Shown here: positions 1 through 64,000 of the stretch, in pieces
Layout: every line of letters starts with the position of its first letter
How positions within the stretch are numbered: the first letter of the stretch is position 1
Source: Obrimoposthia wandeli
Lineage: Eukaryota
Direction of reading: 5' to 3'
Assembly: GCA_977020255.1 (NCBI GenBank)
Contig: CDROCS010003502.1
Span: 124,001-188,000, forward strand
DNA: 64,000 nucleotides
Made by a program: the position numbers and the translations under genes
The notes under the pieces: model-generated
What the model saw: only the letters and a program-made list of their open reading frames with translations
What the model was told of the DNA's origin: nothing
Database searches by the model: none

Positions 1-129
1 AGTAGAAATAATACTGCTTCCTGACTACTAATATCACGTCGGCACTGTACCATAGCTAATTTTTTGATTTTTTTCTTCGAAATTCCTTTCTTTGTGCAAT
101 CAGTTAAACGCTTCTGAAATCTCAACTGT

Positions 130-1929
130 TTCGAGATGATGTTTCTTCCTTCATGTCGTACTTCAACAAATATACAAAAAAAAACGATATGAAGATATCA
201 ATAATTGCATATCTGTATTCGCATTACATATGCCAAGTACATATATATTATGAGGAACACAAAGTGAATCATTAGTCCTGTATAAAACACTCAAATAATT
301 TTTGGAATCCCGTTTTATTTGAGTTTCCAAACATGTATTCTTTGGATAGTTAAATCGACATTTCTCGGAATTTTTCTCACGTTTTAGACATTGCGGTCCA
401 TTTCAAGTATGGCGGCAGACAATGTTTGCTAATTTATCTGAATGGTCCTTTAAATCCTCAATATCCTCCGCCATCATTCTACGTAGTGATTCTAAATCAA
501 TATTTATATCTTTACCGTTTAAATCATTGATGGTTCGAATATAGGAATCCGTAAAGGAAATCATTTCTCTGACTGGCACTATATCTTTCTTCATGAATGT
601 CTCAAATTCTATGTGGAATAAACAACAGTGAAAATGAAGACTTCCCCGACTCTGGATTTCAAATCTTCCGAAATATACATAGCAACCAAGTTCTTTCACC
701 ACAATTTCTTCCAAAAACGAATTAACCTTTTTGTGAAACCAAACAGAAGTTGGAAATGGATAGGATTTTACCATCTTTCCTAATTCTTTTACAGTTGAGG
801 TTCCATACAATTTTATAAGATGGCCACATGAATTGTCATTCGCTGACATAGTAAGAAAGAATGCAGGCATGAAGAGATATGCTCATACATTCTAACTTAT
901 ACCTCTCCTGTGCCCAAAATGTTGGAGATTTTTTGTGAAATTGAGATTATTTTCAAAAATTCCTAATTTTTTAAATTTGCTAAAATATCAAAAGAATCAT
1001 AGTAAAATAAAAAAATAGTATTTTTAATAAAAATCTACCAGATTCAAGGATTGTCAATCGCTGACCAAAGCTATCACATTAAAACTTTAACAAAAGATTC
1101 TTGCGAAATCGGCTATCCTGGTGTGAGAATAAAAATTGGCAAAAATCTTTAAAAGTAACCTTACAAATATTTCTGTGATTGTTAATTCCGCGAAAGCATT
1201 TCGGTGTTCCACGAGGGAATAAATGTAGAAATGCTAATGATAAAAGCCCAGGATTTTGAAATTCATTCACTGGGTCAATAGATTGAGCAGGAAATTTGAC
1301 AATAGGATATTGTTCAAGAAAGTTTCTTCAATATCAACATTATTTAATTTGTAATGGGTGTTGAACGTTGCCGAGTCTGCATACTCATCATTTATCCCAT
1401 CATCTTCATCTAATTCTACGATCTCTGAAACTTTCTGAAACTCCTGACCTGCTAAACTTTCTATCCTCTCTTCATCAATCATTATGTTTTCAAAGTATCT
1501 ATTGTTTTCTTTCAAAAATAATAAACACTCCTGAATTACTAAGTTTCGAACCCTGAGATGATGAACTCTATCGTCAGATCTTATCTTCAATACTAATATG
1601 AGTGGGACATCCTTCTGAGGCAGAGATGCAGTAAATCGATGCAAGTCTTGATGTAAGAAGATGGTATAACCAGATAAAGCATGGTAACCATATTTCAGCC
1701 TAAGTATGACAGCTGATAAAGAGTAGCATTATTAGCATTTTTATATAAACTCAAATCCTTGAAGAATTTCATTTACGCTCATATCATTGGCTGGAGAAAA
1801 CTTTGATAATGAAGATTTCAAATACTTACAGCTGGTACTACATATCAAACATACATCATGGTGCTGTTTCTCCGAAAATTTAACATTATTAAATGAATAT
1901 TCACACATCACACATGTAATTTTTATCAA
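130..1929 (-). mobile_element. Helitron-like (Helitron2/Helentron-type) Rep gene relic, fragmented by stops and frameshifts
   Basis: Consecutive minus-strand fragments carry Rep motifs in the expected order: KFSPANDM; LRVRNLVIQECLLFLKENNRYFENI; NEF...AFLHLFPRG; MPAFFLTMSAND; HUH motif RFEIQSRGSLHFH; KCRFNYP; and a YLLKYDMK-like motif near 140-170. Confidence 0.8.
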
Positions 1930-2279
1930 ATTCGTATTTAAGTGGTTATAAAAATTAATATTTATTTAAAAAATAGTTTCCATAAAATAATTTATTTATT
2001 GTCTTCTTAGTGTATTGGATTTTGTTTTGATTTTTTGATTGTACAGAGCACGTTTTCAACATTATAAAGACTCTTAAAAATATTTAATTTTTCTTTAATG
2101 TATGAATGATTATTTAAAAATAAAGAGTTACTGATTAAAACCGTACAATTGGTAATTTTCAATCTTGCACTTTTCTTTGTAGGATAAATTTGTTGCATGA
2201 ATTGTTTACGTTTATGAACTATTTTTCCATCATTAACCTCATCCAAAACAACGCAATCACCCAACTCCCTTTCTAATAA

Positions 2280-2840
2280 TGGGCCCTTACCTAAGATTGT
2301 CCGACATTCTATTGAAACTTCAATTGAATAATTTGGAGAGTTCCCATCAATTGTCGGCCGGTTTGATGTATTTATTGCATCCGGTTCCTGTAATTGAGTT
2401 CCTGTGGGTCTGCCCTGCCCATTCAAAAAACCGTGCACTTGATTTGAACCTGTTTTATTAAAAAACATACAATTAAACTGAGTTAGAGTATTGTGAGATT
2501 GATAGAGTGGATGTGAATAAGTGATTTATTGAGGGAAAGTGAGTGAAAATGAGTGAGTGTTAGTGAAAGTGAGAGTGAGAGCGAGTTACTGAGTGTGAGT
2601 GAGTGTAAGTAACTGTGAGTGAACTGGGCATTTATTTAACTCACTTTCTAAATATTCGCTATTGTCTAAGATTGCCAGACATTCCGTTGACCCTTCTGCT
2701 GGAATATTAATGGAGTTACCCTCAATTGTCAACCGGTTTGATGTCGGGGTTGCCTCAGGGTCCTGCAATTGAATTCCTGTGGGTCTACACTGCCCAATCA
2801 GAAGACCGCGCACTTAATTTGAACCTGTTTTATTAAAAAA
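2280..2840 (-). repeat. Duplicated ~190-bp exon-like unit (2280-2470 and 2650-2840) separated by GTGA-rich microsatellite
   Basis: Both copies begin after the same acceptor-like ttttttaataaaacag|GTTCAAAT and encode similar peptides (HGFLNGQGRPTGTQLQEPDA vs RGLLIGQCRPTGIQLQDPEA). Confidence 0.75.
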
Positions 2841-3074
2841 ATCTAGTTAAACTGAGTATGTGTGAGTATGTGTGAGATTGAGTGTGAGTATGTGTGAGAT
2901 TGAGTGTGAGAATGAAACTGACAGTGAGTGTAAATATGTGATTTATTGAGTGAGAGTGAGTGAGAGTGAGTGAAATTCATGAATAACTTAAAATACTAGG
3001 ATTTCAATCTTAAGACCGAATTAAAAACCAATAAACCAAAGTCAAAAAACCTTAAACAGACACATGCATGCAGA

Positions 3075-3566
3075 ATGTCCTGCCCCATATGCCTTAAACG
3101 ACTCATAGGTCAGACAGTGGTTCCCCAACAATGTACACACCGATTTCATAATTGGTGCTTGCACACATGGGCCAGATCGCGGCCAGCCACCATCACTACC
3201 TGCCCAATGTGTCAGACATCCTTCGATCATTGGACAATCTACTCCCACAAGCTGTATTGGAGAGGAACAATGCTAGTGTTCCACGTGCCCAACGCGACGT
3301 CGCAACGTACAGCGTCGTGCCAGAGAAGTGTGGTGTTCCAGCCGGGACCGACACTCTTGGCAATGCACGCGGAATGTGTGGATCGCTACTCGAGATCGAC
3401 ACATCTCAAGGAACCAGGGCGTTCCAATTTACTATCAAAGTGCCCACCTCAACGTAATTCAACAGCTGGGGCTATATTTCGAAGATTGACCAGCCTCCCC
3501 GACATTATACTTGGAGCAAGTAGCCCAGTTCCTAGAGGAACAAAACAATTTGGCCATAACAATTGA
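3075..3566 (+). CDS. RING-H2 finger ORF in a GC-rich island (C-terminal part possibly frameshifted or degenerate)
   Basis: CPIC-x13-CTH-x2-H-x2-C-x14-CPMC spacing at the N-terminus; the remainder is not recognisable. Confidence 0.6.
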   Translation: MSCPICLKRLIGQTVVPQQCTHRFHNWCLHTWARSRPATITTCPMCQTSFDHWTIYSHKLYWRGTMLVFHVPNATSQRTASCQRSVVFQPGPTLLAMHAECVDRYSRSTHLKEPGRSNLLSKCPPQRNSTAGAIFRRLTSLPDIILGASSPVPRGTKQFGHNN

Positions 3567-3606
3567 CCTAACTTTGACATCACCCCTCCTTCACCAAATG
3601 ACGTTT

Positions 3607-5110
3607 TGTAAAGTTTTAGTATAATATTAATATAGTAGTACGTAAAATATATGTTCTACACCCGAATTTTGACTACTTGGATAAGGTTTTGTATTCATCT
3701 ACAACTGTATCGTAGATTAAGTTCGTATGTTTAAGTAAGTAGAGTGACATTTAAAATCTGCACTGTTCCGAGGACGTAACTTTTTTTAAATCCCGAAAGT
3801 AGGTTAGAATAAAAAAATAGTAAAAATGTAAATAAATAAAATATTATTTATAGTAGAAGTTAACTAGAAAAATATAAGGTTAAATTGGAAATAAATTAAA
3901 ATACAAAAAATAATAAATTTCGAGTATATTAAATTAAAAATAAAATGGGGCCTTGAAGAGGTCATGAGATGTGTATAAGATTAAAACAATGTACAATGGG
4001 GCCGTGGAGAGAACAAAACTTCAAGTAGACAGTTCATAAGAAAGAGATTATCGATAAATAATATTGAACAATAATTCAGTTAGACCAGATTCGGTTAATT
4101 ACATTCAGATCAGATTCAATTAATTACAGTCACACCAGATTCTGTTATCAGTAATTAACCTCGCGAATTCCGACGATATCCGACCGCATTCACTAGAAGA
4201 TAACTTTGTGAACAGATAACTATTACCCATCACCAGGAACCGTCGTCGGAAAATCGATCAATTAAAATCGGAAAATCGATCAACAGAGCGATTAACAGTT
4301 ATCGAGGAGAAATCGTCATATATAAAAATCGAGATCGGAGCATCGGCGCACAACAACAAGTAGCAGAAGAAGTCAGCGGTATAGACTCTATCATTAATAC
4401 TGAAATACAGTAACATAAAACCCTATCTTGTACTGTACAGAGGTACAAACGAAACAAGTGACACAAAAAACAGTACATAATTCGGACAACTTCAAGGATT
4501 CGATTGACGGAAACTAACGGCGAGACAAGCCAAGCAAAAGGAGAATACATTCAGACATAGGGTATTGGAATAGTTTATTTGTGAGAACCCGAATTGTGAC
4601 GTAATCAAATTATCATTTTGAGTCGAAATTGTGAAAGTAGTGTTTCAAAAGTAGATACGTGTTCGTAAACAAATAATCATTTTTGAGTAGAAATTGTGAA
4701 AGTAGTGTTTCAAAGTTATATATCGTGTAAACTTGTGAAATTAATATTGAAGTTATTTACTTATGTAATTTTAGGAATAACATTAGGGATTGAACCGAGT
4801 ATAGTGTCGACCTACTTTCTAGAAGTTTGAATAATCCCATAATCGTTTTTTTGTAATTACGTGTTAGAGAATATAAGTAGTGATTTAAAAAATTCTACTA
4901 TTTCATAATTGCGAGACGCACCCTATTAGAGTCAGCTCACTAACATATAGGCTAGCTGTAAGTTAAATTACATAGCGGTGTTTCAAGCTCAGCGAATTCA
5001 GAGACATCGTTAGTGTCATTTGGCTTCAGCTCTGTTCATTTATTTTTAGACCCTATCTCGACTTAAACTCAAAAAAGACCAGTCATTCCGTACGCTCACA
5101 TCACACAACA
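3607..5110. mobile_element. Probable solo-LTR-like sequence (boundaries uncertain)
   Basis: No ORF. Shares the block gggccttgaagaggtcatgagatgt...gggccgtgg with 12835-12900 (gggccttgagaggtcgtgtgtgatgt...gggccattg). No TSD found. Confidence 0.3.
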
Positions 5111-7289
5111 CTAGTTTTAGGGCCCCTCCTAGTTATCCTTTAACACAACTCTTTGAACGAATATCTCAAAACAATAAGACATATACATCACTAATAAAAG
5201 GACAGCACTTCTAAAATTGCTCCCAAAAATATTGGAATAGTCGAAGTTATAAATCAGAAATTTTCTACATTGCTTTTTTCATTTCAAATTCACCTGCACG
5301 GAAAGAAATTCATTATTCTGAACCAACTTAGATTGAAATACAATTTCAATCGTGATACATCAATATTAACATAAATACCTAATAATTTACTTAAATATTC
5401 TCACGGATGGACCTTCCCAAGGTAATCTTCAGAGAATTCAAACTAGAATATATGTAGTGACTATTGAAGCACAAAAATTATGAAATACAAAAGGTTTGCA
5501 AAATAAAAAATGCTTCGGACATCTGTTCCCGATTTTTTGAAATACATTTTAATTTTTGAATTGGTGGATCTTAGTGGCAATTCAGTTTCTTTGTATGCTT
5601 AAAATAGTTACAATTCAGTTCATTACCACGATGCATAACCCTACCGATAGCCCAAACAGATACAGTAACATCCAAAAAAAACAAGGAACCACGAAGGACT
5701 TATTTTTGGCAGGTGTTTATGACAAGAAAGTATTCTAGTGGGAGCTTTCCGTAGTTTTGTGGTTTCACCTAAGAAAAGTCTGAGGCATTTCTCCGTTTTT
5801 AGCTCTAGATTGTATCACTTGTTATATTGGGGCTGTCACAGCACTCTGTTTACCACCTACTATAGCAGGCGTATTGTGATTGGCCCCACTTTCATATATA
5901 ACAGCTGGCAAAATAAATAAGATTACCAGTCTCAATTTAGAATTATTTTGTAAACCTGGATTTGTGAAATTTGAAAATGTTCAAAACATATTATTATAAA
6001 TAATTAGCAATCATTGTGAGCTCTGTTCTAGCTTTCAGGGATACCAAATTGAAAGAAAACACAAGATATAAGAAGATCTCAATAATGTAAGTTTTTTTCT
6101 ATATTATACTGCTGTTTCTTGATTTACAAATTTTAAACGAATGGATCGCTCATAATTAGTAAACTTTAAAAATACTACACATTGTTGCTTGTGTAGCATA
6201 GAATACTGGAATTATTAGTGATCATGATCACATCACTGTTAAAGATCTTGTTACTGGTTGCAATAAGTGTAGTTTACTCTGACAATTTATTTTATCAGTT
6301 GTTTTTCATAATCTTATGAATTATGATATTCCACATATTATAAAATAATTCTGACATAATGAGTGAAAGATATTCAATTACCACAAAATATAGGGAAAAA
6401 TCCATATCCCTAATAATCAGATGAAAGCGGTTTATTGATTCAATAATATACACATCAGTCTTGAAAAATTAATCTCGTATTTACCTAATTATCTATTTTA
6501 CAATATACTTGAATTTGAGTAAGGGAATATTATCAGTGAAAGAAAATTTATTGAAAATATTTTGTTACATGTCTACAAAATACTCTCGAAAATATTTGCT
6601 AAGAACAATGTTAAATTCTTTTCTCCGCAAACACAGTATTAGATATAAAATTAAATTAAATAATTAAATTTATTGGATTTCATATTGTTTAAATATTATG
6701 TTTGTTAGGGTGTCATAAAATGAAGCATTTAGAAATATTCTTTTTTGTTTTTTAAATGAAGATAAATATATTTAATGTGATCAGTTTGATGTTAAATTAT
6801 GTGGATATGTGGTGCAAACGCTCAGAAATTTACTGAGGGTGAAATAATTGCCAAAGGTTACTTATTAAATAAATAATAGTTATACAACAGAGATTTTTAA
6901 CCTGAGAATATGCGTCCTCCAGAGGTTATTTAAATCTCTAAGTTTGGAATAGATAGAGAAATAGATTGAACAATGAAAGATTCCATTTTTTGCAATAAGT
7001 GTAATCATTAATTACGTGTAATTTCTAGTTGTTTTAGGAAATACGTGTAATTCCTAAATTGACCAGTGATTACACGTAATTACTAAGAAAAATGGAACTT
7101 TTACGCTTATTTACTAAATTCAAATTTTCACAGTAATATTATAATATTTGGAGAGAAAAAACGTTTATTGCCGAAAAGTAAATATTTACATTTAAACCTC
7201 AATTTATTTACATGAAATACATGATGATATTGGTTAGTTGTTTTTGCACATGTTACTATTGTAGCACCTTGAATTGCATTAAAATGTTA

Positions 7290-8761
7290 GCCTTCAAACA
7301 TTTGCAAGTTTTCCGTGTACAGCCTGTTTACAGCTACATTTTACAAAGCCTTGCTCGTCTCCAATTGATTATAATCATGCTGCCTCCCGAACACATATTT
7401 CATTGTTAATATCGATTTCCGCTTCTGATAGTAGTACGCTGTAAACTGATTTCTTGAAAACATGGATGCAAGCAGTCCATTGTGTGTACCGAGTTTATAT
7501 TGTTCAGTGTTAGAATCAAAAGCGGTCAGAACACAATATGTATCTGGGATCACCTCGACCTCTGCCAACGCTTGGAATGGGTACTGTAACATTATCTCCA
7601 ACATCGATTAGGCGCAATATCTGATTACTCCTTGCAACCATTTTGTCAGCTTCATCTGACAAACTATTGCCACTCGCTTGTCTCTCTCTATCAATTTGGT
7701 CTTTGCGTTTACAAAGCACACATATGTTGCCGTCTTGGACAATGGCCTGAAACACAGAGTGACAAGTTACTGATTCATGTTTATAATCCAAAGGTTCGAA
7801 AATACCATTAGCATCATGTTCCGCGGAAGTAATGTTAACAAATATTCTGTGAGATGAATTATCGCTCAAAAGATTTTGTAAATTTTCCTCGTTTTGTAAA
7901 ACTTGAAGAATTTCGTTTGGAATCGGTGTATGACCTCGTGTGATCTTTTAATTTCAACATGATTTTGGCGATTGTTCTAAAATTGTACAAACTTTATGCC
8001 AACTGCCCAATTTGTTGTGTTGTTATCCCTCATCCAGCTGACAAGTATATCATGAATATCACCGTTAGATCGCTCAAAACTTCCTTGGGACTGTGGATGT
8101 CTTGGCTTTCCACAAACGATAACAAGTTCAGGCCATAGCACTTTAAGCTCTGTAATCATGTTTGCCGTAAATTCACGACAATTATCGCTTAGCAAGATAT
8201 GTGGGGACTCAAAAACAAGAAAAACGCTAGACAGAAACTTATAAGCTACTTCAGCTGCCCTTTTTGATGTTAAGCTTTCAACACAAAACTTAGTCAAATG
8301 ATCTTGGTAATTCATGATGAATTTGGAATTGCCATCCGGCATACTTTAAATATCCCTCAAATCCACATGGCCTCTTGAATTAAAATAACTGGAAAGAATA
8401 GGTCTGACAACAACACCTTTACAGGGACCCTTTTTTCTAAGTTGACATTCTTCACACATTGACGTGAAAAGATTTATGGAATGTAGAGGAATATTCAAAT
8501 AATTCCTGTTAAGATCCTTTTGCATTTTGTCTCTTCCAGCATGGTTTAGGGCAGTAGTAGATTTTTTATAATATCAAACATTTCATCGATATTGATAACA
8601 TATTTAATTTCATCATCCTCAGATTTCCTTTTCTTGACTATTTTAACGACATCGCCCAGCTGGATAATTTCTAATCGGAAAAGTTGAGGAACTTTATAAC
8701 TGGTTGTAATGTAATAAAAAAAAGATACAGTAGCAATTGCAGAATGAAGAACAGCAATCAA
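7290..8761 (-). mobile_element. Ginger2/TDD-type (KRBA2/SCAND3-like) DDE integrase transposon relic
   Basis: YQDHLTKF, LLSDNCREF and GKPRHPQSQGSFERSN core. Downstream are VGDNVTVPIP..RGRGDPR, YKLGTHNGLL..MFSRNQF and a Cys-rich CSC...CNSRC tail. Multiple frame breaks. Confidence 0.85.
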
Positions 8762-10139
8762 TGTACTGTTCCGTTGCGTTTTGTCATTTGTGTTTGAAAT
8801 GTTTTCTATGTTTTTTGTGCATTTAAAGTAATAAAAATAATGAAATACATAAACAACTCATTTTTATTTCGCACGTCGCATATCTGGAATAATCATCAGT
8901 TCGATACAGTAAGCAAAAAGCGGAAACTATTTTGAAGCAGTTAACACCATATCGTAGCAATAATTTGGCAATATGACCTTTATTCTGTGTATTAATGTAC
9001 AATCTCTGTTTATGACAACGTAATCACCAACCAAAGAACCAACTCTCTAACTCCCAAACAGTCAACATCTGCGTGATTAGTCTATCACAATGCCCTTATA
9101 TCCATTTCCCGACTACCATTAGTCAGTCTCGTTTCCTTAGTATTCCCCAGAGAAACAGTATGAAACACAATCAGAGAGACGTTTATCCAATTGCCTCCCT
9201 GTGGCCTACAACTATATGACTAACAACTGCTGCCAATCTGTTGACATTAGCTTTTTCTCACCTGTACCACGATGTTTATATAAATCAACATCACCAATGC
9301 TGTGACAACTTCTCTCTTTGGCGTTCTGGTGCTCAGTATCGCTATTTTCTCGTACTGCCATTGTGATTTCTTTCTCTCCCTGCGTCCTTTTTCACTGTAT
9401 GACAGTTCCCAAATCCAGCCGAATCAAGACGCACACACGCACAGATCTGTGTCCATTTCTCCCTTTGCAGCGAATCTACTGTCACCGCCTATCAGACTTT
9501 GGACAAATTAAGTACACATACCCTTATCTATCTGTTGTCAATCTCTATCCATCCCTCTTCTGTAATCCCTTATTCCCAATGTGTGTGTAAAACTTTACAA
9601 CCCCTATTTTTCTCACATACAATTTTGTTTCTACAAAATTGATTAGCATAAATCATTGAACCCACAATTTTTGTTTTGATTAATTTTTTCACTTACTAGT
9701 AACCACAGATGATAATCGAAAGTATCTCAATCTAATGAGACAAATTATTTGACAAACATAATATTAAAACTAACAATTTTAAAAGTAACATTTTGGTATC
9801 GGTTGATTACGGTATTACAATTGATTAAAATACCATTACAATTTACGGAATTTGGAAAACCAAAACCATTGAAGATATCGTCTATGAGTTCTTATTCAAA
9901 CAATATTAAAACTCTATTCCTGCGGGATTGATTTTGAAGATGCTGCAAAGCGTTCAAGTTGAAATGTATGAGTTAAGGCCGCATTAAGGGATACAATAGA
10001 AACAATATTCTTAACATATCAGTGAGAAATTTTCTTTCTTGGAAGATATATTTTTTATATCGCTTCCAATTCAAGAGTGGGGAGATAGAGAGTAATGTGT
10101 CTAGACGAGGCATCCATTTAGTCCCAATTTTGTTGAAGG

Positions 10140-10560
10140 TGTACAAGATTTGAATAAGAATATTGAGAGTTACTCACAAAATGAGAATAAATGGAAGGTT
10201 TCTCGTCTCATGGAGATTTCAGTCATCGTTATTATTTTCAAGGGAGCAGTTATATCGCAACCTCGTATGCTTCACTTGTGTCTAGAACAGTAGTTAATGT
10301 TTCACACATATTGGTAGGTCTGTTTATAGACAGACCCACATAGACATGAGCAGTATAAGGGTTTATTCATAGAATTTTATTATGATGATGCAGATATTCT
10401 AATTATATTAGGTAACATACCGCGTTTCGAGAGAAATAACCCTAGGCTCTCGATCAACGTATTTACCCTCATTTTTACCCTCAGTATACCACATAATAAA
10501 GAAATCCTCATGTGCATGATACTTACCACATAATTAACTTACTGTGCAGAGTTTAAAACT
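10140..10560 (+). pseudogene. Degraded fragment of a second Polinton-type pPolB N-terminal region
   Basis: Fragments DLNKNIESYSQNENKWKV, GSSYIAT...VVNV, NIPRFERNNPRLSINVF and HIINLL align in order with the polB of the element at 46438-48084 (ELNNKIEIYKDMSSGWSV, GSSFIKT...IVNV, GIKAFEKLNNIAITVF, VVNLL). Confidence 0.7.
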
Positions 10561-12076
10561 ATGCTCAGGTGTTGATTCTGACATAGAGAAAAAAGGTGAT
10601 GTCACAAATATCTGTTAATTTCTGAAATGAGCTACATTTTGAGTAATCTTCATCCGATTAAGTTTGGACCTCATCTTAAAGTTGTACAACAATGAGACGC
10701 ACTAGGTTCAGTGCTTAAATATCCACATCAAATCAACTTGTTCCCCAGACTTTTAATTGTTTCAAAATTTTGCCAAATTAATTTATTTTAACACTTTTTT
10801 AGACTTCATCCCGTTTGTTATAACTGAACGAGTGGAAATAAATAATAAATTGTTGGATTACACACATACAAACCCAGTTCCAAGATGCTCCTTATCATAT
10901 TCAATCAGAATAACATAAAATATTACATACGAAAGTTGTCAAATATAAAAATACCTAAGAATTTCTAAAGTTGATAATTATTTAATTTTGTAAATAACTG
11001 GGATAAAAAATACTGAATAAATGTAACAATATCCAAAGAAAACTCACTATTATGACTAGCTATCTCTTTTCGTCAGAATGACCCTTAAAATTTCTGTTTT
11101 CAAGCACTGGAAAACCCTGAAAATAATTTTATTTCAGCTGCTTTGAGCATTGAGCTTTGAATAAAGAATAATAGACTTACTACCTTTAAATGTTTATTTT
11201 CTAGTATTTGATAAACCGAAACAATCTTTAATTGTATAGTCACGTGATTAAAATGAGTCACCATTTTTTATTTATTTCATTTTTAAAATATATAATAGCA
11301 AATACATAATATAAAAAAACATTTTCATAGATTTTGCTAGTATAATAAGTTGCTAGTTCAGTTTATTGAGCAGATGTTATATATATATACATATTTTATA
11401 AAAATAAAAACTTGAAAAATTTATCTTTTTAAACAATTTTGAAAAAATCTATATGACTTTTATTTTGTTTTAAAATTACTGCTTTTTATAACCTTAAAAG
11501 CGAAAATCGTAGTTTATTTTTAGTCAAGGCCATTCGACAAAAAAAAATGAAATTAGGGACATTTTTTATGAACCAAATTAAAACAAATGAAAATTTTAAA
11601 ACTTTCGTATGTTTAAAACAAATTATTTAAAAAGTGTAAAAATTTAAATCAGTCACAAATGTTAAATAAAATCTTTTTATTTTTAAAAGCTTCTTTTTTT
11701 TCATCATTATTCGAGAAAATATGAATAATTTTAATACAAAATTATCATAAAATAATTTAAAACTTTAGTGACAAGCGTTTTACATTGTATTTTAAATTTA
11801 ATAATAGTTATAATGATTTTTATTAAATTTACGACGAATTTATGCTTAATATTTGCAGATATTTATTTTAAAAGAAATTCAGTAATAAAATGGATTATAA
11901 GTCAATGAGATATTTCTTTCTAAATAAAAAAAATAAAAATAATAGCATTCATCCTAATATAATTAAAAATGTTTTCAATTTCAATTGACAATTAGAATAT
12001 TAAAATTGAATTTGATATTATTTTCTTAGTATATAGGGTTATTGAGTATGATTTAAATTAAATAAACTGATGTGTA

Positions 12077-12255
12077 CAGTAATTATTCACCTGTAAGGTT
12101 ATTCATTAAAACATGTTTTTGAGAGAGACCGACACCGAATCACTTATAGATGCATTATTTAAAAGCTTGGAAAGGTACTATTATAGGTGAAGCGTGAAAT
12201 TTTCGGTGACCGGACACCCTTATAGGTGGGACCCCTTATAGGTGAATAATTACTG
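12077..12255. mobile_element. Tc1/mariner-pogo-type MITE (179 bp)
   Basis: TIR CAGTAATTATTCACCT at both ends, flanked by TA on both sides; internal ccttataggtg repeats. Confidence 0.85.
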
Positions 12256-12655
12256 TATGACAACAATGGTCTTTCAATGAAATTTTTTTCATAATTAAAT
12301 ATATGGTACTGATTTCAACAAAATGTAGTAATTCAATGTTAAAACACCTTCATTGTGAATACTTGGGACGTGACTTCTCTTATATCTTGAATGTACCATA
12401 TTGGCAAAATAATTGTAACAAAGGACAGGAAAAAACACATAGAGTCTCCTTTAGGAATATTAGTCATTTCCTTTCAACTAGTACAGAGCTATTGAAAAAT
12501 CCATATTACAGCTTCACGAAAACTTCATTCCATATCTATTTCTGCAGATTTCAATAAACAATCTATTCAAAATATGATCGCCGGCGAAAGCATCACCTAA
12601 ATTCTTGTATCAGGAAACAATACTCAGTTTTACATTCGACTATCTTTAAAAGTAA

Positions 12656-14938
12656 TGTTGTGGGGTTCCAAATAAACAGTATAAATGTTTGGATTAGGAT
12701 TTATAAAATTAAATAAATTAATTATATATATATAAGAAAATAGAATCTTGAAAGCAGGGCTAAATAAAATAAAATGAATAAATAAATGTTTTAATTAAAA
12801 TAAAATTGGATTAAATAAATTTAAATAAGTTTAAGGGCCTTGAGAGGTCGTGTGTGATGTGAGGTATTTAAGGTAATTTAGAAAATAAAAAGGGCCATTG
12901 TAAGAAAACCCAAACTAAATTAACGAAAATTAAGAAGTTGAAAATCCCGAAAAATACGAGAAATCAAATTAAGAATTTTACCACGCTGGGAATCAAACCA
13001 GCCGTCAACCACCGAGTAAATTAGATCGATATTCAGGCCGGTTACTGAGAACCAGACCAGCAGTCACTCGTCTAGAGCTAAGTAGAAACATTAGCGAAGA
13101 TTGACTAATTGTTTCCTAGAAAAAAGAACAAGGAGATTCAGAAATTGAAAAATATATTAGATTGGAGACATAGTCAATTATCCCACTTCTCACGCAGCCA
13201 TATATAAGCGAGAGGCCAAACTTATATTGAATAGAAAAATCATACAGGCGAAAATTGAAGTAGAAAAATCATACAATCGAAACATTATAGCAGAAGGAAA
13301 TCTTCAAACGAACGCAAAAACCCGGAGGTAATTAATTTCAGAAACAGGAGGAAATTAATCGTTTACCGAAAAACAAGTAGGAAACCTATCTTCATCGATT
13401 AACCAGGACGAGGTGGAATATTCGCGTACCCTTGGGAAGCGACCGAACAACAAGACAACTAGCCAGAACGAATATTGGTGAGCAAGTTAAATTGTTAAGG
13501 CATTTTGAATTCTGTTAAAATTGATCTAAAACAGGGTTTCTCAACGGGGGCCCTGGGGCCCCCTGGGGGGCCACACGAGCCAAACAAAAATAAAAAATTA
13601 ACACCCCTGTTTTCACTGGGTTAAACACTTCGATGGCTGCACACGTGTGCCACAAATAAATGTTTGACATGGAATAAAAACAGAGTATAGACTTCTAGAT
13701 ACATATGGACGCGACGCGTCAACTTATTGCGTGGGCGTACCAGCCCAATGAGGGCCGACGGTAAAACATCATAATATGCCTTTGCAAAAATATCATCGCG
13801 CTACAAAAGTTTGTGTGGCGAATGTGGCATGTGCATAATCATCATCTAAAATCAGTAATCATCATCTAAAATCAGTAATCGTGTTGTGTCTCAGCGTGTG
13901 AAGAGAAGAGTGTCACACTTCATGTGTACATGCCCAAAATACGCTGCCATTGTAAAATGCTACCTACCTAACTCACAAACGTGCACTTGTGTTTGTTTTG
14001 AATGAGTCAGTGGTTGATTTCTTTCTTCTTGTTTGTCATTCACCATATCTGAATGTACACGCATAGGACCTTGTTTTTCTAATTGAAAACAATACGTATA
14101 CGATGTAATCTTTTTGTCCATAGTAGAGGGGGGCCACAGCAATTTGCTGCAAACTAAAGGGGGCCGTGGTGAAAAAAGGTTGAGAAACCCTGATCTAAAG
14201 CATTTTGAATTTTGGCAAAATTGATCAAAACATTTGTGAATTTTGATAAAATTTAATTATCTAAAGCATTGTAAAGTTCGATAAAAAATTGAATTGTCTA
14301 AAATAATTGTGAATTTTGATAAAGGTGAATTATCGTGAATTTAATTCAAGTTAAAATAGGAATCTAACGACTAAGCAAGAACGTAAGTAGTATATAGTGT
14401 CGGTACTAAACCAAATCGACAAATCCCCAAGTCAGGAAATCACGCATACGAACTCAAATATATTTTGCTATGTCGCTTTGGTTTAGTACCGACACTATAT
14501 ACTACTAACGTAAAATCCGATCTCTAACCAACTAAATAAAAAATTTAAATCGATACGTTAAGGGCATCCTCATTGGTGTGAATTTGAATAAGAGTGTCAT
14601 AAGATTAGTTGTCTGTAATTTTTTAGAAACTTAGTTAATGTGAAATAAAGAATAGATCTTTCCTACAAACAAGTAGCGTTAACTTGAATCAACCAACCTA
14701 GGATCAGAACGATATCAACCCCTCTACATATCACACTACAGTAAGGAAACCTATTAGTACTTTATGCACACGACTCTGAACGCATCTCGCACAACATTAA
14801 CACAAAAACCTTCAGACTTGACCCCAAGTTAAGTGAGATAAAACCTAAATAGGCCACATACATATGTAAGCCCTATTGCTACAGAACTCACGTTGAGGCC
14901 TCCATAAGAGGGTCTAGTTTCGAATAGAAACCCCAACA
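12656..14938. mobile_element. Probable LTR-like sequence interrupted by a hAT MITE
   Basis: TGTTG...CAACA ends and similarity to 3940-4010; TSD not confirmed. Confidence 0.35.
13532..14192. mobile_element. hAT-family MITE (661 bp)
   Basis: 14-bp TIR CAGGGTTTCTCAAC/GTTGAGAAACCCTG; 8-bp TSD atctaaaa/atctaaag (7/8 match). Confidence 0.9.
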
Positions 14939-15159
14939 TAAATAAGGCCACAGTTACAAAACTATTATAAAATGAAATCCATTTATGTCGAGAAGATATT
15001 TAAGCAAAATACAAAAATAAAACGAGAATTTTTTATTTAGCAAAATAACGCTTCATTAAAAAATGCATAAATTTACCTTATTCGGCTTTCGAATCAGAAT
15101 CGTATTATGAACACTAATTAACTTTAACAAAATTACTTTAATTAGTTATATATATATAT

Positions 15160-18100
15160 ATGTTGGGACCAGAGTTGAAGTACTTCTTATGAAGTACGCC
15201 TCTGATGCGTGAGTTCTTTAGAGTGATAGGACTTGTATGGACGACCTACCCTTTTAGTTTCAAAAATTATCTGAAGGTATATGTTTTTGTCTGCCTCAAT
15301 TCTAATTGTAAATATTTGCTCAATCAGAGAGTCTGTAACCTCTGTAAAAATATATCCTTCGACTAGTAGCAAAGGACTATTCTCTAGATTCTATAATCGT
15401 GTACAGTCAAACTATTCTTTAGAAAATATAAGGTTTTCCCAGTTCTATGTGTCTTACCAAAAAACAATTTTATTTTAAATAAAATACTTCATTCAACACC
15501 AAATTAAAATAAAATACGTCAGTTTACAAATATCGTGAACTCTGTCAAATTTATCCCGAAGTGTCTGGGAAAATGTGTTCTTTGTGCCGTTTACAGGCTG
15601 ATTTTATTTTTACAGAAAAGGGCCAAGTTTATCAAAGGCTTGGGCCTGGTTCAGGCTTGTTATGATTTTACATAGAAGTTAATGAATGTAACAATAACAC
15701 TCCATGTACGGAAAAGATCTTGTTACCAAAATATGTTTATTCCAAATGGGATTTTTAATAAAGTGTGATTTTAAAATAAATTAATCTTCTCACCTTTTAT
15801 AACTCTATCCTCGATATCATTTCTTTTTACGAGTCTGTCAGCTACGAGCTTGTCTTTGGCGTCCGTCCTCTTGTCCGGTACTGGTCCATAAGGCTTGTAT
15901 TTCTTGTCGCGAGATTGTTCTTCTTCTGGATTTTCTCCTCTCGCGAGAAAAATTATGTTTTCTGTAGTGCTTCAATAATAATGTCCAAATCGTCTGATCC
16001 TTCTTCTTTTGTAAGAATTTCCTTGTTCAATGAAAGGTGAACAAATTTGGAAAATCCAAATTGCATGTACTTTCTAGTACGGCTAAATTCACTTCGTTTT
16101 TCTTCTCGTTGTGATATCTCATGTGAATTGTATTTATGCTGTTGAATCAGTGGGTACATGAGATTGATTAATTTCCATTATTTCTTTGAAATTCCTAACT
16201 TTTCCTAAATTTTTCCTTTTTTAATAATTTAATTTAATCTTCAGGATTACGAAATTACCTTGGTCAGGACTATAAATATTAGCCATTTAATTTAATATAT
16301 GTTATAAAAATGTACTGCTCAATGATGTGAAATTAATTAGAGAAGAAACAATTTTATGAACCATCAGTTAAGAATCACTCATTAAACAGTGATTTCAAAA
16401 ATATTAATCTATTAATTAAATAGTTAGTTAATAATAATCCTAATTAACTAACACCAAATTGATGTTCTAAAATTATCAAATCGATGAAAACCAGTTTCAT
16501 GAGCATTGTACACTTGACTACAATTCTCCGATATTATAATACGTTATTTAATTGAGAATTAGCATAAGATCAAACAAATGGTTACATTCATAATAACAAA
16601 TCATGAAATATATAGAAATGGCTAAACCAAATTTTTGTTAAATTTGTTAAACTAATTTTGTTTCAGAGCTACCAATTCTTTAATTAAAACATGTAATTTT
16701 GTAAAATCTTATAATTTTGGAAAATTATTTATCAAAATATCAAAATATTTTCGTCTATATTTATAGTTATGTTTTTATTCGTAGACATAATTCAAGTTCT
16801 GCGCTGTTCTTTCTTTTAGGGAAAACGTTTTCATCATGCAAGACGATTCCAAATTACATTCTTCCTGGAGCTTTATCCCTAATGTTTTCATTATATCGAT
16901 TACACCGATAAAATCGGGTTTGATTTCTTCTACAACGATTATTTACAAGACTTTCTCTTTTCCATTCTCTTCACTTCCTACCTAAAGGATGTTGATGACT
17001 ACTCGGAAAAACTTCACTCAGATATAAATTACTCTCTTTCATTTTGTGCCATCCTACTTTCTTCTAGCAATCTTTATTCAATACAGTAACTGATGTTCCA
17101 GAGTCCCACAGCATTTCAATTTCATAATTAATCCTCATCAAACTCCATTTGCGACAATCATTCTTCATATACATATTTTCATTCTGCTTTGGTTCTATAT
17201 GCTCGATCCCACCAACGAAATGTGATCAATGGAATTGCTCACGATTCCATGATTTACATCATGTATTACCATGTCGTCATGATTACAATCTTCTAAATCT
17301 TTATTATTTTCTCCCACTTCTTTTGTTATAAAAAGTACTATTGAATTTTTATGTGGGTTTTTTAAACGATAACAGCTGTTGAAAGTTGACCATCTTTACC
17401 GCTAATCAAACACTTGTGATTGAGAGCACATTGATTTCGGAACTGACCTTCTTCACCACATCAAAAACATGCTCCTTCACTTTTTGTGACGAACAGTCGC
17501 TTGGCTAAATTATGTTTTCTTTTAGCTATTTTTTTAAAAGTAAAACCTTGGCATTGGTTTCCTATTAATTTGATTTTGGGTGTCTATATTAATGTATATT
17601 TTTCTTCATTTTTTTCTTTCTCAAGCTAATCAGCTGGTACTGGATGTTTCTTCGTTTTGTTTGAGAAATGAGGACCATTCTCTGGACGGTTGTATTCTCT
17701 TTTTAATGTGTTAGCATATGTATTCTGAATTTATGCTATCTCAGTTTTTTGTTTCTCAATTTCGATATTAACCTTTGCAAACGCCTTTATTTTTTTTTTG
17801 TATAAGCGGTTTTAATAAGAACTGCTCCTTCAGTATTTTATTTTTTATTCTATCTTTAATAAAAGCGTCAATATTTTCTAACATTATTTTCCATCATGGT
17901 CTCAACGAGTTTTCTAACTCTAATGCTGAATGCTGAGAAACGTTTGCCTTCTACTTGCTTCACCTTTGTCAACTCTGGATTTCTTTCTTGGAAATTTTTT
18001 TTCAAACCATTTTTGACTTCGATTTCTGAATTCAAACTTTAACTGACATTCTTCTTTAATAATCCAGCTTCTTCGGACAATAGCAATTCAAATGCATCCC

Positions 18101-18330
18101 CAATATTAATCTGATTTGCGCTGAGCCATTTTCCTATATCTTTTAACCATTTTCACCTTCATTTGAACTCATTCCATTGTATCTTCTTATGTTGTACTGA
18201 AACATCCTCCTTTGGTCTTTTGGCATAGTCTCGAGAATATTCTTCTTTGATTGACTTCTCGTCACTACATTTATTTCAACGTGGTCGCAAGTTATGTTTT
18301 CATTCGTAGTTAGATTCATAATCCACATAA
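15160..18330 (-). mobile_element. Ty3/gypsy-like LTR retrotransposon internal relic (gag region recognisable)
   Basis: Degenerate CCHC knuckle CF*CGEEGQFRNQC at ~17425-17472; retrotransposon gag-like segment (FSIRVRKLVE) near 17900-18100; heavily decayed. Confidence 0.5.
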
Positions 18331-19637
18331 TTCAATAGTTAGATTTCACAACACAATTTATATTATACAGGTTTAAATAGTAATACTTAAACAAAGAAAT
18401 AAATGCAAGTTGGATAATTCCGGTTTCTGATTCCATAACTAAACTTATAATTGTAAATATGAATTTTGAGAATCTGAATTTAGAAAAGCTATATCAGCTT
18501 ATGCATAAATATCCCAAATATGATATGCATATTTTGAAGAAAACTCACAACTATAATTTCATTTCAACATAGAGCCGCTTAGATATGATTTTCAGGTATC
18601 AAATTTGACTTCAGTGGATAAAGAATCAATATTGTTTTCAATCAATTCGGCATTCAATATGAGCTTCAGGAAAACAAATTCATAATCAAAGGACAAAATG
18701 TTACTTTCAAGCAGGAGAATGGATCAATATTCGATGAACCTCCTTTTAGATTAAAATGGACTTTCGAAGTCAAAATTCAAGGATACAATATAGGGCCCTT
18801 CAGAAAGGTATAACCTAAATGGAAAATAATTGAGCCAGTTAGAGTTGAATAATATATTTTATATTTATATCTTTCTTCTTTATAAACAATATTAATAAGA
18901 AAATAAGAAAATGAGTAAAAAAAGCTACTACTTAATCATTAGGCTAAAAGGGGTAAAACGAAAATGATGAAGGGCAGGGGTGTTTCTTTTATAGTAGGGA
19001 ATCTTTTAAGTAGATGGTTTGGTTGACAAATACTCTAAAATTGAAAAAGAATATGGAATATATTGTCGGTATACAAAAGCGGAATCGTATACTAGATAAT
19101 GTTGTAGGATTACATAAAGCATGCACTGCAATTGAAAATAATCCTGCGTATATCTTGGTACAAATTATTTAGGTAAACGCCCCAGACCCAAATTTTAAAA
19201 TATGAAATTAACTATTGGTAATTATATACTACGTTTTTTGATGAGTAGTTAAAAATCTTTAAAAACATTTCTGAAATTATATACTACTTAATTTTATTTG
19301 ATGATTATTAGAGGATGACTTATATATATATATATATGTGTGTATTTATATACATACTCTATTTTACGAATGACTAGGATTCGAAGTTGTAAATTTTTTT
19401 TCAATTACCGTTATTTACAAGCTTGTTACATTAAAGACCCCACCACCTTTTATGATCATGCCTGATAAATGTTAAATAAAAAAATATTTGTAAAATTTTA
19501 GTAAGATTGTCAGCACAAATCTGGATTCAGTAAATTTAACAAAATTCAGCATAACGAATTATATCGAAAATGATGAGATGAATGTTGCTGGAACCATGGG
19601 TGGGAGGATTTGATGTAAGGGATGAGGTAAATGGTCG

Positions 19638-22600
19638 CTAGAGTATTGCGGTTTCGTGAAATATGGAGAGTGCAGAGCCGGCCACAAGCGCAGACGAGTT
19701 GATAATGGACTCGTCGATGGGCACATCAGGACTGGTGTTGTAGAGCTGGTGAGCATGGCTGTTCAAAATGCGCTTTGTCCGCGGTAGCTGCGCTCGAGGG
19801 GTTGGTAGTGGCGGAAGGAAGAAGTAGGGATGCAGTAGAACCTGCAATCGAGACAGTAAACTACACTGATCTCCCCTCCACAACAAATATCCCAGTCTTA
19901 CAAGGGAGCGCTTTTTGACTCCAAATAACAAATTAATTATATTTAATAATAAAATTAATTTAATTGTATTACTCCTGCATAGTTTTTATTGACCCATCTC
20001 CATTGAGTTTAAAGTTATTAATATATTTATATTCATTTGTTATGTAAAATTATCATTGTAAATAACTTTAAATACGGTTTTTGTTTACGTTTTTCGAGTG
20101 AAATTTTGAATATAACTTCAGCCTAATATATATGTTAGACCAAATTTGAAAAATTGTTTTTTATTGGTAAATGCTATTATTAATCATAACGTGTTTGGGA
20201 TGAAGTTGAATTTGGGTCAAAAGCTTGTTATGGGACCTCGAACTACACCTATATCGGCTGTTGCATTGGACCCCGTTCTGAAAACACTTGCAACGACCGC
20301 TGCTGCATGTCTTGAACACCTCAATCTGTTCCAGTGTTACATTGGCATATTTTTCACAAACTGCTCTATATGTAATTCATGTTACTCCATGTCCTTTCGC
20401 GAGATGAGTTGTATGGATCACATTGAATAGCCCATCAGCATTGATGAATCGCAAAGCAGTACCTTTTATGCCTCATCAGTCGATAGTCCTTGGCCCTCTT
20501 CTTTGCATCCGTATCCGACTCCAGATGTCGTAATCGAATCAGGATCTCGTCGTACTGTTGTCTCGACATCACAGCAGACGCATTCACTCCTTTGGATTTG
20601 GATTCACTCCTTTGATCATCTTGGCTATTTTATCTTCAAATAGTTTGCACATTGGATCCATTTTCAAATTGTGAAATAAATATTATTGTAAATAGAAAAA
20701 CAAATGCAAATCGCTTCTATTTTACCTAATTAATAAAATAAGCACTATTTTTCAAAATTGTTGTTTTTATGTTAGACCAAATTTGCGAAAACAACAATTT
20801 TGCAAAATTGTTGCTTGAGTCAATTGACAATTTAGCAAAATTGTTGTTTTCGTAAATTTGGTCTAACATATATAAGTTTTCACTCAATTTATTTTAGGAG
20901 TTAGAATACCCGAACTCATTTTTTACCTTTTTATTTATTTAAAAAACGGCTTATTTCTACTGATTTTTTCAGTAACTGATAATTCACTTGTTAAATTTTG
21001 ATGTTCTCATACTTAAAATAAAAATATTAAATAAATTAGTCAAACTTAATCATGTGTATATGTATAAATATAATATAATTTAAAAAAAATGTACTCCAAT
21101 AGTTTTTATTTGAATTCTTTTTAAAGCTTATGTGTAAAATGTTCAATAAAATTATTTTAAAAAATTAAAAAATGATACATTAATATTTTGTAATTTAATA
21201 AATATACCGATAAAAACTATACAGAAGTTCTTATAAATTTAAAATAATAAGAAAATTAAGGAAACTTAACGAACTATTGCGATGTGTTACCTCTGTGGCA
21301 GAGAGTCTCTTGCGAGCCGAGTAGACAAGAATCTTCTCAATCAAGTTTACCGCTTCAGATGACGCGTCAGGCAGGATGGTATCGAATGGGATCGGTTGAC
21401 AAATAGCGAAGTTTATCTTGTTGTAGTCCGGCAAATCTACCATTTCCTGGGAAGAGAAATATGTCAAGTTAACTGACAGTGACTCTCCCGCATCATTCTT
21501 GGAAATCGGAGAGATGAATTTCCCAGTTCTAAACATGTTAGGACAGTAAAGATTATGTTTTTTCAAGAATAGAGCAATTCAATATACTTCAAGAATCTTC
21601 ACTTTTTGAGTGTGAAAATTTAATTTGGCTTTGTATGGACTTCTTCAAGAAGATATAAGCAAATATATGTATGTCCCTATGTTCTGCCTTTTTGTTAGGA
21701 ATAACCAAGCCGATTTGATATTTACATTTGTATCGACAAAAAGTACCCCACAATTTTTTTTTATTGTAACAAATATAAATATTAAAAAGAGTATGATAGC
21801 GCTTGTTCAAATAAAGTGATTTAACTCTCATCTGGAAGTATTGCATATAAGCATTTTCACGAATTTATTTGGCAAGTGAGTTATACACCTTTCGATCAAA
21901 TGCTGTTTTTCTTCGCGATTTGACTTTGAAAAAATCACTTTCTATTTAATTTTTATAGCGTAATTTCTTAAATAATTTATTACAGTCTAAGTGTCATATT
22001 CTGTTATTAATTCAGTACTCATCATATTATAATTTATTGTTTCTCTAACAGCTAACCAGTTCGTTTATCTTCGTTTGATATGTATTCTTTCAGTATTGTT
22101 GTAAATTTAAAGATCAAGCATGCATCTCTATTGTGAATCGTGTCATTTTCCAGTAACCTGTTTCGTAATTTCCCATCTTTTCTGTTTTGCTGATTTGTAA
22201 AAACATCGTCAGATGAGTCAAGTACACATCCATTAACGTTTTCAAATTTAACAAAGTTTTAACCGACTTCGATATCCGATTAAATGACCTTGTATTCAAG
22301 GAGTTTCAAGAATTTTAATTTCATCCATTTTAACTTCGTTTAAAATATATTTAACTTTATTCAGAGTATTTAAACAATCAAAATGATCAATTTCAACATA
22401 TACCTGAGTGTTTAAATAGTAGTTGATCTCATGATTTGAAAATAGGCTTTCCATCTTCCTAATAAAGAATAGATAAAATTAACTATCACTTTTTATAAAA
22501 ATCCTTGTGCAATTCTATATGTATGACTTTAAATATGAATTATATGGTCAATTATAATATATCCTTAATGACACTAAGTTCTTGTCCATAAGCCAAACTC

Positions 22601-25600
22601 ATGTATAAGCCGGATACCTAAAATCTTACAAATTTCTAAAATACAATTTTATATAAGCCGACTAATATTTTAAAAAATGTAATTTCTTTTTAAATGCGAT
22701 AATTATTTGTTTAACTAAATAAAGTTTTTGAATTATATTTTATTCAAAAAGAATACAGAGAACTCGAAAATCGTATCCCAATCACGGAAAACTAGAAGCG
22801 GTGGATTACTCTGAAACAGTCTTCGTAGGGTGAAGTATGCCAATGGATCGACGAATGTTGGAGGGAAGTAAACACAAGTTACATTAAAAATGAGTTTAAA
22901 GCTGCGAATATCCAACTGATATGCCAATTAATAGTGAAAAAGAAGCTGAAGAATGATTAGCAGAAGAATCCGAAGATCAAATCGAGTTGGACATTTCAGT
23001 CTCGTTTACTGAATTGTTCAATACCTTCAATATCAATACTAATGAAGAGTTTGATAGCTTTGATTAATTAATGTATATATATATTTTTTAGTGCTTATTT
23101 TTTCCTTCTTTACAATTTTTTCCTTAGATAATATGTATTTTATTGTACAACCAGTTGCTCGGAAAATTGTTTAGAATTTAAAATTTTTATAAATTATAGA
23201 AATGAATTTAATTTAAGTCAGTTTCACTGAAATTAATTGCTTTATTCGAATTCATTATTTTCTTTAGTGATTTGAAATATTCCCTCTCATTTTCTGTCGA
23301 CGAAATAGCAACTTAAAAATGTAAAGTAGATAAATGAAAACTAGAAAAAGTTCAAATTCCACATATTTGATCTCTGTAACTCTTTTATTGGTCTTTTTTA
23401 AGAGCTTCCATATTCATGTTTTTAGATTAAAATCTAATTTGAAAAATTATGAGTAATTAACAAATACATTTTTTTTATAATTACGATATCTATTTATAGT
23501 TTTATTAAGATATAGTTTAATGTTGTATTTTTGAAATAACACATAACATTTTATATTTTTAAAATTAAGATACCTAATTAAGAATAGTAATTTAAAACTA
23601 TATTTAATAAATAATTGACTTAGCCAATTTAATCTATCATGAACAAAATCAATGGTGCATTTATAGTGCATTTAAAGTGAAACGTACCGGCCAAATTTCC
23701 TCATTAGGTGTTCCCAAGACCTTCAGAACGCAGCATAGTTGCTCAATATCACTGTCCCCCTGTATGGTCATATGAACAGAGTAAAAGTCTAAACAAACCA
23801 AATATTCACAACATTCAAAGCGGTTTAAAGTCTTTTTTAGAAACCCTGCTCTACTTTAGTATTTAATTTATTTCATATATGTTTTCTATTTAAGACAAAG
23901 CAAAAATGTTTGAGGTGTTTTATCGGCAATAAAAAGTAATAGTTGAAAAATCCTTTTAACTAACAAGGGAACAATTTTGACTCGAAATGACGACCTTATT
24001 TTATATTCATACAATGTAGAAATTGAAATATAATTGAAATTAATATTGTAAATAACGTTAGAAACTATATTAAATATTTATTTAGATAATAAACTATAAA
24101 TAATTTCGACCAATTTTCCTTTAATAATAATATACTGTTTTAAAAAAATTAATTAGTTAAACCTCATCATGAGTTTTATGGTTAGTCAGAGGTGGTTTGT
24201 CAAGGAAGAGAATGACCCAATATCAAATAGTGGCCATTTGGTTGTTATATTGTTACGTGACTTGATAGGGCCTTGAAAATATTTGAAGATTTGAGCATTT
24301 TACGGTGGTTTCCTATCTGTTGGTAATACATTTTGATGTCACAGAGTTATTTTGAATTAAAGTCATAAAAGTCAAAAATGCGACTGAAAGATTTTCAAAT
24401 CACCGAAAATTAATAGCAGGACGTCAATTCTATCGGAAATTGTAGAGTTTGATATGGGGACATTTTCTTCCATGACACACAACTTCTGGCCCACCATGGC
24501 ATATGAAAATATTGTTTTGTTTTTTTAATTGAAATTATCAATAAACTTTAATTATTTAATAAGAATTTCTTAATAATTTTCTATCTTTGATTTTTTGGGA
24601 GGGTTAAAACATATTTCAAATTTTACTCAACATTAAAGTGGCTTTTATAATTAGTTTTTTTTTCATTGTTTTCAAATACATAAATTTATGAAATCCTTAG
24701 CAACGCAGCATTAAAACAAAAATCTAAATTATTTAAATATCTGATAATGTTTTAAAGAGCTAATTCCTGACAAATAATAATGAGAATATTTTGTAAAAGA
24801 AGACTTTTGATTTCCACTTCAATGACTTCCTCTGAAAGATTGGACATATCTCCGATTATTAGAAAAAAATTAGCTTACATATCATCATTTTTTTCAATAC
24901 GTTTTTACTTACAGAATTGTGAATAAATTATGAAAATAACCCACCGGAAATAGCGGCGATTGGTTGAGCAATTCTCCAAAAATGCACCCGACTGCCCTGA
25001 AGAAAGTCAATGTTTTTTTACTAATGTAGATTATCAAATCCGTCGCTGAAATTAAATACGCAAATTGATTATATTAATAACATAATACGACTTTAAAATA
25101 ACAAAATTTTGCTCATGTAAATGTCACTCACAAAGTTGTGAAAGATTTTAGATGGAAATCATTTACTTACTACTGTCAGTAGTCTGGTTTTCGTATTTTA
25201 ACTTTTCTTAAAACACTGAGGAAGACGTTTTTGACACTCCTTGAAAATTGAATGTATTTTTCATAAATGAAAAATAGACTCGTGTGAACATTAAAATTTA
25301 CATATGACTAATAAACATTTATCGTACCATAAATCGACACCTTCGTTATATTTTCGAGCACCATACAGAAGTTCTGGAGCCCGGTACCACCTGAAAATTA
25401 TTAATGACTAAAATAGAAATTACAATTAAGAAAATAGTTATATGAATAAAATCAAAACAAATGAAGATGAATGAAAATAAAACCAAGTTTACATTATTTG
25501 GGTGTACGGGTAGCATTAACCATATAAAAAAGAAGTTTCACAGAAATTTATTCATTTTGTTGAAAATATTATTAATTTAAAAAATAAAATAAATAGAAAA

Positions 25601-28600
25601 ATTTACGATCTTGAGGAAAATATTACAGTAAATTGTTAAATTAATAAAGTAATATGAAAATGCAACAGTCATATCAAAAAGATTTATTTAAAAAAATAGC
25701 CAACTACTAAGATAACTACCATGCCAACGCATGGATTAATATATCAAAACCTGTATTTTCAAAATCCATTACTGTTTAATATTCCAGCATATCAATTACA
25801 TCGATTGAGAAAATGTTAAACAAAGCCACCAGAATTATAACCAAATTAAAGAAAAGTGCTGCAAGTGAACACTTAAAGAAGCACTATTGGCTATCGATTA
25901 ATACCGTGGTTGAATTCAAAAGCTTACCTATTATAAAGAAATGTACTCTCATAAAATCCCAAATATGTATATGATCTTCTTGAGTCTGGTGCAGTGAACA
26001 TGTATTTGCATCTTAGTAGCAACGATGACTGCAGATTGGTCAAGAAATTCTTAAATAATAAACGTAGAATATTTGAAATTTAGGCTCCAAATCTTCACAA
26101 CAATGTATAGATGAATACAAGAAACTGCTTTTATGTTGAAAAAATCAAGAACCAGCTAAATATTTTACTATACAGAAAATATTATGAAGTATAATGGAAA
26201 TCCGAAAGCGCTCTAGAGTATTAAATCCTATACTTAGGAGATATTAGCGCTGCATTATATTATTCTTATTAACTTATACAACCTATGTTACAGCAAATTT
26301 GCAAAATCATATTCCCCAAATTTTGGCTTACAAAACACGAGAAACAATATACAATATTTCCATATTGATATTCTGAAACGTAAACTGGTAAGTTATTTAA
26401 AACATGAAAATTAGAAACTTAACAAGTTTTTGATGTTATGATAATCAGGCTTTAAAAAGTACACCAACCTGGTAGCAACCTGATGACTGTAAAGTCGTTC
26501 TCCATCGTTCTGAAACACCCGAGCCAATCCAAAGTCCGCGATCTTGAGATAGCCCGAGGGGCTAATCAGAAGATTCGCAGGTTTCAAGTCCTGTTCATAA
26601 GGTGATATATCATCTGATATGCTATTCACCAGTCGATTTCTATCCATCGTATGTACATGTGACAAACTCAGAATTCCTAGCCGAATATCAATGGAAAAAG
26701 AGGAAAATGATGAAATAAAACGGAAACATTTGACTACTCAGACATGTGGCCTATGATTTACTCATACCTGTAGATATTCTGTGTTATTCCAGCTAACTAT
26801 GCTACCTCAGAGCACACATTCTCATCAATGAAATATTTGAAGTTGTACTTATGATCAAAAATCTCTGATAACATGCTAAATGAACTTGAGAATGTTCTTG
26901 AGACGTGAAATAGATATAGACATTGAGATTGTAATTAACAAATATGACATTCAGAACAAAAAGTGTGCTTTTTGTATAAATTATCATTAGTTACTCTTTT
27001 GTTGTTTGTGGGGATTTCTAAATATTTACGAAGTTTTGTTGTCCAATGGAATTGTTTAATATATATGTTTCTGGATATCTGAAACAACAGAGTTAACACT
27101 ATGTATGTAAGTATGAATATGCTTTGCAAATCGCAAATAGTCCTGCCCAGGCTCCTCCAAAGGTTATGAGTAAATTTAGGCTCTTAAAGGTTCTTGACAT
27201 CGGTTTAATTTCATGTTTTACCAGTGCGTTTACTGTAGCTATTACATTGCCGTGCATATTATATAGGCGAAAGTGTTGGTTAAATGGATAATTATGTGTT
27301 TTGCCTAAATAGCATAAATTTCATAAACATTTACAATATATTTAAAGCAAAATGGGAAATAATAAAAAAATGTAACAACTTTTGAAAATAAGCATTTTTA
27401 ATTTTTGGGGGTCGTGTCATATGGTCCAGGGCCCACTTTTACCATGGATAACATATGAGGTTTCCTATGACGACTTACGCGGTGCATGATGTGGTTATTA
27501 TGCATGAAGGCTACACCCTTGAGGAGCATGATCATGTAGCTCTTCACTTGAGGCGGTGTCACCGGACAGTCTGAGTGGCGTGTCACCTCACTGAGATCAT
27601 TGAGCATGTATTCGAACACCAACACAAAGCTGGTTCCCTGGGCGAAGACTTCGCGCAGCTTCACGATGTATGGATTGTCCTCGATCTCCTGGAGAGCCTT
27701 GATTTCTCTGAGAGAGAATGAGGTGTGTGTGAGGCTGTGTTCTAATTATATGTATCCAAGAAGCAACGATAATGGAGTTCGATTGGTCATTCAGTTTCCG
27801 ATAACGAATATACCGATGGATTTAAAATACTTTCCAGATATAGGTACAAATGTGGAATGAAGTATACCAAATCAAGAAAGAAGCAATTAACATTAGTCAC
27901 CACAATTATCATCTTTATCAACAGGCATGCGTCAAACACTTCTACCAGATTAACTAGAGCCGTTGTGATTGTATATACCTTACCATTTTCCAATATCAAA
28001 ACTCGTATGGTTATTGAGAAACTAACTAAACTAACAACTATCAATTCTTTATTTTATCTTTTGCTATCGAAGTGTAAGCAAAATTGTTCACAGCTACCAA
28101 ATATTTCTTTTCATTTTCCCTTGTTCTTTCAACACTGTTTGCCAAACACCAGATAGGGATGGATAATCAATGACGTCTTTTGTACTAGTTTAGCGGTATG
28201 AATTGTCCTATATTTCAGAATTATCTGTATAATTACTGACACACATGGTTCACTACTATATTTTTCTCTATTTAACCACAGTGTCTTTATATTTTCTAGT
28301 AATTCTCTATCAACCTCATAAAACTGTCTAATTTGTACACCACAGTAATATTTGCTGAAATAGGAAAACTAAATGACATCCACAGATTAACCAACTTGAT
28401 CCCATCTTTCCTAAATTTATAATGTAAACTTTTCTATTCTTAAACAATTTGGAATTTAGAAGGAATTTTCACTAATTTTACAAGATTTTCGATTGTGCCA
28501 GACATTTTTCTAGACAATTTTAAAATTTGCAAAATTTTTGGATTTATTTTCTAACGAGTTTTCAGACATAAGAAAACTCATTATAAAAATTAAAATTAAA

Positions 28601-31600
28601 TAATTTTTAATATATAAAGTAATTGAATAATATTCTCTTTAAACTATTAACCAATAAATTAAAAATAAGGGTATTGTGAGACTTTTTTTGCAAAGTGCGA
28701 TGTATAATTTAAAAAAAAACAATTTTAATGCTATTTCTCACATTAATAATATTTTGGAGATCCATTAAAATTTGTCATAACGCTCATATAAACACAGGAG
28801 ATAAATATGTCTGTACCAATATCTACGTCTTAATAAACACAACACCCTGTGAACAATCAGAAAACCCCAAAATAAAGAACGCGTTTCCTCCAATGTTTTG
28901 CTATGAGATTTTAAGGAACATAAGCATTGAAGTCTGCTATTAGACTACTATAAATCCTATAAGATATCTCTAGGAATTTTCATAATGAATTCAAAAATTA
29001 ATAAAATTAATTAGATATAATTTCATTATGGCTTTCCCTTAAATAAACAAATCCAGCACTTAAATGTTTCTATAAGAGTAAAGACAATGTAACTGGAACA
29101 AGTGGACTTTTGTTTTATGAGTTCAAAACACCTGCAATTTAGGGGCGCAGCATTAGAGCGATAGTGTAGAAATTTGAAAAAACGGGATCGGTAAAAGATG
29201 CTCTAGAAGTGGAAGACCTACGAGAGCAACTACCGATGCAGAAGGAAATAAAATTGTAGAAAGATTGACTAGGTATTGAGCTGGGTGGTGAACAGTAATG
29301 CACAGCAATAAATTGCACGGTAAAAATATAAGATTCTCGTTTAAAAATTCTGCTTTTAAAGGTTGATATATTTTTTTGTTTTTAATTTGAATAACCTTTT
29401 TAATGTTTTGCTTTTATGTAGTGTAACATAAATTTTAACAAACTTATTGTGAAATTTTCATTCATTTTTACTTGTGTCATTTTTACCTGTGTAATTATTA
29501 TCTAAATTCGAGCTGGGTATTAGCGACGTATGCGTTTTGAAGTTGCTAAACAAAAGAAATTTGAAAGCATACATTTTGCGTTTGATGCATTTCGGGCGTT
29601 AGTGATGTTGTGGCAGGGTCAACCCCTGAGACGAGCGAGCTGTCTTGGGGCTTGGCAGTAGTACACTCAATCAAATTGGTTAGCTCAATTGTAAAGCTGA
29701 ATATCACTGACTGGATGTAAAATGGCTACAAAATGGCTACAAGCTGGAAATGCTGCTATTTATATCATTAATAGAATATTTTGGATTTATTTTATGAAAA
29801 TTGTCAAATCAAATCAAAAGCAAATGTTACAAAGTGATTAATTTTTTAATTGGATAGTAAACACTTCTTTTTTATAGCTTTTTCCAACATCTTTCTTATA
29901 TGCTGTAGTTAGCTTGCATATCTTTGTAATCTTCTTAATTTATCCTCTTCAACAATCTTAGTCATATTATTTACTCGATCTTTAAGTAAAACATGTCTGA
30001 TCATTTTCTTTCTGTGTAACTGTTAAGTTAGAAACTAACCATTTTTCCATACAGGAAATTGGACATAGTCATTGTCGTACACCGGATTGACTGAGCCTCT
30101 AGAAAGTTCACCAAGATTTATCTCATTCAAGCATTCGCAAGTTTCATGCTGCCGTTGTGATTTTGGGCTTTGAACTGCCTCGCGGACCTCATACAATCTG
30201 GTTTTTATAAATCTGAATACAAACAATCTCGCAAATTGTTTATTTTTTCTTAATTGTCGTGTAAATATTCCTCCCAAATCATTTAGGTGTCCACTAGTAT
30301 TGGTTTATCCCCTAAAGAGTACCTAAAATCATTGATCTAAGCAAAAAAATACCCTAAATCTAACATATTTTGATTTTTTCACGAAATGTGAATATTTTAC
30401 CCATACTTTCTAATTCGTTTTCTGCCATATTTATTATTAAACATTCCAAATATATTGCATAAATTATCTTTTCATGCCCATAAATTTGTCCTAAACGTCA
30501 AATAACACATAGAAAACTGAATTTTGGTCGTTTTCTTTAATGGTTTTCCCTTTTCTTTTATGGTATTCATTTTGTTTCATTGTCTTATGTATTAAAATCA
30601 CATACCAACTTTTTTTCTACCCATGCATGTTAGTGTATGTATGCGTCCATATATTTATGGAATTGATTTTGCGCCATGTTATTCATTTATGTTGAATGGT
30701 AAGTTTTTATTAGTGTGTGTTAATTTCATTTTACTATAGGTTATGGAATTCAACTTTATATCTATGGAATTCAATTGTACTGAGTGTAACATCGGTTGGG
30801 GATGGCTTGTAAATAATTAGTCGTGCCAATCACCCCAGTTATTGGCTGTCGTTGATTGTGCTACGGTACGTGGTGATTTGAAGTTAAGTGACGAATGAGA
30901 TCGATATAAATGCGTTTTAAGTAGCGTGGATATTTTTTCAAAACATCGGAAATGTTATAGACCCAATCAAATTGAATACCATAGTTGTAAAGATGAATTT
31001 CCACAACTGTATACCAATTCGAACAAAGAAAAAAAAGATGGGCACAAGAAAATATATGATTATAATTTTGATTTCTTTTATAATAATGCTTTTTGGAACT
31101 TTTAGGATCAATTTTATGAAAACTTTCAAAAGTCAAAACAAAAACCAAATTAATAAAGTAAGTATTAATAACAATTTCGATACAATACGTTCAATGACAA
31201 GTATCAGGCTACCTCTGTGATCTTGTGCTTCGATCCGCTTTGGGGACTTGTGATTTCATTTATTCGTCTGTAAATAAATATGATAAATATCTGGCTGTGT
31301 TTATTGATTCCCAATTACCGTGTCAAAAAGAAATAGTCCTACCCATTCATATAGGCGCCCACTACTATTCGTTTGTACTTTGTTTCTACCTTAAAACATT
31401 GAATTTAGCATAATATACCCTAAAACTTTCCGATTTTTTATTTTTTTTTGTTTCTACCTTTACTTCTGATTCATGTTGTGCTCTTTTATGTATAAAATTT
31501 GAAAATATATTACTTAAATTACCTTACCGTGTTCATAGATTCATCTGTAACGAAAAAATACCCGTAAATAACTTCATTTCAAAATTTTCTATGTTGCTAT

Positions 31601-32547
31601 TCAGTTTCTGTTATGGTATTCATTTATGTTGAATGGTAAGCTTTTATTAGAGTGTCTTAATCGTTAATTTCATTTTATTATGGGTTATGTAATTCAGCTT
31701 TATACCCATGGTATTCAGTTTGATCAAGGGTATATTTAGGAAAAATCAATTCGTTTGTATTTTGTTGCTGAAGATGCAGAACGAACACGTTGTCTCGCAA
31801 GGGACGTAAAAGAGCTTATATTGGTAATTTGCCGTTTATAATTACTCAATTTGGTTTACTATGTTGCATAATACATAAAATGCTCAATATGTGGTGCATT
31901 CTGATGCATATTTAACATCAAGATGCTTTTACAGATTTGAAGCATTTATTATGACAGGTATTGGATATCTTCTCCAAGAAGTTTCGGAGAATGATATAGT
32001 GCAAATACGATCCAAAAAGTCCCGCAAGTTTGTTTTACGTATCATAAATCTATCTAAAACTACTCTTAACACATAGGATATCTGAGAAAAACGAATATTT
32101 GTCGCATAAAACGTTTCAATTCAACAGATTGCTATTGGTTGCAATGATGATCAGCTTAAATTGCACAAAACTCCGAAAATTGATTATAATCCAGAGTCTA
32201 TTTTGTTATTAGAATTTGTTTTTTAGATGAAAGACAAAGTTAGCTTACTAAATAGTACATAAATACCTATTTAAAGTGCTTAAGCTCGTTGATATTGATT
32301 CGTAACAGTAATCATCTAATTTCAGCAACTTATTACACAGTTTACTATATCAACGTACCTCAACGCTGTATTTGGGATGCCCTCATCTAATTTCCGAAGT
32401 GGAACCTTTTTCAATGCAACAATTTCTCCACTCTTTTAATACAGGTAATTTATTATATATAAATATACAAACTTCAATATGTTTTGCCTTAAAAACAATT
32501 CCATGTGCACCTTTACCGATTCTTCCTAGAATATTATATTGATTCAT
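19638..32547 (-). CDS. CDK20: Cyclin-dependent kinase 20 (CCRK), 9 exons, 348 aa. Exons (minus): 32547-32473, 32432-32359, 27707-27479, 26590-26469, 25390-25328, 24996-24945, 23759-23688, 21446-21291, 19841-19638
   Basis: All introns are GT-AG with compatible phases. Protein motifs: [93 protein letters not shown]. These are diagnostic of the CDK20 family. Confidence 0.95.
20133..20868 (-). mobile_element. Internally deleted Ginger2/TDD-type element in CDK20 intron 8
   Basis: TIR TGTTAGACCAAATTT at both ends with TATA on both flanks (4-bp TSD). The interior encodes [15 protein letters not shown] and [13 protein letters not shown] joined to CSSGRCKC...CNS, i.e. N- and C-terminal parts without the DDE core. 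Confidence 0.8.
22580..23070 (+). mobile_element. pogo-like transposon 3' relic in CDK20 intron 7
   Basis: gtataagccg repeats; peptide [13 protein letters not shown]...[10 protein letters not shown] followed by an acidic tail ending NEEFDSFD. Confidence 0.6.
25760..26150 (+). mobile_element. L2/CR1-group LINE 3' relic in CDK20 intron 4
   Basis: [13 protein letters not shown]...[18 protein letters not shown] resembles the L2-type NxAAR...LHWL...I.FK C-terminal motif. Confidence 0.55.
29150..29320 (+). mobile_element. mariner/Tc1-like transposase N-terminal (HTH) scrap
   Basis: Frameshifted KFEK..SVKDA/RSGRP..ATT motif. Confidence 0.35.
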
Positions 32548-35397
32548 GAAAATATTATATATATTTAAAATTCTCAAGAATACTTATTTATCATATGTAA
32601 GGTTAAATTTAATTTTATCACTAATTATATATATTTTTTATTATATATTAATATTTAAAATTTAACATTGATATTAAATATACTTTTAAATCTTCAAAAC
32701 AAGGCACAGCATTTTTGAAACCTAAATATTTGATCATTTTCTCCAAGATTTTATGAACTTTTTTTTTTAAAACACTAAGAGGCAAAATTTATTTATTTTT
32801 AGACTAAATGAAGTGTTGTTTTTTTAATATTTTTACTCTAGAATAAGGATAACCTTTTTAAGTAGCGGAAGAAATAAACAAAATTAAATGTTAAATGAGC
32901 ATTAGTTAAATTTGATTTGGTTTATGTTTTATCTAAAATATAGTTTATCAAATTTATGATAAATATATCCAGTATGCTACGAAAGAATTTTACATCAGAG
33001 TATTTTCATGTATTCTTTGTTGCATTTATTTCAAACATGAAAATAAAAAAGCAGAATCGAGTGAAGCTCGTGGGCACACTCCAGACAAACTAAATGTATC
33101 CTTTGAATCTATTCTGCGTCCCCCTGGAATTTATAGCTATTTTTGTTTTATAGATGTACATCTTTTCATGTATTTAATATATAAAAAATAAGTCATGGTA
33201 AAGTAATAATTTATTTTCTGCATCAAATTACTTTTCATTATTAATAAATCAATATAATTTAAAATGTTGTACAAGAATTTGATACATACTTCGTTGTTTG
33301 ATTTGTATAAATATAATATTCTCATATACTGATAATATTTTTAATTAACAAAAATTATAAAATAAATGACTTTATTTACTGTAGTTTTATTTTCATTGAT
33401 AATTTTTTTGTCATTAAATAATCAACAAAATAATATATAAATAGAATATTAAAAAGTTGAAATTTCAGCATAAGGTTGTATTAGTAAATAATACAAAATT
33501 TATTTATTTTAAATCAAAATATTTCTCCATATGATTATACACATTATATATTTAAATATAAATAATTTTAAAATATTTCGTATCTAGTCTAATCTCAAGT
33601 CAATTTATTTAAACAAAATATTTTAGCCAAACTACAAGTATAAACTGTCTTTAATTTATCTGCTATAATAATAAAATTTTGTATTTTTACAAAAATTAAA
33701 ATTAATAATAACATTTTTAGCAATCACATTACAATATTTAAACAATGAAATTGTATTGAAAATTTATAATTTTTTTAAAAACAATCTTAATTATCTTACA
33801 TCAAATCTACATATGCATTAAATCTATTTTCCTGTATGCTCTATTAATATAATTTATTTCTTTAATTTTGTTACTACAGCCTATTCTTATTCATTATATC
33901 CAATCATAATTTTAATTTATACTCCAATACTAACTACTTTACATAAGTAATACTATATATTCTGTTTTGTTTCAATTTGAATTAAACAATTTATTTTTAG
34001 ATTTTACAAACTTGAGATCTGGAGGTACTGTTACAACTGCATATGATTTGAAATATATTTTTTTATTTAGTAACACTCACAAGTGTAAAATACAAGTTAG
34101 TTTAAACAATAAAATCTATGAAATCCAATGTTTGATCAAATAAAATGTTATAAAGTTAATTTTTCAAACCATAAAATATTTGAAATTCAAATTACGCTAA
34201 GCGTTAAAATAAGTTGAAGTAAAAAAGTTATTTCTCTCTTTTTAAAAATACAAAATTAAAATATTGTAAATTTGTTTCGGGTATGAAAATCAATCATAAA
34301 ATGTTCATATTTAACTCCATACAGCTTTAATAACAACTTTTATAATATAAGTTCACTAAAATACCTTGATCAAAGCATTTATGCACAGTCTTTAGCCTCA
34401 AATAAACTATTGCTGACATAGATTTGATTCAATCGACATAGATTGCTGTAGCATTTGTGCTTGGTTAAATATATCCTTAAATTGCTAAATAAAATCGGAT
34501 ACAAATAATATTTGATTAAGAATCAAATTTTTTATGTTATAAAGAAGTTTTATTTAATAGGCAATAACAACACCACTGGTCTCACAAGTCACAAATTCTA
34601 ACCCCAAACTTCCACGATTCATTATTCTTTCAAGATAATCCAATTAAGAATTTCTAAATTGGGTTGTTACACTTATAACTTTTACATAGCAGATTTTTAT
34701 CGAATATTTTTCTTAACAATATCATAGGTTTTCGACAGTTTAAAATGACTATAAACGAAATATTTGACAAAATAATTGGCTTTTTCATGATCATTTAATG
34801 TTTTCAATAAGAATTCTATCCAATCTTCTACATGAATATATCTTGTATCTAATTTAGTATGTAACTTTCAATGTAATGGATCTGATGTTGCATTACAGAG
34901 GAGATACAAATTGTCACCTTCTAACTAAAGTTAAGGAATATAGTCAGGTTTTTAAGAAGTCTTTCATCCTTGATCAATTGATTTACTATAAACACATCCT
35001 ATTTTTCTCACAACCTGATCAGCAAGATGTTCTCTAGTCCACTGGTATGCTTCACATCTACCGAGATGAGTCAAAATGTTCCAACCTTACTTCGTGAAGT
35101 TGTCAACCTGCAGCCAAACTTTGAAGCCACATTTGTCAGATGTGTTAGGCATATACATATATACAACATATCTATACCACCTTTTCATTTTAATAAATTA
35201 CTCGTCAACACAAAATGAATAATTAGGATTAAAATTATCAGTAAAATTTTCACAACTCGTTTTGTTTTGTCAGATCTAGAAAAGTATACATTGACATTAT
35301 AATGAAACCACAATTTATTGATTTTATGAATAATAATTGTAATTTTAACTATATTTATGTAATTGCGTGATATACTGGTTAGCTTTTTTTTATTTAA

Positions 35398-38285
35398 TTT
35401 TTTTTTTTTTTATAACAACAATATATATTATATTTTCGAGACACTAAAAAGCGATTTCTCGCCAGAAAAGTTACAAAAGTAACCGGCCTTCAACAGGTCC
35501 ACACAATCTCCACTCTCTGCTAGCACAGGGTCCAGTGCAGGAGCTCCTTTCCCACGTCCCAGCAGCATCTGAAGAACCCACGTCAGGTCTGAGGACGGAT
35601 ATTGTCGTCATCAGGTGGTTTCTCCATAGTTTCGGCAGTTTCCACAACTTTCGGCATTTCTGCTTCATTTGTCGGGCTCCACATCCGAATCATGTTCATC
35701 TATCTGGACCTCTGTATCTTCTGCTACAAGAGCACGGATTTGTGAGGTGAATGTCCTTGAGCAGTGGAAATGCCACATTTCCCAGCTCCATTTGATTGTC
35801 GCAGTCACAGCCTCCTTGGAGTAGTCCTTGATGACTGGCCCTTTGAGTCCTAAAAGATTGAGAAACTTGTCGTTTAACGGACACCGACTGCCAAAACCGC
35901 CCACCACGATCATGTCTACAAACACGTTCCAATTTTGGAGGCGGGACTTGATCTCAGCCCTGAGATTTTCATATTTTACTTCATTCCATAGCCGGGCTTC
36001 TGACAGGTTGGCAGCAATTGTTGTATGGCACCTTTATGTCGAGGATGACAAATCTGAGGCGCTGTTGATTTATTATTTGAATATCAGGTCTCAGATTTGT
36101 AGCTGAAAACTCGCACGTTTTGTCCACCTCGATCCTGTAGTCATTGTTCCTTTGTAGGTACTTGACCAGGATATCTTGTACGGCGTTGTGACGGGTCCTC
36201 CTTAGGGCACTTAGATTTTACAGTGACTGAAAACATGAAATTGGGTTTCTATAGTAGCATTGCAAGCACGACAATGTCTCATCTCTTGAGAGCGGCTTGG
36301 GTGCGCATTCGTAGGCAGACAGTTTGTGCGTGCACGATGAATAAATATCCAATCGTGGTAGCTGAGGCTTCCGTCGCGTATTATTGTGCTGGAGATCCGG
36401 CTGGCTGCTAGTGCTGATGCGGAAACTCCCTGAAACACTTGTGACGACCACCGGATGAAGTGGGACTTTTCAAGCAATCGACGAAGGAGTTTACACACAA
36501 CACCTTTGTTTGTGGGCTTGACAAGCTGTGGGTGAGCGCTCTCAGACGATCCAAGCTTGAGGCAAATGCCATTCTCATTCGTTAAGAATTCGCATATTAT
36601 GTTACGTTTCGACATTAAGTAATGTACTGCGTCACGTACTTTAGTCCACCAGAAATGGTAATTGTCCTGGCCTTTCCCTTCTTTAAGCCATGATAGCCAT
36701 TTAGGGTCACGTTTCAGGAGTGGAAGACGGCGATGTTTTGCAGCGACATCGTGAAGTTCTTCCCTTGCAGTATGACTCACAAGCTCATCAAAGCAGTTAA
36801 GCATTCTGAAAGCATGGACCACCGCTTGGACGGCATAGTCGTCACGGGCAGAAGTTAGGCCAAGGCCACATTGTTTGTTGGATGCGTATAGATAGGAGTT
36901 ACTGGTTGTTTTTGGCAGATGAACTATACTTTTGATAACTCCCCTAATACGAATATCATATCCACCTTGAGAGAACTTTCGATTATCCTCAGAGCGCTCG
37001 TAAGAGTGCAACAATGCAAGTCGTATCCTTGCCAGTCTCAGAGTGAACGTGAGCCTGGAGTGAATAAACGTTCTGTAGGCGTCGATCTTTGGCCAGGGCC
37101 GAAGTGTGCTTACGGCAATCTTCTCCATGTCGGAAACAGTTGTATCGAGTAGTGCTTGAGGATCTTGCCTGTGAGAATGACCAAATTCTACACCTAAGTA
37201 GTGATAAGGCGGGTCCAAGACTGTCGGCATCTCGTTTCCACTGATCATAATTCGGTACACCGGACGCACAAAAAGCGGCTGGGGCATGATATTACGCCTG
37301 CTGCAATAGAGAATGCAGGGGTCCGAAGTTGGCTTAGGAGCGGCTGGTTCTCCAGGGAGTCGTAAGTATTCGCACTTTCCAGGGTTAAATTTGAGATTTG
37401 ACCAAGTTGCCATCTCTTCGGCCTTGTCAACCATAGCTTGTAGGACATCATTAGTACTGGCAAATAAAGCCAGATCATCGGCATAAGACAGTACATCGAT
37501 CCTCTTGCCATGTAAATTAATGCCTGCATCTGGAATTTTAGATATTTCAGAAATGACCGGGTTGATACCAATGTTAAAGAGTAACATCGAAAGTGGGCAA
37601 CCCTGGCTAACTCCACGACTGATCGGGATCGCTCAAGTTGTAAGTGATCCATAGAAGTATCTGGAACCGCATTCAGAGTAGAGTGACTCGATCAAATTAC
37701 ATGAGTTCTCATTAATCCCCATTCGTCGGAGAAGACCAGACATTTGAATGATAGGCATACATCCGAATGCGTCAGATATGTCAAGGAAGCCAATGTGGAT
37801 CTTTAAAATGAAGTTGTCACGTTTCCGACTCTCGATGATGCTGTTCAGAATGAATGTATGCTCAGCGCACCCTTCGAACTTCCCAGCACTTTTCTGAAGA
37901 GGGTGCAGTAGATGGTTCTTAGTAAGCCATTGTTGCAATTGCCAGGCAAGACATGAAGTGAATATCTTGTAGCATGTATTCAGTATGGCAATAGGACGCC
38001 ATGAAGAAACCTGGTCGTACTTACCATCTTTGTTTGGTTTGGGTATCATCAATGTCCTAAACTGCCGCCAGGTCGTTGGCGTGATTCTATCAGTTATAAT
38101 CTTGTTGAATAAGCTGGTGAGTAGAGCACTGTCTGGGTCGCAGTAACAAATGTCTGAGTAGAGTACATTGTCTTCTCCGGGTGAGGAGTCAGATAGACTC
38201 TTCAGAGTCATGGCAACTTCGGTAGGAGTCATGGTGGTAAAACAGAATTCCGGGCCGTGCTTTATATTTTCCGGGCCGTGCTTTA
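35398..38285 (-). mobile_element. 5'-truncated NeSL/R2-group non-LTR retrotransposon (RT + restriction-like endonuclease), defective
   Basis: RT motifs SPGED, WRPIAI, FLDISDAFG, GVSQGCPLS and YADDL; HRARTNCLP, CCHC (CRAC...H...C), RHN and LRPDI..DIK..KY RLE. In-frame TGA at 37633 and frameshifts near 36210 and 35990. Poly(A) at 35398-35412; 7-bp TSD TATTTAA at 35391-35397 and 38286-38292. Confidence 0.92.
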
Positions 38286-41279
38286 TATTTAATAATGTTT
38301 TATATGCAATAAGTATTGAAGTACAGCTTTCTTCTATCTTTAATTTAAACCATTTACGTTTTTTTAAAAACATTTTGTCAAATATACGAAATCGAGCTTC
38401 TTGGAATATTTTGTCAACCTTGAATAAATGTATGTGAGAAACGAAAAAATTAATAGTTTAAAGTGAAAGCATCTTGGTGTACCTGCTATCGTTATGAATA
38501 CTTATAACATGCTGCATATTTGGATATAACGTTAAACAAATTAGATTTAATTTTTTCAAAAAAGACGAAATCGGGCTTCAAATGTTAAATGTATACGATT
38601 TGTATGTAGTACCTATTTTGATTTTCAGTTGGTGCTTTGAGACCCACTGAGAATAATTCCACAGAATGCTTATTTTTGCACTTGATCGCTTACTGACATC
38701 AGATTCAACATCCAGGCTGTCTATATACGCGACCTCTTATCAGTAGGATGCTATTGATGCAACTCTCAGGTATTTCTTTATGAGAAATTACGACAACTGT
38801 GATTGTTACTTGTATGATATTATATCTCAAATACAGAGGGTAAAGCTATAAGGTTTGTATGTAGTACCTACTTTGATTTTCTCAAATCTGAGTATACTTA
38901 TGGCTGTCTATATACGCGACCTCTTATAACAATTATAACAATAAGTAAGGACTCAAAACAAAATATATTGAAACAAAGTTGGTACAAGTTAGTCTACTAC
39001 GAGTTTACAAACAGTTAGAAAAGTTGTCTTACTTTTGTGCATGTCCTATGTACTGAGTTCCGTGTTGGGATAGTCAGGTAAATGATATGTGAAATATAAA
39101 AAGGATGGGACCATAAAGTTGTGTTTAAAAAAGTCAATTGATCTTACTTACGATGTCCTCCAATGTCTTGCTTATCACTATGTATCGTATTTTGATTTCC
39201 CCTTGTGATTATCTCGCTTTAATACTGAAAAGCTCGGTGGTGGTTACATGATCCAACGGCCAATGAAGTGAAGTTTTCGGTCAGCGTCTTTCTCCCTTCT
39301 CTCTTCTCAACTATTCCTAAAAACGCCCTCTCTCCTATCTGCATACTGCCTCAACTTGCATGAAAAATTTATAGTCGGTACGTGAGATGACGTTGGTTAG
39401 ATCAATTAATCTTAATTTATTTTCTTAAAATTTTGATTTGATTTAATTATTTACACCATCTTTTTAAACAAAGTATTGGCCGGCAGTATAAATATAGCTA
39501 AATTTGTTTGTTCATTTTTGGATCTTAACAATTTGTAAAATATTTAAATGACTTCTGTTTTCCATTATATTTCTGAATTTTATTTGTTTATAATGTAATG
39601 AAATAATGTAATTATCGTTTGTATTTTCAAGTCATTTGACATTAAATACATCTTTAGAAATTTTCCTCTATTTTATCCTTTCTATTATTTTGTCTTTAGT
39701 ATCCTTGTGTCAATATCCTGTGTACTGATAGTAAATTCACATTTTATTTTATTTATTCTGTGTTGAATTGTGGTATATTTCATATAACAAAAATAAATTT
39801 AACCCATTTAAGATTTGTGTTTTTCAAAGACAAACACCTACACATCGAAACATCTAACCTTCCAATTTTGAGACATCGCTAAGAACTTATGAACTAGTGG
39901 CTTCCATAAGAAGTGTAATACTTTTATTGGTGGAAATAGTTGGGAATTTTAGTATAGAATAATCGAAAGAGAAAAATTTTGATCATTAACCAAGGCACTT
40001 TTAATTAATTTACATAATATATTTGTCTGACGACAATGATTAAAAAGATAAAATAACACATATTTTCAAGCATGAAGCACGATTTTTCTTTAAATTAAAT
40101 TGAAAATACGGACAAAGCACGTTGTCCTTTTAATATAATTGTACAGACAATGTTAGTAAAATTCCCTCGATATAAAAAGCTTCATTTCATGGGTATTTTC
40201 ACGGAAAGTTCAAGTCATTCAATAAATACTGTGTCGATTTGATCTACTGCGATGATGATGACGATGAACAGAACAGAGCAATGTCCACGAGGTAAATTGA
40301 ATTGGGAAATTCTTTCGGGGAATGATGGTGAGCTCATGTAGTTTATCCTGAAAAAATGTCTTATAGAATTTGATTTGAGTAAATTTTGTTTTGCTTTTTA
40401 TCAGATTCGTGGTTTAGCTTTCCTCAATTCAAGATCGAAATTATGTGGCTTGTGCACAAATAAATACGATAAATGAGCTATATAAAATAAACATTACATA
40501 ACAATTAAATGATTTTCATGGAACTATAATAGCAATTATTAGCAGAAACTCTGAAACCTTCCAGCCAGAATAAATTCTCTCATCAGTAGATGATAGAGCC
40601 GATGCTGCATACAATTCTCGCCATTGCAAATGGGTAATAATGTACTCATCAAATTTCGCATTTATGAATAACAATACTAATAAAAACAGTGTTTTTGTAT
40701 TCAGATATGTTGCTGCATATAATTAAATTTTAGAAACCGCAAATCAAGAAGATGATGTGTTTCGTCACCATTTCGGTAATGAGAATTTATTCCAGCTGAA
40801 ATTTCAAGATTAGAGATGGTTAGCTATATTATTGGATATTTGACGATGAAGCGTTTTACTTTTATCGTCTGAGAAGATATAAAATGGATTTGAACAGAAT
40901 ATTCTCAGTATCCTGTATATGCATGCATTTACATATATATAGCATTTTAACTCCCCATCTCCAACTGAGTTCTCGGTTCTCGATTTATGCAAAATGATGC
41001 TTGTTTAACTAAGAAAATATTTCTAATTTCCAATTATATTGTGCTTAAATTTTGTTTAATCAATGACGTTTTCATAATAAAGTGAACTAAAGTGATTAAA
41101 GAGGTACGTTTTGTCGTGAAATTCATAGATATGATACATTAAATTTCATTTGTTTAATAATTTTTACATTTGGTTAAAAACTTTCATTCGCCATATTTTT
41201 GGTAGAAATTATGCTTTAAACCGCTATTGAGGTAAACTTATGTTTATTGACTTTTTGAATAAATTTGATAATGATGATC

Positions 41280-41900
41280 AAATCGAGTGTAAAATCGAAA
41301 GTGGTCATCTGAGGAAATTGAGTCAAAATGACTTGATAACATTGAATAAATCGCTTAACCACAAGACTGTCAACTCATAAGATGAACTTGTTCAACGTAA
41401 CTTAGGCCATGTTTTGAAGAAATTTCAATACAAATGGTGTATTTTAGAGAAAGAGAAGAAGGGCACCGAAGACCATTGCTAAACAGAGACAAACAAATAA
41501 TTTGGAACTTTTATGAGATGGTATATTCGAAGCTGGAATGCTTGGTAAATCTGAGTCTTATGCAGATGATCCATACTAAACTCTTAATGATATTAAGTTA
41601 TGAGGTGAGCGGCCAAAAGCATGAAACAAGCGTGTTAGCCTCTTTTGATAGGTATGTGTAACAAGATAGATATATTCCAAAATTACTTGACTTGATTGAT
41701 TTCAATTATAAAAACAGAGATGATGTAATTATTTGGCCAGATTTGGCAACTTGTCACTATGCTCATCAAAATCACAAATATACGAACCCCAGTTTGACTT
41801 ACGTGTCTAGGAAAATGAATCCTCACCACAACCCTTCAAATCAGGCCTGTTGGAAGTTTCGGGAGAGAATATGATATGCCTACCATTATTGGTAAGTTCA
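41280..41900 (+). mobile_element. Tc1/mariner-superfamily transposase relic
   Basis: IIWPDLATCHYA and a frameshifted NP...RPVG.F segment (cf. FWPDLASxHY / RPIENFW). Confidence 0.6.
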
Positions 41901-43462
41901 TACAATTTAAGAAAAATATCCTTTATGAATATATTCTTAGATGCCTTGACAAGCATATATTCATTACGAATTAAAAGATACGACAGTTCAATTTTCACGG
42001 TTTTATTGAAAATTTATCGTGTAATATTAGCCTTTTGTGCTTGATTTATTGAAAATAGTGTAGCAAGCAAATCAAATAAGAATGTAGCTAAATAAATTCA
42101 AATTGGAAGTTGAAGGAAAAAATCTTAAAACAGAAAGAGAAGAGAATGAAGATATGGAGAATTGGAAAGTAAAGAAAGCAAACATGAAAAATTATAATGA
42201 AAAGGTGGTATAAAGTAGAAGAAATGAGTTTGTTTCATAAACTGGAGTCACAGAATAAATCAGACAGGTTTCAAATTTCATTTATATGATAAATTATTAT
42301 GTTTATTTTATTTAGTTTTGATACTTAAAATTAGTGATTAAAATACTTTTGAACAATTATGTTTCTTGTTTGAAATACTTGAAAAATTAACGATTATTTA
42401 TAAATATAACATTCATTTTCATATTTATGCTGATTTTGATTCTAATGACTGAAATCACATTTTATAAATATAAAAATATTATTAATAAAACAGCTATATG
42501 GATAAAATCAAGAGAATTAAAGAAAATTGAAAATATAACTGATGCTTTTATATTTGGATTTAAGAGTAACATAAATTGAATGTCAGTTAAAATATTTTTA
42601 ATTAAAAAAGTAAAAATAAGAATATTGTTGGTCTACTCGATGAAAATATTACAATCAACGCCATTGATGGCGCTATGTCGAGTTATATTTTCTGAATAAT
42701 TAAATTAAAAACATACGATTTAAATAAATAATCCAACCTCATTCGTCAATTCGTGAGTATTTCCCAATCATTAGTAAACAGGTGCCTCTCGTCTTCATTT
42801 AACCAAGTGAGGAGTGAGTCCCTTGTGGTAAAGGGTCCATAGCTTTTTGGGAGAGAAGGAGTAGTTGGCATGACATCATCCACTCATCGGGGAAATGATT
42901 CAAATCTTTGTCTTCGTCCAACTCGACCAATATGTTGTCACAGATTGGTTGTGCCACAGCATTTGATAGGAGAGTCAGTGTAACTCCATCTCAATCTTCA
43001 ATGAACGGAGTCAAATAATCGTCTTCCTCCTCCTCGAGATCTTCCTATTATCAGCATCCTCAGGGTGGTCAGATTAGCGGTCGTTGAACATGTCTTCGTC
43101 CGGGTCTGGAGTGAAAACTGAGAACTTCAGTTGAGACAATATGATAAATTGCCATTGTTAGTGGCGTTTGATGGAGACGTCAAAGAAATCAAAGAGGTTG
43201 TTTCTCTTTCTCACTAGTGCCACTGATATTGTGGATTTCATCGCTGCTTCCACTGAAGTGGAAATACAGGAAATTTGAGCAGAGTTCTGCCGTGGAGTAC
43301 AGTCTTCTCAATATTCTACCAACCCCTGACTAATTATTTCGATATATTTGGATCTTTATATCCCTTTTACATCTGCGTTTCTTGTTGCACAGGAAAGAAG
43401 TCTTTATACAATTGCTCCTCGAGCTCTGCGTCCAAATTAACGTGGTTGTCGTGGGATATAAT

Positions 43463-44131
43463 AGAAGTGTAAAGTGTCGGTTCTAAAACAATAGCACACA
43501 AAGCCCCCCCCCCCCCGAACAAGGCACAAGGAACAAAGCACATCTGAAATTTGTTTAGTCATACAGATGTGCTTTGTTCCTTGTGCCTTGTTCGGGGGGG
43601 GGGCTTTGTGTGCTATTGTTTTAGAACCGACACTTTACGTCTCGAAATTTGTTTGGTCTTATGCGTCACTTACGATTATGTAGGTTAATATTCTGTAACA
43701 TTTGTATATAGTTCAAANNNNNNNNNNNNNNNNNNNNNNNNNNNNNNNNNNNNNNNNNNNNNNNNNNNNNNNNNNNNNNNNNNNNNNNNNNNNNNNNNNN
43801 NNNNNNNNNNNNNNNNNNNNNNNNNNNNNNNNNNNNNNNNNNNNNNNNNNNNNNNNNNNNNNNNNNNNNNNNNNNNNNNNNNNNNNNNNNNNNNNNNNNN
43901 NNNNAAATATGTAAATTAAAAAATTTAAATTTTAATTCAAATTAAAAAATTAAAATTTTAATTCGAAAATTAAAATTTGAAATTAAACACAATTGACCGT
44001 CCCAAATTTTTATTTGCAACTATTTAATTTACTTAGTACTGCGACCTCATTCCAGGAGTTAGACTGCCCCGCATAACCGGACAGCTATCGCAGTTTTTAT
44101 CATAAGAAACGTTATTGTTTATAGTAGGAGT
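43463..44131 (+). repeat. Left TIR of the Polinton (contains assembly gap 43718-43904)
   Basis: Reverse complement of 57455-58027, with a few substitutions and indels. Confidence 0.95.
44038..44094 (-). ncRNA. Candidate small structured RNA in left TIR (second copy 57492-57548, + strand)
   Basis: GC-rich 57-mer closed by ACTGCGA/TCGCAGT, starting 29 nt after a TATAAACAAT box and followed by AATAAA. Function is inferred only. Confidence 0.35.
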
Positions 44132-44154
44132 TTAGTAAAAAAAAAAGTCTATGT

Positions 44155-44394
44155 TTATACATAATTATATTCATTGTCACAATCCATGCTTTCTTCTTCT
44201 TCTATTTTAATGATTGTTGCAACTTTAGGTTTAAAGTCTCCATTAAACAGGTGATACATATAAAGTTCTTCAATCCTTGAGACAAAAAGTTCTGGTGCAA
44301 CAAATAAGCTAAAGTACTTTTCAGTATACTGGGCCATCAAGGTAGGGCTCAGGTTATCATAGAGAGCTTGCAATTTTTCTTTAGAAGTAGTCAT
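44155..44394 (-). CDS. Polinton hypothetical protein (79 aa from first ATG)
   Basis: Open frame MTTSKEKLQ...; a TATAAACAC variant box lies 40 nt upstream of the ATG. Confidence 0.55.
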   Translation of the reverse strand: MTTSKEKLQALYDNLSPTLMAQYTEKYFSLFVAPELFVSRIEELYMYHLFNGDFKPKVATIIKIEEEESMDCDNEYNYV

Positions 44395-44559
44395 TTGAAA
44401 TAATGAGAAATTGGTTGATTGAAATGTGTTTATATTTATAGAGAATTTGTTAAAATTATCCAATGAAATTATCCAATGAGTAGCTAGTAGGAAGTCAAGA
44501 CATGGTTATGATACATACAATGTATTAAAAATAAACATCAATAAAAATATATACATACT

Positions 44560-44625
44560 ATAGCATTAAAAATATATACATACTATTGCATTAAAAAGAT
44601 ACATACTATCACATTAAAAATAAGA
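44560..44625. repeat. ~25-bp tandem repeat x3 (aaaaatatatacatactatagcatt-like)
   Basis: Directly visible, lying between the polB end and the 79-aa ORF. Confidence 0.8.
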
Positions 44626-44673
44626 GGATATTAGTTAATACTTTCAAGAGGTTACCCCAGATTTTATATACAC

Positions 44674-47600
44674 CTATCTTAGACTATAGTGTCCATATGC
44701 GACGGATTTGTTTTTCTCAAGCCAAACCCTTTTATCGTCATAACACCTTAACGCAATTTTATCATTATACATTGTAAATATACACTGTCTTACCATATAT
44801 TGAATTATTTTTGAGTTTATAAAACTCTTTATCAAATGTAGTAGTACCCTCTGCCCGTTTCCGACTATTGATATCAATATATGTTTTAAATATAGGAGCT
44901 TGATGAAACTTTATTGCTCTATGCACTTGTTTAATTTCTGCACCCAGAAACAAGTAAAATTGTAGTAGTTGTGAGTGTATGATGTAATTATTTTTATCCT
45001 CATGGGTCATCAACAGCTTTGAAGCTTTTGAGCCGGGAGGGATTTCTCTATTAGGCGCAATCGGTAAGTCATCAAGTTTATCATGAATACTGATGGGTAT
45101 GCCTAAATCAATTTCCAACAAGTATCCATGTTCTTTAAGACTCAAGTTCTGCATATTACCGTGAATATCCCTCTTAGTTATAAGCTCAATTATCGCTTCA
45201 AAACCGTCATATACCCATGTAAAATCTGTATGTGGTAACGGTTGACTCAAGGCCCAGCCATATAAGTTATTTATGTCAATATATAGGAGGAATGTTTCAT
45301 CTGTTGTTTTAACGTAATGTTTATTGATGAAAGTCATCCCTCCCCGTATCCCTGCCTCAAACATGTTATACATTTCGGGATCATGCAATAAATCCACATC
45401 ATACTCTAATGTTTTTAATGCGCTAGCCCAACTGAGACCAGGGATACTAAAGAAATTGAGCGCCTCTAGATTATCATCATCCCTTACTTTCTGTCTAAAG
45501 GCCTCAAAAACATCACATAACAGATACACGTCAAGTTTCATATACTCAAGCATGTAGTCTTTAATAGTATTACACCCTAATACGGTCCACATCATTAGGG
45601 CTTCATTATATTGTTGATCAGTGACTCGAGAAGGAAACTCAGATTTAGCGGGTAACTGCGTCTCCATAAGCCTATCAACACCACTAATATATTCATATGG
45701 AAATACCGCCTTACTTGTGGCAATATTAGGGTTTAGGTATTGTGTAGTATAAGGGCAACTTGGCAAGTATGAAACTAAGGATTCAAGACTTGACGTTGTA
45801 AAAAGGTATGAATCAATGAATTTCAATGTCCCCCTCTTCATCTCTATACGGAGGGACATGAACTTTTCACTTGATTTAGGGATAATTGAAAAGGATTTAC
45901 CTTTCAAGTCGGCATATTTTAAAATATGATGTATATCATAACCCATAAGGTTATGAAACACCACAGGTAAAACCGGTCTCTTTGCAAACTTGCGACTTAA
46001 ATTGCATTTGTTGCATGCCGCACCCAAGTATTTACCCGTGATATGATCATGATCTCTAACCATACGATCGTTTAATTTTTTACAAAGATAGCAATTAGTG
46101 CAATCTCTAAAGTTTAACATGTCATTATTAGTAAAAACCATAGGAACATTAATACTATTTACCCAAAAATCTGCCACTTCACCATTTATCAACTCAGTTA
46201 ATTTATCTACAAAGTTTTTAGCACACTGCAGACCGTAATAACTGAAATATTGTATTGAATTATTAGTGTTGTTTTTCAAAATCATCCCTATAGATATTGG
46301 TTTATGAATGTGTTTGAAAGTATTATGTGGCTCGAGTATTGACTCAAAGTCGGCATATACAACAAATGGTGGCGCAATAGATTTAGACCAGTCGGAAAAT
46401 TGACACTTGATCTCTTTAGGCATTGTAAACAAGGTTGTTAAATCTGTATTAATATTACAATGTGCCCTGTGTTTGTCATATGAAATCGTGGTTCGAAATC
46501 CAAAAGACATTTCTCACACCAAAAGAGACGCACATTATATTTTTGAGTATTTAAAAGTCTATTCAGGTTTGTAATCCCTGTATAGTGATAATTACCGCTC
46601 TGTTCCAACAGCAACAAGTTTACTACCTTTTCGCACTGTTTAAGACTCGTTCTATAAATAACATTAACATCTGGGTTTTTAAACACTAGATGACTACTAT
46701 GAGGCTCTACCTTTGTAGGTTTATAGGAGAATACTGTTATCGCTATATTATTGAGTTTTTCAAACGCCTTGATACCGTCTATCCTCATAGGACCAGGCTC
46801 ACATATAAGTTCATTTAAATAATCATTATAGTTTTCAACTCTTTGTCTGTTTCGATTGAAATCTTTATAGTGTAGGATACTGAGAACAGCGTATTTAAAA
46901 CACTGATCATCAGTATTATTTACGTTCACTATAGATAGTGTTTTAGCAAGCGCAACCGGGGTTTTTATAAATGATGATCCTGCTACGTTTGAAAGTGCAG
47001 TAAATTTAAAGGATACCAACAGAATTTTAAATACTGACCATCCCGAACTCATATCCTTATAAATTTCAATTTTATTGTTGAGCTCAACTGTTCTTGTAGT
47101 GATAAAATCTTGTTCAAAAATATTTGCTTTACAGCTTACATGCCATGTTTTATGTTGACCCTCGTTATTGACAAATTCGGTTTCAACACCAAACTGTATT
47201 TTACAGGGACCAAACACATCTATACTGCTAGTAAGTTCAGTTAGCATAGTATCGTTAATGTATAGTTTAAGCATGTTTAATCCACTAACATCAAAAACAA
47301 GGTTTGATTGAATTGCACCTCCTATTTGATTGTTAAAAGTTAATGTATTATCTGAATTAATTGTAACAATATTATCAAAGTCATCATCCGTAATAGTTAG
47401 GAGTGAGTCGAAAAAATCATTTTCTGTTATAAACTCGTCCTGATCTATAAGTTCATCAATATTATTATTATTTAAGATTTCATTAGGGCTTAAAGGCTCA
47501 ATAATTTCTACAACTTCAGGATAAGTATCAATTTCTACAACACTATCCGGTTCCCATGAGTCTACCACATCAAACTCTTCAGTAAAATTATTAGTTTTTG

Positions 47601-48084
47601 CTATTTTATTGTTGTCTATTGTTGGTACTCTCATTACTTTACGTTTGTATGCTGACTTTTTAGACTTAAAATACGTCAGATGATCCTTATGATCATAATA
47701 AAATGTTTGATAGTCAATACAATATAACACATCACAATGTGGACAAATAAAACCGCTTTTAAATTTATAATATTTAAGCATTACACTATGACATTCTATT
47801 CCATGATTAACGTTTGTGCAATACTTGTACAATGTACATAAGTTACTTCCTCCACGAAGTTTAGGGTATACATGGATAATAGCCCCCTCATGTAAAACAT
47901 CACCGATAATAGCTTCCCTTTCAAAGGGCATGCCATTACGGTTAAAATAAATTTGATCAGTCTCAAAGACTTCATATAATTTATTTGCCAGATCTGTAAT
48001 TTTCAGACCTGGACTAATATTAATGGGTTTGCAAGACCCTAATAAATTTGCAAATATTGTTATATCTGCTGGTAGTTTTCTCAA
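44674..48084 (-). pseudogene. polB: Protein-primed family B DNA polymerase (Ubl + terminal-protein region + EndoVII-like + exonuclease + partial palm); frameshifted and internally deleted
   Basis: YADFE, RDHDHITGKYLGAACNKCN, HNLMGYD, YIDINNLYG and KNNSIYGKT motifs, plus C-terminal KIALRCYDDKR..GHY. One-base frameshift at 46502-46505; catalytic YxDTDS motif absent (junction ~44785). Confidence 0.93.
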
Positions 48085-48085
48085 T

Positions 48086-48835
48086 CTACGCAGCTTCTGA
48101 CGAAATCTTTTTCCCTTCCCTACCTTCTGTTTTAAGTTTACTTAAATCAATATTTTGATTTTTTACTTTCTTTAATTGATTAAAATATTTTTTAAACGGG
48201 ATATTTTCAAAACCCGAGTATATCTCATTTACGTTGAAATTTTCTACTGAATTAACAGGTGACCCAACAGGTGTTCCTGGTTTAAAAAGTAAGGGGTAAC
48301 CTCTTGATTTAATTAACTTATTCTGCGACCCCATTCCAGGAGTTAGACTGCCCCGCGTTACCGGGCAGCTATCGCAGTCGGGAGAATAAGATTTTATATC
48401 CCTTATATCCCCAAAAAGTTTATATAAATGAGTATCATATGGAGAATGAGAATGAGAATGAGAATGAGAAGATGAAGAAGAAGAAGGAAGTTGAGAGTGA
48501 GAAGATTTCTCAAGAGATAAAAAAACTTTTGACATTTTCTTCTTTTCATCATCATCATCATATATTGTTGTTGGCATATTCTTCTTTTTCTTCTGCTTTC
48601 GGCTTCTTTTCTTAGTAGGAGCATGGTGCGTTGAAAGCCATGGTGCGATTGATATTGGCAGTGGTGTGACACTCTGTATTGCTAAATTAAATTAAAAATA
48701 ATAATAATAATAATCAAAATTACCTTTCTTCACAGGTGTCGCATCCAAGTCGACATCATCATCATCATCATCATCGACTGCAGGCTTCACTGTCCATTGT
48801 TTATTGCTGTTGTAAGCAAAAATAATTTTTGACAT
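48086..48835 (-). CDS. Spliced Polinton hypothetical protein, 235 aa (exons 48835-48724, 48681-48086; additional 5'-UTR intron 48879-48836); low-complexity, acidic and NLS-like basic tracts
   Basis: A 42-nt GT-AG intron joins MSKIIFAY...PVKK in frame to the 163-aa ORF; a 44-nt gtaagt...ttag intron ends immediately before the ATG. Confidence 0.7.
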
Positions 48836-49260
48836 CTAAAAAAAAATAATAAAAATAAAAATAAAATCAAAATACTTACTTTTCGAAATTGTGAATGAAA
48901 TTGATAAATGACACTACACTGATTGTTTATATATCGTTCACAATCAGTGTAGTTGCTGCCCTAGATGTACACGTCACACATCACGTGTGTACTTACAAAC
49001 TAGGAATGCGTAATAAAGACTCTTTATTCCCTAGTTGCTACACACGTGATCATAAAGGTTAATTACGGTCAATCAATTATGAATATTTTCATAACCGATA
49101 TTCACACCGTTAAACTTTAAATTTTTAAAAATAATTAACACCATTAATTTTCTCTTAATTAGTAGATTTTAAATCTATTTTTTAATTTATCAAAACTCAA
49201 ATTTTTTTTAATTTCGATGGGACAGCTATTTATAAAACAAATACGATTTTGAATACAAAT

Positions 49261-49266
49261 TTTATT
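49261..49266 (-). terminator. Probable polyadenylation signal (AATAAA) for the structural-gene block
   Basis: Lies ~35 nt downstream of the protease stop, at the start of the only long intergenic gap in the block. Confidence 0.45.
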
Positions 49267-49297
49267 ACCAATCAACACAAATAAAAAGGTTTGACAT

Positions 49298-49678
49298 TTA
49301 TATAGTTTGATCATACAACCATAAGATACATAGTGGACCGCAATTAGTAGTCAGTGGGTTTTGAGAACGAATTTTGTTGTAATATACATGTTTTCCTTGA
49401 GACTCTACATGCTTGATAAGTTTTCCCGGATAGTATACTCCAAGAGGGTCATACACATGTACAGAATTCCGTCTCACGAATAACGCAATCCAGTGTTCTC
49501 CAGGAAGATTTGAGGTATGTGTATTGACAATATATCCCCCAGGCGTTAATGTTGGGATTTTTTCCAACGGGTATACACCCTTAAATCGCGGTCCGAGCAG
49601 CAAACTAGTTATTTCATTCACCTGAACAGTACTTGTTGTTAATAAAATCTTAAAACATAAATTAAAAACTCACTTCAT
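49298..49678 (-). CDS. Adenain-like (adenovirus-type) cysteine protease, spliced, 112 aa (exons 49678-49674, 49631-49298)
   Basis: IVNT...PGEHWIAL and Q....NCG motifs. A 42-nt gtgagt...aag intron restores the typical MNT.Q...FKGVYP N-terminus; the ATG overlaps the capsid stop (ATGA). Confidence 0.9.
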
Positions 49679-50898
49679 ACAATCACACGTCGGCCTTTAG
49701 TTATTTCAAACTCAGAATCAAAAATCCCGTAAATCAGTACGTTTGTTGGGACTGTTAATGACTTGTGAAACTTGATGTCAAGGCGTAAATTACCCTGTTT
49801 TGCTAATTGGTTTTGCGTGATATCAAAGTCAGGGGCTAAAACAAACGTGAAAAATGGATATTTGGTTTCGAATTCATCCAGTGATACGCCATTGTTTATA
49901 TTCTTATCCAAATTACCCATATTTCTAATGATAGATTGGACATATGCAAAGGTGGTTTCACCTGTTTCAAAGTTTGTACTGTAATATTCGTTAAAATCAC
50001 TGTTTCTAGCAAGACTGATAGTGTTAACATTAGAATGATCGAATGTTGAAGAGTCTGTAGCACCATTACCGATAAGTTTTTCACCTGCTTGCAACGTAAT
50101 CAACACAAATTTAGGCAATTGTTCATCATCAAACACTTGATCCTTGTAAAAACTCGTAGAACCGATGGCTAAGGTATGATACATTAGCTTTCTGCGAGTA
50201 TAGGGATATACAGCATTCCTAGATTCAAGACCAATATTATGTCCCATTAAAACATCATTCTCAACTCTGACTCTTCTGACTTTAAGTTTAGCTTCAATAA
50301 ATATGATTCGCGCTAGAGTCGTTCCGTAGTTCAGACAAAACATAGATTTATTAGGTACAAGTCTTACCATGATAGACACACCAGGTAAGAGATACTTTGG
50401 TTGCTCAAAAATATCAGATCGAAGAGTCCCACACAAGTCAATTTCTTTTGAGCGAGCAGCCCAACCTTTACGCTTATCATCATCATCATCATAACCTATA
50501 CTCGACAAACAAGTGTCTTTAGTGTCTGTGCTATAGTTTAGTATGGTTTCAATCATAGCTTTTTGTGCATATTGAGGATGGGTTTCTACTACAGTATTAT
50601 TCATTGTTATATCTATGCTTTTAAATAGGGAATGCATCAAGAAATTTGATGGGACCACATTATCTGCAACAGCTATTTCTGTACCATCAGTTTTCGTTAC
50701 TTTAATTTTCACAAACAACAAGGTATCATTCAAATCTAAGTACTCAATATCTGAACCTTGGATTTTAAACAGAATCTCTGATGTTCTTGTTCCGGTAATA
50801 TTGTTTGTTGGATATATATCTTCAAAGCTACCATTATTTACAACTACCTGGGGCAAAGCTCGATCAAAAATACATAATTCAGATTTACCACAAGCCAT
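49675..50898 (-). CDS. Major capsid protein (Polinton PY, double jelly-roll; F54H12.2-like)
   Basis: KSEL..F, EYLDLNDTLL, FLMHSLF and LRSDIFEQPKYLLPGV motifs typical of Maverick MCP; 407 aa. Confidence 0.82.
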   Translation of the reverse strand: MACGKSELCIFDRALPQVVVNNGSFEDIYPTNNITGTRTSEILFKIQGSDIEYLDLNDTLLFVKIKVTKTDGTEIAVADNVVPSNFLMHSLFKSIDITMNNTVVETHPQYAQKAMIETILNYSTDTKDTCLSSIGYDDDDDKRKGWAARSKEIDLCGTLRSDIFEQPKYLLPGVSIMVRLVPNKSMFCLNYGTTLARIIFIEAKLKVRRVRVENDVLMGHNIGLESRNAVYPYTRRKLMYHTLAIGSTSFYKDQVFDDEQLPKFVLITLQAGEKLIGNGATDSSTFDHSNVNTISLARNSDFNEYYSTNFETGETTFAYVQSIIRNMGNLDKNINNGVSLDEFETKYPFFTFVLAPDFDITQNQLAKQGNLRLDIKFHKSLTVPTNVLIYGIFDSEFEITKGRRVIV

Positions 50899-50900
50899 TA

Positions 50901-51308
50901 TTAAGCAAATATTGTACCTTGTTTTCTTCGTTTGTTTATACTAAATGCTTTCTTTCTACCACTACCCTCTTGCTTTTTAGTTTCGGGTTCAACCGTTTGT
51001 GCTGCTTCACTTGCTTTACGTTTACGTCGATTTTTAATAATTTTAACAACTGTACCAAAAGCTTCCTTAGCCTCCGGTATGGCTCCGGCAACTTCCCCTA
51101 GTGCATGTTGTTTAAGCATTGGTAACACAGATTTGTTGTTCATTATTACATCTTGAACTGTTTTAACTCCAACACGACCTAATCTTTTCAGTATAGGGAA
51201 TGCTAACCGCCCCAATGTTTTCAACCATCCCGAACCGTACTGTTTACCTACAAAATATGGTAATTCACCACCTTGTTGAGGTCCACTAAATGTCTCAATT
51301 ATATTCAT
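50901..51308 (-). CDS. Small Polinton core/virion protein (135 aa from first ATG) with QxGG/QxGxG sites and an amphipathic helix
   Basis: QQGG, QYGSG followed by WLKTLGRLAFPILKRLG, QEGSG, basic C-terminus. Confidence 0.7.
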   Translation of the reverse strand: MNIIETFSGPQQGGELPYFVGKQYGSGWLKTLGRLAFPILKRLGRVGVKTVQDVIMNNKSVLPMLKQHALGEVAGAIPEAKEAFGTVVKIIKNRRKRKASEAAQTVEPETKKQEGSGRKKAFSINKRRKQGTIFA

Positions 51309-51344
51309 AACTGTAATGGACAACTATTTTTGAATACAGATTGT

Positions 51345-52481
51345 TTATACCTGATCTATACAACGGACATGTATGGTAAGGGATACTTTTGCATTGTTGG
51401 AAAAACTTATTGGCACACCTGCATCGTTTCTAATATTAATTTCAATGTTTGAGATTACATTTGATGCTAAAGGGATATACATGGGTCTGTATATTGCGAT
51501 ATTAACCGTGTCTCCTGGTGCTTTATTTTTATCTAACCATATAGATTTTAATAAGGGTATCATTTGACCTCCAACGTTTACAGGTTCACACAGACTAGAA
51601 TACAAGTACATGTGATCAAACTCGTAATTTAATCGAGGTAGTCCAGACCCGTTGCCCGTAAATCGTGATTTATCTAACCCTAATACATACATTAAACGTT
51701 GATCAAATCCAATATGCTCAATTCCATTCTTTAATACAAATTTTATTAGCTTATCATTATCATCAATATAAAATCTTTTAAATATGACGTCGCATTTAGA
51801 TTTAATGTATGCTACTAATGCATTTACATTATTATTATTTAAATCTTCTGTAAATACAATTTTCTTGTTGTATGAACCGGTTTTATAATGCATATATTGT
51901 AAATTATGTGCACTGCAATCAGGTCTGATAGACGTTGATCCAAGTAAAACTCCTTTATCATCAGACTCGAAACCTTCTGAAGTTAATGTATTGAAAATGA
52001 ATCCTAATTCATTTTTAGCGTCAACATCCATCTTGATATAGAATTTTTTGTTGTTGACGGATTTTATTAGTACAACATTATCCTTTTTATCAATACCTAC
52101 ACCAACTGTGCTTAAGGAAATAGAAAGCTTTGCAATCTTATCTTTAGACGTGACGGTGAGTTTTGATATTTTATTAATTGTCTTTTTAATAACTTTTGGT
52201 TCTGATTTATCACCATGCAATTGCGGTTCTTTCTTTTCTACTTCTACTTGAGTATGAATTACTGATAAAGATATTTGATCAGTCTGTTGATTGGAGAATT
52301 TAATAGAATAATTAATTTCACTGCCCTTATTTAAAATAACAGGAGTGTTTGTGTACGTAAATTCAGTTAATGCCGCCTCCCATTTACCATTTAACGTAAT
52401 TGGATTCTCCCAATCTACAGTGAATAATGAAGCCATATTATTAGGTTGAGTTTTCGGACAACTATTACTCGGTAAAATCAT
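51345..52481 (-). CDS. Minor capsid protein (penton, Polinton PX)
   Basis: LPSNS......N..S.F.......I.L.G.WE.AL.E N-terminus and YLYSSL.EPV.VG...PLL C-terminal motif. Confidence 0.78.
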   Translation of the reverse strand: MILPSNSCPKTQPNNMASLFTVDWENPITLNGKWEAALTEFTYTNTPVILNKGSEINYSIKFSNQQTDQISLSVIHTQVEVEKKEPQLHGDKSEPKVIKKTINKISKLTVTSKDKIAKLSISLSTVGVGIDKKDNVVLIKSVNNKKFYIKMDVDAKNELGFIFNTLTSEGFESDDKGVLLGSTSIRPDCSAHNLQYMHYKTGSYNKKIVFTEDLNNNNVNALVAYIKSKCDVIFKRFYIDDNDKLIKFVLKNGIEHIGFDQRLMYVLGLDKSRFTGNGSGLPRLNYEFDHMYLYSSLCEPVNVGGQMIPLLKSIWLDKNKAPGDTVNIAIYRPMYIPLASNVISNIEINIRNDAGVPISFSNNAKVSLTIHVRCIDQV

Positions 52482-53512
52482 ATAGAAATCTCTATCTGGC
52501 TTGCTTTGATCCCTGTTGATTCAGAATATCCATGCCACTTTACGAGATATTGTTTATTCTTACCACGGCCTTTAGATTTTACGACTTCTTGGATACGGAA
52601 AAGTGTAGGTTTATCAATTACTTGTAGTTCAGGTTCATAAAATTTCCCTGTTATTACATTACAGTCATCATCAACTATAGAGTACATTACAGGATTTGCA
52701 CGTTTGTCTATTTTCTCTATCCTAAACACTTCATCACTCCAATTCTGATCAAAGTTTTTAATAAAGGGGCTACCACTAAACTTTGATATCCGAACATAAT
52801 CACCAGTCTTATGTTTAGGTTTATTAACTTTATCGACTTGATTACGACTCAACCAAATTTCCATTGCATTTTTATCATTAATATCGACAGGTCTCAATCC
52901 GTCTAAACCTCTATGCTTACTGTGATTGTATGAAGTCATTACTTTTGGTAAAACGTCAACCCATCTTTTATTGCCTTGTGCAATAAAATGTCTTTTTAAT
53001 CGATCTCTCAATGTTCTATTAAACCTTTCAACTAGGGCAGCTTTGAATTGTGAAACTACAGAGTAATGTTCAATATTTAATTTTTTAAATAAACTACCTA
53101 CATTTTTGTTGTAAAACTCTTTACCCTTATCAGTTTGCACATGTATGGGGACAGTTTTATCAGTCATTATACTTAGAGCAGCCTCTATATCCTTACCTGA
53201 TTTAGATTTTACAGGTAATGCACGCGCATACCTTGTAAACACGTCAATACATGTTAAAATATACTTGTTACCATCATTGATACTTGCATATGGTATCATT
53301 TCCATCAAATCGGCCTGCCATAAATCGTTAGGACCACTTGTTCTGTATGCTCGAGTCGGGAACTTCCGCTTCATTGGCTTGTTTAGACTGTATGCTAGCT
53401 GATTGCTCAGCCATTTCTGAGTTTTCTTTTGAGTCGATTGACTTCTTAATGATAGTTTGCCAATGCCGCTGTACCCAGCTGGGTTTTCGGGATCGTACCA
53501 TATCGTTTCCAT
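52478..53512 (-). CDS. int: Retroviral-like DDE integrase with C-terminal chromodomain-like region
   Basis: WQADL, QTDKGKEF and VERFNRTL catalytic triad; C-terminal QYLVKWHGY. Confidence 0.96.
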   Translation of the reverse strand: METIWYDPENPAGYSGIGKLSLRSQSTQKKTQKWLSNQLAYSLNKPMKRKFPTRAYRTSGPNDLWQADLMEMIPYASINDGNKYILTCIDVFTRYARALPVKSKSGKDIEAALSIMTDKTVPIHVQTDKGKEFYNKNVGSLFKKLNIEHYSVVSQFKAALVERFNRTLRDRLKRHFIAQGNKRWVDVLPKVMTSYNHSKHRGLDGLRPVDINDKNAMEIWLSRNQVDKVNKPKHKTGDYVRISKFSGSPFIKNFDQNWSDEVFRIEKIDKRANPVMYSIVDDDCNVITGKFYEPELQVIDKPTLFRIQEVVKSKGRGKNKQYLVKWHGYSESTGIKASQIEISI

Positions 53513-53563
53513 TACAACAATTGAATTTAAAATCGATGTTTGGTATGTTATTACCCATTTTGT

Positions 53564-53893
53564 TTATGAGTTTATCAATTTTGCAATCAAAGGAGATACT
53601 AAAGTAGCAATTATAGGTATTAATGCACCGATAAAACCACCTTTTTGTTTTAGAATTACTCTACGTTTACCAGTTTTACTTTTAGTATTCACTAAATCAA
53701 GTAAAGCTTTTTGATGTTTTCTAAGGTTATGTTTATGATTACCGATTTTTACAGTACCTTTTGTAATATTAAACAAGACTTCAACCAACTTATCAATAAC
53801 AAAGGGTGGAAATGACTTGAGTATACGTTGTCTATATATGCTTGGAGCCTTGATTAAAGCCTGAAAGTAGGGAAGTATAGATTTTGATAACAT
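53564..53893 (-). CDS. Basic virion protein with adenovirus pX/mu-like hydrophobic C-terminus
   Basis: QKGG|FIGALIPIIATLVSPLIAKLINS resembles adenoviral pX (RGG|ILPLLIPLIAAAIG). Confidence 0.65.
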   Translation of the reverse strand: MLSKSILPYFQALIKAPSIYRQRILKSFPPFVIDKLVEVLFNITKGTVKIGNHKHNLRKHQKALLDLVNTKSKTGKRRVILKQKGGFIGALIPIIATLVSPLIAKLINS

Positions 53894-53924
53894 GTTTAAT
53901 GAATTAAACTATTTGCAATATTGT

Positions 53925-54236
53925 TTATAGTTTAATCCATTTACCAACTAGTTTATTTACACGCTTTTTATCCGACTTCTTAACCGACTTTCCAACTGCT
54001 TTCTTAACAGGTTTCTTCTTTAATGGTTTCTTTTTTACAGGTTTTCTCTTTACTGTCTTTACCGATTTCTTTAATGATTCATCGACTACTTTACGCTGAT
54101 GAAGCACTGATTTAATAAGATTTTTAATATGAGCATTCTTCTTTAACATCAATTTGTTATCATTAGCGTGTAATTTATCACCCGGTCTCCATTTAGGTCC
54201 AACTCCACTAGGCATTGTTTCTTTCATAAATGACAT
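53925..54236 (-). CDS. Lysine-rich, probably DNA-condensing core protein (103 aa from first ATG)
   Basis: KKSVKTVKRKPVKKKPLKKKPVKK tract. Confidence 0.6.
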   Translation of the reverse strand: MSFMKETMPSGVGPKWRPGDKLHANDNKLMLKKNAHIKNLIKSVLHQRKVVDESLKKSVKTVKRKPVKKKPLKKKPVKKAVGKSVKKSDKKRVNKLVGKWIKL

Positions 54237-54238
54237 GA

Positions 54239-54886
54239 TTAACAAGTAGATAGGCTTTTCTTTTGTTTATATACAAAATCATTATTGAAAATATCGGTTC
54301 TCACGCGTAAATCGTCTGGACATTCCTGTGTAAAATCTAAAAACAAGTATCCATGAGGGTTAGTTGTTGCATCTTGAAATGCGTCAATCAAATATTGCTT
54401 ATTACAAGGGAAAGCTTGACGGGCAACAAAGTCGATAACCGTTTGATCTCGCGGATTTTTAAATAATACTAGATAATGTACATTTAAATTCCGAGTACGG
54501 TGTTGACCGCCTTGATGAAAAAGATTTTGAGTGATAAAAATCACTGTTACATTTCTATGTCTAGCTATTTTGGTAAACAGGTTATTAAAACCCGACTCTT
54601 TATTTGCTTCATCAAACAAATCATCAATTACAATGACATCTCCTGAATTTAACCTCTCAGACCATTTATTATCAAAACCATTAATAAAATGAATACCCTT
54701 CAATTTACCTAATTCTGTTCGTGTTAGACCAGATTCACCTACACCTCCGTAATGCCAGTATATTCTACTAAACTTTTGATTAAACATGATTTTATTTTGA
54801 AGTAATTTAGTTACAAAATGTGTTTTCCCACTCCCACTAGGTCCTACTATTTGGTAAACCGCGTTATTTTTAAGTTTTATCATCAT
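54239..54886 (-). CDS. A32/FtsK-like genome packaging ATPase
   Basis: Walker A GPSGSGKT, Walker B VIVIDDL, RH..........TQN, and R...LN..Y.VLFKNPRD. Confidence 0.95.
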   Translation of the reverse strand: MMIKLKNNAVYQIVGPSGSGKTHFVTKLLQNKIMFNQKFSRIYWHYGGVGESGLTRTELGKLKGIHFINGFDNKWSERLNSGDVIVIDDLFDEANKESGFNNLFTKIARHRNVTVIFITQNLFHQGGQHRTRNLNVHYLVLFKNPRDQTVIDFVARQAFPCNKQYLIDAFQDATTNPHGYLFLDFTQECPDDLRVRTDIFNNDFVYKQKKSLSTC

Positions 54887-54916
54887 CAATAATAATAAAT
54901 CAAAAGAAACGATTGT

Positions 54917-55183
54917 TTATATACGTTTTATTAATATATACAACAACAGAGAATTAAAAATTGATGCAGAAAAGGTTATATACATCATGTTTGAACGATT
55001 AATTTGAACAAATTTTTCAAAATCCTTAATCCGTTTGATATCTCTATAGACATGGGTGCAAACAATTTCCTTTATATTATTACGAGAAAGTCCATCAAAA
55101 CTAGAAAAGTATTGAACTCCATTTATTGTTCCGTTTATAATTTCCTCGACTGCATCATCAACTAATTTATCGTTTTCATCCAT
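54917..55183 (-). CDS. Polinton hypothetical protein (88 aa, hydrophobic C-terminus)
   Basis: Tightly packed ORF with a TATAAACAAT box 31 nt upstream. Confidence 0.6.
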   Translation of the reverse strand: MDENDKLVDDAVEEIINGTINGVQYFSSFDGLSRNNIKEIVCTHVYRDIKRIKDFEKFVQINRSNMMYITFSASIFNSLLLYILIKRI

Positions 55184-55201
55184 TTATATAAATCATAAAT
55201 T

Positions 55202-56101
55202 TCAATTGTTTATACCATGAAATTTTACATTTCTTACTCTCCGTTCGATCAGACATCTGCATACTGGACATGAATGTAACATTCTAGAACATGATATACA
55301 TGTATTTACATGTCCACAAGGGAGAAATACTACTTCAATATGATTATTTAAACATACTACACATTCGGGTACCTTTAAAATGTATGAAAGTATATTTATA
55401 TATTGTTTTTCAGGTTTCATTTCTAAATTAGATAAATCACAAAGCAATTCAAATAGTGAATTGTATTCACCATATCGCATCATTTTATATTTTAAAACAG
55501 ATTTTATTCTATCTTTTGTGAAAAACTTTTTCAAATATCTGATTTGGTTTGTATCCATCAACATATCGAATTTCTCGATAGTCAATGGATATTCAATTAT
55601 ACAATCTGTTTCGATTTTCTCAATAACATTAGCCTCATTATAGGGTCCTAAACATTTTGAATAGCATATATCAGGTAATTTTATATCAATATCTGATACA
55701 TGTACTTTTCCAATCAATGGTGATGTATCAAAATCGATTTTCTTGTTCATAGTTTCAATTATTGATACATTTGAAACATTTAACTTTAAAAGAAATGGAC
55801 ATGTAGGAAAAAATTTCATATGTTGCTTCATTGGTTTAAGATACCATTCCCATTCGGATAACGCACCTTGACAGTATATACATTTTACTTTATCGGTTGA
55901 ATCATCATCATGTTTATAAAATCCGGCTTTAGCTAAATCATTTACAGATTGTTTCCCTTTAAAATTTATAATTAATGATCTTAATCTTTCACTTTCACGT
56001 CTATATTTCCAGTGTAAAACTTTCATTCTAGAATAACCTACTTTTCGTCTAACTAAAACATCATCAACAGTTGTATAATGAAGTATATAATCAACTAGCA
56101 T
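55202..56101 (-). CDS. iap: Inhibitor of apoptosis (single BIR + C-terminal RING)
   Basis: BIR: R..S...LAKAGFY...C-x2-C-x16-H-x6-C. RING: CVVC...FLPCGH..C..C......CPVCR. Confidence 0.93.
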   Translation of the reverse strand: MLVDYILHYTTVDDVLVRRKVGYSRMKVLHWKYRRESERLRSLIINFKGKQSVNDLAKAGFYKHDDDSTDKVKCIYCQGALSEWEWYLKPMKQHMKFFPTCPFLLKLNVSNVSIIETMNKKIDFDTSPLIGKVHVSDIDIKLPDICYSKCLGPYNEANVIEKIETDCIIEYPLTIEKFDMLMDTNQIRYLKKFFTKDRIKSVLKYKMMRYGEYNSLFELLCDLSNLEMKPEKQYINILSYILKVPECVVCLNNHIEVVFLPCGHVNTCISCSRMLHSCPVCRCLIERRVRNVKFHGINN

Positions 56102-56142
56102 TTCAAATCATGTAAGAATAAAATTCAACTAAAATTTATTGT

Positions 56143-56635
56143 TTATATCAAAAGTAAAATATCAGTTATTATCAAAGTCACATCAAAGTGATAATCCAAA
56201 TCCTTGAGACCGAGTATGACCACTTTCCCGCTTGCAAATATGTTGACGCATAGAGGATTGTGTTTTGTAAACCTTAAAGCAGGAAACAACTCAGGTTCGA
56301 ACATGCACGCAGCTCCACACTTTTGAGACAACTTGTATAGGTTCACCTTCTTACCTAAATCGACAGTAACCGTTACTGATTGAATACGATCAATCTTTAT
56401 TCTAAATGGACACTTGAGCAAAGTTGTAGTAATAGGTTTCTTGCAACCCATTATCCTGCATGCTCCTAATAATAACTAACTAACTAACTAACATAAAAAA
56501 CATACCTGAACGGAAGATTATAAGGGTATAATCCTTACACCTGTGCACGTACTGACATGGTTTCCCGGTTTTGAAGGGTAAGTGACTGATGTCTCCTTTA
56601 ACTTTACCTTTATAATTAATATTTGCAAGATTCAT
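56143..56635 (-). CDS. TATA-binding-protein-like protein, 150 aa, spliced (exons 56635-56506, 56465-56143)
   Basis: Repeat 2: VTVDLGKKVNL...FEPELFPAL...P...NIFASGKVVILGLK. Repeat 1: LANI...LIIFRSGACRIMGCK, completed by removing a 40-nt gtatgt...ttag intron. Confidence 0.85.
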
Positions 56636-56758
56636 GATTGAATTGATGGAAATAACCCAATCTATATATAAAATTTTTAAGCTAAAGATTATCCAATCAG
56701 AATCGAGTATGATATATATATAAGCTACCACTTTTGGTATAGAATTCATTATTTTGAT

Positions 56759-57406
56759 ATGAACTCTAAACAAACTAAATCTCTTAAGTTCGAGAAGCCA
56801 CCACCAACAAGGCTTACAGACACAGATGTGGATACCGATGATGATGATGTAGTTTTTATATCAAAACCAAAGAAGCAAACTATGACAAGCAACAACCATA
56901 AACAAACCAAGACTATCAAGATTGAGAAGCAAGCAACAAATGAGGATCTCTTTATTGATGATATAGTCTCTACACCCAAACATAAGAAACCGTTCAACAA
57001 TAAACCATCAGATGTAATATTTGAGTCTAACGATTTGAAGTACACCAAGCCGGTTATGTTTTATAACTGGCAAATGAATTTTGAAGACTCAATCATATAT
57101 GGATTCATGTTTCCGGTGGCTCTGAATAAGTCAAAATACGATTTCAAGATACATAGATTAAATCCGTCAGATATTGATGATCTTAACAAAACTTTTGAGT
57201 CGATGCATCTCAACATTATAGTTGGGAATCATATAATAATTCGAGCTGATCCTAATCTTTTCAAGCGAGATCACGACTTTAATGTTGACAATATGGGAAC
57301 TGGACTCAAGTGGATGATCGTCATTTCAATACAGGGATACAAAATCAACTGTACAGGTCTTCATAAACCAATCTGGAAAATTACTGATGGACAAGTTCGC
57401 TTATAA
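56759..57406 (+). CDS. Polinton hypothetical protein (215 aa), transcribed divergently from the TBP-like gene
   Basis: Clean ATG-stop ORF with a disordered N-half and a beta-rich C-half. Confidence 0.75.
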   Translation: MNSKQTKSLKFEKPPPTRLTDTDVDTDDDDVVFISKPKKQTMTSNNHKQTKTIKIEKQATNEDLFIDDIVSTPKHKKPFNNKPSDVIFESNDLKYTKPVMFYNWQMNFEDSIIYGFMFPVALNKSKYDFKIHRLNPSDIDDLNKTFESMHLNIIVGNHIIIRADPNLFKRDHDFNVDNMGTGLKWMIVISIQGYKINCTGLHKPIWKITDGQVRL

Positions 57407-57454
57407 TTGTACTAATATATATTTATCGATGTTACTTTGCTTTCTTCAATATAG

Positions 57455-58027
57455 ACTCCTACTATAAACAATAACGTTTCTTAAGATAAAAACTGCGATA
57501 GCTGTCCGGTTATGCGGGGCAGTCTAACTCCTGGAATGAGGTCGCAGTACTAAGTAAATTAAATAGTTGCAAATAAAAATTTGGGACGGTCAATTGTGTT
57601 TAATTTCAAAATTTTAATTTTTAATTTTCATATTTAATTTTCGAATTAAAATTTTAATTTTTTAATTTTCATATTTAATTTGAATTAAAATTTAAATTTT
57701 TTAATTTCCATATTTAATTTTTTAATTTTTAAATTTTAAATTTTAAATTTTTAAATTTTGAATATTTAAATTTTTGAACTATATACTTAATGTTACAAAA
57801 TATTAACCTACATAATCGTAAGTGACGCATAAGACCAAACAAATTTCGAGACGTAAAGTGTCGGTTCTAAAACAATAGCACACAAAGCCCCCCCCCCGAA
57901 CAAGGCACAAGGAACAAAGCACATCTGTATGACTAAACAAATTTCAGATGTGCTTTGTTCCTTGTGCCTTGTTCGGGGGGGGGGGGCTTTGTGTGCTATT
58001 GTTTTAGAACCGACACTTTACACTTCT
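57455..58027 (-). repeat. Right TIR of the Polinton (573 bp)
   Basis: Reverse complement of 43463-44131. Confidence 0.95.
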
Positions 58028-59399
58028 TATAATGATGGGAAAATAATAATGAAAATAATATAATTATCGTAATTATTTATCGTCCAATAGAAACAGGGTA
58101 TTCAATTTTAAAAAAGGGGGGGTGAGTAGAAGAAATAGTAGGTAAATGAAAAAGAATTTGTATGTCTTGAAAAGGGAAAAATATTTTAAAAGCCATAGCA
58201 ATTTTGTATATGAATATAAAAAGATTCTCACGATTCTTACTATCACATCATATATTGCTAGGCCCTGCGTGGTCTCTGTGCGAAGCGATAGCAGTTAGAG
58301 TGCGGTTTTTGGGTGCTTTTAAAACTCTCAGATGGTATAACAATGCATTTTCGTTCTGAGTAGGGTAGGGGCTCAGATGTTTTTAATTCTTTGTAAAAAA
58401 CACTTAGACCTTACATTTTTGCATATAATACGTTTTATAAAGTCTCGTATAAGGTACAATCGGTAAACGTGAGGACTTATATAGTATCACCAAGATATGT
58501 GGGAAATCTCAGAAGTTAGCCTTTAAACTGCTCTTATGCGGTAGATAAATGTTTGTATTTCTCAGTTTAAAAATTCTCAATGTATATATTTTACATACAA
58601 GGATGAAATTTCACTCCATACACATGTGCATATAGACACATGCATATACACACACCTACGGTTTTAAAGGACATATGTGTGCCTTCTCCCTATTCCACTA
58701 AGATGAGTTAGATTAGACAGGACACATCATCTACTGAAGGTCTCGAGTCTAGCGGTGGTTGTTTTTAACTTAGTTTAGAGTTTGGGTAGATATTTTGAGG
58801 TTGATCTTAGTTTATGTTGTTTTGGTTGATAATTAGGTCTGATCATGGTACGGGATATGTTGATAATTAATTGCGGACTGAGCATTTGAATGAATTTGAT
58901 TTGGCCACTTAGTCTTGACGAATATATAATGTACTTTGAGTGCTTCGTATTTTATGTACGTATTTAATAAGCAGATATGAATGAGTTGTTCCTAGTTCAA
59001 ATTTCAATTTGTTTAATTTCATTTTCTCACTCATAATGGTAACTTTTTAACATGTTTTTTTGGATAGATGAGTAAGTGTTGTTCTTTATATTTCTCATAT
59101 TTCAAACCGACAACACGTTTATTTAAAACAAAATACCTTTATAAATAACTTAAATGCATAGGGTTACCATCCGAACACATTTCAACAATTTCATTGGTTA
59201 GTACCATTGTAACATTGTCCATCTTTTGTGACATCACAAAGTCACACCAGCGCTAAATCGGTTAAAATAAATTTTGAATTAACTTCTCATCCCAATATCA
59301 TTTCTCTTTTAATACGTTGCTATCTTTCTTATTAAATAGAAATAAAGAAATAAAGAAAAATCAACGATGAGTTCAGAACTTTTATTGTACTGCTGAAAT

Positions 59400-60150
59400 T
59401 TATTTATCAAAGACAACATTTGCGTAAATCAAAACAAATAAAGTCGCACCAAACACCTCGGACTCACATGGACCTTATATGTAAGTATCAATCTAAGCCT
59501 CATTTACTAATCCTTGCCGCAAGATGTATGCTAAAAATGATTAGTACATGCGCCAACACCCTAATCAACTGTTTACTACCATGCATCTTTAACGAACTTG
59601 ACGGCTTCATCGCCAAAATCACATCGCTGACCACCGTTTCTCAATTCATTTTCTAGCCACACACAGTGGCACGTACACGCCTGGATAATTTCAGTCATCA
59701 GACACTCAACTGCACTTCAAGTATTTCTTTCCATACCATCCTTCTTGACTCTGCAGAATTAGCTGAAGCAGAAACACGAAAAGACGCAAACACGTCGGTA
59801 GTCTTAGCCACGATATTCCCCACCACAAACTCCGGACGACAAGGTCAACATTGGACCTGCAAATCCATACAAACCCTAGCACATGTTCAAAAAGGCTCTC
59901 GAAAATAGAAACTTTGCAACGATGCCATCATATGTGACATTCCCTTCGCAGATACTCTTTTGCACCTATCACACGTATTTCCCATTTCCACAATCAACCT
60001 TAAGAACCTTGGAATCCTCGCTTCATGCATTATCTTGGAATTTGATCTCATCACTCCGTCTTCATCCAGCACCGGGTTTTATTTTACAACCGCAATACTT
60101 TTATCATTTGATTTCCAAATATATTGATAACATTTTGGAGAGAAATAGTT
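59400..60150 (-). mobile_element. BEL/Pao LTR retrotransposon integrase-region relic
   Basis: LDEDGVMR, IPRFLRLI...CDRCKR..AK...MASL, GFAGP, and a downstream V.DV.L...... DUF5641-like segment. Confidence 0.55.
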
Positions 60151-63106
60151 TAAAAAATGTTTCAGAGACCTAACGATTCCGTGTCACTTCAAAAGTTGAA
60201 TTTTACAGCGCCCTCAGCAAGAATCGATTCTTAGAGCTCCGTTTATTTTCTGCTAAAAATATCCGATTATTCAGCACGTCATCAATGATTTTTTGTATGC
60301 ACAAACTCGTTCAACTGTCACATACGAAAATCTTCGAAATAAACTACATTTGGTATCGACGTTGAACCATTAAATCGCACTAATTTTATATTTTTTTATC
60401 ATTTTTCTGGATAAACCATTAAGAAATTGATTTTACCTTACTTCTATAAATACAAAACATTTTGTGGCTAGCCATTTTTTTATATTTACTCGTTTGTGAT
60501 GTTGGGATGCTCCTACCTGTTCTGTACCACTATCATCAGTCACAAGTGTATACATATAAAGTACATGCATAAAGTGCATACTTGTCGCTATCTTGAGCAT
60601 GGTACAGTTTCTCATTGTGTGGAGAAGAGATAATGTCCCCTCTTCTTTTATTGGCTTTTCTACATTCTGTTTCCACCAGTCACAGATGAAACTCTGCTCT
60701 AAATGCTCATTTGTCTGAATGTTCTGTTGCATAATACCCAACACAAAACCGGGTCATCCATAAGTCTTACCAAAAATTGGAAAATATTTCAATAATGTTC
60801 TGATTCGAATTTTCATTGCTCTCTTCTGAAAATTCTATGGACGCAATTTGACCTTTTCCTGATGTCAGCTGACTTGTGATTTGTACTTTTGTGGATTTGG
60901 ACCGCTGTTTCCGATTTGTTCCCCATAGCAACCCTCGATTGATAGAAGTATGCCGAAAAAGGAGCGAATCTTGCTTCCAAATGAGATTCAGCTGGAGAAT
61001 GGAGATATTCGGCCGATGACGGAAGGTGAACTGGTCAACAAACAGATCGAGTCTTCAACGAATGAGGTGAGAGGAACATTTTGAAAATTTGTATGCGCTA
61101 CAGTTTCGGGATTTAGTGGAAATTAAATAAAGTCCTAAAGGAGAACATCAGTTCTTCATTATCGATAATAATTAGATTACAAAGAAATTCATCAACTTTA
61201 AATTTACAGCCCAAAAACCTCCAAAAATAACATAAAATAAATTATGTAATTTATAAATGGACAATTCTAACACTGAAACTATTATAAATTAATAATGCAA
61301 AAAATAATTAAAAAATAAATTTTTAATGATTTATAAATAAATATATACTTAGAATATTTCCCTTTATATTCTTGTATGCTTGCTATCCTATTTAAAAATT
61401 GTGAATGTCATGGATTTCTGGCACGTTAACCCGGAAGCGTCACATGTTGCCTTGGACCGACATGACAATTATTTATTTTTGAGTTAGTATTTTATATAGT
61501 TGACAAAATTTGACGATGTAATGTTCTTATATAATGTTTTGTAGTAAAAGAAAGATTTATAATTTTAAGGAATTTCTATAACTTTTTTAATTATAACATG
61601 TGTTAAATTTTATTTTATATATTATTTTGGTAAACCTGATAACAAAGTTGCTTTTTTTCTTCTTCTAAATATTGATGCGGTAGTAAGAAATTACATCTCC
61701 AATTCATCGAAGGAACCTGGACAGCGAAACATATCAGAATTTGTTGCAAACAGAGGTATTAAAAACAGTGAATGAAGATGAGTTATTTGCACCACCACCG
61801 AATGTGTTAAAATGCCCAATGACATCCTTGAAATATATTGGCATAAATATTTTAAATGAGCTCAATCTGATTGAAAATATCTGGAGATTTCTGATGAAAT
61901 GTGGCTGTCAATTTAATACAAATTATGATATAAAGAAGTAAATTATTAAAAAATTGGGCTGTTTTGATAGGAAATGAGGTGTTCAAATTTTCCGAGAACA
62001 TGGATGACAAATTTTTCTTTCATATTATTAAAAAAATGGATTTTCTAAAAAATATAAACCTACATATGCCCAGAGTAACCACGTGGTCACATAAAATACA
62101 CCTATTTTAATTATTGTATTTGGGTAAATGACAGTCCTACATATTATTTATAGTTTTGATATTTTTATATATTTTTAGAGCATTGATGAAATTCAAATGC
62201 AAATGAATATTGGGATTAGTCGGTTAATAAGGAAAAAAATCTATCATTACTTGTTTTCATAATATTTTTAATTATTTTTCTATTTCAAAGATAAGAAATA
62301 AAATTGGAAATTTTGTTAAAATTGATTATTATTATCATACCATTTACCATTATATAATTTGTCTTATAATTTTCTGGTAAAATAGGACATAATGATTTAT
62401 ATACGTATAATTTTCTATTAATCACTTCGCATACTCGTTTTTCATAGAAACCTTACTTTTTATATTTGAATAACCTCTAGAGTATTTGTGAAGAATATCT
62501 GAAACGAGAGCTACAACTTTCTGAATTCATTTCTGACATCAATGGAAATATCAATTCGATTTCTACTTTGAGTCCTCTTTCGTAATCGACAGTAAATTGT
62601 TATGTGTCTTTCTTCCGTGTTTGCAGATTTTTGTGTGGCTTCATTTCCGAATTAGGGTTTTGGGGAAGCTGTTTGTGCTACAAGCTTCTCGCTCAATGCT
62701 GGGAAAATATATGTCAAACACAAGTTCCAGAATGACAATAGGCAATGAAGAAATCGGAAACCATTTTCTGTTTAAGTTTGGTGTCAGAAGAAAAATAATT
62801 TAAAAATGTCGTTAAAATAAGAGTAATTGAAATATAAATCTTAGGCAGTGAGAAATGCATGAGTATTTTAAAAGCAAATCTAGCTAATTAATATTCGTTT
62901 TTTCATTCATTTTTTTAAAATTCACATAAAAAATATTGTTCAAATTCTTTAGCGAAAAAATGTCCATAAATGTTTTTCTATTTTTGTGCAAATTATTTTT
63001 CTTCGATTTTTTTGCATCTTAACCTACAGTGCAGTTTTGAGAAAGGAATCGCATATTTTAACTTCTATTGCCGTTTTATGCGTTATTTTATTTAATTATT
63101 CTAAAT

Positions 63107-63900
63107 CAGGGGTGGGCAAACATTTCAGTTCAAGGGCCACATTCAGAAATTTCAAAAATTTAAAGGGCCGCATAGTATATTTAGTTAAAATGAAATAAAA
63201 AGGTTTCTAAAGAAAAAAATATAATTTTTTTTTATTAATATTTTAAAGTAGAAACTTCACATGAAGCACATTTATTTGAAAAACAAAGTAACTCAATAAG
63301 TAACAGAACAATGTCAATGAGAATGATGCATCTGACTGCAGTCTTTTACCAGTTTGTTAAAATCAGGTGTCAAGTTGGTTGTGCTGATCCTTAACACTGA
63401 CTGAAGATTTGAATCGGTGAGAAGAGATCTGTTCTTTGACTTGTTAACTTTCATTATAGAGAAAGTCTGCTCACAAATGTAAGTTGATGCAAACAACACA
63501 AACATCTTTCTTGCAAATTTCTTCAGAGTTTGAAATTTTTCTGAGGACAGAGATGCATAAAACTCGACCAGTGTTTTACTTTCAAACAGAATCTAAATGA
63601 TCATCAGCATTTTAATTATAAATATCCATTGTCCCTGAAAAATCTTTTAAAAAATCCAATTATTTTATTGTAATGCTAAAATAACCATGAAAAAGTGATT
63701 AAAACTTTGTACAGAATCGTTTAGATTTACTGTAGCATATATCGGTGTCGGTTTTAATTTAGTCGTTTATTAATAAAACATTTGCGAGAAGAAAATAATC
63801 TGTTAATTGACTTTCAATTCGATATAGATTCACCTTAAATTTTTAATCAAAATAATTTTTGCGATGTAGTTATTTTAAAGAGTTTCTAATTCCTATAAAT
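63107..63900 (-). mobile_element. 3' end of a hAT (SPIN/Buster-like) transposon
   Basis: Terminus CAGGGGTGGGCAAA preceded by ttctaaat (hAT-type target); FASTYICEQTFSIMKVNKSKNRSLLTD..L...LRIST dimerisation-domain motif at 63314-63505. Confidence 0.85.
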
Positions 63901-64000
63901 AAAATTGACAAAACTTTTTTTTCTGCAACATTTACAGTTCTTTTTACAATAGAATTTTGACTTCATTTTAAAAACGACACATACAGTCAAATATTGGAGT

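Follow-up and report, generated by a model that had tools for sequence, protein, structure and literature searches.

A triplicated 57-nucleotide sequence with a predicted RNA fold in the polymerase gene and terminal repeats of an Obrimoposthia wandeli Polinton

The window (the whole stretch of 64,000 nt of Obrimoposthia wandeli DNA that was analyzed) contains a 14.6-kb Polinton/Maverick element (Table 1). Pfam profiles identify genes for pPolB, an rve integrase with chromodomain, an A32-type ATPase, a BIR-RING protein, and a single TBP repeat (half-TBP), and the double-jelly-roll major capsid protein gives a weak match below the cut-off. Judging from motifs and gene order, we presume that an adenain-like protease and a minor capsid protein are also encoded. 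The pPolB gene of this particular copy is interrupted. On its flanks lie host exons that we take to be cyclin-dependent-kinase-like (21231-21578 and 27398-27745) and a broken element that is presumably of the reverse-transcriptase kind (36211-38457). With its pPolB, rve integrase, ATPase and capsid genes, its TIRs, and its 6-bp target-site duplication, the element is a Polinton/Maverick, and it has these features (including the chromodomain of the integrase) in common with the known Polintons/Mavericks (adintoviruses) as described in PMC11071296. Compared to that description, the clade of the window Polinton adds the half-TBP gene, a common gene-start motif TATAAACAA, and terminal palindromes; the triplicated 57-mer treated below is a further addition that is confined to the family of the window Polinton.

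Directly inside each terminus of the element lies a near-perfect palindrome of 170 nt (43469-43638 and 57853-58021; arms of ~75 bp and a 17-nt loop), which suggests hairpin-type ends. Read-through from an outward-pointing TIR promoter into such a palindrome would yield long double-stranded RNA. The BIR + RING gene (55202-56101) is of the inhibitor-of-apoptosis type and belongs to the window family; among the sister loci listed, only L041 has a weak match to it. Several other Polinton families reside in the same genome (L095-L110); among them, pPolB may run with or against the capsid block.

Table 1. Positions of the Polinton, the 57-mer copies, and associated features in the window.
Feature	Position	Strand	Remarks
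Polinton/Maverick	43463-58027		TIRs and 6-bp TATAAT target-site duplication; 14.6 kb
57-mer, left TIR copy	44038-44094	-	sequence identity, fold
57-mer, right TIR copy	57492-57548	+	sequence identity, fold
57-mer, third (internal) copy	48322-48378	-	inside coding exon of spliced pPolB gene
TATAAACAAT motif, left TIR	44114-44123	-	promoter class
TATAAACAAT motif, right TIR	57463-57472	+	promoter class
TATAAACAAT motif ahead of pPolB gene	48922-48931	-	in loop of 14-bp inverted repeat
AATAAA, left TIR	44009-44014	-	likely poly(A) signal of left terminal gene and any TIR-born transcript
AATAAA, right TIR	57572-57577	+	with ATTAAA at 57558-57563; first such signals behind 215-aa gene
13-codon ORF	57512-57553	+	starts within right TIR copy; start codon not in internal copy
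215-aa terminal gene	56759-57406	+	likely 3' UTR holds right TIR copy
79-aa terminal ORF	44155-44394	-	likely 3' UTR holds left TIR copy
15-nt segment	48293-48307	-	directly behind internal block; exact complement of 44644-44658
Partner of 15-nt segment	44644-44658	-	just behind pPolB stop, likely pPolB 3' UTR

The motif TATAAACAAT occurs nine times in the Polinton and once in the other 49 kb of the window, in line with the proposal of an earlier note on this DNA that its TIR copies belong to the same promoter class as the virion genes. Seven of the nine TATAAACAA sites outside the TIRs are followed by a long ORF that starts 31 to 46 nt downstream, an eighth stands at the head of the intron-containing pPolB leader, and the ninth lies inside the capsid gene. 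The same gene-start motif recurs before genes of sister Polinton families in this genome and also in metagenome contigs whose capsids are ~50% identical. Because the motif precedes genes in the Polinton and in sister families, the TIR TATAAACAAT motif is likely a promoter. Throughout the whole clade (L041-L064 and L095-L110), a single-repeat TBP gene (56143-56451 in the window) is found together with one gene-start motif, TATAAACAA, which sits 30 to 47 nt ahead of start codons and in many cases reaches into the end of the gene before. The TBP that the element itself encodes is a possible reader of TATAAACAA. Upstream of pPolB there are two strong inverted repeats (48890-49060; z -4.6 and -3.4), one of which carries TATAAACAAT in its loop.

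Identical GC-rich 57-mers lie in outward orientation at the inner edge of both TIRs. The 57-mers themselves, the TATAAACAAT that begins 29 nt ahead, and the AATAAA downstream agree with the description in the earlier note. That note had overlooked a third copy inside pPolB, and its statement that there is no ORF was inexact: 13 codons can be read from position 21 of the TIR copy, and the internal copy makes up 19 codons of pPolB. The two TIR copies represent a single event, since the TIRs are copies of each other. The internal and TIR 57-mers are identical at 52 of 57 positions (differences at 14, 20, 22, 48, and 57), and their homology extends past the 57-mer to 48307 as a 73-nt block of 90% identity. 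The 5' edge of this block coincides with the first base of the predicted outer stem P1, exactly 29 nt behind the perfect promoter motif. All three copies are sense to a gene, and the TIR copies are found ~480 to 570 nt from each end of the Polinton, beside AT-rich repeats and the terminal palindromes. In a single case (L261, G000:C1340), pPolB sequence runs straight into base 1 of the TIR 57-mer; we rejected this locus as a retrocopy, as it is a deletion joining pPolB to +1. Another locus (L289) was rejected as an expanded version of the 57-mer because the copy is full of short insertions, which are probably assembly noise.

The host genome is animal-like and 1.35 Gb in size. A 19-nt piece of the 57-mer has 3,908 matches in it at up to 1 mismatch (0 for the reversed control), and the other half has 3,931 matches at up to 2 mismatches. 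Since the matches listed are mostly grouped in threes, we infer that the genome holds ~1,300 elements.

For 10 of 14 loci (in the other four, a more distant ORF was chosen), the TIR 57-mer begins 85 to 103 nt behind the stop codon of the 215-aa gene and 55 to 58 nt behind that of the small ORF, no AWTAAA intervenes between the nearest upstream stop and the 57-mer, and the first one follows at +66 or +80. Both TIR copies thus located behind terminal-gene stops likely sit in the 3' UTRs of these genes as far as the sequence layout indicates, and a 3'-end element, one of the options raised earlier, would fit this arrangement with AWTAAA downstream. The frame through the internal 57-mer continues into the pPolB reading frame in many other copies, and the internal copy is therefore coding sequence; one common phase is seen in 39 of 50 young and 12 of 24 old copies. 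The exon upstream varies in length and keeps its phase in 31 of 38 young copies, and the phase of the intron is not kept. As a sign of coding, this phase-keeping is suggestive only, because the repeats there are triplets themselves. A weak search among longer proteins found no relative of the peptide through the 57-mer core. The spliced 5' extension of pPolB (48440-48900) is of low complexity with runs of Asp, Ser, and His and changes fast between subfamilies, and this change drops sharply just ahead of the internal 57-mer.

The 15-nt segment directly behind the internal block forms a duplex with its partner behind the pPolB stop (with a short extension) of -36.8 kcal/mol, compared to -25.8 kcal/mol for the next best of 331 windows. 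Shuffles gave a 15-mer complement that is as GC-rich in 0 of 100 cases and one of any make-up in 28 of 100. This complementarity could bring both ends of the pPolB mRNA together by base pairing, or it could be the trace of an old inversion.

On the outward strand, the TIR 57-mer has a minimum free energy (MFE) of -22.6 kcal/mol (z -2.44; 3 of 200 shuffles are as stable) and the internal copy one of -27.5 kcal/mol (z -3.36), while the inward strand folds more weakly. The three-way junction that had been proposed is indeed the MFE structure, and two of its stems are well predicted in the ensemble (P1 pairs 2-6 with probabilities of ~1.0 and P2 pairs 11-16 with 0.95 to 0.99), but the CTC/GAG stem (P3) has a probability of only ~0.4 in the TIR copy, and its register is shifted in the internal copy. 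At positions 14 and 48, where the copy types differ within stems, the outward strand has U-G wobbles and the inward strand has mismatches. Our predicted fold of the 57-mer comprises P1 and P2 on the outward strand. The internal copy is the most stable among 4,637 sampled 57-nt windows of the element interior, and 38 of 1,000 synonymous GC-matched controls fold as well as it does. Its third-position GC is 11/18 vs. a background of 25%, a value that is equaled or exceeded at three other places. Other inverted repeats in the Polinton, near the pPolB promoter, have stronger z-scores than the 57-mer.

In the sister Polinton families examined, which have the same promoter motif, we found neither the 57-mer nor a comparable GC-rich structured stretch behind the motif. 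Our model R1 scored at best 11.2 bits on 40 sister-family loci (24 from metagenomes, 16 from the same genome), a scan that is weak for the metagenome loci as most of them come without TIRs. In IMG/VR, one half of the 57-mer had 0 matches and the other half 6 chance 17-mers, the best model score was 11.4 bits vs. 88 to 91 for true copies, and no capsid relatives were found; phage records gave chance matches. Rfam searches at E<=10 placed no family on the 57-mer except for a Vault match (E 8.9) touching the internal copy. The 57-mer is real, family-specific, and triplicated, and its predicted fold is credible.

We favor, with a probability of roughly 40%, the interpretation that the 57-mer acts in cis, as a folded RNA signal of the pPolB mRNA that is specific to this family and has duplicates in the TIRs under relaxed constraint. 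Ahead of the divergence of today's subfamilies, the 73-nt block would have been duplicated between the exon of pPolB and the inner border of the TIR. In the pPolB mRNA, the fold would be bound by a protein within the 5' portion of the coding region, and this protein, for which the element's own terminal-protein polymerase is a candidate by guess, would tune polymerase expression. The TIR pair likely arose later by duplication and is less strongly constrained. Both terminal genes would transcribe these copies within their 3' UTRs, the TATAAACAAT promoter of each copy would probably yield a capped RNA of ~100 nt in addition, and the copies would compete for the fold-binding protein.

It is possible, if on the unlikely side, that the 57-mer is instead a passenger, i.e., a GC-rich piece of a pPolB exon that was captured into the TIR by template switching and is maintained by protein constraint inside the gene and TIR homogenisation outside, with an incidental fold. 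The internal copy speaks against this reading: its core lacks synonymous change, it combines the strongest fold among sampled windows with a high third-position GC, its homology to the TIR begins at the first P1 base, exactly 29 nt behind a perfect promoter motif in the TIR, and (a weak point) no protein relative was found that shows a conserved domain in the peptide. We compared 30 older internal copies, found through a flank, to the window copy as reference. Private decay per site is even (0.037 in the core, 0.031 to 0.037 in the flanks), and shared differences affect 1 of 57 core sites (a CpG) vs. 18 of 60 sites upstream and 9 of 98 downstream (1/57 vs. 27/158; Fisher p = 0.002, against the neighbourhood only). 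None of the 14 synonymous sites of the core differs; the expectation is 3.7 when based on the remaining exon (p = 0.025) and 1.7 when based on all genes sampled (p = 0.17), and many 57-nt bins of pPolB have 0 to 2 differences. Variant tables from reads (four runs, contigs of one sample) list only positions 25 and 48 of the internal core; G25A, which is high in these tables, amounts to only 67 matches genome-wide and fits CpG decay. In 30 mid-age TIR copies, position 48 alone differs in most rows. Downstream of the core, the exon does show the protein constraint that a passenger would need, with nonsynonymous 0.075 against synonymous 0.248, and the absence of the 57-mer from sister families also agrees with capture of a passenger.

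The TIR copies are more favorable to the passenger. Their core is not significantly more conserved than the flanks (4/57 vs. 9 to 12 of 75; p = 0.18 to 0.39). In the oldest TIR lineage (genes 85% to 94% identical), position 55 is non-A in 19 of the 20 ungapped rows among 22, a set mostly selected for this very feature, and 3 of 4 unselected rows agree. As position 54 is variable and the 5' strand of P1 unchanged in this lineage, outer P1 is broken there without compensation, and by this comparison P1 is apparently dispensable in one amplified TIR lineage. The earlier note had held that a lack of covariation would speak against an RNA, and we found 0 pairs changed on both sides within the family, a weak test given its low divergence. 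Among 15 distinct rows, pair 3-55 is unpaired in 8, and one-sided wobbles occur at 14-28 and 38-48. When we searched by exclusion for a more distant family in which the stems have changed, 9 and 51 matches came up, and no compensated locus was among the 39 that we fetched, all of them decayed or variant copies of the window family (12 of the 21 others were fetched later). Two further results speak for the cis-acting signal. The C14 and G48 of the internal copy are also present in the oldest TIR lineage, which indicates that the internal copy stood still and the TIR copy drifted. Flank hybrids were found 0 times among 201 copies, and ongoing recombination is therefore not what keeps the copies alike.

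We consider it unlikely that the 57-mer is primarily a dedicated small non-coding RNA, i.e., that the TIR promoter makes a capped RNA from the first P1 base that targets the pPolB mRNA in trans, either as decoy or as Argonaute guide, in the manner of the adenovirus MLP-TSS small RNA. A perfect promoter-class motif is kept in all TIR lineages seen, at a spacing equal to the short leaders of coding genes and with poly(A) signals that follow after 66 and 80 nt; of the two strands of P1, the 5' one is constant where the 3' one drifts in the TIR; and the minus strand carries the hexamer that is complementary to nt 2-7 in its two copies and, outside these, at just two places. However, the motif also occurs within coding sequence (49900) without a gene behind it, and no TATA is consistently kept at -29 of the internal copy (with C for its first T in 14 of 63 young and 10 of 30 old copies), so the +1 position is not the common denominator of the copies. 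No solo retrocopy from +1 to the poly(A) signal was seen among 21 matches screened. The MLP-TSS small RNA, as described in PMC7589676, is an experimentally shown RNA of 31 nt that is antisense to its targets, whereas a putative RNA from the 57-mer would be sense to the polymerase mRNA with only short stem strands complementary to it. The MLP-TSS small RNA is still the nearest functional likeness of the 57-mer; the same source presents it as a short stem-loop RNA from the start site of the virion-gene promoter in a pPolB virus that is tied to control of polymerase and terminal-protein mRNA.

Two other analogies that had been suggested, to VA RNA and to miRNA precursors, did not hold up. VA RNA shares with the 57-mer a GC-rich make-up, a terminal stem closing a junction, and an origin from adenovirus or an adenovirus-related virus-like element, but its ~160-nt length, RNA polymerase III transcription from internal A and B boxes, and T-run end (features taken from PMC7589676) have no counterpart: neither box was found on either strand in any of the three contexts, and no T-run ends the 57-mer at its 3' side. 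The first outward run of at least 4 T comes at +120/121 in the TIRs and at +91 in the internal copy, and an inward run exists behind the TIR copies only. The common block of 73 nt falls short of VA RNA size, and an apical stem with paired GGGU/ACCC and an Rfam match are lacking as well. As for a miRNA precursor, the MFE and suboptimal folds are branched rather than a single long hairpin, again with no Rfam match. We also rejected a tRNA-like RNA, as there is no B box and ARAGORN found no tRNA; the sole likeness is a 7-bp closing stem followed by UAG.

A signal at the DNA level seems highly unlikely. Set between the promoter and the AT-rich repeats leading to the terminal palindrome, the 57-mer would then either bind a protein or fold up in the single strand that is displaced while the DNA is packaged or undergoes protein-primed replication. 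Its presence near each end beside these repeats and palindromes would suit such a role, it folds under DNA parameters as well (-11.2 and -13.7 kcal/mol), and the strand asymmetry is no bar since DNA tolerates G-T wobble. But an origin would be difficult to square with the third copy, which lies far inside a coding exon, no sister family examined has the 57-mer, and the lack of flank hybrids in 201 copies indicates that it is not a recombination site.

We give practically no credence to a small self-cleaving ribozyme (for general context, see PMC6765202): the compact GC-rich junction with an unpaired CUAA and a relaxed HDV-like fit on the inward strand are reminiscent of one, but there is no hammerhead core, twister motif, strict HDV-like fit, or Rfam match, and cleavage within the pPolB coding exon would destroy the mRNA. 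Specifically, hammerheads, whose core consists of CUGANGA and GAAA, were rejected as CUGANGA is absent from both strands. Twister ribozymes have P1, P2, P4, and two pseudoknots (PMC5408937). They also have conserved L1/L4 residues, and they were rejected as neither strand has the L4 motif. For the HDV-like class (nested double pseudoknot, conserved L3, catalytic C), there were 0 strict fits on either strand, and relaxed fits arise in 42 to 48 of 60 shuffles, i.e., at chance level.

Returning to the favored cis-acting signal in the pPolB mRNA, the hepatitis B virus epsilon element and the translational operator of phage T4 gp43 are RNA operators that are bound by the polymerase itself. Compared by description only, the 57-mer resembles them as a fold of ~60 nt near both ends or the start of a polymerase mRNA; unlike there, binding of the polymerase would be conjectural for the 57-mer, and pPolB is DNA-templated. 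Among the literature listings searched, there was no non-coding or cis-acting RNA of an animal Polinton. It seems quite unlikely that the Polinton runs an RNA control circuit of its own, in which both TIRs would make a short capped RNA from a TBP-type promoter that copies a structured operator of the polymerase mRNA and acts as the decoy or guide setting polymerase output across ~1,300 copies. The TATAAACAA promoter motif together with the element-encoded half-TBP may be a sturdier lead than the 57-mer. If true, an RNA signal in the polymerase mRNA that is echoed in the TIRs would offer a handle on how replication of these Polintons is limited despite their ~1,300 copies.

Follow-up and report, generated by a model that had tools for sequence, protein, structure and literature searches.

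A subterminal hairpin-forming palindrome at both ends of a decayed Polinton from Obrimoposthia wandeli

The window considered here is a 64,000-nucleotide stretch of Obrimoposthia wandeli DNA (assembly GCA_977020255.1, contig CDROCS010003502.1, positions 124,001 to 188,000 of the forward strand), and all coordinates count from its first base unless another locus is named. It contains an integrated Polinton with the following features.

43457-43462: left target-site duplication, TATAAT
43463-58027: Polinton, 14.6 kb, integrated, bounded by AGAAGT..ACTTCT
43463-44134, + strand: left terminal inverted repeat (TIR), including an N gap at 43718-43904
44674-48141, - strand: protein-primed polymerase B gene (pPolB), in three pieces (PF03175, E 1.4e-23)
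48308-48391, + strand: internal copy of an inner TIR segment, 80% identical to 44024-44107
49298-49669, - strand: adenovirus-type protease frame, weak Peptidase_C5 match (E 0.007, below the curated cut-off), no ATG in the open frame
49675-50898, - strand: major capsid protein, weak DJR match (E 8e-04, below the curated cut-off)
52478-53512, - strand: rve integrase (PF00665, E 2.6e-12) with a weakly matching chromodomain
54239-54886, - strand: A32-like packaging ATPase (Pox_A32, E 4.7e-07)
55202-56101, - strand: IAP-like gene with BIR and RING (Pfam)
56143-56629, - strand: TBP-like gene, frame broken near 56.5 kb
56759-57406, + strand: open reading frame (ORF) adjoining the right TIR, with a weak lead to viral single-strand-binding-like clusters
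57452-58027, - strand: right TIR
58028-58033: right target-site duplication, TATAAT

The original prediction took this element for a Polinton, and that identity is borne out by the TIRs, the end motif, the 6-bp duplication, the pPolB, the rve integrase and the ATPase, together with the weaker capsid and protease matches. TIRs, a 6-nt end motif and a 6-bp target duplication are also the hallmarks given for Mavericks in a vertebrate set (PMC8097293, in the part available). The resemblance extends to the length of 14.6 kb, TIRs of several hundred bases and the AG..CT form of the end motif (PMC8097293, same part), and to a gene complement of pPolB with terminal-protein (TP) and vOTU domains, rve integrase, ATPase, protease and capsid protein (PMC8097293 and PMC11161782, parts of each). 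Two things are different. The end motif is AGAAGT, not (AGT)2, and a palindrome with arms of 75-78 bp starts at base 7 of each TIR. The capsid protein has 172 relatives, the best at 55% identity, and two metagenome relatives (L005 and L023) are syntenic and have a gene set in common with this Polinton. The TBP-like gene is unbroken in both of them. The present copy is decayed, with a broken polymerase and a frame-broken TBP-like gene.

Several smaller observations concern the same region. For the ORF at 56759-57406 the nearest Atlas clusters are giant-virus hypothetical proteins (score 0.87-0.90), and one nearby cluster carries Pox_I3 on 12% of its members, which hints at a possible single-strand-binding protein. 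The copy at 48308-48391 lies upstream of the polymerase gene, is 80-85% identical to 44024-44107 and 57492-57562, and might be a promoter or binding site common to these places. The polymerase gene is bracketed at 44630-44671 and 48280-48321 by an inverted repeat of 42 nt (76%). In L023, positions 5616-7687 hold two tandem copies of a gene matching window positions 51345-52481. Elsewhere in the window, fragments at 403-1728 and 36211-38457 (both - strand) resemble, by eye, a Helitron Rep/helicase region and a broken non-LTR retrotransposon reverse transcriptase, respectively.

The palindrome sits within the TIR, 6 nt from the target duplication, at both ends of the element. Its parts are as follows.

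43463-43468, + strand: left end motif AGAAGT, a variant of the (AGT)2 Maverick end, unpaired in the folded hairpin
43469-43546, + strand: left outer arm, 78 nt, with a C13 run
43547-43563, + strand: left loop (X), 17 nt, AAATTTGTTTAGTCATA
43564-43638, + strand: left inner arm, 75 nt, with a G10 run, otherwise the exact reverse complement of the outer arm
43637-43661, + strand: X', a diverged direct copy of the arm end and loop, with 4 differences in 25 columns against 43540-43563
57853-57927, + strand: right inner arm, 75 nt, with a C10 run
57928-57944, - strand: right loop, 17 nt, oriented relative to its end like the left loop
57945-58021, + strand: right outer arm, 77 nt, with a G12 run
58022-58027, + strand: right end motif ACTTCT, a single-stranded 3' tail in the folded top strand

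The hairpin had been noticed from the letters alone, and its coordinates, arm lengths, 17-nt loop and letters are all confirmed to the base. So is the claim that the arms differ only in a C/G run, as they are complementary at 65/65 remaining positions at both ends. Both inner arms have a run of 10, whereas the outer arm has one of 13 on the left and of 12 on the right. At each end of the element the arm starts at base 7, directly after the conserved end motif. The copy of the loop with two mismatches that was said to follow the hairpin is indeed present at 43645-43661 and has its mirror at 57830-57846. By eye, the loop read in reverse resembles a motif near the arm start (CTAAA.CAA.T; compare 43481-43492, 43547-43563 and 43645-43661).

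Can such a structure fold? That a long subterminal hairpin would be able to do so on a single strand is borne out by computation. The right end folds as single-stranded DNA with -97.5 kcal/mol (z = -21), and equally stable folds were found in 0/200 shuffles. The folded 3' end is a 6-nt tail in which 2/6 bases are paired and the terminal base is unpaired. For the terminal 240 nt, the computed energy of end-to-end pairing is -309 kcal/mol vs about -195 for two local folds. Perfect inverted arms of at least 20 nt and no more than 100 nt apart occur in window positions 1-57699 only in the Polinton hairpin and in a 121-bp mini-element. Host DNA at 20768-20870 has a palindrome with 51-nt arms, 90% complementarity and a 1-nt spacer, which is unrelated to the Polinton ends.

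The palindrome is a genuine structure, precisely described. It is very improbable that it is an assembly or library artefact, either a fold-back chimera or a repeat mis-assembly beside a scaffold gap. Suspicion arises because the left TIR contains a scaffold gap of 187 N (43718-43904) only 80 nt inward of the left hairpin, and because the homopolymer lengths are unequal between arms. However, the junctions are identical at both ends, within a clean 6-bp target duplication. The two TIRs are identical at 381/384 aligned bases plus one gap (two segments compared), so that they differ at few sites and are not one pasted consensus. Furthermore, the loop differs from its neighbouring copy, which is not a difference that copying artefacts yield. 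Raw reads provide another clue. Twenty sampled 31-mers of 43463-43717 are present at 100, 100, 75 and 75% in four sequencing runs, all of which come from one sample and study, may be the source of the assembly itself and are thus not independent. In the two runs that contain 20/20 words, the chance that none of these spans a hairpin junction is about 0.01 (either) or 0.12 (given one). Words of this length are unable to phase the loop across a 75-bp arm.

The other perfect inverted repeat within positions 1-57699 is 29 kb from the Polinton.

14386-14506: non-coding mini-element, 121 bp, AGTAGT..ACTACT, 36-bp TIR (35/36), 6-bp target duplication AACGTA

By its sequence, this is a non-autonomous derivative of a Polinton, and a very small one. 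Over the first 29 nt it agrees with the Polinton end at 24 positions (0/2000 shuffles), making the ends related but distinct. A 19-nt pattern common to both occurs six times in the window where 0.06 occurrences are expected; two of the six lie in the mini-element and the other four in the Polinton arms. It is clear from the mini-element that this genome has received an insertion consisting of a bare fold-back of two Polinton-type ends. Its spacer bears a weak likeness to the loop copy and the bases that follow it (39/2000 shuffles, with five comparisons tried), which is a lead only. The CTAAA.CAA.T motif is retained in the mini-element as well and may represent either a binding site present more than once or an inverted copy of older date.

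Relatives were searched for similar ends. Patterns common to the Polinton end and the mini-element gave 0 matches in viral_contigs and 0 in 63 fetched loci. In viral_contigs, neither the capsid protein nor the capsid alignment returned any loci, and the integrase returned 3. The capsid alignment retrieved 24 metagenome loci (43-57% identity), none of which has a recognisable element end. Among these 24 and the 3 integrase loci, hairpins passing the filter (at least 18 paired bases, arm GC at least 20%) were found only in L023, where they are internal and AT-rich. Two adjacent AT-rich hairpins with 29- and 32-nt arms lie between two ORFs at 809-957 of that locus. The polymerase alignment identified 36 viral loci, 35 of them with at least one contig end, for a total of 47 ends. 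No arm longer than 16 bp is present at any of these 47 ends, which belong to distant relatives and mostly to truncated contigs. An end-like motif at the start could be recognised by eye only in L028, L038, L054 and L060. Most elements of this kind therefore seem not to need a hairpin.

The words "hairpin" and "palindrome" are absent from the main text of PMC8097293, and hairpins in Polinton ends do not feature in the available portions of PMC8097293, PMC11296320, PMC12747079, PMC12220804, PMC13236599, 10.1101/2023.10.06.561300 and 10.1101/2025.02.07.637071. The literature searched yielded no report of a terminal palindrome in a TP-bearing Polinton; Repbase or the supplements of papers may describe such ends. 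In Halocafeteria seosinensis, TIR palindromes are reported to adjoin the target duplication in virophage subtypes 1, 2, 5 and 6 and PLV subtype 4, mostly in elements without pPolB, and hairpin priming has been proposed for them (10.64898/2026.07.28.741278, as far as the accessible part of the preprint goes). The original prediction is right that long subterminal hairpins are unusual, and its idea of hairpin-type replication was partly anticipated by this proposal. Both cases involve rve-integrated double-jelly-roll elements with a palindrome in the TIR beside the target duplication at both ends. However, the palindrome is 52 nt in subtype 5, whereas here it is about 170 nt and offset by the 6-nt end motif (the comparison extends to the same part of the preprint). 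In addition, the Halocafeteria elements mostly have no pPolB, whereas here a TP-bearing pPolB, dead in this copy, is the only replication gene found.

How might the palindrome have arisen? The order of end motif, arm, loop, inverted arm, and arm end plus loop agrees with template switching in two steps. Starting from the element end, a polymerase would copy past the loop, then switch and copy the arm backwards. It would halt on reaching the 6-nt end motif and rejoin the template a few bases before the loop. The direct repeat that this would leave behind is X' (43637-43661 vs 43540-43563), whose local score is above that of 2000/2000 shuffles. A decayed inner end motif after the inner arm was considered and rejected, since GTCTCG, which occupies the position expected for ACTTCT, fits the arm end better. 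Consequently, there is no inner end motif. Template switching of this sort makes arms identical and can invert the spacer, with no need for a function (PMC8604942, in part). The described quasi-palindromes are similar in that two-switch copying does both, and different in that they involve short repeats, yeast genes and host polymerases rather than a 75-bp arm and a viral origin (same source and part).

A copy-back of this type may also account for the mini-element. Running through the end motif it would give a mini-element, and stopping at the motif and returning it would give a hairpin TIR. In other words, an integrated fold-back with both end motifs complete is the expected product of a completed copy-back.

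The arms and the direct duplicate differ in divergence. The arms have 0/65 substitutions vs 4/25 in the direct duplicate (Fisher p 0.005, with boundaries chosen post hoc), and the loop alone differs from its copy at 2/17 positions (p 0.04). Provided that the direct and the inverted duplicate arose in one event, this indicates that the arms have been corrected or selected since. Perhaps the arms are copy-corrected against each other while the two loop copies drift apart, and the entire TIR is copied from one end of the element to the other. The run pattern of 10 vs 12-13 is common to both ends and suggests that whole-TIR copying took place after the run had last been corrected from one arm to the other.

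The mode of replication of this lineage bears on what the palindrome could do. The polymerase frame is broken near 46.5 kb, and about 210 codons including the DTDS motif are absent near 44.78 kb. This motif is present in 22/23 fetched polymerase relatives, plus L005 and L023. As read here, then, the polymerase of this Polinton copy is broken and its catalytic motif is missing. The only polymerase relatives with an organism name are from a wasp (33-38% identity), which suggests that the AT-rich eukaryotic host would be an animal. The unbroken N-terminal frame of the polymerase was modelled with guidance from an alignment (pLDDT 86.8), and the model contains two domains.

46560-46965, - strand: vOTU protease domain, Cys147 and His252 invariant in 26/26 aligned sequences
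46992-47316, - strand: terminal-protein-like domain (little-finger/PAD fold), Ser at the predicted linking site, codon at about 47046

Residues 9-117 of the model resemble the little finger of the Y-family polymerase PolIV (4ir1; Z 8.0, rmsd 2.5, 91 aligned) and residues 126-261 resemble OTU proteases (Z 7.5, rmsd 3.4, 101 aligned). Fold scores of Z 7-8 are middling on their own, but the pair of domains and their order match the described Polinton TP-vOTU. A Foldseek search with the N-terminal part of the polymerase gave no match at E 0.001, with Y-family polymerases ranked at the top. Terminal protein followed by vOTU is the arrangement described for Polintons, with the linking residue in the loop between the second helix and the last strand and a Gly next to it (PMC11161782, in the part available). 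Here Ser99 occupies this loop, is Ser in 25/26 sequences and is followed by Gly. This model points to a lineage that has retained the parts for protein priming, namely a predicted TP with its linking Ser and a vOTU. With the TP-like domain, predicted linking Ser and vOTU dyad retained, the lineage would initiate by protein priming.

Other parts of the polymerase region are less easily placed. An endonuclease VII-like insertion in the polymerase has a family match above the curated cut-off (E 2.8e-05). Such a domain is present on 17/23 polymerase relatives and so is not tied to the hairpin. Endonuclease VII-like insertions in these polymerases have been described, in the literature as partly available, as homing endonucleases. 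No Pfam or PHROG match to HUH/Rep, tyrosine recombinase or A22-type resolvase was obtained in the ORFs scanned, several of which have no assignment. The stretch 47830-48141 (- strand), which is upstream of the first polymerase ATG and includes the first residues, reads like a ubiquitin-like unit. It ends in LRGG, which we take to be a ubiquitin-like motif, and the stretch has no Pfam match. It precedes a Cys/His-rich stretch, then the TP domain and the vOTU deubiquitinase.

The original prediction likened the hairpin to self-priming viral ends. Parvoviral and poxviral termini have a long terminal palindrome with an asymmetric, invertible loop (partly covered by the available sections of PMC4061559 and PMC11296320), and the Polinton end has such a palindrome and a loop that could be inverted. 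On the points compared the analogy fails: the 3' end is unpaired, no Rep/NS1 nickase or resolvase gene was found in the ORFs scanned, and the element is a linear integrated form with a target duplication and a retained TP domain. Self-priming in the manner of a rolling hairpin or a poxvirus would require that the 6-nt tail is trimmed, that the fold-back primes and that a nuclease regenerates the ends. This is improbable given an end motif that is unpaired on folding, the missing nickase or resolvase match and the TP fold, despite a very stable terminal fold, the exonuclease region and endonuclease VII-like domain of the polymerase, and the fact that host enzymes could use a hairpin where the element's own polymerase is dead. 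The same mechanism has been put forward for the virophage and PLV palindromes, but in the available part of that preprint these accompany mostly non-pPolB elements (10.64898/2026.07.28.741278). Without trimming, priming from the 3' end is impossible. Extension would overwrite the end motif, yet neither of its copies is damaged. The ORFs scanned contain no match to Rep/HUH, a telomere resolvase or A22, and the presence of the endonuclease VII-like domain on 17/23 relatives separates it from the hairpin. The loop has the same orientation at both ends, which also counts, weakly and in a single copy, against the suggested flip-flop origin. Conversely, loop inversion between copies would be no proof of flip-flop, because template switching inverts spacers too (PMC8604942, in part).

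A different role is suggested by protein-primed genomes. The prevailing model for these has initiation and end repair proceed through a panhandle, for which direct evidence is said to be lacking (PMC11886824, in part). In the adenovirus and PRD1 panhandle a displaced strand re-creates a duplex origin via its inverted repeats, which can restore end homology (same source and part). The Polinton would be alike in this, and different in that each of its ends can also pair locally whereas in those genomes the ends pair together. What if the hairpin provides single-stranded intermediates of a protein-primed lineage with a duplex formed locally and an initiation motif left exposed? Once a strand is displaced or excised, each of its ends would fold locally before the two, 14 kb apart, meet. 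The fold would consist of a 75-bp stem, with the conserved end motif protruding unpaired at the 3' end. Such a folded end would be a local stand-in for the 14-kb panhandle, and its stem would put a duplex next to an initiation template that is already open, for use by the TP polymerase (or the integrase). Polymerases with a terminal protein start synthesis by slipping on short repeats. Since end-to-end pairing is the more stable (-309 vs about -195 kcal/mol), the local hairpin would be a kinetic product. The case for this local-duplex role is a tentative one, argued from one Polinton copy.

A functionless by-product is nearly as likely, though it too must be called no better than possible. Here the palindrome would have the same template-switch origin and self-correction and would simply be carried along, leaving untouched the first 30-40 bases that are read by the integrase and polymerase. 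Template switching both creates and homogenises inverted repeats (PMC8604942, in part), the direct duplicate is the mark of a single slip, Polinton ends seem prone to form fold-back derivatives such as the mini-element, and the 47 contig ends of distant relatives have no comparable hairpin. What does not fit is that the limit of the inner arm coincides precisely with the end motif, on the left as on the right. As a rule, a palindrome of 75 bp is unstable when its spacer is short, but this one has been kept long enough for the duplicate to diverge. Moreover, palindromes in the same place are found in all complete members of five virophage/PLV subtypes from another host (10.64898/2026.07.28.741278, accessible part). 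Less probable by far is an excision or resolution signal, in which a chromosomal cruciform, or a four-way junction of two folded ends, would be cut by a structure-specific nuclease such as the endonuclease VII-like domain. The junction base does lie 6 nt inside each element end, and the family match of the nuclease (E 2.8e-05) is above its curated cut-off. T4 endonuclease VII cuts cruciforms. However, a 17-nt spacer disfavours cruciform extrusion in duplex DNA, and the domain is common in relatives, where the partly available literature describes it as a homing-endonuclease insertion. Least probable, to the point of being remote, is that the palindrome acts as RNA, for instance as a decoy RNA of the virus or a small-RNA hairpin precursor. 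Transcription through the palindrome would yield an RNA that folds into a long duplex, but the six miRNA-precursor matches in Rfam are all far below gathering scores (best 51 vs 120 bits), as expected of any long hairpin, and the arms are exact DNA complements with no G-U pairs.

Polinton excision and the start of Polinton replication have been modelled, and the literature searched contained no demonstration of either. The end described here offers a short, defined DNA substrate for which protein priming, self-priming and junction cutting predict different outcomes. It also adds an element with a TP polymerase to the carriers of terminal palindromes, which so far (in the part of the preprint available) were reported from virophages of protists and from one PLV, mostly in the absence of pPolB. 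This weakens the idea that palindromes replace protein priming. A bolder and rather doubtful version of the local-duplex role is that some TP Polintons use a self-folding end, so that each single-strand end would be its own origin, two folded ends that meet would make a four-way junction for the endonuclease VII-like domain, and copy-back through the motif would lead to mini-elements. If true, end structure, excision and the birth of non-autonomous derivatives would all be linked to one reaction. If the palindrome is only a slip that perfects itself, it would still be a record of template switching at the origin of a Polinton, and of a way in which mini-elements are likely to form.

What the first reader, a model, noticed from the sequence alone, without database searches (positions are those of the whole stretch)
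47848..48084. Ubiquitin-like domain ending in LRGG fused to the N-terminus of the DNA polymerase polyprotein
Seen: ITIFANLLGSCKPINISPGLKITDLANKL...DQIYFNRNG...HEGAIIHVYPKLRGG|S follows ubiquitin's spacing (QIFVKTLTG...DQQRLIFAG...KESTLHLVLRLRGG) and is followed by a Cys/His-rich segment. Known: LRGG is the DUB cleavage end of ubiquitin and fits the adenain (M/I/L)xGG consensus; many Polinton-like pPolBs instead carry an N-terminal vOTU deubiquitinase. Inference: a cleavable Ubl leader controlling the polymerase N-end, or released as a conjugatable or decoy modifier, possibly acting with the element's IAP RING E3.
Basis: partly seen in the sequence, partly recalled or inferred. Interest (0 to 1): 0.72.

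Follow-up and report, generated by a model that had tools for sequence, protein, structure and literature searches.

The report
Ubiquitin-like cut site in Polinton polymerase
A young family of virus-like jumping elements (Polintons) carries a likely ubiquitin-like domain ending in the letters LRGG inside its DNA-polymerase gene, at the spot where related polymerases begin, so it likely works as a built-in cut site that would free the polymerase from an extra front-end protein.

Summary
The LRGG segment is real: 47848-48069, minus strand, in a 14.6-kb Maverick/Polinton with at least 150 near-identical copies. It is a likely but very divergent ubiquitin-like domain (22% identity to host ubiquitin; hhalign E 8e-4; no Pfam hit; the good AlphaFold model was guided by a ubiquitin alignment). 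Two first-reader claims fail. It is not N-terminal: in 35 of 41 copies the frame is open at least 200 codons upstream, continued by a predicted spliced exon, and the leader shows purifying selection; the window copy is frameshifted there and its polymerase is broken. Nor does it replace vOTU: the vOTU Cys/His pair is present. New evidence: relatives begin their polymerase with Met at, or one residue from, the residue after LRGG (6 of 7), and none of 88 homologues or 6 sister-family loci shows a Ubl. Best reading: a lineage-specific ubiquitin-fusion cut site that would restore the ancestral polymerase N-terminus, likely cut by the element's own vOTU. Cleavage and expression are untested; nothing links it to the IAP RING. 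My look-ups found no earlier scan note or paper on this. BEL/Pao retrotransposons in the same genome also fuse ubiquitin-LRGG to Gag.

The parts
43463..58027 (.). Maverick/Polinton element, AG...CT ends, 6-bp target duplication TATAAT
   Evidence: gene set
43463..44134 (.). left terminal inverted repeat (partly N in the window)
   Evidence: I1, I2, I5
57452..58027 (.). right terminal inverted repeat
48926..48933 (-). TATA-like box upstream of the predicted polymerase transcript (inferred)
48836..48879 (-). predicted 5'-UTR intron (GTAAGT...TTTAG) ending right before the ATG
   Evidence: sequence only
48724..48835 (-). predicted first coding exon (ATG, acidic run)
   Evidence: exon plus short intron keep frame in 36 of 39 copies where they were located (41 examined)
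48682..48723 (-). predicted 42-nt intron (39-48 nt across copies)
48070..48681 (-). leader coding region: low-complexity basic/acidic/Ser-His part, conserved ~120-codon part, basic NLS-like run; the window copy has a frameshift near 48110
47848..48069 (-). divergent ubiquitin-like domain (74 aa) ending in LRGG (47848-47859)
47650..47847 (-). Cys/His-rich module that is the first domain of related polymerases; begins with the Ser after LRGG
47317..47328 (-). QIGG motif in front of the terminal-protein-like domain (candidate second cut site, inferred)
46975..47316 (-). terminal-protein-like domain (assigned by position, not folded here)
   Evidence: architecture from PMC11161782
46540..46974 (-). 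vOTU protease domain, Cys at 46900-46902 and His at 46585-46587
   Evidence: Cys and His in 49 of 49 aligned homologues
44700..46513 (-). exonuclease/HNH/palm part of pPolB, out of frame with the N-terminal part in this copy; about 0.6 kb including the DTDS motif is missing near 44780
49298..49669 (-). adenain-like protease
   Evidence: (Peptidase_C5, E 0.007, below the curated cut-off)
55202..56101 (-). BIR + RING (IAP-like) gene; no link to the Ubl shown

Best explanation
This Polinton family has an extra, predicted spliced leader joined in frame to the front of its polymerase, and the leader ends in a likely ubiquitin-like domain whose LRGG tail would be cut, likely by the polymerase's own vOTU protease, releasing the leader and leaving the polymerase precursor with the same start as its relatives. 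Shown: the frame, the LRGG, its place at the relatives' start position, the intact vOTU Cys/His, coding-type constraint on the leader. Predicted: splicing, the beta-grasp fold. Inferred and untested: expression, cleavage, and which protease cuts (my split: vOTU 0.45, host deubiquitinase 0.3, adenain 0.25). One mRNA would thus yield a ~315-aa leader-Ubl protein and a Cys/His-TP-vOTU-Exo-Palm precursor starting with Ser.
For: Initiator Met of relatives with a complete module lies 3 residues before the first Cys, exactly where the Ser after LRGG lies, in 4 of 7 distinct relatives, one residue off in 2 more, 9 residues off in 1. No Ubl profile hit in 88 pPolB homologues, 74 viral/metagenome loci or 6 loci of other Polinton families of this genome, 5 of which show Met at the module a few codons after an in-frame stop. 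Frame open at least 200 codons upstream in 35 of 41 copies; exon and 39-48 nt intron in frame in 36 of 39; hypervariable part keeps frame in 23 of 24 located; conserved leader has 10 synonymous to 7 non-synonymous shared variants against 7 to 29 private ones, p 0.01. The one hit of 10 among 1.84 billion proteins that aligns across the whole Ubl is a Pfam ubiquitin domain ending LRGG, 33% identical. AlphaFold with a ubiquitin alignment gives pLDDT 82.6, TM 0.81-0.88 to ubiquitin/NEDD8/SUMO, Z 12.4. vOTU Cys/His invariant in 49 of 49; the TP/vOTU junction proposed as its own site has Gly at P2 in 45 of 49 and L/V/M at P4 in 31 of 49, and reads LRGG in one homologue. Low identity to host ubiquitin (22%), unlike the 59-76% of retrotransposon-borne copies, fits a private protease (inference). 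Precedent: ubiquitin inserts make an authentic NS3 N-terminus in pestiviruses (PMC8310069).
Against: No cleavage or expression data. Ubiquitin likeness is marginal: no Pfam or PDB sequence hit, host-Ubl HMM at shuffle level, the Ubl alone scores 26-27 bits against its best hit, E 0.5-1 at library scale, and the E 9e-4 needed a chance extension past LRGG. The single-sequence model failed (pLDDT 34.5) and the good model had ubiquitins in its alignment with no negative control. No homologue shares this Ubl, so LRGG conservation across lineages could not be shown, and within the family the Ubl has too few shared variants to test selection (1 synonymous, 1 missense). Relatives' start codons come from ORF calls; some have acceptor-like sequence before the ATG and could have unseen upstream exons. 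Only 12 of 49 homologues match [LIVM]xG[GSA] fully at the TP/vOTU junction, this element reads VAGS there, and that site is itself a hypothesis (PMC11161782).
Confidence: 0.62

Rival explanations
1. The domain is a ubiquitin-like fold that stays attached and tunes the stability or location of the precursor, like the N-terminal Ubls of nematode Maverick cargo proteins; LRGG is a leftover of the captured domain.
For: Maverick cargo proteases and kinases carry Ubls that appear to set protein abundance (10.1101/2022.07.12.499685, passages). Pro two residues before the LRGG and loss of I44 by alignment may hinder host DUBs, which use the Ile44 patch (PMC3744425).
Against: A domain drifted to 22% identity would not be expected to keep an exact LRGG unless it is used; the tail sits at the relatives' start position.
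Confidence: 0.15
2. There is no ubiquitin fold: two genes were fused, the junction carries an adenain-type LxGG site, and the resemblance upstream is chance.
For: No Pfam, PDB or host-Ubl HMM hit; body-only similarity to host ubiquitin is matched by 55 of 1488 natural decoys; Gly-Gly-X is the adenovirus maturation site (PMC4584293); the element encodes an adenain-like protease.
Against: Full-length collinear hhalign match, 33% identity over the whole length to a true ubiquitin-family domain with 0 of 2000 shuffles as good (that partner was selected as best hit), correct length before the GG, and the element's other GG-type motifs in basic core-like proteins have Gln at P4 (4 of 4).
Confidence: 0.14
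3. One reading: after the cut the leader-Ubl has a free diglycine end and is conjugated to targets or acts as a decoy, perhaps with the element's IAP RING ligase.
For: A cut would leave a free GG end (sequence); a BIR-RING gene is in the element; viral ubiquitin genes exist in baculoviruses (PMC4584293).
Against: I44, K48, K63 and R42 positions are not kept by alignment (register of the I44 strand is alignment-guided); the released piece would carry ~240 extra residues; no E1/E2 among 17 ORFs scanned; baculovirus v-ubi is 76% identical to ubiquitin, this is 22%; IAP genes occur in adintoviruses generally (PMC8502044).
Confidence: 0.08

Closest known systems
Polinton/Maverick (Alpha adintovirus-type) pPolB with TP-vOTU-EXO-PALM architecture (PMC11161782, PMC8502044; passages read)
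   Same: TIRs, 6-bp duplication, rve integrase, A32-type ATPase, adenain, capsid genes, pfam03175 polymerase with vOTU Cys/His.
   Different: An extra ~315-aa spliced leader ending in Ubl-LRGG precedes the usual first domain; neither paper's main text mentions a Ubl in pPolB.
Ubiquitin inserts as processing signals in cytopathic pestiviruses (BVDV Osloss, CP1, CP Rit; PMC8310069, passages)
   Same: An internal ubiquitin unit whose GG end defines the authentic N-terminus of the next replication protein.
   Different: Those are near-exact host ubiquitin captured in RNA virus variants and cut by host hydrolases; here the domain is 22% identical, fixed in a DNA element family, with two candidate proteases of its own.
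Ubiquitin-L40 and ubiquitin-S27a fusion precursors (host copies seen in L136, L132)
   Same: Ub-LRGG followed by a Cys-rich zinc-binding partner released by cleavage (mechanism recalled).
   Different: True ubiquitin at the very N-terminus that feeds the ubiquitin pool; here divergent and internal.
Ubl domains of nematode Maverick cargo WASP proteases and KRMA kinases (10.1101/2022.07.12.499685, passages)
   Same: Divergent ubiquitin-like folds in Maverick-borne proteins.
   Different: They are N-terminal domains of cargo genes, not of the polymerase, and no GG cleavage is described in the passages read.
TYMV PRO, an OTU-family polyprotein protease/deubiquitinase (PMC3744425, passages)
   Same: A viral OTU that both processes its own replication polyprotein and recognises ubiquitin.
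   Different: RNA virus; its polyprotein has no built-in Ubl; activity of the Polinton vOTU is only predicted.

Membership tests
Polinton/Maverick | long TIRs with AG...CT ends and 6-bp target duplication | tested here: met
Polinton/Maverick | pPolB, rve integrase, packaging ATPase, protease, capsid genes | tested here: met
   (protease and MCP hits are below curated cut-offs)
pPolB TP-vOTU-EXO-PALM | vOTU with catalytic Cys and His | tested here: met
   49 of 49 homologues; present in the window copy
pPolB TP-vOTU-EXO-PALM | terminal-protein fold before the vOTU | not tested
   assigned by position only; not folded
pPolB TP-vOTU-EXO-PALM | continuous frame with palm DTDS motif in the window copy | tested here: not met
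   two frameshifts and a deletion; two sibling copies checked have DTDS
Ubiquitin-like (beta-grasp) domain | 70-76 residues collinear with ubiquitin ending in LRGG | tested here: met
Ubiquitin-like (beta-grasp) domain | beta-grasp fold by prediction independent of a ubiquitin alignment | tested here: inconclusive
   single sequence pLDDT 34.5; guided model pLDDT 82.6, TM up to 0.88
Pfam ubiquitin family PF00240 | score above the curated cut-off | tested here: not met
   no family reported
Conjugatable (type I) ubiquitin-like modifier | ubiquitin I44 patch and chain lysines K48/K63 | tested here: not met
   Asn, Met and Glu at these positions by alignment; I44 register is alignment-guided
Conjugatable (type I) ubiquitin-like modifier | processing to a free diglycine and activation by an E1 | not testable with these tools
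   needs biochemistry; no E1/E2 among 17 element ORFs
Ubiquitin-fusion processing signal | GG end coincides with the authentic N-terminus of the downstream protein | tested here: met
   Met at that position in 4 of 7 relatives, one off in 2
Ubiquitin-fusion processing signal | demonstrated cleavage after GG | not testable with these tools
   no protein or RNA data

The most novel reading that the evidence does not exclude
The element carries a private ubiquitin-like/protease pair in one chain: its vOTU recognises the co-evolved Ubl, cuts off the leader to switch on the polymerase precursor, and the freed leader-Ubl with its diglycine end acts as a nuclear decoy or modifier against host ubiquitin defences; the ubiquitin-Gag fusions of BEL/Pao elements in the same genome would be a convergent answer to the same host pressure.
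Probability: 0.15. Interest if true: 0.78.

Novelty: new variant of a known kind. Interest (0 to 1): 0.5.

Why it matters
Processing of Polinton polymerases by their vOTU is a structural hypothesis without a tested site (PMC11161782). A natural Ubl-LRGG placed exactly at the ancestral polymerase start gives a small, defined substrate for testing whether a Polinton vOTU or adenain is an active ubiquitin-type protease. It would also be a DNA-element counterpart of the pestivirus ubiquitin processing signal, and it shows that Polinton polymerase genes can gain spliced leaders that ORF-based annotation misses. The family seems young (94-99% identity among copies), so the gain was compatible with recent spread. 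The feature is so far confined to one family in one genome, which limits its reach.

Tried and rejected
No RNA holder listed for the region; the four runs laid were contigs of one sample with even cover of introns and no splice joints, so they say nothing on expression. Complex prediction of vOTU with the Ubl gave 'no answer' (score 0.01, alignments not used): no evidence either way. Single-sequence AlphaFold failed. Homologue searches for the Ubl found nothing: 0 of 4487 candidates; 0 of 4; the ESM Atlas did not hold the sequence and gave no usable hit for the Cys/His module. An excess of synonymous changes in the Ubl (8 of 17) was rejected because half of the copies had been chosen by protein similarity to that region. 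LRGG at residue 75 of P0064 looked like a second Ubl fusion but is the TP/vOTU junction of a truncated call. A 38-61 nt intron rescuing the window copy's frameshift was considered and dropped: siblings are simply in frame. The bacterial promoter scan is not applicable. Rfam gave only sub-threshold miRNA hits on the terminal hairpins. Paper searches without a report of a Ubl in a Polinton polymerase; for ubiquitin-Gag: (listings only). Supplements (for example the adintovirus genome maps of PMC8502044) and Repbase entries were not read and could annotate such a domain.

Full report
1. Observation. The quoted peptide is on the minus strand at 47848-48069, in the stop-to-stop frame 46438-48141, ending in LRGG and followed by a Cys/His-rich segment. 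It lies in a 14.6-kb element (43463-58027) with terminal inverted repeats of about 0.6 kb, AG...CT ends and a TATAAT duplication. Pfam on 17 ORFs finds pPolB with an endonuclease VII insert, rve integrase, A32-type ATPase, BIR+RING, TBP-like, and weak adenain and capsid hits: a Maverick/Polinton. The genome search lists 1382 DNA candidates and 150 of 150 scored protein matches at 98-100% identity, 13 of them in open frames of 1,538 codons or more (counted by hand). The host is probably an animal (inference from BEL/Pao elements and IAP; recalled distribution).

2. The domain is internal. In 18 of 19 sibling loci the frame is open 267-280 codons upstream. Over 41 copies (40 picked from the top hits plus the window) LRGG is present in 41 and the frame is open at least 200 codons in 35. 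The window copy has a frameshift near 48110, a second in the zinc finger after the vOTU, and lacks about 0.6 kb of the palm including DTDS, so the 'N-terminal' position is a defect of this copy. Further upstream an ATG exon and a GT-AG intron of 39-48 nt keep frame in 36 of 39 copies where they were located, although intron lengths include non-multiples of three. The hypervariable part of the next exon keeps frame in 23 of 24 copies located. The conserved part of the leader has 10 synonymous and 7 non-synonymous shared variants against 7 and 29 private ones (p 0.01); the TP-to-palm core shows the same pattern (41:19 against 94:225). So the predicted precursor is about 1,580 residues with a leader of about 240 residues before the Ubl. 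Splicing is predicted from sequence only.

3. Is it ubiquitin-like? For: among 1.84 billion proteins 10 hits passed E 0.001; the one that aligns across the whole segment is a Pfam ubiquitin domain ending in LRGG (P0098), 33% identical, with 0 of 2000 shuffles as good. hhalign to an alignment of 14 host ubiquitin/Ubl domains covers 71 of 74 columns at E 8.3e-4, probability 24%; a control stretch gave 0.1%. With a 17-row ubiquitin alignment AlphaFold gives pLDDT 82.6 and the model matches ubiquitin, NEDD8, SUMO and other Ubls (TM up to 0.88; Z 12.4, rmsd 1.8, 74 aligned). Against: no Pfam or PDB sequence hit; a 51-sequence host Ubl HMM scores it like shuffles; the Ubl alone reaches E 0.5-1 against P0098 at library scale; the unguided model failed and the guided model is partly circular. 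Tail-free alignment to host ubiquitin and a NEDD8-like protein is matched by 27 and 14 of 2000 shuffles and by 55 and 32 of 1488 natural decoys. I put a true beta-grasp origin at about 0.85. By alignment L8, H68, L73-G76 are kept, while I44, R42, K48 and K63 are not.

4. What the LRGG marks. The 88 polymerase homologues found with the TP-vOTU region often begin with the same Cys/His module. In 7 distinct relatives with a complete module at the start, the first Met lies 3 residues before the first Cys in 4, which is the position of the Ser after LRGG, 2 or 4 residues in 2, and 9 in 1 (one of the four, P0089, is not shown to be part of a polymerase). In five metagenome loci an in-frame stop lies 5-69 codons before that Met. 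Six loci of other Polinton families in the same genome show the module at the start of the polymerase, 5 with Met two or three codons after a stop. No Ubl profile hit was found in the 88 homologues, 74 viral/metagenome loci or these 6 loci; the profiles are not very sensitive and upstream exons cannot be excluded. The chance of LRGG within one residue of a given site is about 2e-5, of any [LIM]xGG about 1e-3. The simplest reading is a lineage-specific gain of a leader whose GG end reproduces the old start.

5. Which protease? The polymerase keeps the vOTU that PMC11161782 (passages and section 5) proposes as the enzyme that frees the terminal protein; Cys and His are present here and in 49 of 49 aligned homologues. 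At the TP/vOTU junction homologues have Gly at P2 in 45 of 49 and L/V/M at P4 in 31 of 49, but only 12 of 49 fit [LIVM]xG[GSA] fully; one reads LRGG. An OTU that both processes a polyprotein and recognises ubiquitin is known from TYMV (PMC3744425, passages). Host DUBs make authentic NS3 from ubiquitin inserts in pestiviruses (PMC8310069, passages), but they use the Ile44 patch, which looks lost here; ubiquitin copies on retrotransposons of this genome stay 59-76% identical to host ubiquitin, this one 22%. Adenain recognises Gly-Gly-X (PMC4584293, passages; the (M/I/L)xGG form is recalled), but the four GG/GS motifs in the element's basic core-like proteins have Gln at P4, as does QIGG before the TP; that these are adenain sites is an inference. 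I favour the vOTU (0.45) over a host DUB (0.3) and adenain (0.25). None is tested.

6. Rivals. An uncut regulatory Ubl, as in nematode Maverick cargo proteins (10.1101/2022.07.12.499685, passages): 0.15. A chance look-alike before an LxGG site: 0.14. A conjugatable modifier working with the IAP RING: 0.08; IAP genes are reported in adintoviruses generally (PMC8502044, passages) and nothing ties this one to the Ubl.

7. Novelty. Five paper searches and passages of PMC11161782, PMC8502044, PMC11915834 and PMC6431247 gave no Ubl inside a Polinton polymerase; supplements and Repbase were not seen. The principle, ubiquitin fusion as a processing signal, is known, so this is a new variant of a known kind, seen so far in one family. 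In passing, several BEL/Pao-type retrotransposon families of this genome carry ubiquitin-L[RK]GG in frame before Gag, which suggests that mobile elements of this host reuse the device.

8. Verdict. Observation partly confirmed, interpretation partly supported; best explanation 0.62; interest 0.5.

Noticed in passing
L141-L144, L145, L149, L164 and others (G000; e.g. L141:1495-1722): BEL/Pao-type LTR retrotransposons carry a ubiquitin copy (59-76% identical to host ubiquitin in the aligned examples) ending LRGG or LKGG in frame before Gag (Pfam ubiquitin + DUF1759 in 2 of 2 scanned, zf-CCHC in 1); at least two families by eye. Two paper searches and one scan look-up listed nothing on it.
   Followed up: partly
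window 48316-48384, 44034-44100 and 57488-57554: A ~60-nt GC-rich motif with a three-way-junction-like fold (z -2.1 to -2.8 on the sense strand) lies inside the leader coding region and in both TIRs just downstream of the last gene; no Rfam match, no match in other families' loci.
   Followed up: partly
window 47650-47847; P0089, P0091, P0092, P0094-P0097, L050: The Cys/His module is an unnamed, repeatable zinc-binding-like unit found at the start of these polymerases, in tandem arrays and in stand-alone ORFs; no Pfam family fits it.
   Followed up: partly
L147, L150, L166 (G000): Tandem arrays of divergent ubiquitin-like units (about 45-58% identical to ubiquitin) with a stop or short intron after ...RLR in each unit; several such arrays in the genome.
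   Followed up: no
window 56143-56451 (-): TBP-like gene in the element (Pfam TBP, E 3e-13), with a TATA-like box before the polymerase transcript.
   Followed up: no
window 43469-43638 and 57853-58021: Near-perfect 170-nt hairpins just inside both ends; already noted by the scan.
   Followed up: no
L205-L210 (G000): Older, decayed Polinton families (apparently three) share the genome; their polymerases start at the Cys/His module without a detectable Ubl.
   Followed up: partly
window 50901-51308 and 53564-53893 (-): Basic core-like ORFs carry Q-x-G-[G/S] motifs (4 sites), candidate maturation-protease sites.
   Followed up: no

Follow-up and report, generated by a model that had tools for sequence, protein, structure and literature searches.

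A 56-nt motif in the polB frame of a Polinton family, with copies in the TIRs, as a candidate mRNA structure with long-range pairing

Related systems and the element in the window

Polinton/Maverick elements (adintovirus, MELD viruses) carry a protein-primed polymerase B (pPolB), an rve integrase, an ATPase, a capsid protein, a protease and an IAP, and are bounded by TIRs and a 6-bp target duplication (TSD), all of which are shared by the element studied here (PMC8502044, PMC11071308). The parts of these two papers considered here give a TP-vOTU-polymerase order and make no mention of a structured RNA, whereas in our element a spliced N-terminal extension of polB bears a 56-nt motif with a predicted fold. 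Literature searches on Polinton and adintovirus RNA, promoters and TIRs listed no paper that describes a structured RNA in these elements, though supplements may bear on this. In tombusvirids and BYDV, according to the part of the source considered here, a local structure in the 5' polymerase frame, with a neighbouring segment that pairs with the 3' UTR 3.5-4 kb away, sets polymerase output, its site of action being either a readthrough stop or slippery heptamer (PMC5893793). The polB gene in the window (the whole 64-kb stretch of DNA that was analysed) is similar in that a structure and a neighbouring arm are predicted, the latter to pair with the 3' UTR, but its frame is open and it lies in a DNA element rather than an RNA virus. 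By eye, no readthrough stop or slippery heptamer is conserved next to the motif, where the frame is open and the upstream 45 nt are hypervariable. Since the recoding site is absent, the locus is not a member of the recoding LDRI class.

Adenovirus VA RNA is about 160 nt long, GC-rich and paired at its ends, and is transcribed by Pol III from internal A and B boxes. The motif resembles it as a short, GC-rich structured unit with paired ends, present in several copies in a relative of adenoviruses, but is only 56 nt long, and its TIR copies lie amid a Pol II-type TATA word and AATAAA. It also recalls tRNA-like RNAs and small ribozymes in its compact three-way junction and in a 7-bp closing stem that, like that of tRNA, has UAGC after it; on the other hand, it has no anticodon arm, no T-loop and no Rfam 15 match above noise, and no catalytic core was found by eye. 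No Rfam covariance model matched at its gathering score (the best near the motif was vault, E 8.9, on the wrong strand), and ARAGORN returned no tRNA. Readings as a hammerhead, twister, HDV-like, hairpin or pistol ribozyme, or as a tRNA, were rejected on the Rfam result and by eye against the cores of these RNAs.

The element is 14.6 kb long (Table 1). Its Pfam gene set comprises pPolB (PF03175, E 1.5e-23), an rve integrase (PF00665, E 2.6e-12), an A32-like packaging ATPase (Pox_A32, E 4.7e-07, above the curated cut-off), a DJR capsid (DJR-like, 8e-4) and an adenain-like cysteine protease (Peptidase_C5, 7e-3), the last two below the curated cut-offs; IAP and TBP-like genes are also carried. 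These genes, together with the long TIRs, AG...CT ends and target duplication, place it among the Polintons. Each TIR terminus is a near-perfect palindrome of about 170 nt (43469-43638 and 57853-58021). Elsewhere in the window, 36211-38373 on the minus strand holds ORFs resembling, by eye on their translations, a non-LTR retrotransposon reverse transcriptase, and 21231-21846, also on the minus strand, holds exon-like fragments that we take to resemble a host CDK-family kinase. Four sequencing runs were read as DNA, since they show flat depth and no splice joints.

The host genome (1.35 Gb) contains many Polinton families, at least five of them large, and nesting of families in one another is frequent (e.g. 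L150+L151, L261+L262, L288). A first-look count gave 43,813 capsid candidates in this genome, and we found 172 capsid relatives; viral contigs yielded none.

Motif copies, the polB frame and promoter words

Table 1. Features of the Polinton locus, in window positions.
Feature	Position	Strand	Remarks
Polinton/Maverick element	43463..58027	.	AG...CT ends, ~650-nt TIRs, 6-bp TSD, Pfam gene content
6-bp target duplication TATAAT	43457-43462 and 58028-58033		flanks the Polinton
polB gene	44674..48931	-	TATAAACA at 48924-48931, predicted ATG at 48835, stop at 44674-44676
Predicted polB introns	48836-48879, 48682-48723	-	from splice words only
Internal 56-nt motif copy	48323..48378	-	within the N-terminal coding part of polB; predicted to fold as a three-way junction (-26.9 kcal/mol)
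Left TIR motif copy	44039..44094	-	outward-pointing; TATAAACA 29 nt upstream (44116-44123); AATAAA at 44009-44014
Right TIR motif copy	57492..57547	+	outward-pointing; TATAAACA at 57463-57470; AATAAA at 57572-57577
Arm A	48293..48321	-	core of 15 nt at 48293-48307 and a further helix of 6-7 nt; complementary to arm B
Arm B	44630..44658	-	non-coding; 16-44 nt past the polB stop; predicted to pair with arm A
TATAAG of the first-pass annotation	48402..48407	-	not conserved; Asp-Ile codons

A model search found exactly three copies of the motif in the window, with the TIR copies at the TIR inner ends and polB flanked by two direct copies. The 52/56 match between the internal and left TIR copies, noted in the first-pass annotation, is real, with differences at motif positions 14, 20, 22 and 48, two of which are synonymous in the polB frame. 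Two of the differences had been said to strengthen predicted pairing; one of these, GAGG to GGGG, is register-dependent (U-A against U-G in the CUC/GRG register), and GGGG is also found in older TIR copies (85 matches). The motif is not a chance likeness: one motif pattern gave 3,244 matches in the host genome and its reversed control none, a second pattern gave 4,024 with at most three mismatches, and 2,167 TIR-type ends were counted. As there are about three motif copies per element, we estimate that the family has more than 1,000 elements.

The internal copy is kept in related elements. It is fixed in the family and is found in older lineages as well, so that it is not a recent duplication peculiar to this insertion; in an older lineage with about 85-90% identity, both the internal and the TIR copies are present. 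The 81 nt around the internal copy are identical in the best 40 of 894 genome candidates, and short-read contigs agree with this sequence, no more than two variants inside the motif exceeding 2%, of which one is the TIR state and the other a CpG site. The internal copy is likely the original, as judged from the peptide FGDIxD, which spans the edge of the homology, and the TIR copies are likely captured duplicates of it. The motif was absent from four other Polinton families and 19 metagenome contigs. All 49 metagenome loci were searched by nhmmer and 19 of the 49 by further profile and covariance searches, which, in families B to E and the metagenome contigs, returned nothing below E 0.28 and 0.77, respectively. 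Neither viral contigs nor prokaryote genomes contained a match to the motif.

The motif had been placed in a 235-aa ORF upstream of polB. The peptide DCDSCPVTRGSLTPGMGSQ is indeed encoded on the minus strand, and the ORF has 235 aa if the predicted GT-AG intron at 48682-48723 is removed; it is, however, not a separate gene but the 5' end of polB, severed by a frame break in the window copy. This copy is broken near 48,120, where it differs from 14 of the 30 other copies (those compared that far), and again near 46,500, and about 0.6 kb is missing from it around 44,780. The motif frame remains open beyond the window's stop in 19 of the 30 other copies, and in 7 it reaches the locus end, 523 codons along, the longest open frame of 851 codons reaching the Pfam DNA_pol_B_2 region. 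None of the 16 longer copies tested is open as far as the polB stop, as is expected of decayed or error-bearing copies. Just 3' of the motif, lineage-level change falls mostly at third positions (9/46 vs 3/94), and we therefore take the frame downstream of the motif to be coding.

The motif thus lies about 140 codons from the predicted ATG, inside an N-terminal extension that is spliced and of low complexity and that also carries a ubiquitin-like segment, the latter only as a lead. This segment ends in LRGG and is followed by a zinc-finger-like stretch (47860-48070 and 47690-47800, minus strand); an Atlas lead connects it to ubiquitin-L40e clusters with a score below 0.9. A weak search found no longer protein relatives for the N-terminal 300 residues of polB. 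The part of the extension at 48379-48900 (minus strand) is hypervariable across lineages, with mostly non-synonymous changes (29 vs 6) and frame-keeping indels.

The word TATAAACA is enriched in the window (21 occurrences vs 8.8 expected); the element contains 14 of these sites, without exception on gene strands, and one lies 31-46 nt ahead of each of seven ORFs. Between 44116 and 57470 it stands ahead of most genes, often overlapping the preceding stop, and it is repeated in metagenome relatives too; the TBP-like protein of the element (56143-56749, likely spliced) may read it. The TIR motif copies, which also lie downstream of the terminal genes of the element, start 28-29 nt after a TATAAACA in all lineages seen and end 25 nt before AATAAA. 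On account of these two signals they look like short transcription units. A 13-aa micro-ORF beginning at an ATG in the TIR loop was noted, without support.

The TATAAG pointed out in the first-pass annotation does begin 29 nt upstream of the internal copy but is not conserved. Among 30 young copies the hexamer at this position is TATAAG in 13, CATAAG in 14, deleted in 2 and otherwise in 1, and among 43 copies of the older lineage it is TATTAA in 14, TATAAA in 10 and CATAAA in 8, all encoding Asp-Ile, and never TATAAG.

Conservation, folding and long-range complementarity

We assessed conservation on 73 distinct internal copies, which had been selected with patterns lying outside the motif (from 80, five with a replaced or rearranged motif and two duplicates were dropped), and regarded a variant as lineage-level when it was common to at least 10 copies, leaving out CpG sites. 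None of the 46 non-CpG motif sites carries such a variant, compared with 31/90 upstream and 16/167 downstream (p 0.0002 vs all flanks, p 0.017 vs the 3' side), and variation returns within 2-3 nt of both motif edges. Relative to the rest of polB the invariance is not significant (p 0.17; 19% of 56-nt windows are likewise invariant), and at a threshold of four copies the motif is no quieter than polB, because GC-rich sites decay repeatedly. Synonymous-site conservation, which the first-pass annotation had suggested checking, came to 0/15 lineage changes in the motif vs 18/85 in the flanks (p 0.04). The GC3 of the motif (11/18 vs 24%, p 0.001) is the maximum of the element.

Synonymous recodings folded as well as the motif in 2/3000 cases when drawn by codon usage, 50/3000 when drawn uniformly and 93/3000 when GC-matched (p 0.0007 to 0.03), and 1 of 30 control windows reached p 0.01 in this test. 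Folding favours the minus over the plus strand (z -3.3 and -2.1 vs -2.2 and -1.1); 17 of 984 windows of the element have a z below the motif's -3.27, which weakens to -0.9 on shifting the folded segment by 3-4 nt. In 115 TIR contexts, a biased sample since it was drawn partly by motif patterns, there are three lineage-level changes, each of which the sense strand can accommodate: C-G to U-G at one site, U-G to U-A at another, and at the third, ordered by private decay, a progression from a closing-stem mismatch, found in the oldest TIR copies, through U-G to U-A as the copies become younger. Changes disrupting the main stem are common to two old internal copies. Two-sided covariation was found in 0 of 19 pairs among 19 copies, where 120/500 shuffles scored as high and low diversity leaves low power. 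Its fixation across lineages, its invariance between variable flanks and its fold-favouring codons give moderate support to the suggestion that the motif is under selection and is neither a chance likeness nor a recent private duplication. That it is conserved as an RNA structure likewise has moderate support and is not proven.

The 29 bases just 3' of the motif (arm A) are complementary to a site just past the polB stop (arm B), about 4.25 kb away in most copies and 3.65 kb in the window copy. The core at 48293-48307, 16 nt after the motif, is the exact 15-nt complement of 44644-44658, 16-30 nt past the stop, a length of perfect complement matched anywhere on the sense strand by 6 of 1,000 shuffles, and a second helix of 6-7 bp follows after a small loop. 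The two variable pairs of this second helix are both kept in 42 of the 44 elements that hold both arms, with a mismatch in the other two; the paired states are U-A/U-A in 10, U-A/U-G in 24, U-A/C-G in 2 and U-G/C-G in 6, which reflect about three independent changes. The elements were chosen partly by arm variant, and many of the 80 fetched had only one arm. The commonest state (U-A/U-G) pairs on the sense strand only, with a mismatch on the other strand. The arm duplex, at -36.5 kcal/mol, fails to beat a reversed control (-41.8 kcal/mol); the joint fold of junction and end-to-5' duplex is predicted at -62 kcal/mol. In older lineages AATAAA lies close after arm B (24/27 and 14/37 copies by arm state), in the young lineage it is mostly lost (1/12), and in the window copy the next AATAAA after arm B is the one in the TIR, beyond the motif. 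Intron skipping, with arm B as a branch point before an acceptor, was rejected because the AG is not conserved and its place is taken by AATAAA in older lineages.

We also looked for such complementarity in other Polinton families. In family B, a 55-nt stretch of the polB 3' UTR complements the 5' CDS (score 67 vs at most 39, -53 kcal/mol), and one metagenome contig has a 27-nt complement from the last polB codons; families C, D and E showed no polB arm complement, and in family E the TIR inner ends hold blocks complementary to the element's own TBP-like gene. As further observations, the family B complement between CDS and 3' UTR spans 55-70 nt with G-C/G-U variants (L097+L098, 5675-5729 and 8981-9035), and a second inverted repeat of 24 nt lies inside the polB CDS of this family. 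The family E blocks are of 15-23 nt at both TIR inner ends (e.g. G000:C17:567500-587499, L251+L252), and the TIR tandem unit seems derived from this segment of the TBP-like gene; family E numbers about 2,200 copies. Metagenome relatives add echoes of 25-29 nt of their own coding sequence, at 22-112 and 5112-5136 and at 2934 and 9191 in L048 and at 2863-2889 and 6331-6357 in L050; they comprise tandem repeats complementary to the integrase gene and a polB end that recurs or is inverted elsewhere. For family B, a three-way junction ahead of the arm was discarded, as it was not significant (130/1,500) and is disrupted by variants.

Alternative explanations and a possible role in polymerase control

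The likeness between the copies could be a neutral relic, a piece of a polB exon having been copied to the TIR in a rearrangement, with identity kept by recency, peptide constraint or gene conversion and with fold and arm as by-products. We consider this, the main rival to the reading preferred below, rather doubtful. It agrees with the TIR copies varying between lineages at 3/57 sites, not far below their flanks (5/21 in the spacer), with the two synonymous differences, with the absence of two-sided covariation, and with the fact that capture does occur, the TIRs of another family holding fragments of that family's TBP-like gene, but it leaves unexplained the high GC3, the lack of synonymous lineage changes and the paired variants in arms 4.25 kb apart. 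An origin as small-RNA genes similar to VA RNA, in which every copy would have its own transcript from the first A of the motif and the internal transcript would end at a T-run at +91 and act in trans as a guide antisense to the polB 3' UTR, is unlikely. An A-box-like word at +8, the T-run directly after arm A (four bases on), the constant TATAAACA ahead of the TIR copies and the AT-rich hexamer at -29 of the internal copy would suit such genes; however, judged against the box consensus, canonical internal boxes were not found (the A-like and B-like boxes have two mismatches each and are just 23 nt apart; T-runs lie at +91 and +120), the hexamer at -29 of the internal copy is free to vary and missing from 2/30 copies, neither Rfam nor tRNA searches gave a match, and the TIR tails lack a good pairing partner (best -23 kcal/mol).

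It is quite improbable that the motif acts as a DNA-level site, be it for protein binding, as a single-stranded hairpin in strand-displacement replication or for recombination of the direct repeats flanking polB. The location of copies at the TIR inner ends, polB lying between two direct copies, and tandem DNA words in the TIRs of other families point that way, whereas motif and arms alike accept variants as G-U pairs on the transcript strand, and the sole joints between both copies in DNA contigs are low-depth reads that are best explained as TIR reads. Least credible, and very improbable, is the proposal of the first-pass annotation that the motif is the leader of a shorter polB transcript starting at TATAAG inside an upstream gene: the spacing of 29 nt is that of the TIR TATA, and TATAAA stands there in 10/43 older copies, but the motif lies in the polB frame, which is continuous with upstream exons whose indels, in the copies listed, mostly add up to multiples of three, a separate TATAAACA lies upstream for polB at 48931, and the hexamer varies as synonymous Asp-Ile codons.

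The reading we prefer, tentatively and as somewhat short of an even chance, is that the motif in the polB frame would act as an mRNA three-way junction which, with the adjoining arm paired to the polB 3' UTR, limits polymerase output, the TIR copies being derived. The polB message would fold in vivo into the junction and an end-to-5' duplex, and ribosomes would have to unwind this structure about 140 codons into the frame. Unwinding could throttle or time polymerase synthesis; alternatively, the duplex could protect the 3' end or set mRNA stability. In what is the weakest step, the TIR copies, between TATAAACA and AATAAA, might be expressed as short transcripts, or as 3' UTR elements, in imitation of the polB site, and these RNAs might conceivably decoy whatever binds the junction.

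A broader proposal, which we regard as decidedly doubtful, is that Polintons regulate their own polymerase by RNA, through a module in the polB frame with an arm antisense to the 3' UTR and decoy RNAs from the TIRs, sister families having arrived, from unrelated sequence, at equivalent echoes antisense to polB or TBP. The control of Polinton expression is poorly described, and a family of more than 1,000 copies must limit its polymerase. If the proposed mechanism is true, a DNA element would be using a long-range RNA switch like that of plant viruses, which would represent a new layer of control.

Follow-up and report, generated by a model that had tools for sequence, protein, structure and literature searches.

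A spliced TBP-like protein and a matching TATAAACA box suggest a built-in switch for virus-particle genes in a Polinton

The analysed window, a stretch of 64,000 nucleotides from Obrimoposthia wandeli, contains a 14.6-kb Polinton (43463-58027) with terminal inverted repeats that start with AGAAGT and a 6-bp target-site duplication, TATAAT, at 43457-43462 and 58028-58033. Its genes are listed below from right to left.

56759..57406, plus strand: 215-aa ORF, head-to-head with the TBP-like gene
56506..56635, minus strand: TBP-like exon 1, 130 nt; reduced repeat 1 (N69 and F116 kept, F99 = Pro, H1 shortened)
56466..56505, minus strand: TBP-like intron, 40 nt, phase-1 GT-AG
56143..56465, minus strand: TBP-like exon 2, 323 nt; end of repeat 1 and full repeat 2
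55202..56101, minus strand: IAP-like ORF (BIR and RING, from Pfam)
54917-55183, minus strand: 88-aa ORF
54239..54886, minus strand: A32-like packaging ATPase (from Pfam); its C-terminal Tyr-Lys-Gln codons bear the box of the following gene
53925-54236, minus strand: basic 103-aa ORF
53564-53893, minus strand: conserved 109-aa ORF; weak Adeno_PX match, below cut-off
52478..53512, minus strand: rve integrase with chromodomain (from Pfam)
51345..52481, minus strand: 378-aa ORF, putative minor capsid protein
50901-51308, minus strand: 135-aa ORF, presumably PW-like
49675..50898, minus strand: 407-aa putative major capsid protein (weak Pfam match)
49298..49678, minus strand: putative maturation protease with a candidate short 5' intron (by eye)
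44765..48141, minus strand: region of the protein-primed B-family polymerase (pPolB; from Pfam)
44155-44394, minus strand: 79-aa ORF

Pfam identifies the pPolB (PF03175, E = 1.5e-23), which in this copy lies in two frames with a break near 46438-46510 and ends early, as well as the integrase (PF00665, E = 2.6e-12) and the ATPase (PF04665, E = 4.7e-7). The putative major capsid protein matches the double-jelly-roll-like families PF21738 (E = 8e-4) and PF16903 (E = 0.024), both below cut-off. The 378-aa ORF has no relevant Pfam match and we take it to be the minor capsid protein from its position and general knowledge; the PW-like label of the 135-aa ORF is likewise our assumption, as is that of maturation protease, which draws on position and on motifs judged by eye. 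An Rfam scan of the element returned nothing above gathering score. Each terminus contains a near-perfect hairpin of ~170 nt (43469-43638 and 57853-58021), which is unusual for a simple protein-primed end. In the host flank, ORFs at 36211-38373 (minus strand) resemble the reverse transcriptase of a non-LTR retrotransposon, as judged by eye.

The host genome (G000) holds at least 150 scored matches to exon 2 of the TBP-like gene, all of those listed being 100% identical in protein, and 19 of the 20 fetched ends of Polinton copies lie at different genomic sites; together these point to a recent spread of the family. A distant ATPase query matched only the window's own Polinton family in the host genome and thus yielded no family lacking TBP. 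Alignment searches of viral contigs with the ATPase and capsid proteins found no relative, and the phage collection gave no ATPase match. The integration sites bear on one conceivable role of the TBP-like protein, that of guiding the integrase to TATA-like host sites, which we find hardly credible. The duplication of the window copy does read TATAAT and the flank ends in TATA at 4 of 19 other ends, but the 19 flanks, from 20 copies with one end read per copy, are diverse and merely AT-rich, so that TATA-directed integration is not supported.

The TBP-like gene is encoded in two exons, whose junction was predicted originally from two short ORFs that fuse into a 150-aa protein on removal of a 40-nt GT-AG intron. 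The coordinates are confirmed: the spliced gene has 150 codons and a stop, and intronless relatives join the two halves at this point. Exon 2 scores well above the threshold of the Pfam TBP family (PF00352, E = 2.9e-13, 49.9 bits against a cut-off of 22.9) and matches solved TBPs (E = 4e-13). Exon 1 by itself matched no Pfam family, and over its full length it aligns with the N-terminal region of homologues that lack the intron. Searching with exon 2 produced 82 candidates, 76 of them homologues; 57 of the 76 were aligned, and the near-full-length ones run unbroken across the exon junction.

The intron also recurs across copies and families. It measures 34-43 nt and is always GT..AG in the window and 30 other copies, where it occurs in all three phases (8, 5 and 18 copies, n = 31). 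Exon 1 is 130 nt long with at most one difference in 29 of these 30 copies; they were chosen for an identical exon-2 protein, so that conservation of exon 2 among them is by construction. Twenty further host-genome loci comprise nine in the intronless family, one in the window's family and ten in two other families, of which nine show a break at the same site and one is partial. A GT donor in the same phase is present in seven of eight loci inspected, L060 having GA. In the TBP genes of the host itself the introns are about as long (stretches of 47 and 48 nt) and interrupt the gene at a different position. As read from these sequences, the 40-nt intron of the TBP-like gene is thus well supported. 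Four sequencing runs of one sample cover the locus evenly and very deeply, in the manner of genomic DNA, with no joint at the intron among the rows listed and the intron itself passed over as a repeat. Three more candidate GT-AG introns of 42-44 nt are seen on the minus strand, at ~49673-49632 (protease start) and at ~48879-48836 and ~48723-48682 (region before a 163-aa ORF), and they resemble the host TBP introns in size.

To describe the protein we use yeast TBP numbering, with Ser 159 of repeat 2 and Phe 190 of E-L-F-P as anchors. The human Phe numbers quoted in the original prediction follow an older numbering, the E-L-F-P Phe being residue 288 of the 339-aa chain. A structure model was made for the intronless homologue P0012 from a 56-row alignment (pLDDT 96.3). 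It superimposes on human TBP with a best Z of 13.2 (root-mean-square deviation 2.7, 148 of 150 residues aligned), and TBPs as a group score Z 11-13 against 6.6 for the first non-TBP fold. Viral TBP-like structures are matched with E down to 5e-9 at 8-20% sequence identity; BcRF1 reaches only E = 1.8e-3 in the structure search. The proposal that the product has a TBP fold is borne out both by the Pfam score of exon 2 and by this model of a homologue.

The main departures from a canonical TBP are in repeat 1. Comparison of 56 homologues with host TBP reveals an H1 segment ~9 residues shorter and an H2 linker 11-13 residues shorter, and in the P0012 model repeat 1 has no helix as long as four residues, none occurring ahead of residue 82. 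H1 and H2 are absent in both alignment and model, in line with the shortening of repeat 1 noted earlier; in cellular TBP their surfaces are used by TFIIA, TAF1, Mot1/BTAF1 and Brf1. Among these homologues N69 is kept in 55 of 56 and F116 in all 56, whereas V71 is Asn in 52, F99 is Pro in 54 (and in the window), V122 is Arg in 55 and T124 is Met in 56. Residue 114, a Leu in TBP, is Ile in 29, Val in 17 and Leu in 10. In repeat 2, N159 is Ser in 54 of 56 and V161 is Thr in 51 of 56. In the window, the end of repeat 1 in exon 2 shows the same Arg 122 and Met 124 and the loss of H2.

Repeat 2 was counted in 55 homologues that match the anchor pattern. The TFIIB stirrup is invariant (Glu/Asp 186, Glu 188 and Leu/Ile 189, each 55/55) and P191 is kept in 48 of 55; exon 2 of the window retains E186, E188, F190, P191 and F207. 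The expected Phe pattern, with both Phe in repeat 2 and only the second in repeat 1, is therefore present. The remainder of the repeat-2 face is altered: I194 is Arg in 53 of 55, V203 is Cys and L205 is Asn in all 55, and T215 is mostly Leu. The protein belongs to the TBP fold family as a non-canonical form that has lost F99 and both H1 and H2. As judged from the alignments, its DNA face is rebuilt in both halves, with the new residues fixed, and the TFIIB stirrup is kept.

The family is conserved beyond this genome. A profile search returned 57 representatives (E up to 1e-30), and of 55 metagenome loci with a homologue, 23 lie near a Polinton core gene, 12 have only a homologue of the 215-aa neighbour and 20, mostly short, have neither. 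Among 33 intronless genes, 28 pairs give a median dN/dS of 0.195 (0.11-0.45). By sequence, the gene belongs to a selected, conserved family found in related Polintons. A quick tree of 162 rows, which left out proteins below 135 or above 300 aa as well as three in four of the first 76 and held few cellular TBPs, splits off 11 canonical-type sequences on a branch of 0.98 (SH-aLRT 100); these include host TBP, a host TRF-like protein and the TBP of Polinton L136. The tree and the differing intron position in the host genes reject a recent capture of host TBP, and with homologues in related Polintons they agree with the earlier expectation of an element gene conserved in other copies.

Ten longer family members (P0155, P0158, P0165, P0170, P0172, P0180, P0194, P0195, P0202 and P0212) keep the length of H1 and H2, yet all ten have Pro 99, Arg 122 and Met 124. 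This indicates that the change of the face came before, or independently of, the loss of the helices. The distant Polinton L136 encodes a 185-aa TBP (11568-12122, minus strand) that has two repeats, retains H1, H2 and a canonical face and groups with the host-like sequences in the tree; from its sequence it is probably a separate TBP capture, and the upstream regions of L136 favour ordinary TATAAAA words. The Polinton-type contigs L135-L138 are filed in bacterial metagenome-assembled genomes, most likely through binning contamination. Viral contigs scanned for TBP yielded a single locus, L061, which is a contig of a large virus and has a TBP of the canonical type. In the host, several TBP paralogues are present on contigs C238, C968, C60 and C1092 (L031-L040), including two divergently oriented TBP genes on C238, along with intronless or divergent TRF-like genes. 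A search for host TFIIB returned fragments, with a Brf-like look in the four loci inspected.

The region between the TBP-like gene and its head-to-head neighbour carries ordinary TATA elements on both strands.

56663..56670, minus strand: canonical TATA box, 35 nt before the TBP-like start; putative early promoter
56713..56724, plus strand: canonical TATA run, 42-46 nt before the 215-aa ORF

Across elements, a canonical TATA precedes the TBP gene in 25 of 41 cases against 14.4 expected, a modest excess, and these boxes cluster at 33-47 nt, a distance similar to that of the TATAAACA box described below. The C-terminal part of the 215-aa neighbour is, by structure modelling, probably a single-strand-binding OB fold of the T7 gp2.5 type, which makes up its top four structure matches (Z 6.4-6.9, middling; the best with root-mean-square deviation 3.1 over 105 aligned residues). 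By analogy, such a fold would be as expected of an early replication gene. The pPolB is preceded by a canonical box in L135, by no such box in the L117 group and by a TATAAACA box in the window. In L135 (3300-3860, minus strand) the pPolB region opens with a short, apparently spliced, C2H2-zinc-finger-like exon behind a canonical TATAAAAG box.

The other genes of the window element are associated with a different word. The element has 13 copies of TATAAACA on its sense strand and a single one on the opposite strand, as compared to 7 on both strands in 49 kb of flank, and seven of the boxes lie 31-46 nt before an ATG.

56140..56147, minus strand: TATAAACA box, 46 nt before the IAP ORF; shares bases with the stop codon of the TBP-like gene
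55207..55214, minus strand: TATAAACA box, 31 nt before the 88-aa ORF
54914..54921, minus strand: TATAAACA box, 35 nt before the packaging ATPase
54264..54271, minus strand: TATAAACA box, 35 nt before the basic 103-aa ORF
53922..53929, minus strand: TATAAACA box, 36 nt before the conserved 109-aa ORF
53561..53568, minus strand: relaxed box with C at position 1, 56 nt before the integrase
52551..52558, minus strand: relaxed box with A at position 1, within the integrase and 77 nt ahead of the 378-aa ORF
51342..51349, minus strand: TATAAACA box, 41 nt before the 135-aa ORF
50933..50940, minus strand: TATAAACA box within the 135-aa ORF and 42 nt ahead of the major capsid ORF
49893..49900, minus strand: TATAAACA box within the capsid ORF and ~220 nt ahead of the candidate protease start
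48924..48931, minus strand: TATAAACA box before the region with two candidate short introns that leads to the 163-aa ORF upstream of pPolB
44427..44434, minus strand: TATAAACA box, 40 nt before the 79-aa ORF
57463..57470, plus strand: outward-facing TATAAACA copy in the right terminal repeat; mirror copy at 44116-44123, minus strand

The original prediction treated the TBP-like gene as isolated cargo and missed this putative promoter system, in which TATAAACA precedes most element genes. A GC-rich unit of ~56 nt lies in both terminal repeats (57492-57547, plus strand, and 44040-44095, minus strand) and once internally (48323-48378, minus strand). It starts ~29 nt past the outward-facing box, or ~46 nt past a related box in the internal copy, and is predicted to form a closed multi-stem fold (z -2.6 and -2.3) with no Rfam match; it could be a small RNA or a replication element.

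The same arrangement is found in related elements, where TATAAACA stands strand-specifically 30-100 nt before the ATPase, the capsid module and several small genes. With near-duplicates removed, it precedes the ATPase in 13 of 19 cases (0.7 expected), the 109-aa ORF in 10/10, the 135-aa ORF in 9/9 and the major capsid ORF in 11/13, as against the TBP gene in 1/41; antisense boxes in these upstream counts number zero. The integrase (2/10 strict, 5/10 relaxed), the 378-aa ORF (4/10 strict, 9/10 relaxed) and the IAP ORF (one of two families) conform less well. Where the box falls inside a coding region it is kept at the codon level in these sequences. With duplicate rows removed, box codons are used at 14 of 14 Tyr-Lys-Gln sites of the ATPase, at 8/8 Ile-Asn sites near the end of the 135-aa ORF and at 9/9 near the end of the 378-aa ORF, as compared to 0/8 at other Ile-Asn sites in the same stretch. 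The box for the 135-aa ORF lies at -41 in the window and -33 in L064 instead of the usual -96 to -99, a shift that argues for a DNA element rather than a constraint on the protein.

TATAAA is also a variant polyadenylation signal. The motif overlaps the stop codon in five of the 14 window genes and two copies point outwards past the outermost genes, inside the terminal repeats. In several genes the 100 nt past the stop contain neither AATAAA nor ATTAAA. The motif could on these grounds be mainly a transcript 3'-end signal, or an end signal and promoter combined, with the TBP-like gene unrelated to it. We consider this quite unlikely, since the motif lies ~100 nt inside the 378-aa ORF in nine homologues and 33-78 nt inside the 135-aa ORF in eight, where cleavage would cut the frame. 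In addition, the distance to the next ATG is 32-48 nt for the ATPase and 109-aa ORF whatever the upstream gene, and the invariant C is not part of the polyadenylation hexamer.

The forkhead consensus is RYAAAYA, which the ATAAACA of the motif fits, and 59 sense-strand copies lie upstream of 111 ORFs. That the box serves as a binding site for a host forkhead factor, with the TBP-like gene doing something else, is nevertheless very unlikely: other forkhead variants show no enrichment (GTAAACA, two sense and one antisense), the motif is strand-specific (46 versus 0) and a 5' T is present at 54 of 68 sites.

The distinguishing base of the box is the C at position 7, found at 56 of 72 upstream TATAAA sites versus 13 of 145 in host flanks. 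In 12 elements with the short TBP, the box precedes 55 of 111 ORFs. It precedes 2 of 21 ORFs in L136 and L137, of which L136 has the canonical-face TBP, 1 of 83 in eight loci with integrase and pPolB in which no TBP was found, and 1 of 87 in nine other integrase loci, all these controls being distant, partial contigs whose TBP gene could lie past the contig end. The co-occurrence of gene and box rests on one clade and is a single evolutionary contrast.

On such variants cellular TBP has to form Hoogsteen C-G pairs if a clash with a Leu is to be avoided (PMC4402545; Patikoglou 1999, cited through PMC4402545 and PMC8643651), a point in favour of a dedicated reader of the box. A cellular TBP might also use it. 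Structure 1QN3, which is titled "C(-25) variant", indicates that host TBP can bind the C7 form, and in a plant assay TATAAACG retained 27% of TATAAATA activity (PMC10005294), a reduction that also counts for a dedicated reader. The box might then be a weak TATA element for host TBP/TFIID, perhaps read by one of the several host TBP paralogues, with the viral protein as a decoy or helper and not its selector; it could titrate TFIIB or host TBP regulators or repress host TATA promoters. The TFIIB stirrup being the best-kept canonical surface and the loss of one of four Phe would suit a decoy. We regard this explanation as unlikely, because a decoy does not need novel residues fixed over the whole DNA-facing sheet, selection for C at position 7 even in coding regions is hard to explain with host TBP, and elements that lack this TBP gene have almost no such boxes.

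The position of the variant base can be compared with the altered protein face. TBP reads the 5' half of its box with the C-terminal repeat and the 3' half with the N-terminal one (PMC1636458), its second Phe pair intercalating between bases 7 and 8 (PMC1935006). The box thus differs at position 7, under the most altered repeat, and it is on this basis that we propose a viral TBP selecting it. The protein had been expected to still read 5'-TATA with altered 3' specificity. The 3' part of that expectation matches the element box with its C at position 7; the 5' part holds less well, since repeat 2 is not unchanged and has Arg, Cys and Asn at 194, 203 and 205. These three residues set specificity at base 2 in the yeast mutant TBPm3 (PMC1636458, available text).

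On sequence, the changed repeat-2 face would allow either binding orientation. If repeat 2 sat on the C:G end, the protein would read TGTTTATA on the other strand and form a non-standard initiation complex. The TBPm3 positions are changed almost without exception (Arg 53/55, Cys 55/55, Asn 55/55), and position 2 is a G when the box is read on the opposite strand, reminiscent of the TGTA read by TBPm3 (PMC1636458, available text). However, the only intact TFIIB stirrup is on repeat 2, which in this orientation would point Pol II away from the genes (PMC1636458), and the boxes are strictly on the sense strand upstream of ATGs. Reversed binding therefore seems rather improbable to us.

Our preferred explanation, to which we assign a probability of roughly 60%, is that an early-made viral TBP reads TATAAACA and drives the late genes, as herpesvirus TATT-binding proteins do. 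Beyond the gene, its fold, its conservation and the distribution of the box, we infer the following steps. The spliced, selected TBP variant would be the promoter-specificity factor of this Polinton lineage. Host TBP/TFIID would first transcribe the TBP-like gene and its head-to-head SSB-like neighbour from ordinary TATA boxes. The 150-aa protein would then bind TATAAACA through its rebuilt concave face, with the altered repeat 1 (F99 to Pro, V71 to Asn, V122 to Arg, T124 to Met, L114 to Ile, Val or Leu) on the 3' half accepting the C:G pair at position 7, which cellular TBP would handle poorly. The intact stirrup of repeat 2 (E186, E188, L189) would bring in host TFIIB and Pol II, and loss of H1 and H2 would remove the surfaces for TFIIA, TAF1, Mot1/BTAF1 and Brf1, allowing escape from normal TBP control. 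As a result, the ATPase, capsid-module, integrase and small genes would be turned on as a later class. The TBP-like protein and its matching box suggest, in short, a built-in switch for virus-particle genes.

Several observations fit this scheme poorly. The integrase and 378-aa ORF match it loosely, the early/late split is unclean (a TATAAACA box before pPolB in the window; an IAP box in one of two families), no change from Leu to a small residue is fixed at 114, and the box overlaps stop codons and has outward-facing copies in the terminal repeats. A stronger version, in which one stripped 150-aa TBP suffices to redirect host Pol II via TFIIB to a private TATAAACA box, is conceivable from the sequences, though we lean against it. 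If true, a regulated particle-gene programme would have a one-protein late switch that evolved separately from the herpesvirus complex with its six proteins, and nature would have provided an orthogonal pair of TBP and promoter.

The element itself shares with Polintons, Mavericks and adintoviruses terminal inverted repeats, a 6-bp duplication, pPolB, integrase, ATPase, a putative capsid module and IAP cargo (PMC8502044 and PMC8097293, available portions). Vertebrate Mavericks are reported there to be intronless, whereas the window element has several short introns, some of them candidates. 'TBP' appears as one map-legend label in Fig. 5 of PMC8502044, for related elements mostly from non-animal datasets; the portions available of that paper and of PMC8097293 yielded no analysis of the labelled TBP or of promoters. 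No mention of TBP or TATA was found in the available text of PMC11131425, PMC8097293 and 10.64898/2026.06.19.733378. In the open-access literature covered, we found no description of this TBP family or box in Polintons. The TBP-like gene is real and conserved, and what is new here is the strand-specific TATAAACA box before the ATPase, capsid-module and several small genes. According to 10.64898/2026.06.19.733378, it is not known how integrated animal Polintons activate their capsid genes, and no virions have been seen. If these elements had a specificity factor of their own, together with a separate class of promoters, this would speak for a staged viral programme, and the boxes give exact sites for 5'-end mapping.

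The protein shares with cellular TBP and TRF (PF00352) the two-repeat saddle, N69, F116, F190, P191, F207 and the E-P-E-L-F-P stirrup. It differs from them in the shortening of the H1 region (~9 aa) and H2 linker (11-13 aa), Pro at 99, fixed polar substitutions on the DNA face and a long branch from host TBP. TBPm3 (I194F, V203T, L205V; PMC1636458, available text) is changed at the same three positions. The Polinton TBP has Arg, Cys and Asn instead, and its changes are natural and family-wide and extend into repeat 1. For the TBP field it would be a natural test of which parts of the saddle are dispensable and of how C:G is read at position 7.

Many giant viruses, mirusviruses and poxviruses with TBP-like proteins carry their own RNA polymerase. 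Their proteins, such as poxvirus VITF-3, are also virus-encoded TBP folds (PMC12917281, available text). The closest functional parallel is with the TBP mimics of beta- and gamma-herpesviruses (KSHV ORF24, EBV BcRF1 and HCMV UL87), which act at a TATT late box (PMC6541308 and PMC4893493, available portions). In both cases a nuclear DNA virus without its own RNA polymerase combines a TBP-fold protein with a one-letter variant of the TATA box before structural genes. The herpesvirus mimics, as described in those portions, are large, bind Pol II directly, need five partners and use a variant at position 4. The Polinton protein is a stand-alone 150-aa protein with clear Pfam TBP similarity and an intact TFIIB stirrup, and its box is TATAAACA, with C at position 7, not TATT; no Pfam match to homologues of the partners (ORF18, 30, 31, 34 and 66) was found among the 16 element ORFs scanned. 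By analogy, the Polinton system would work most like the herpesvirus TATT-binding system without being a member of it, and would represent a second, independent arrival at the strategy of pairing a variant TBP with a variant box.
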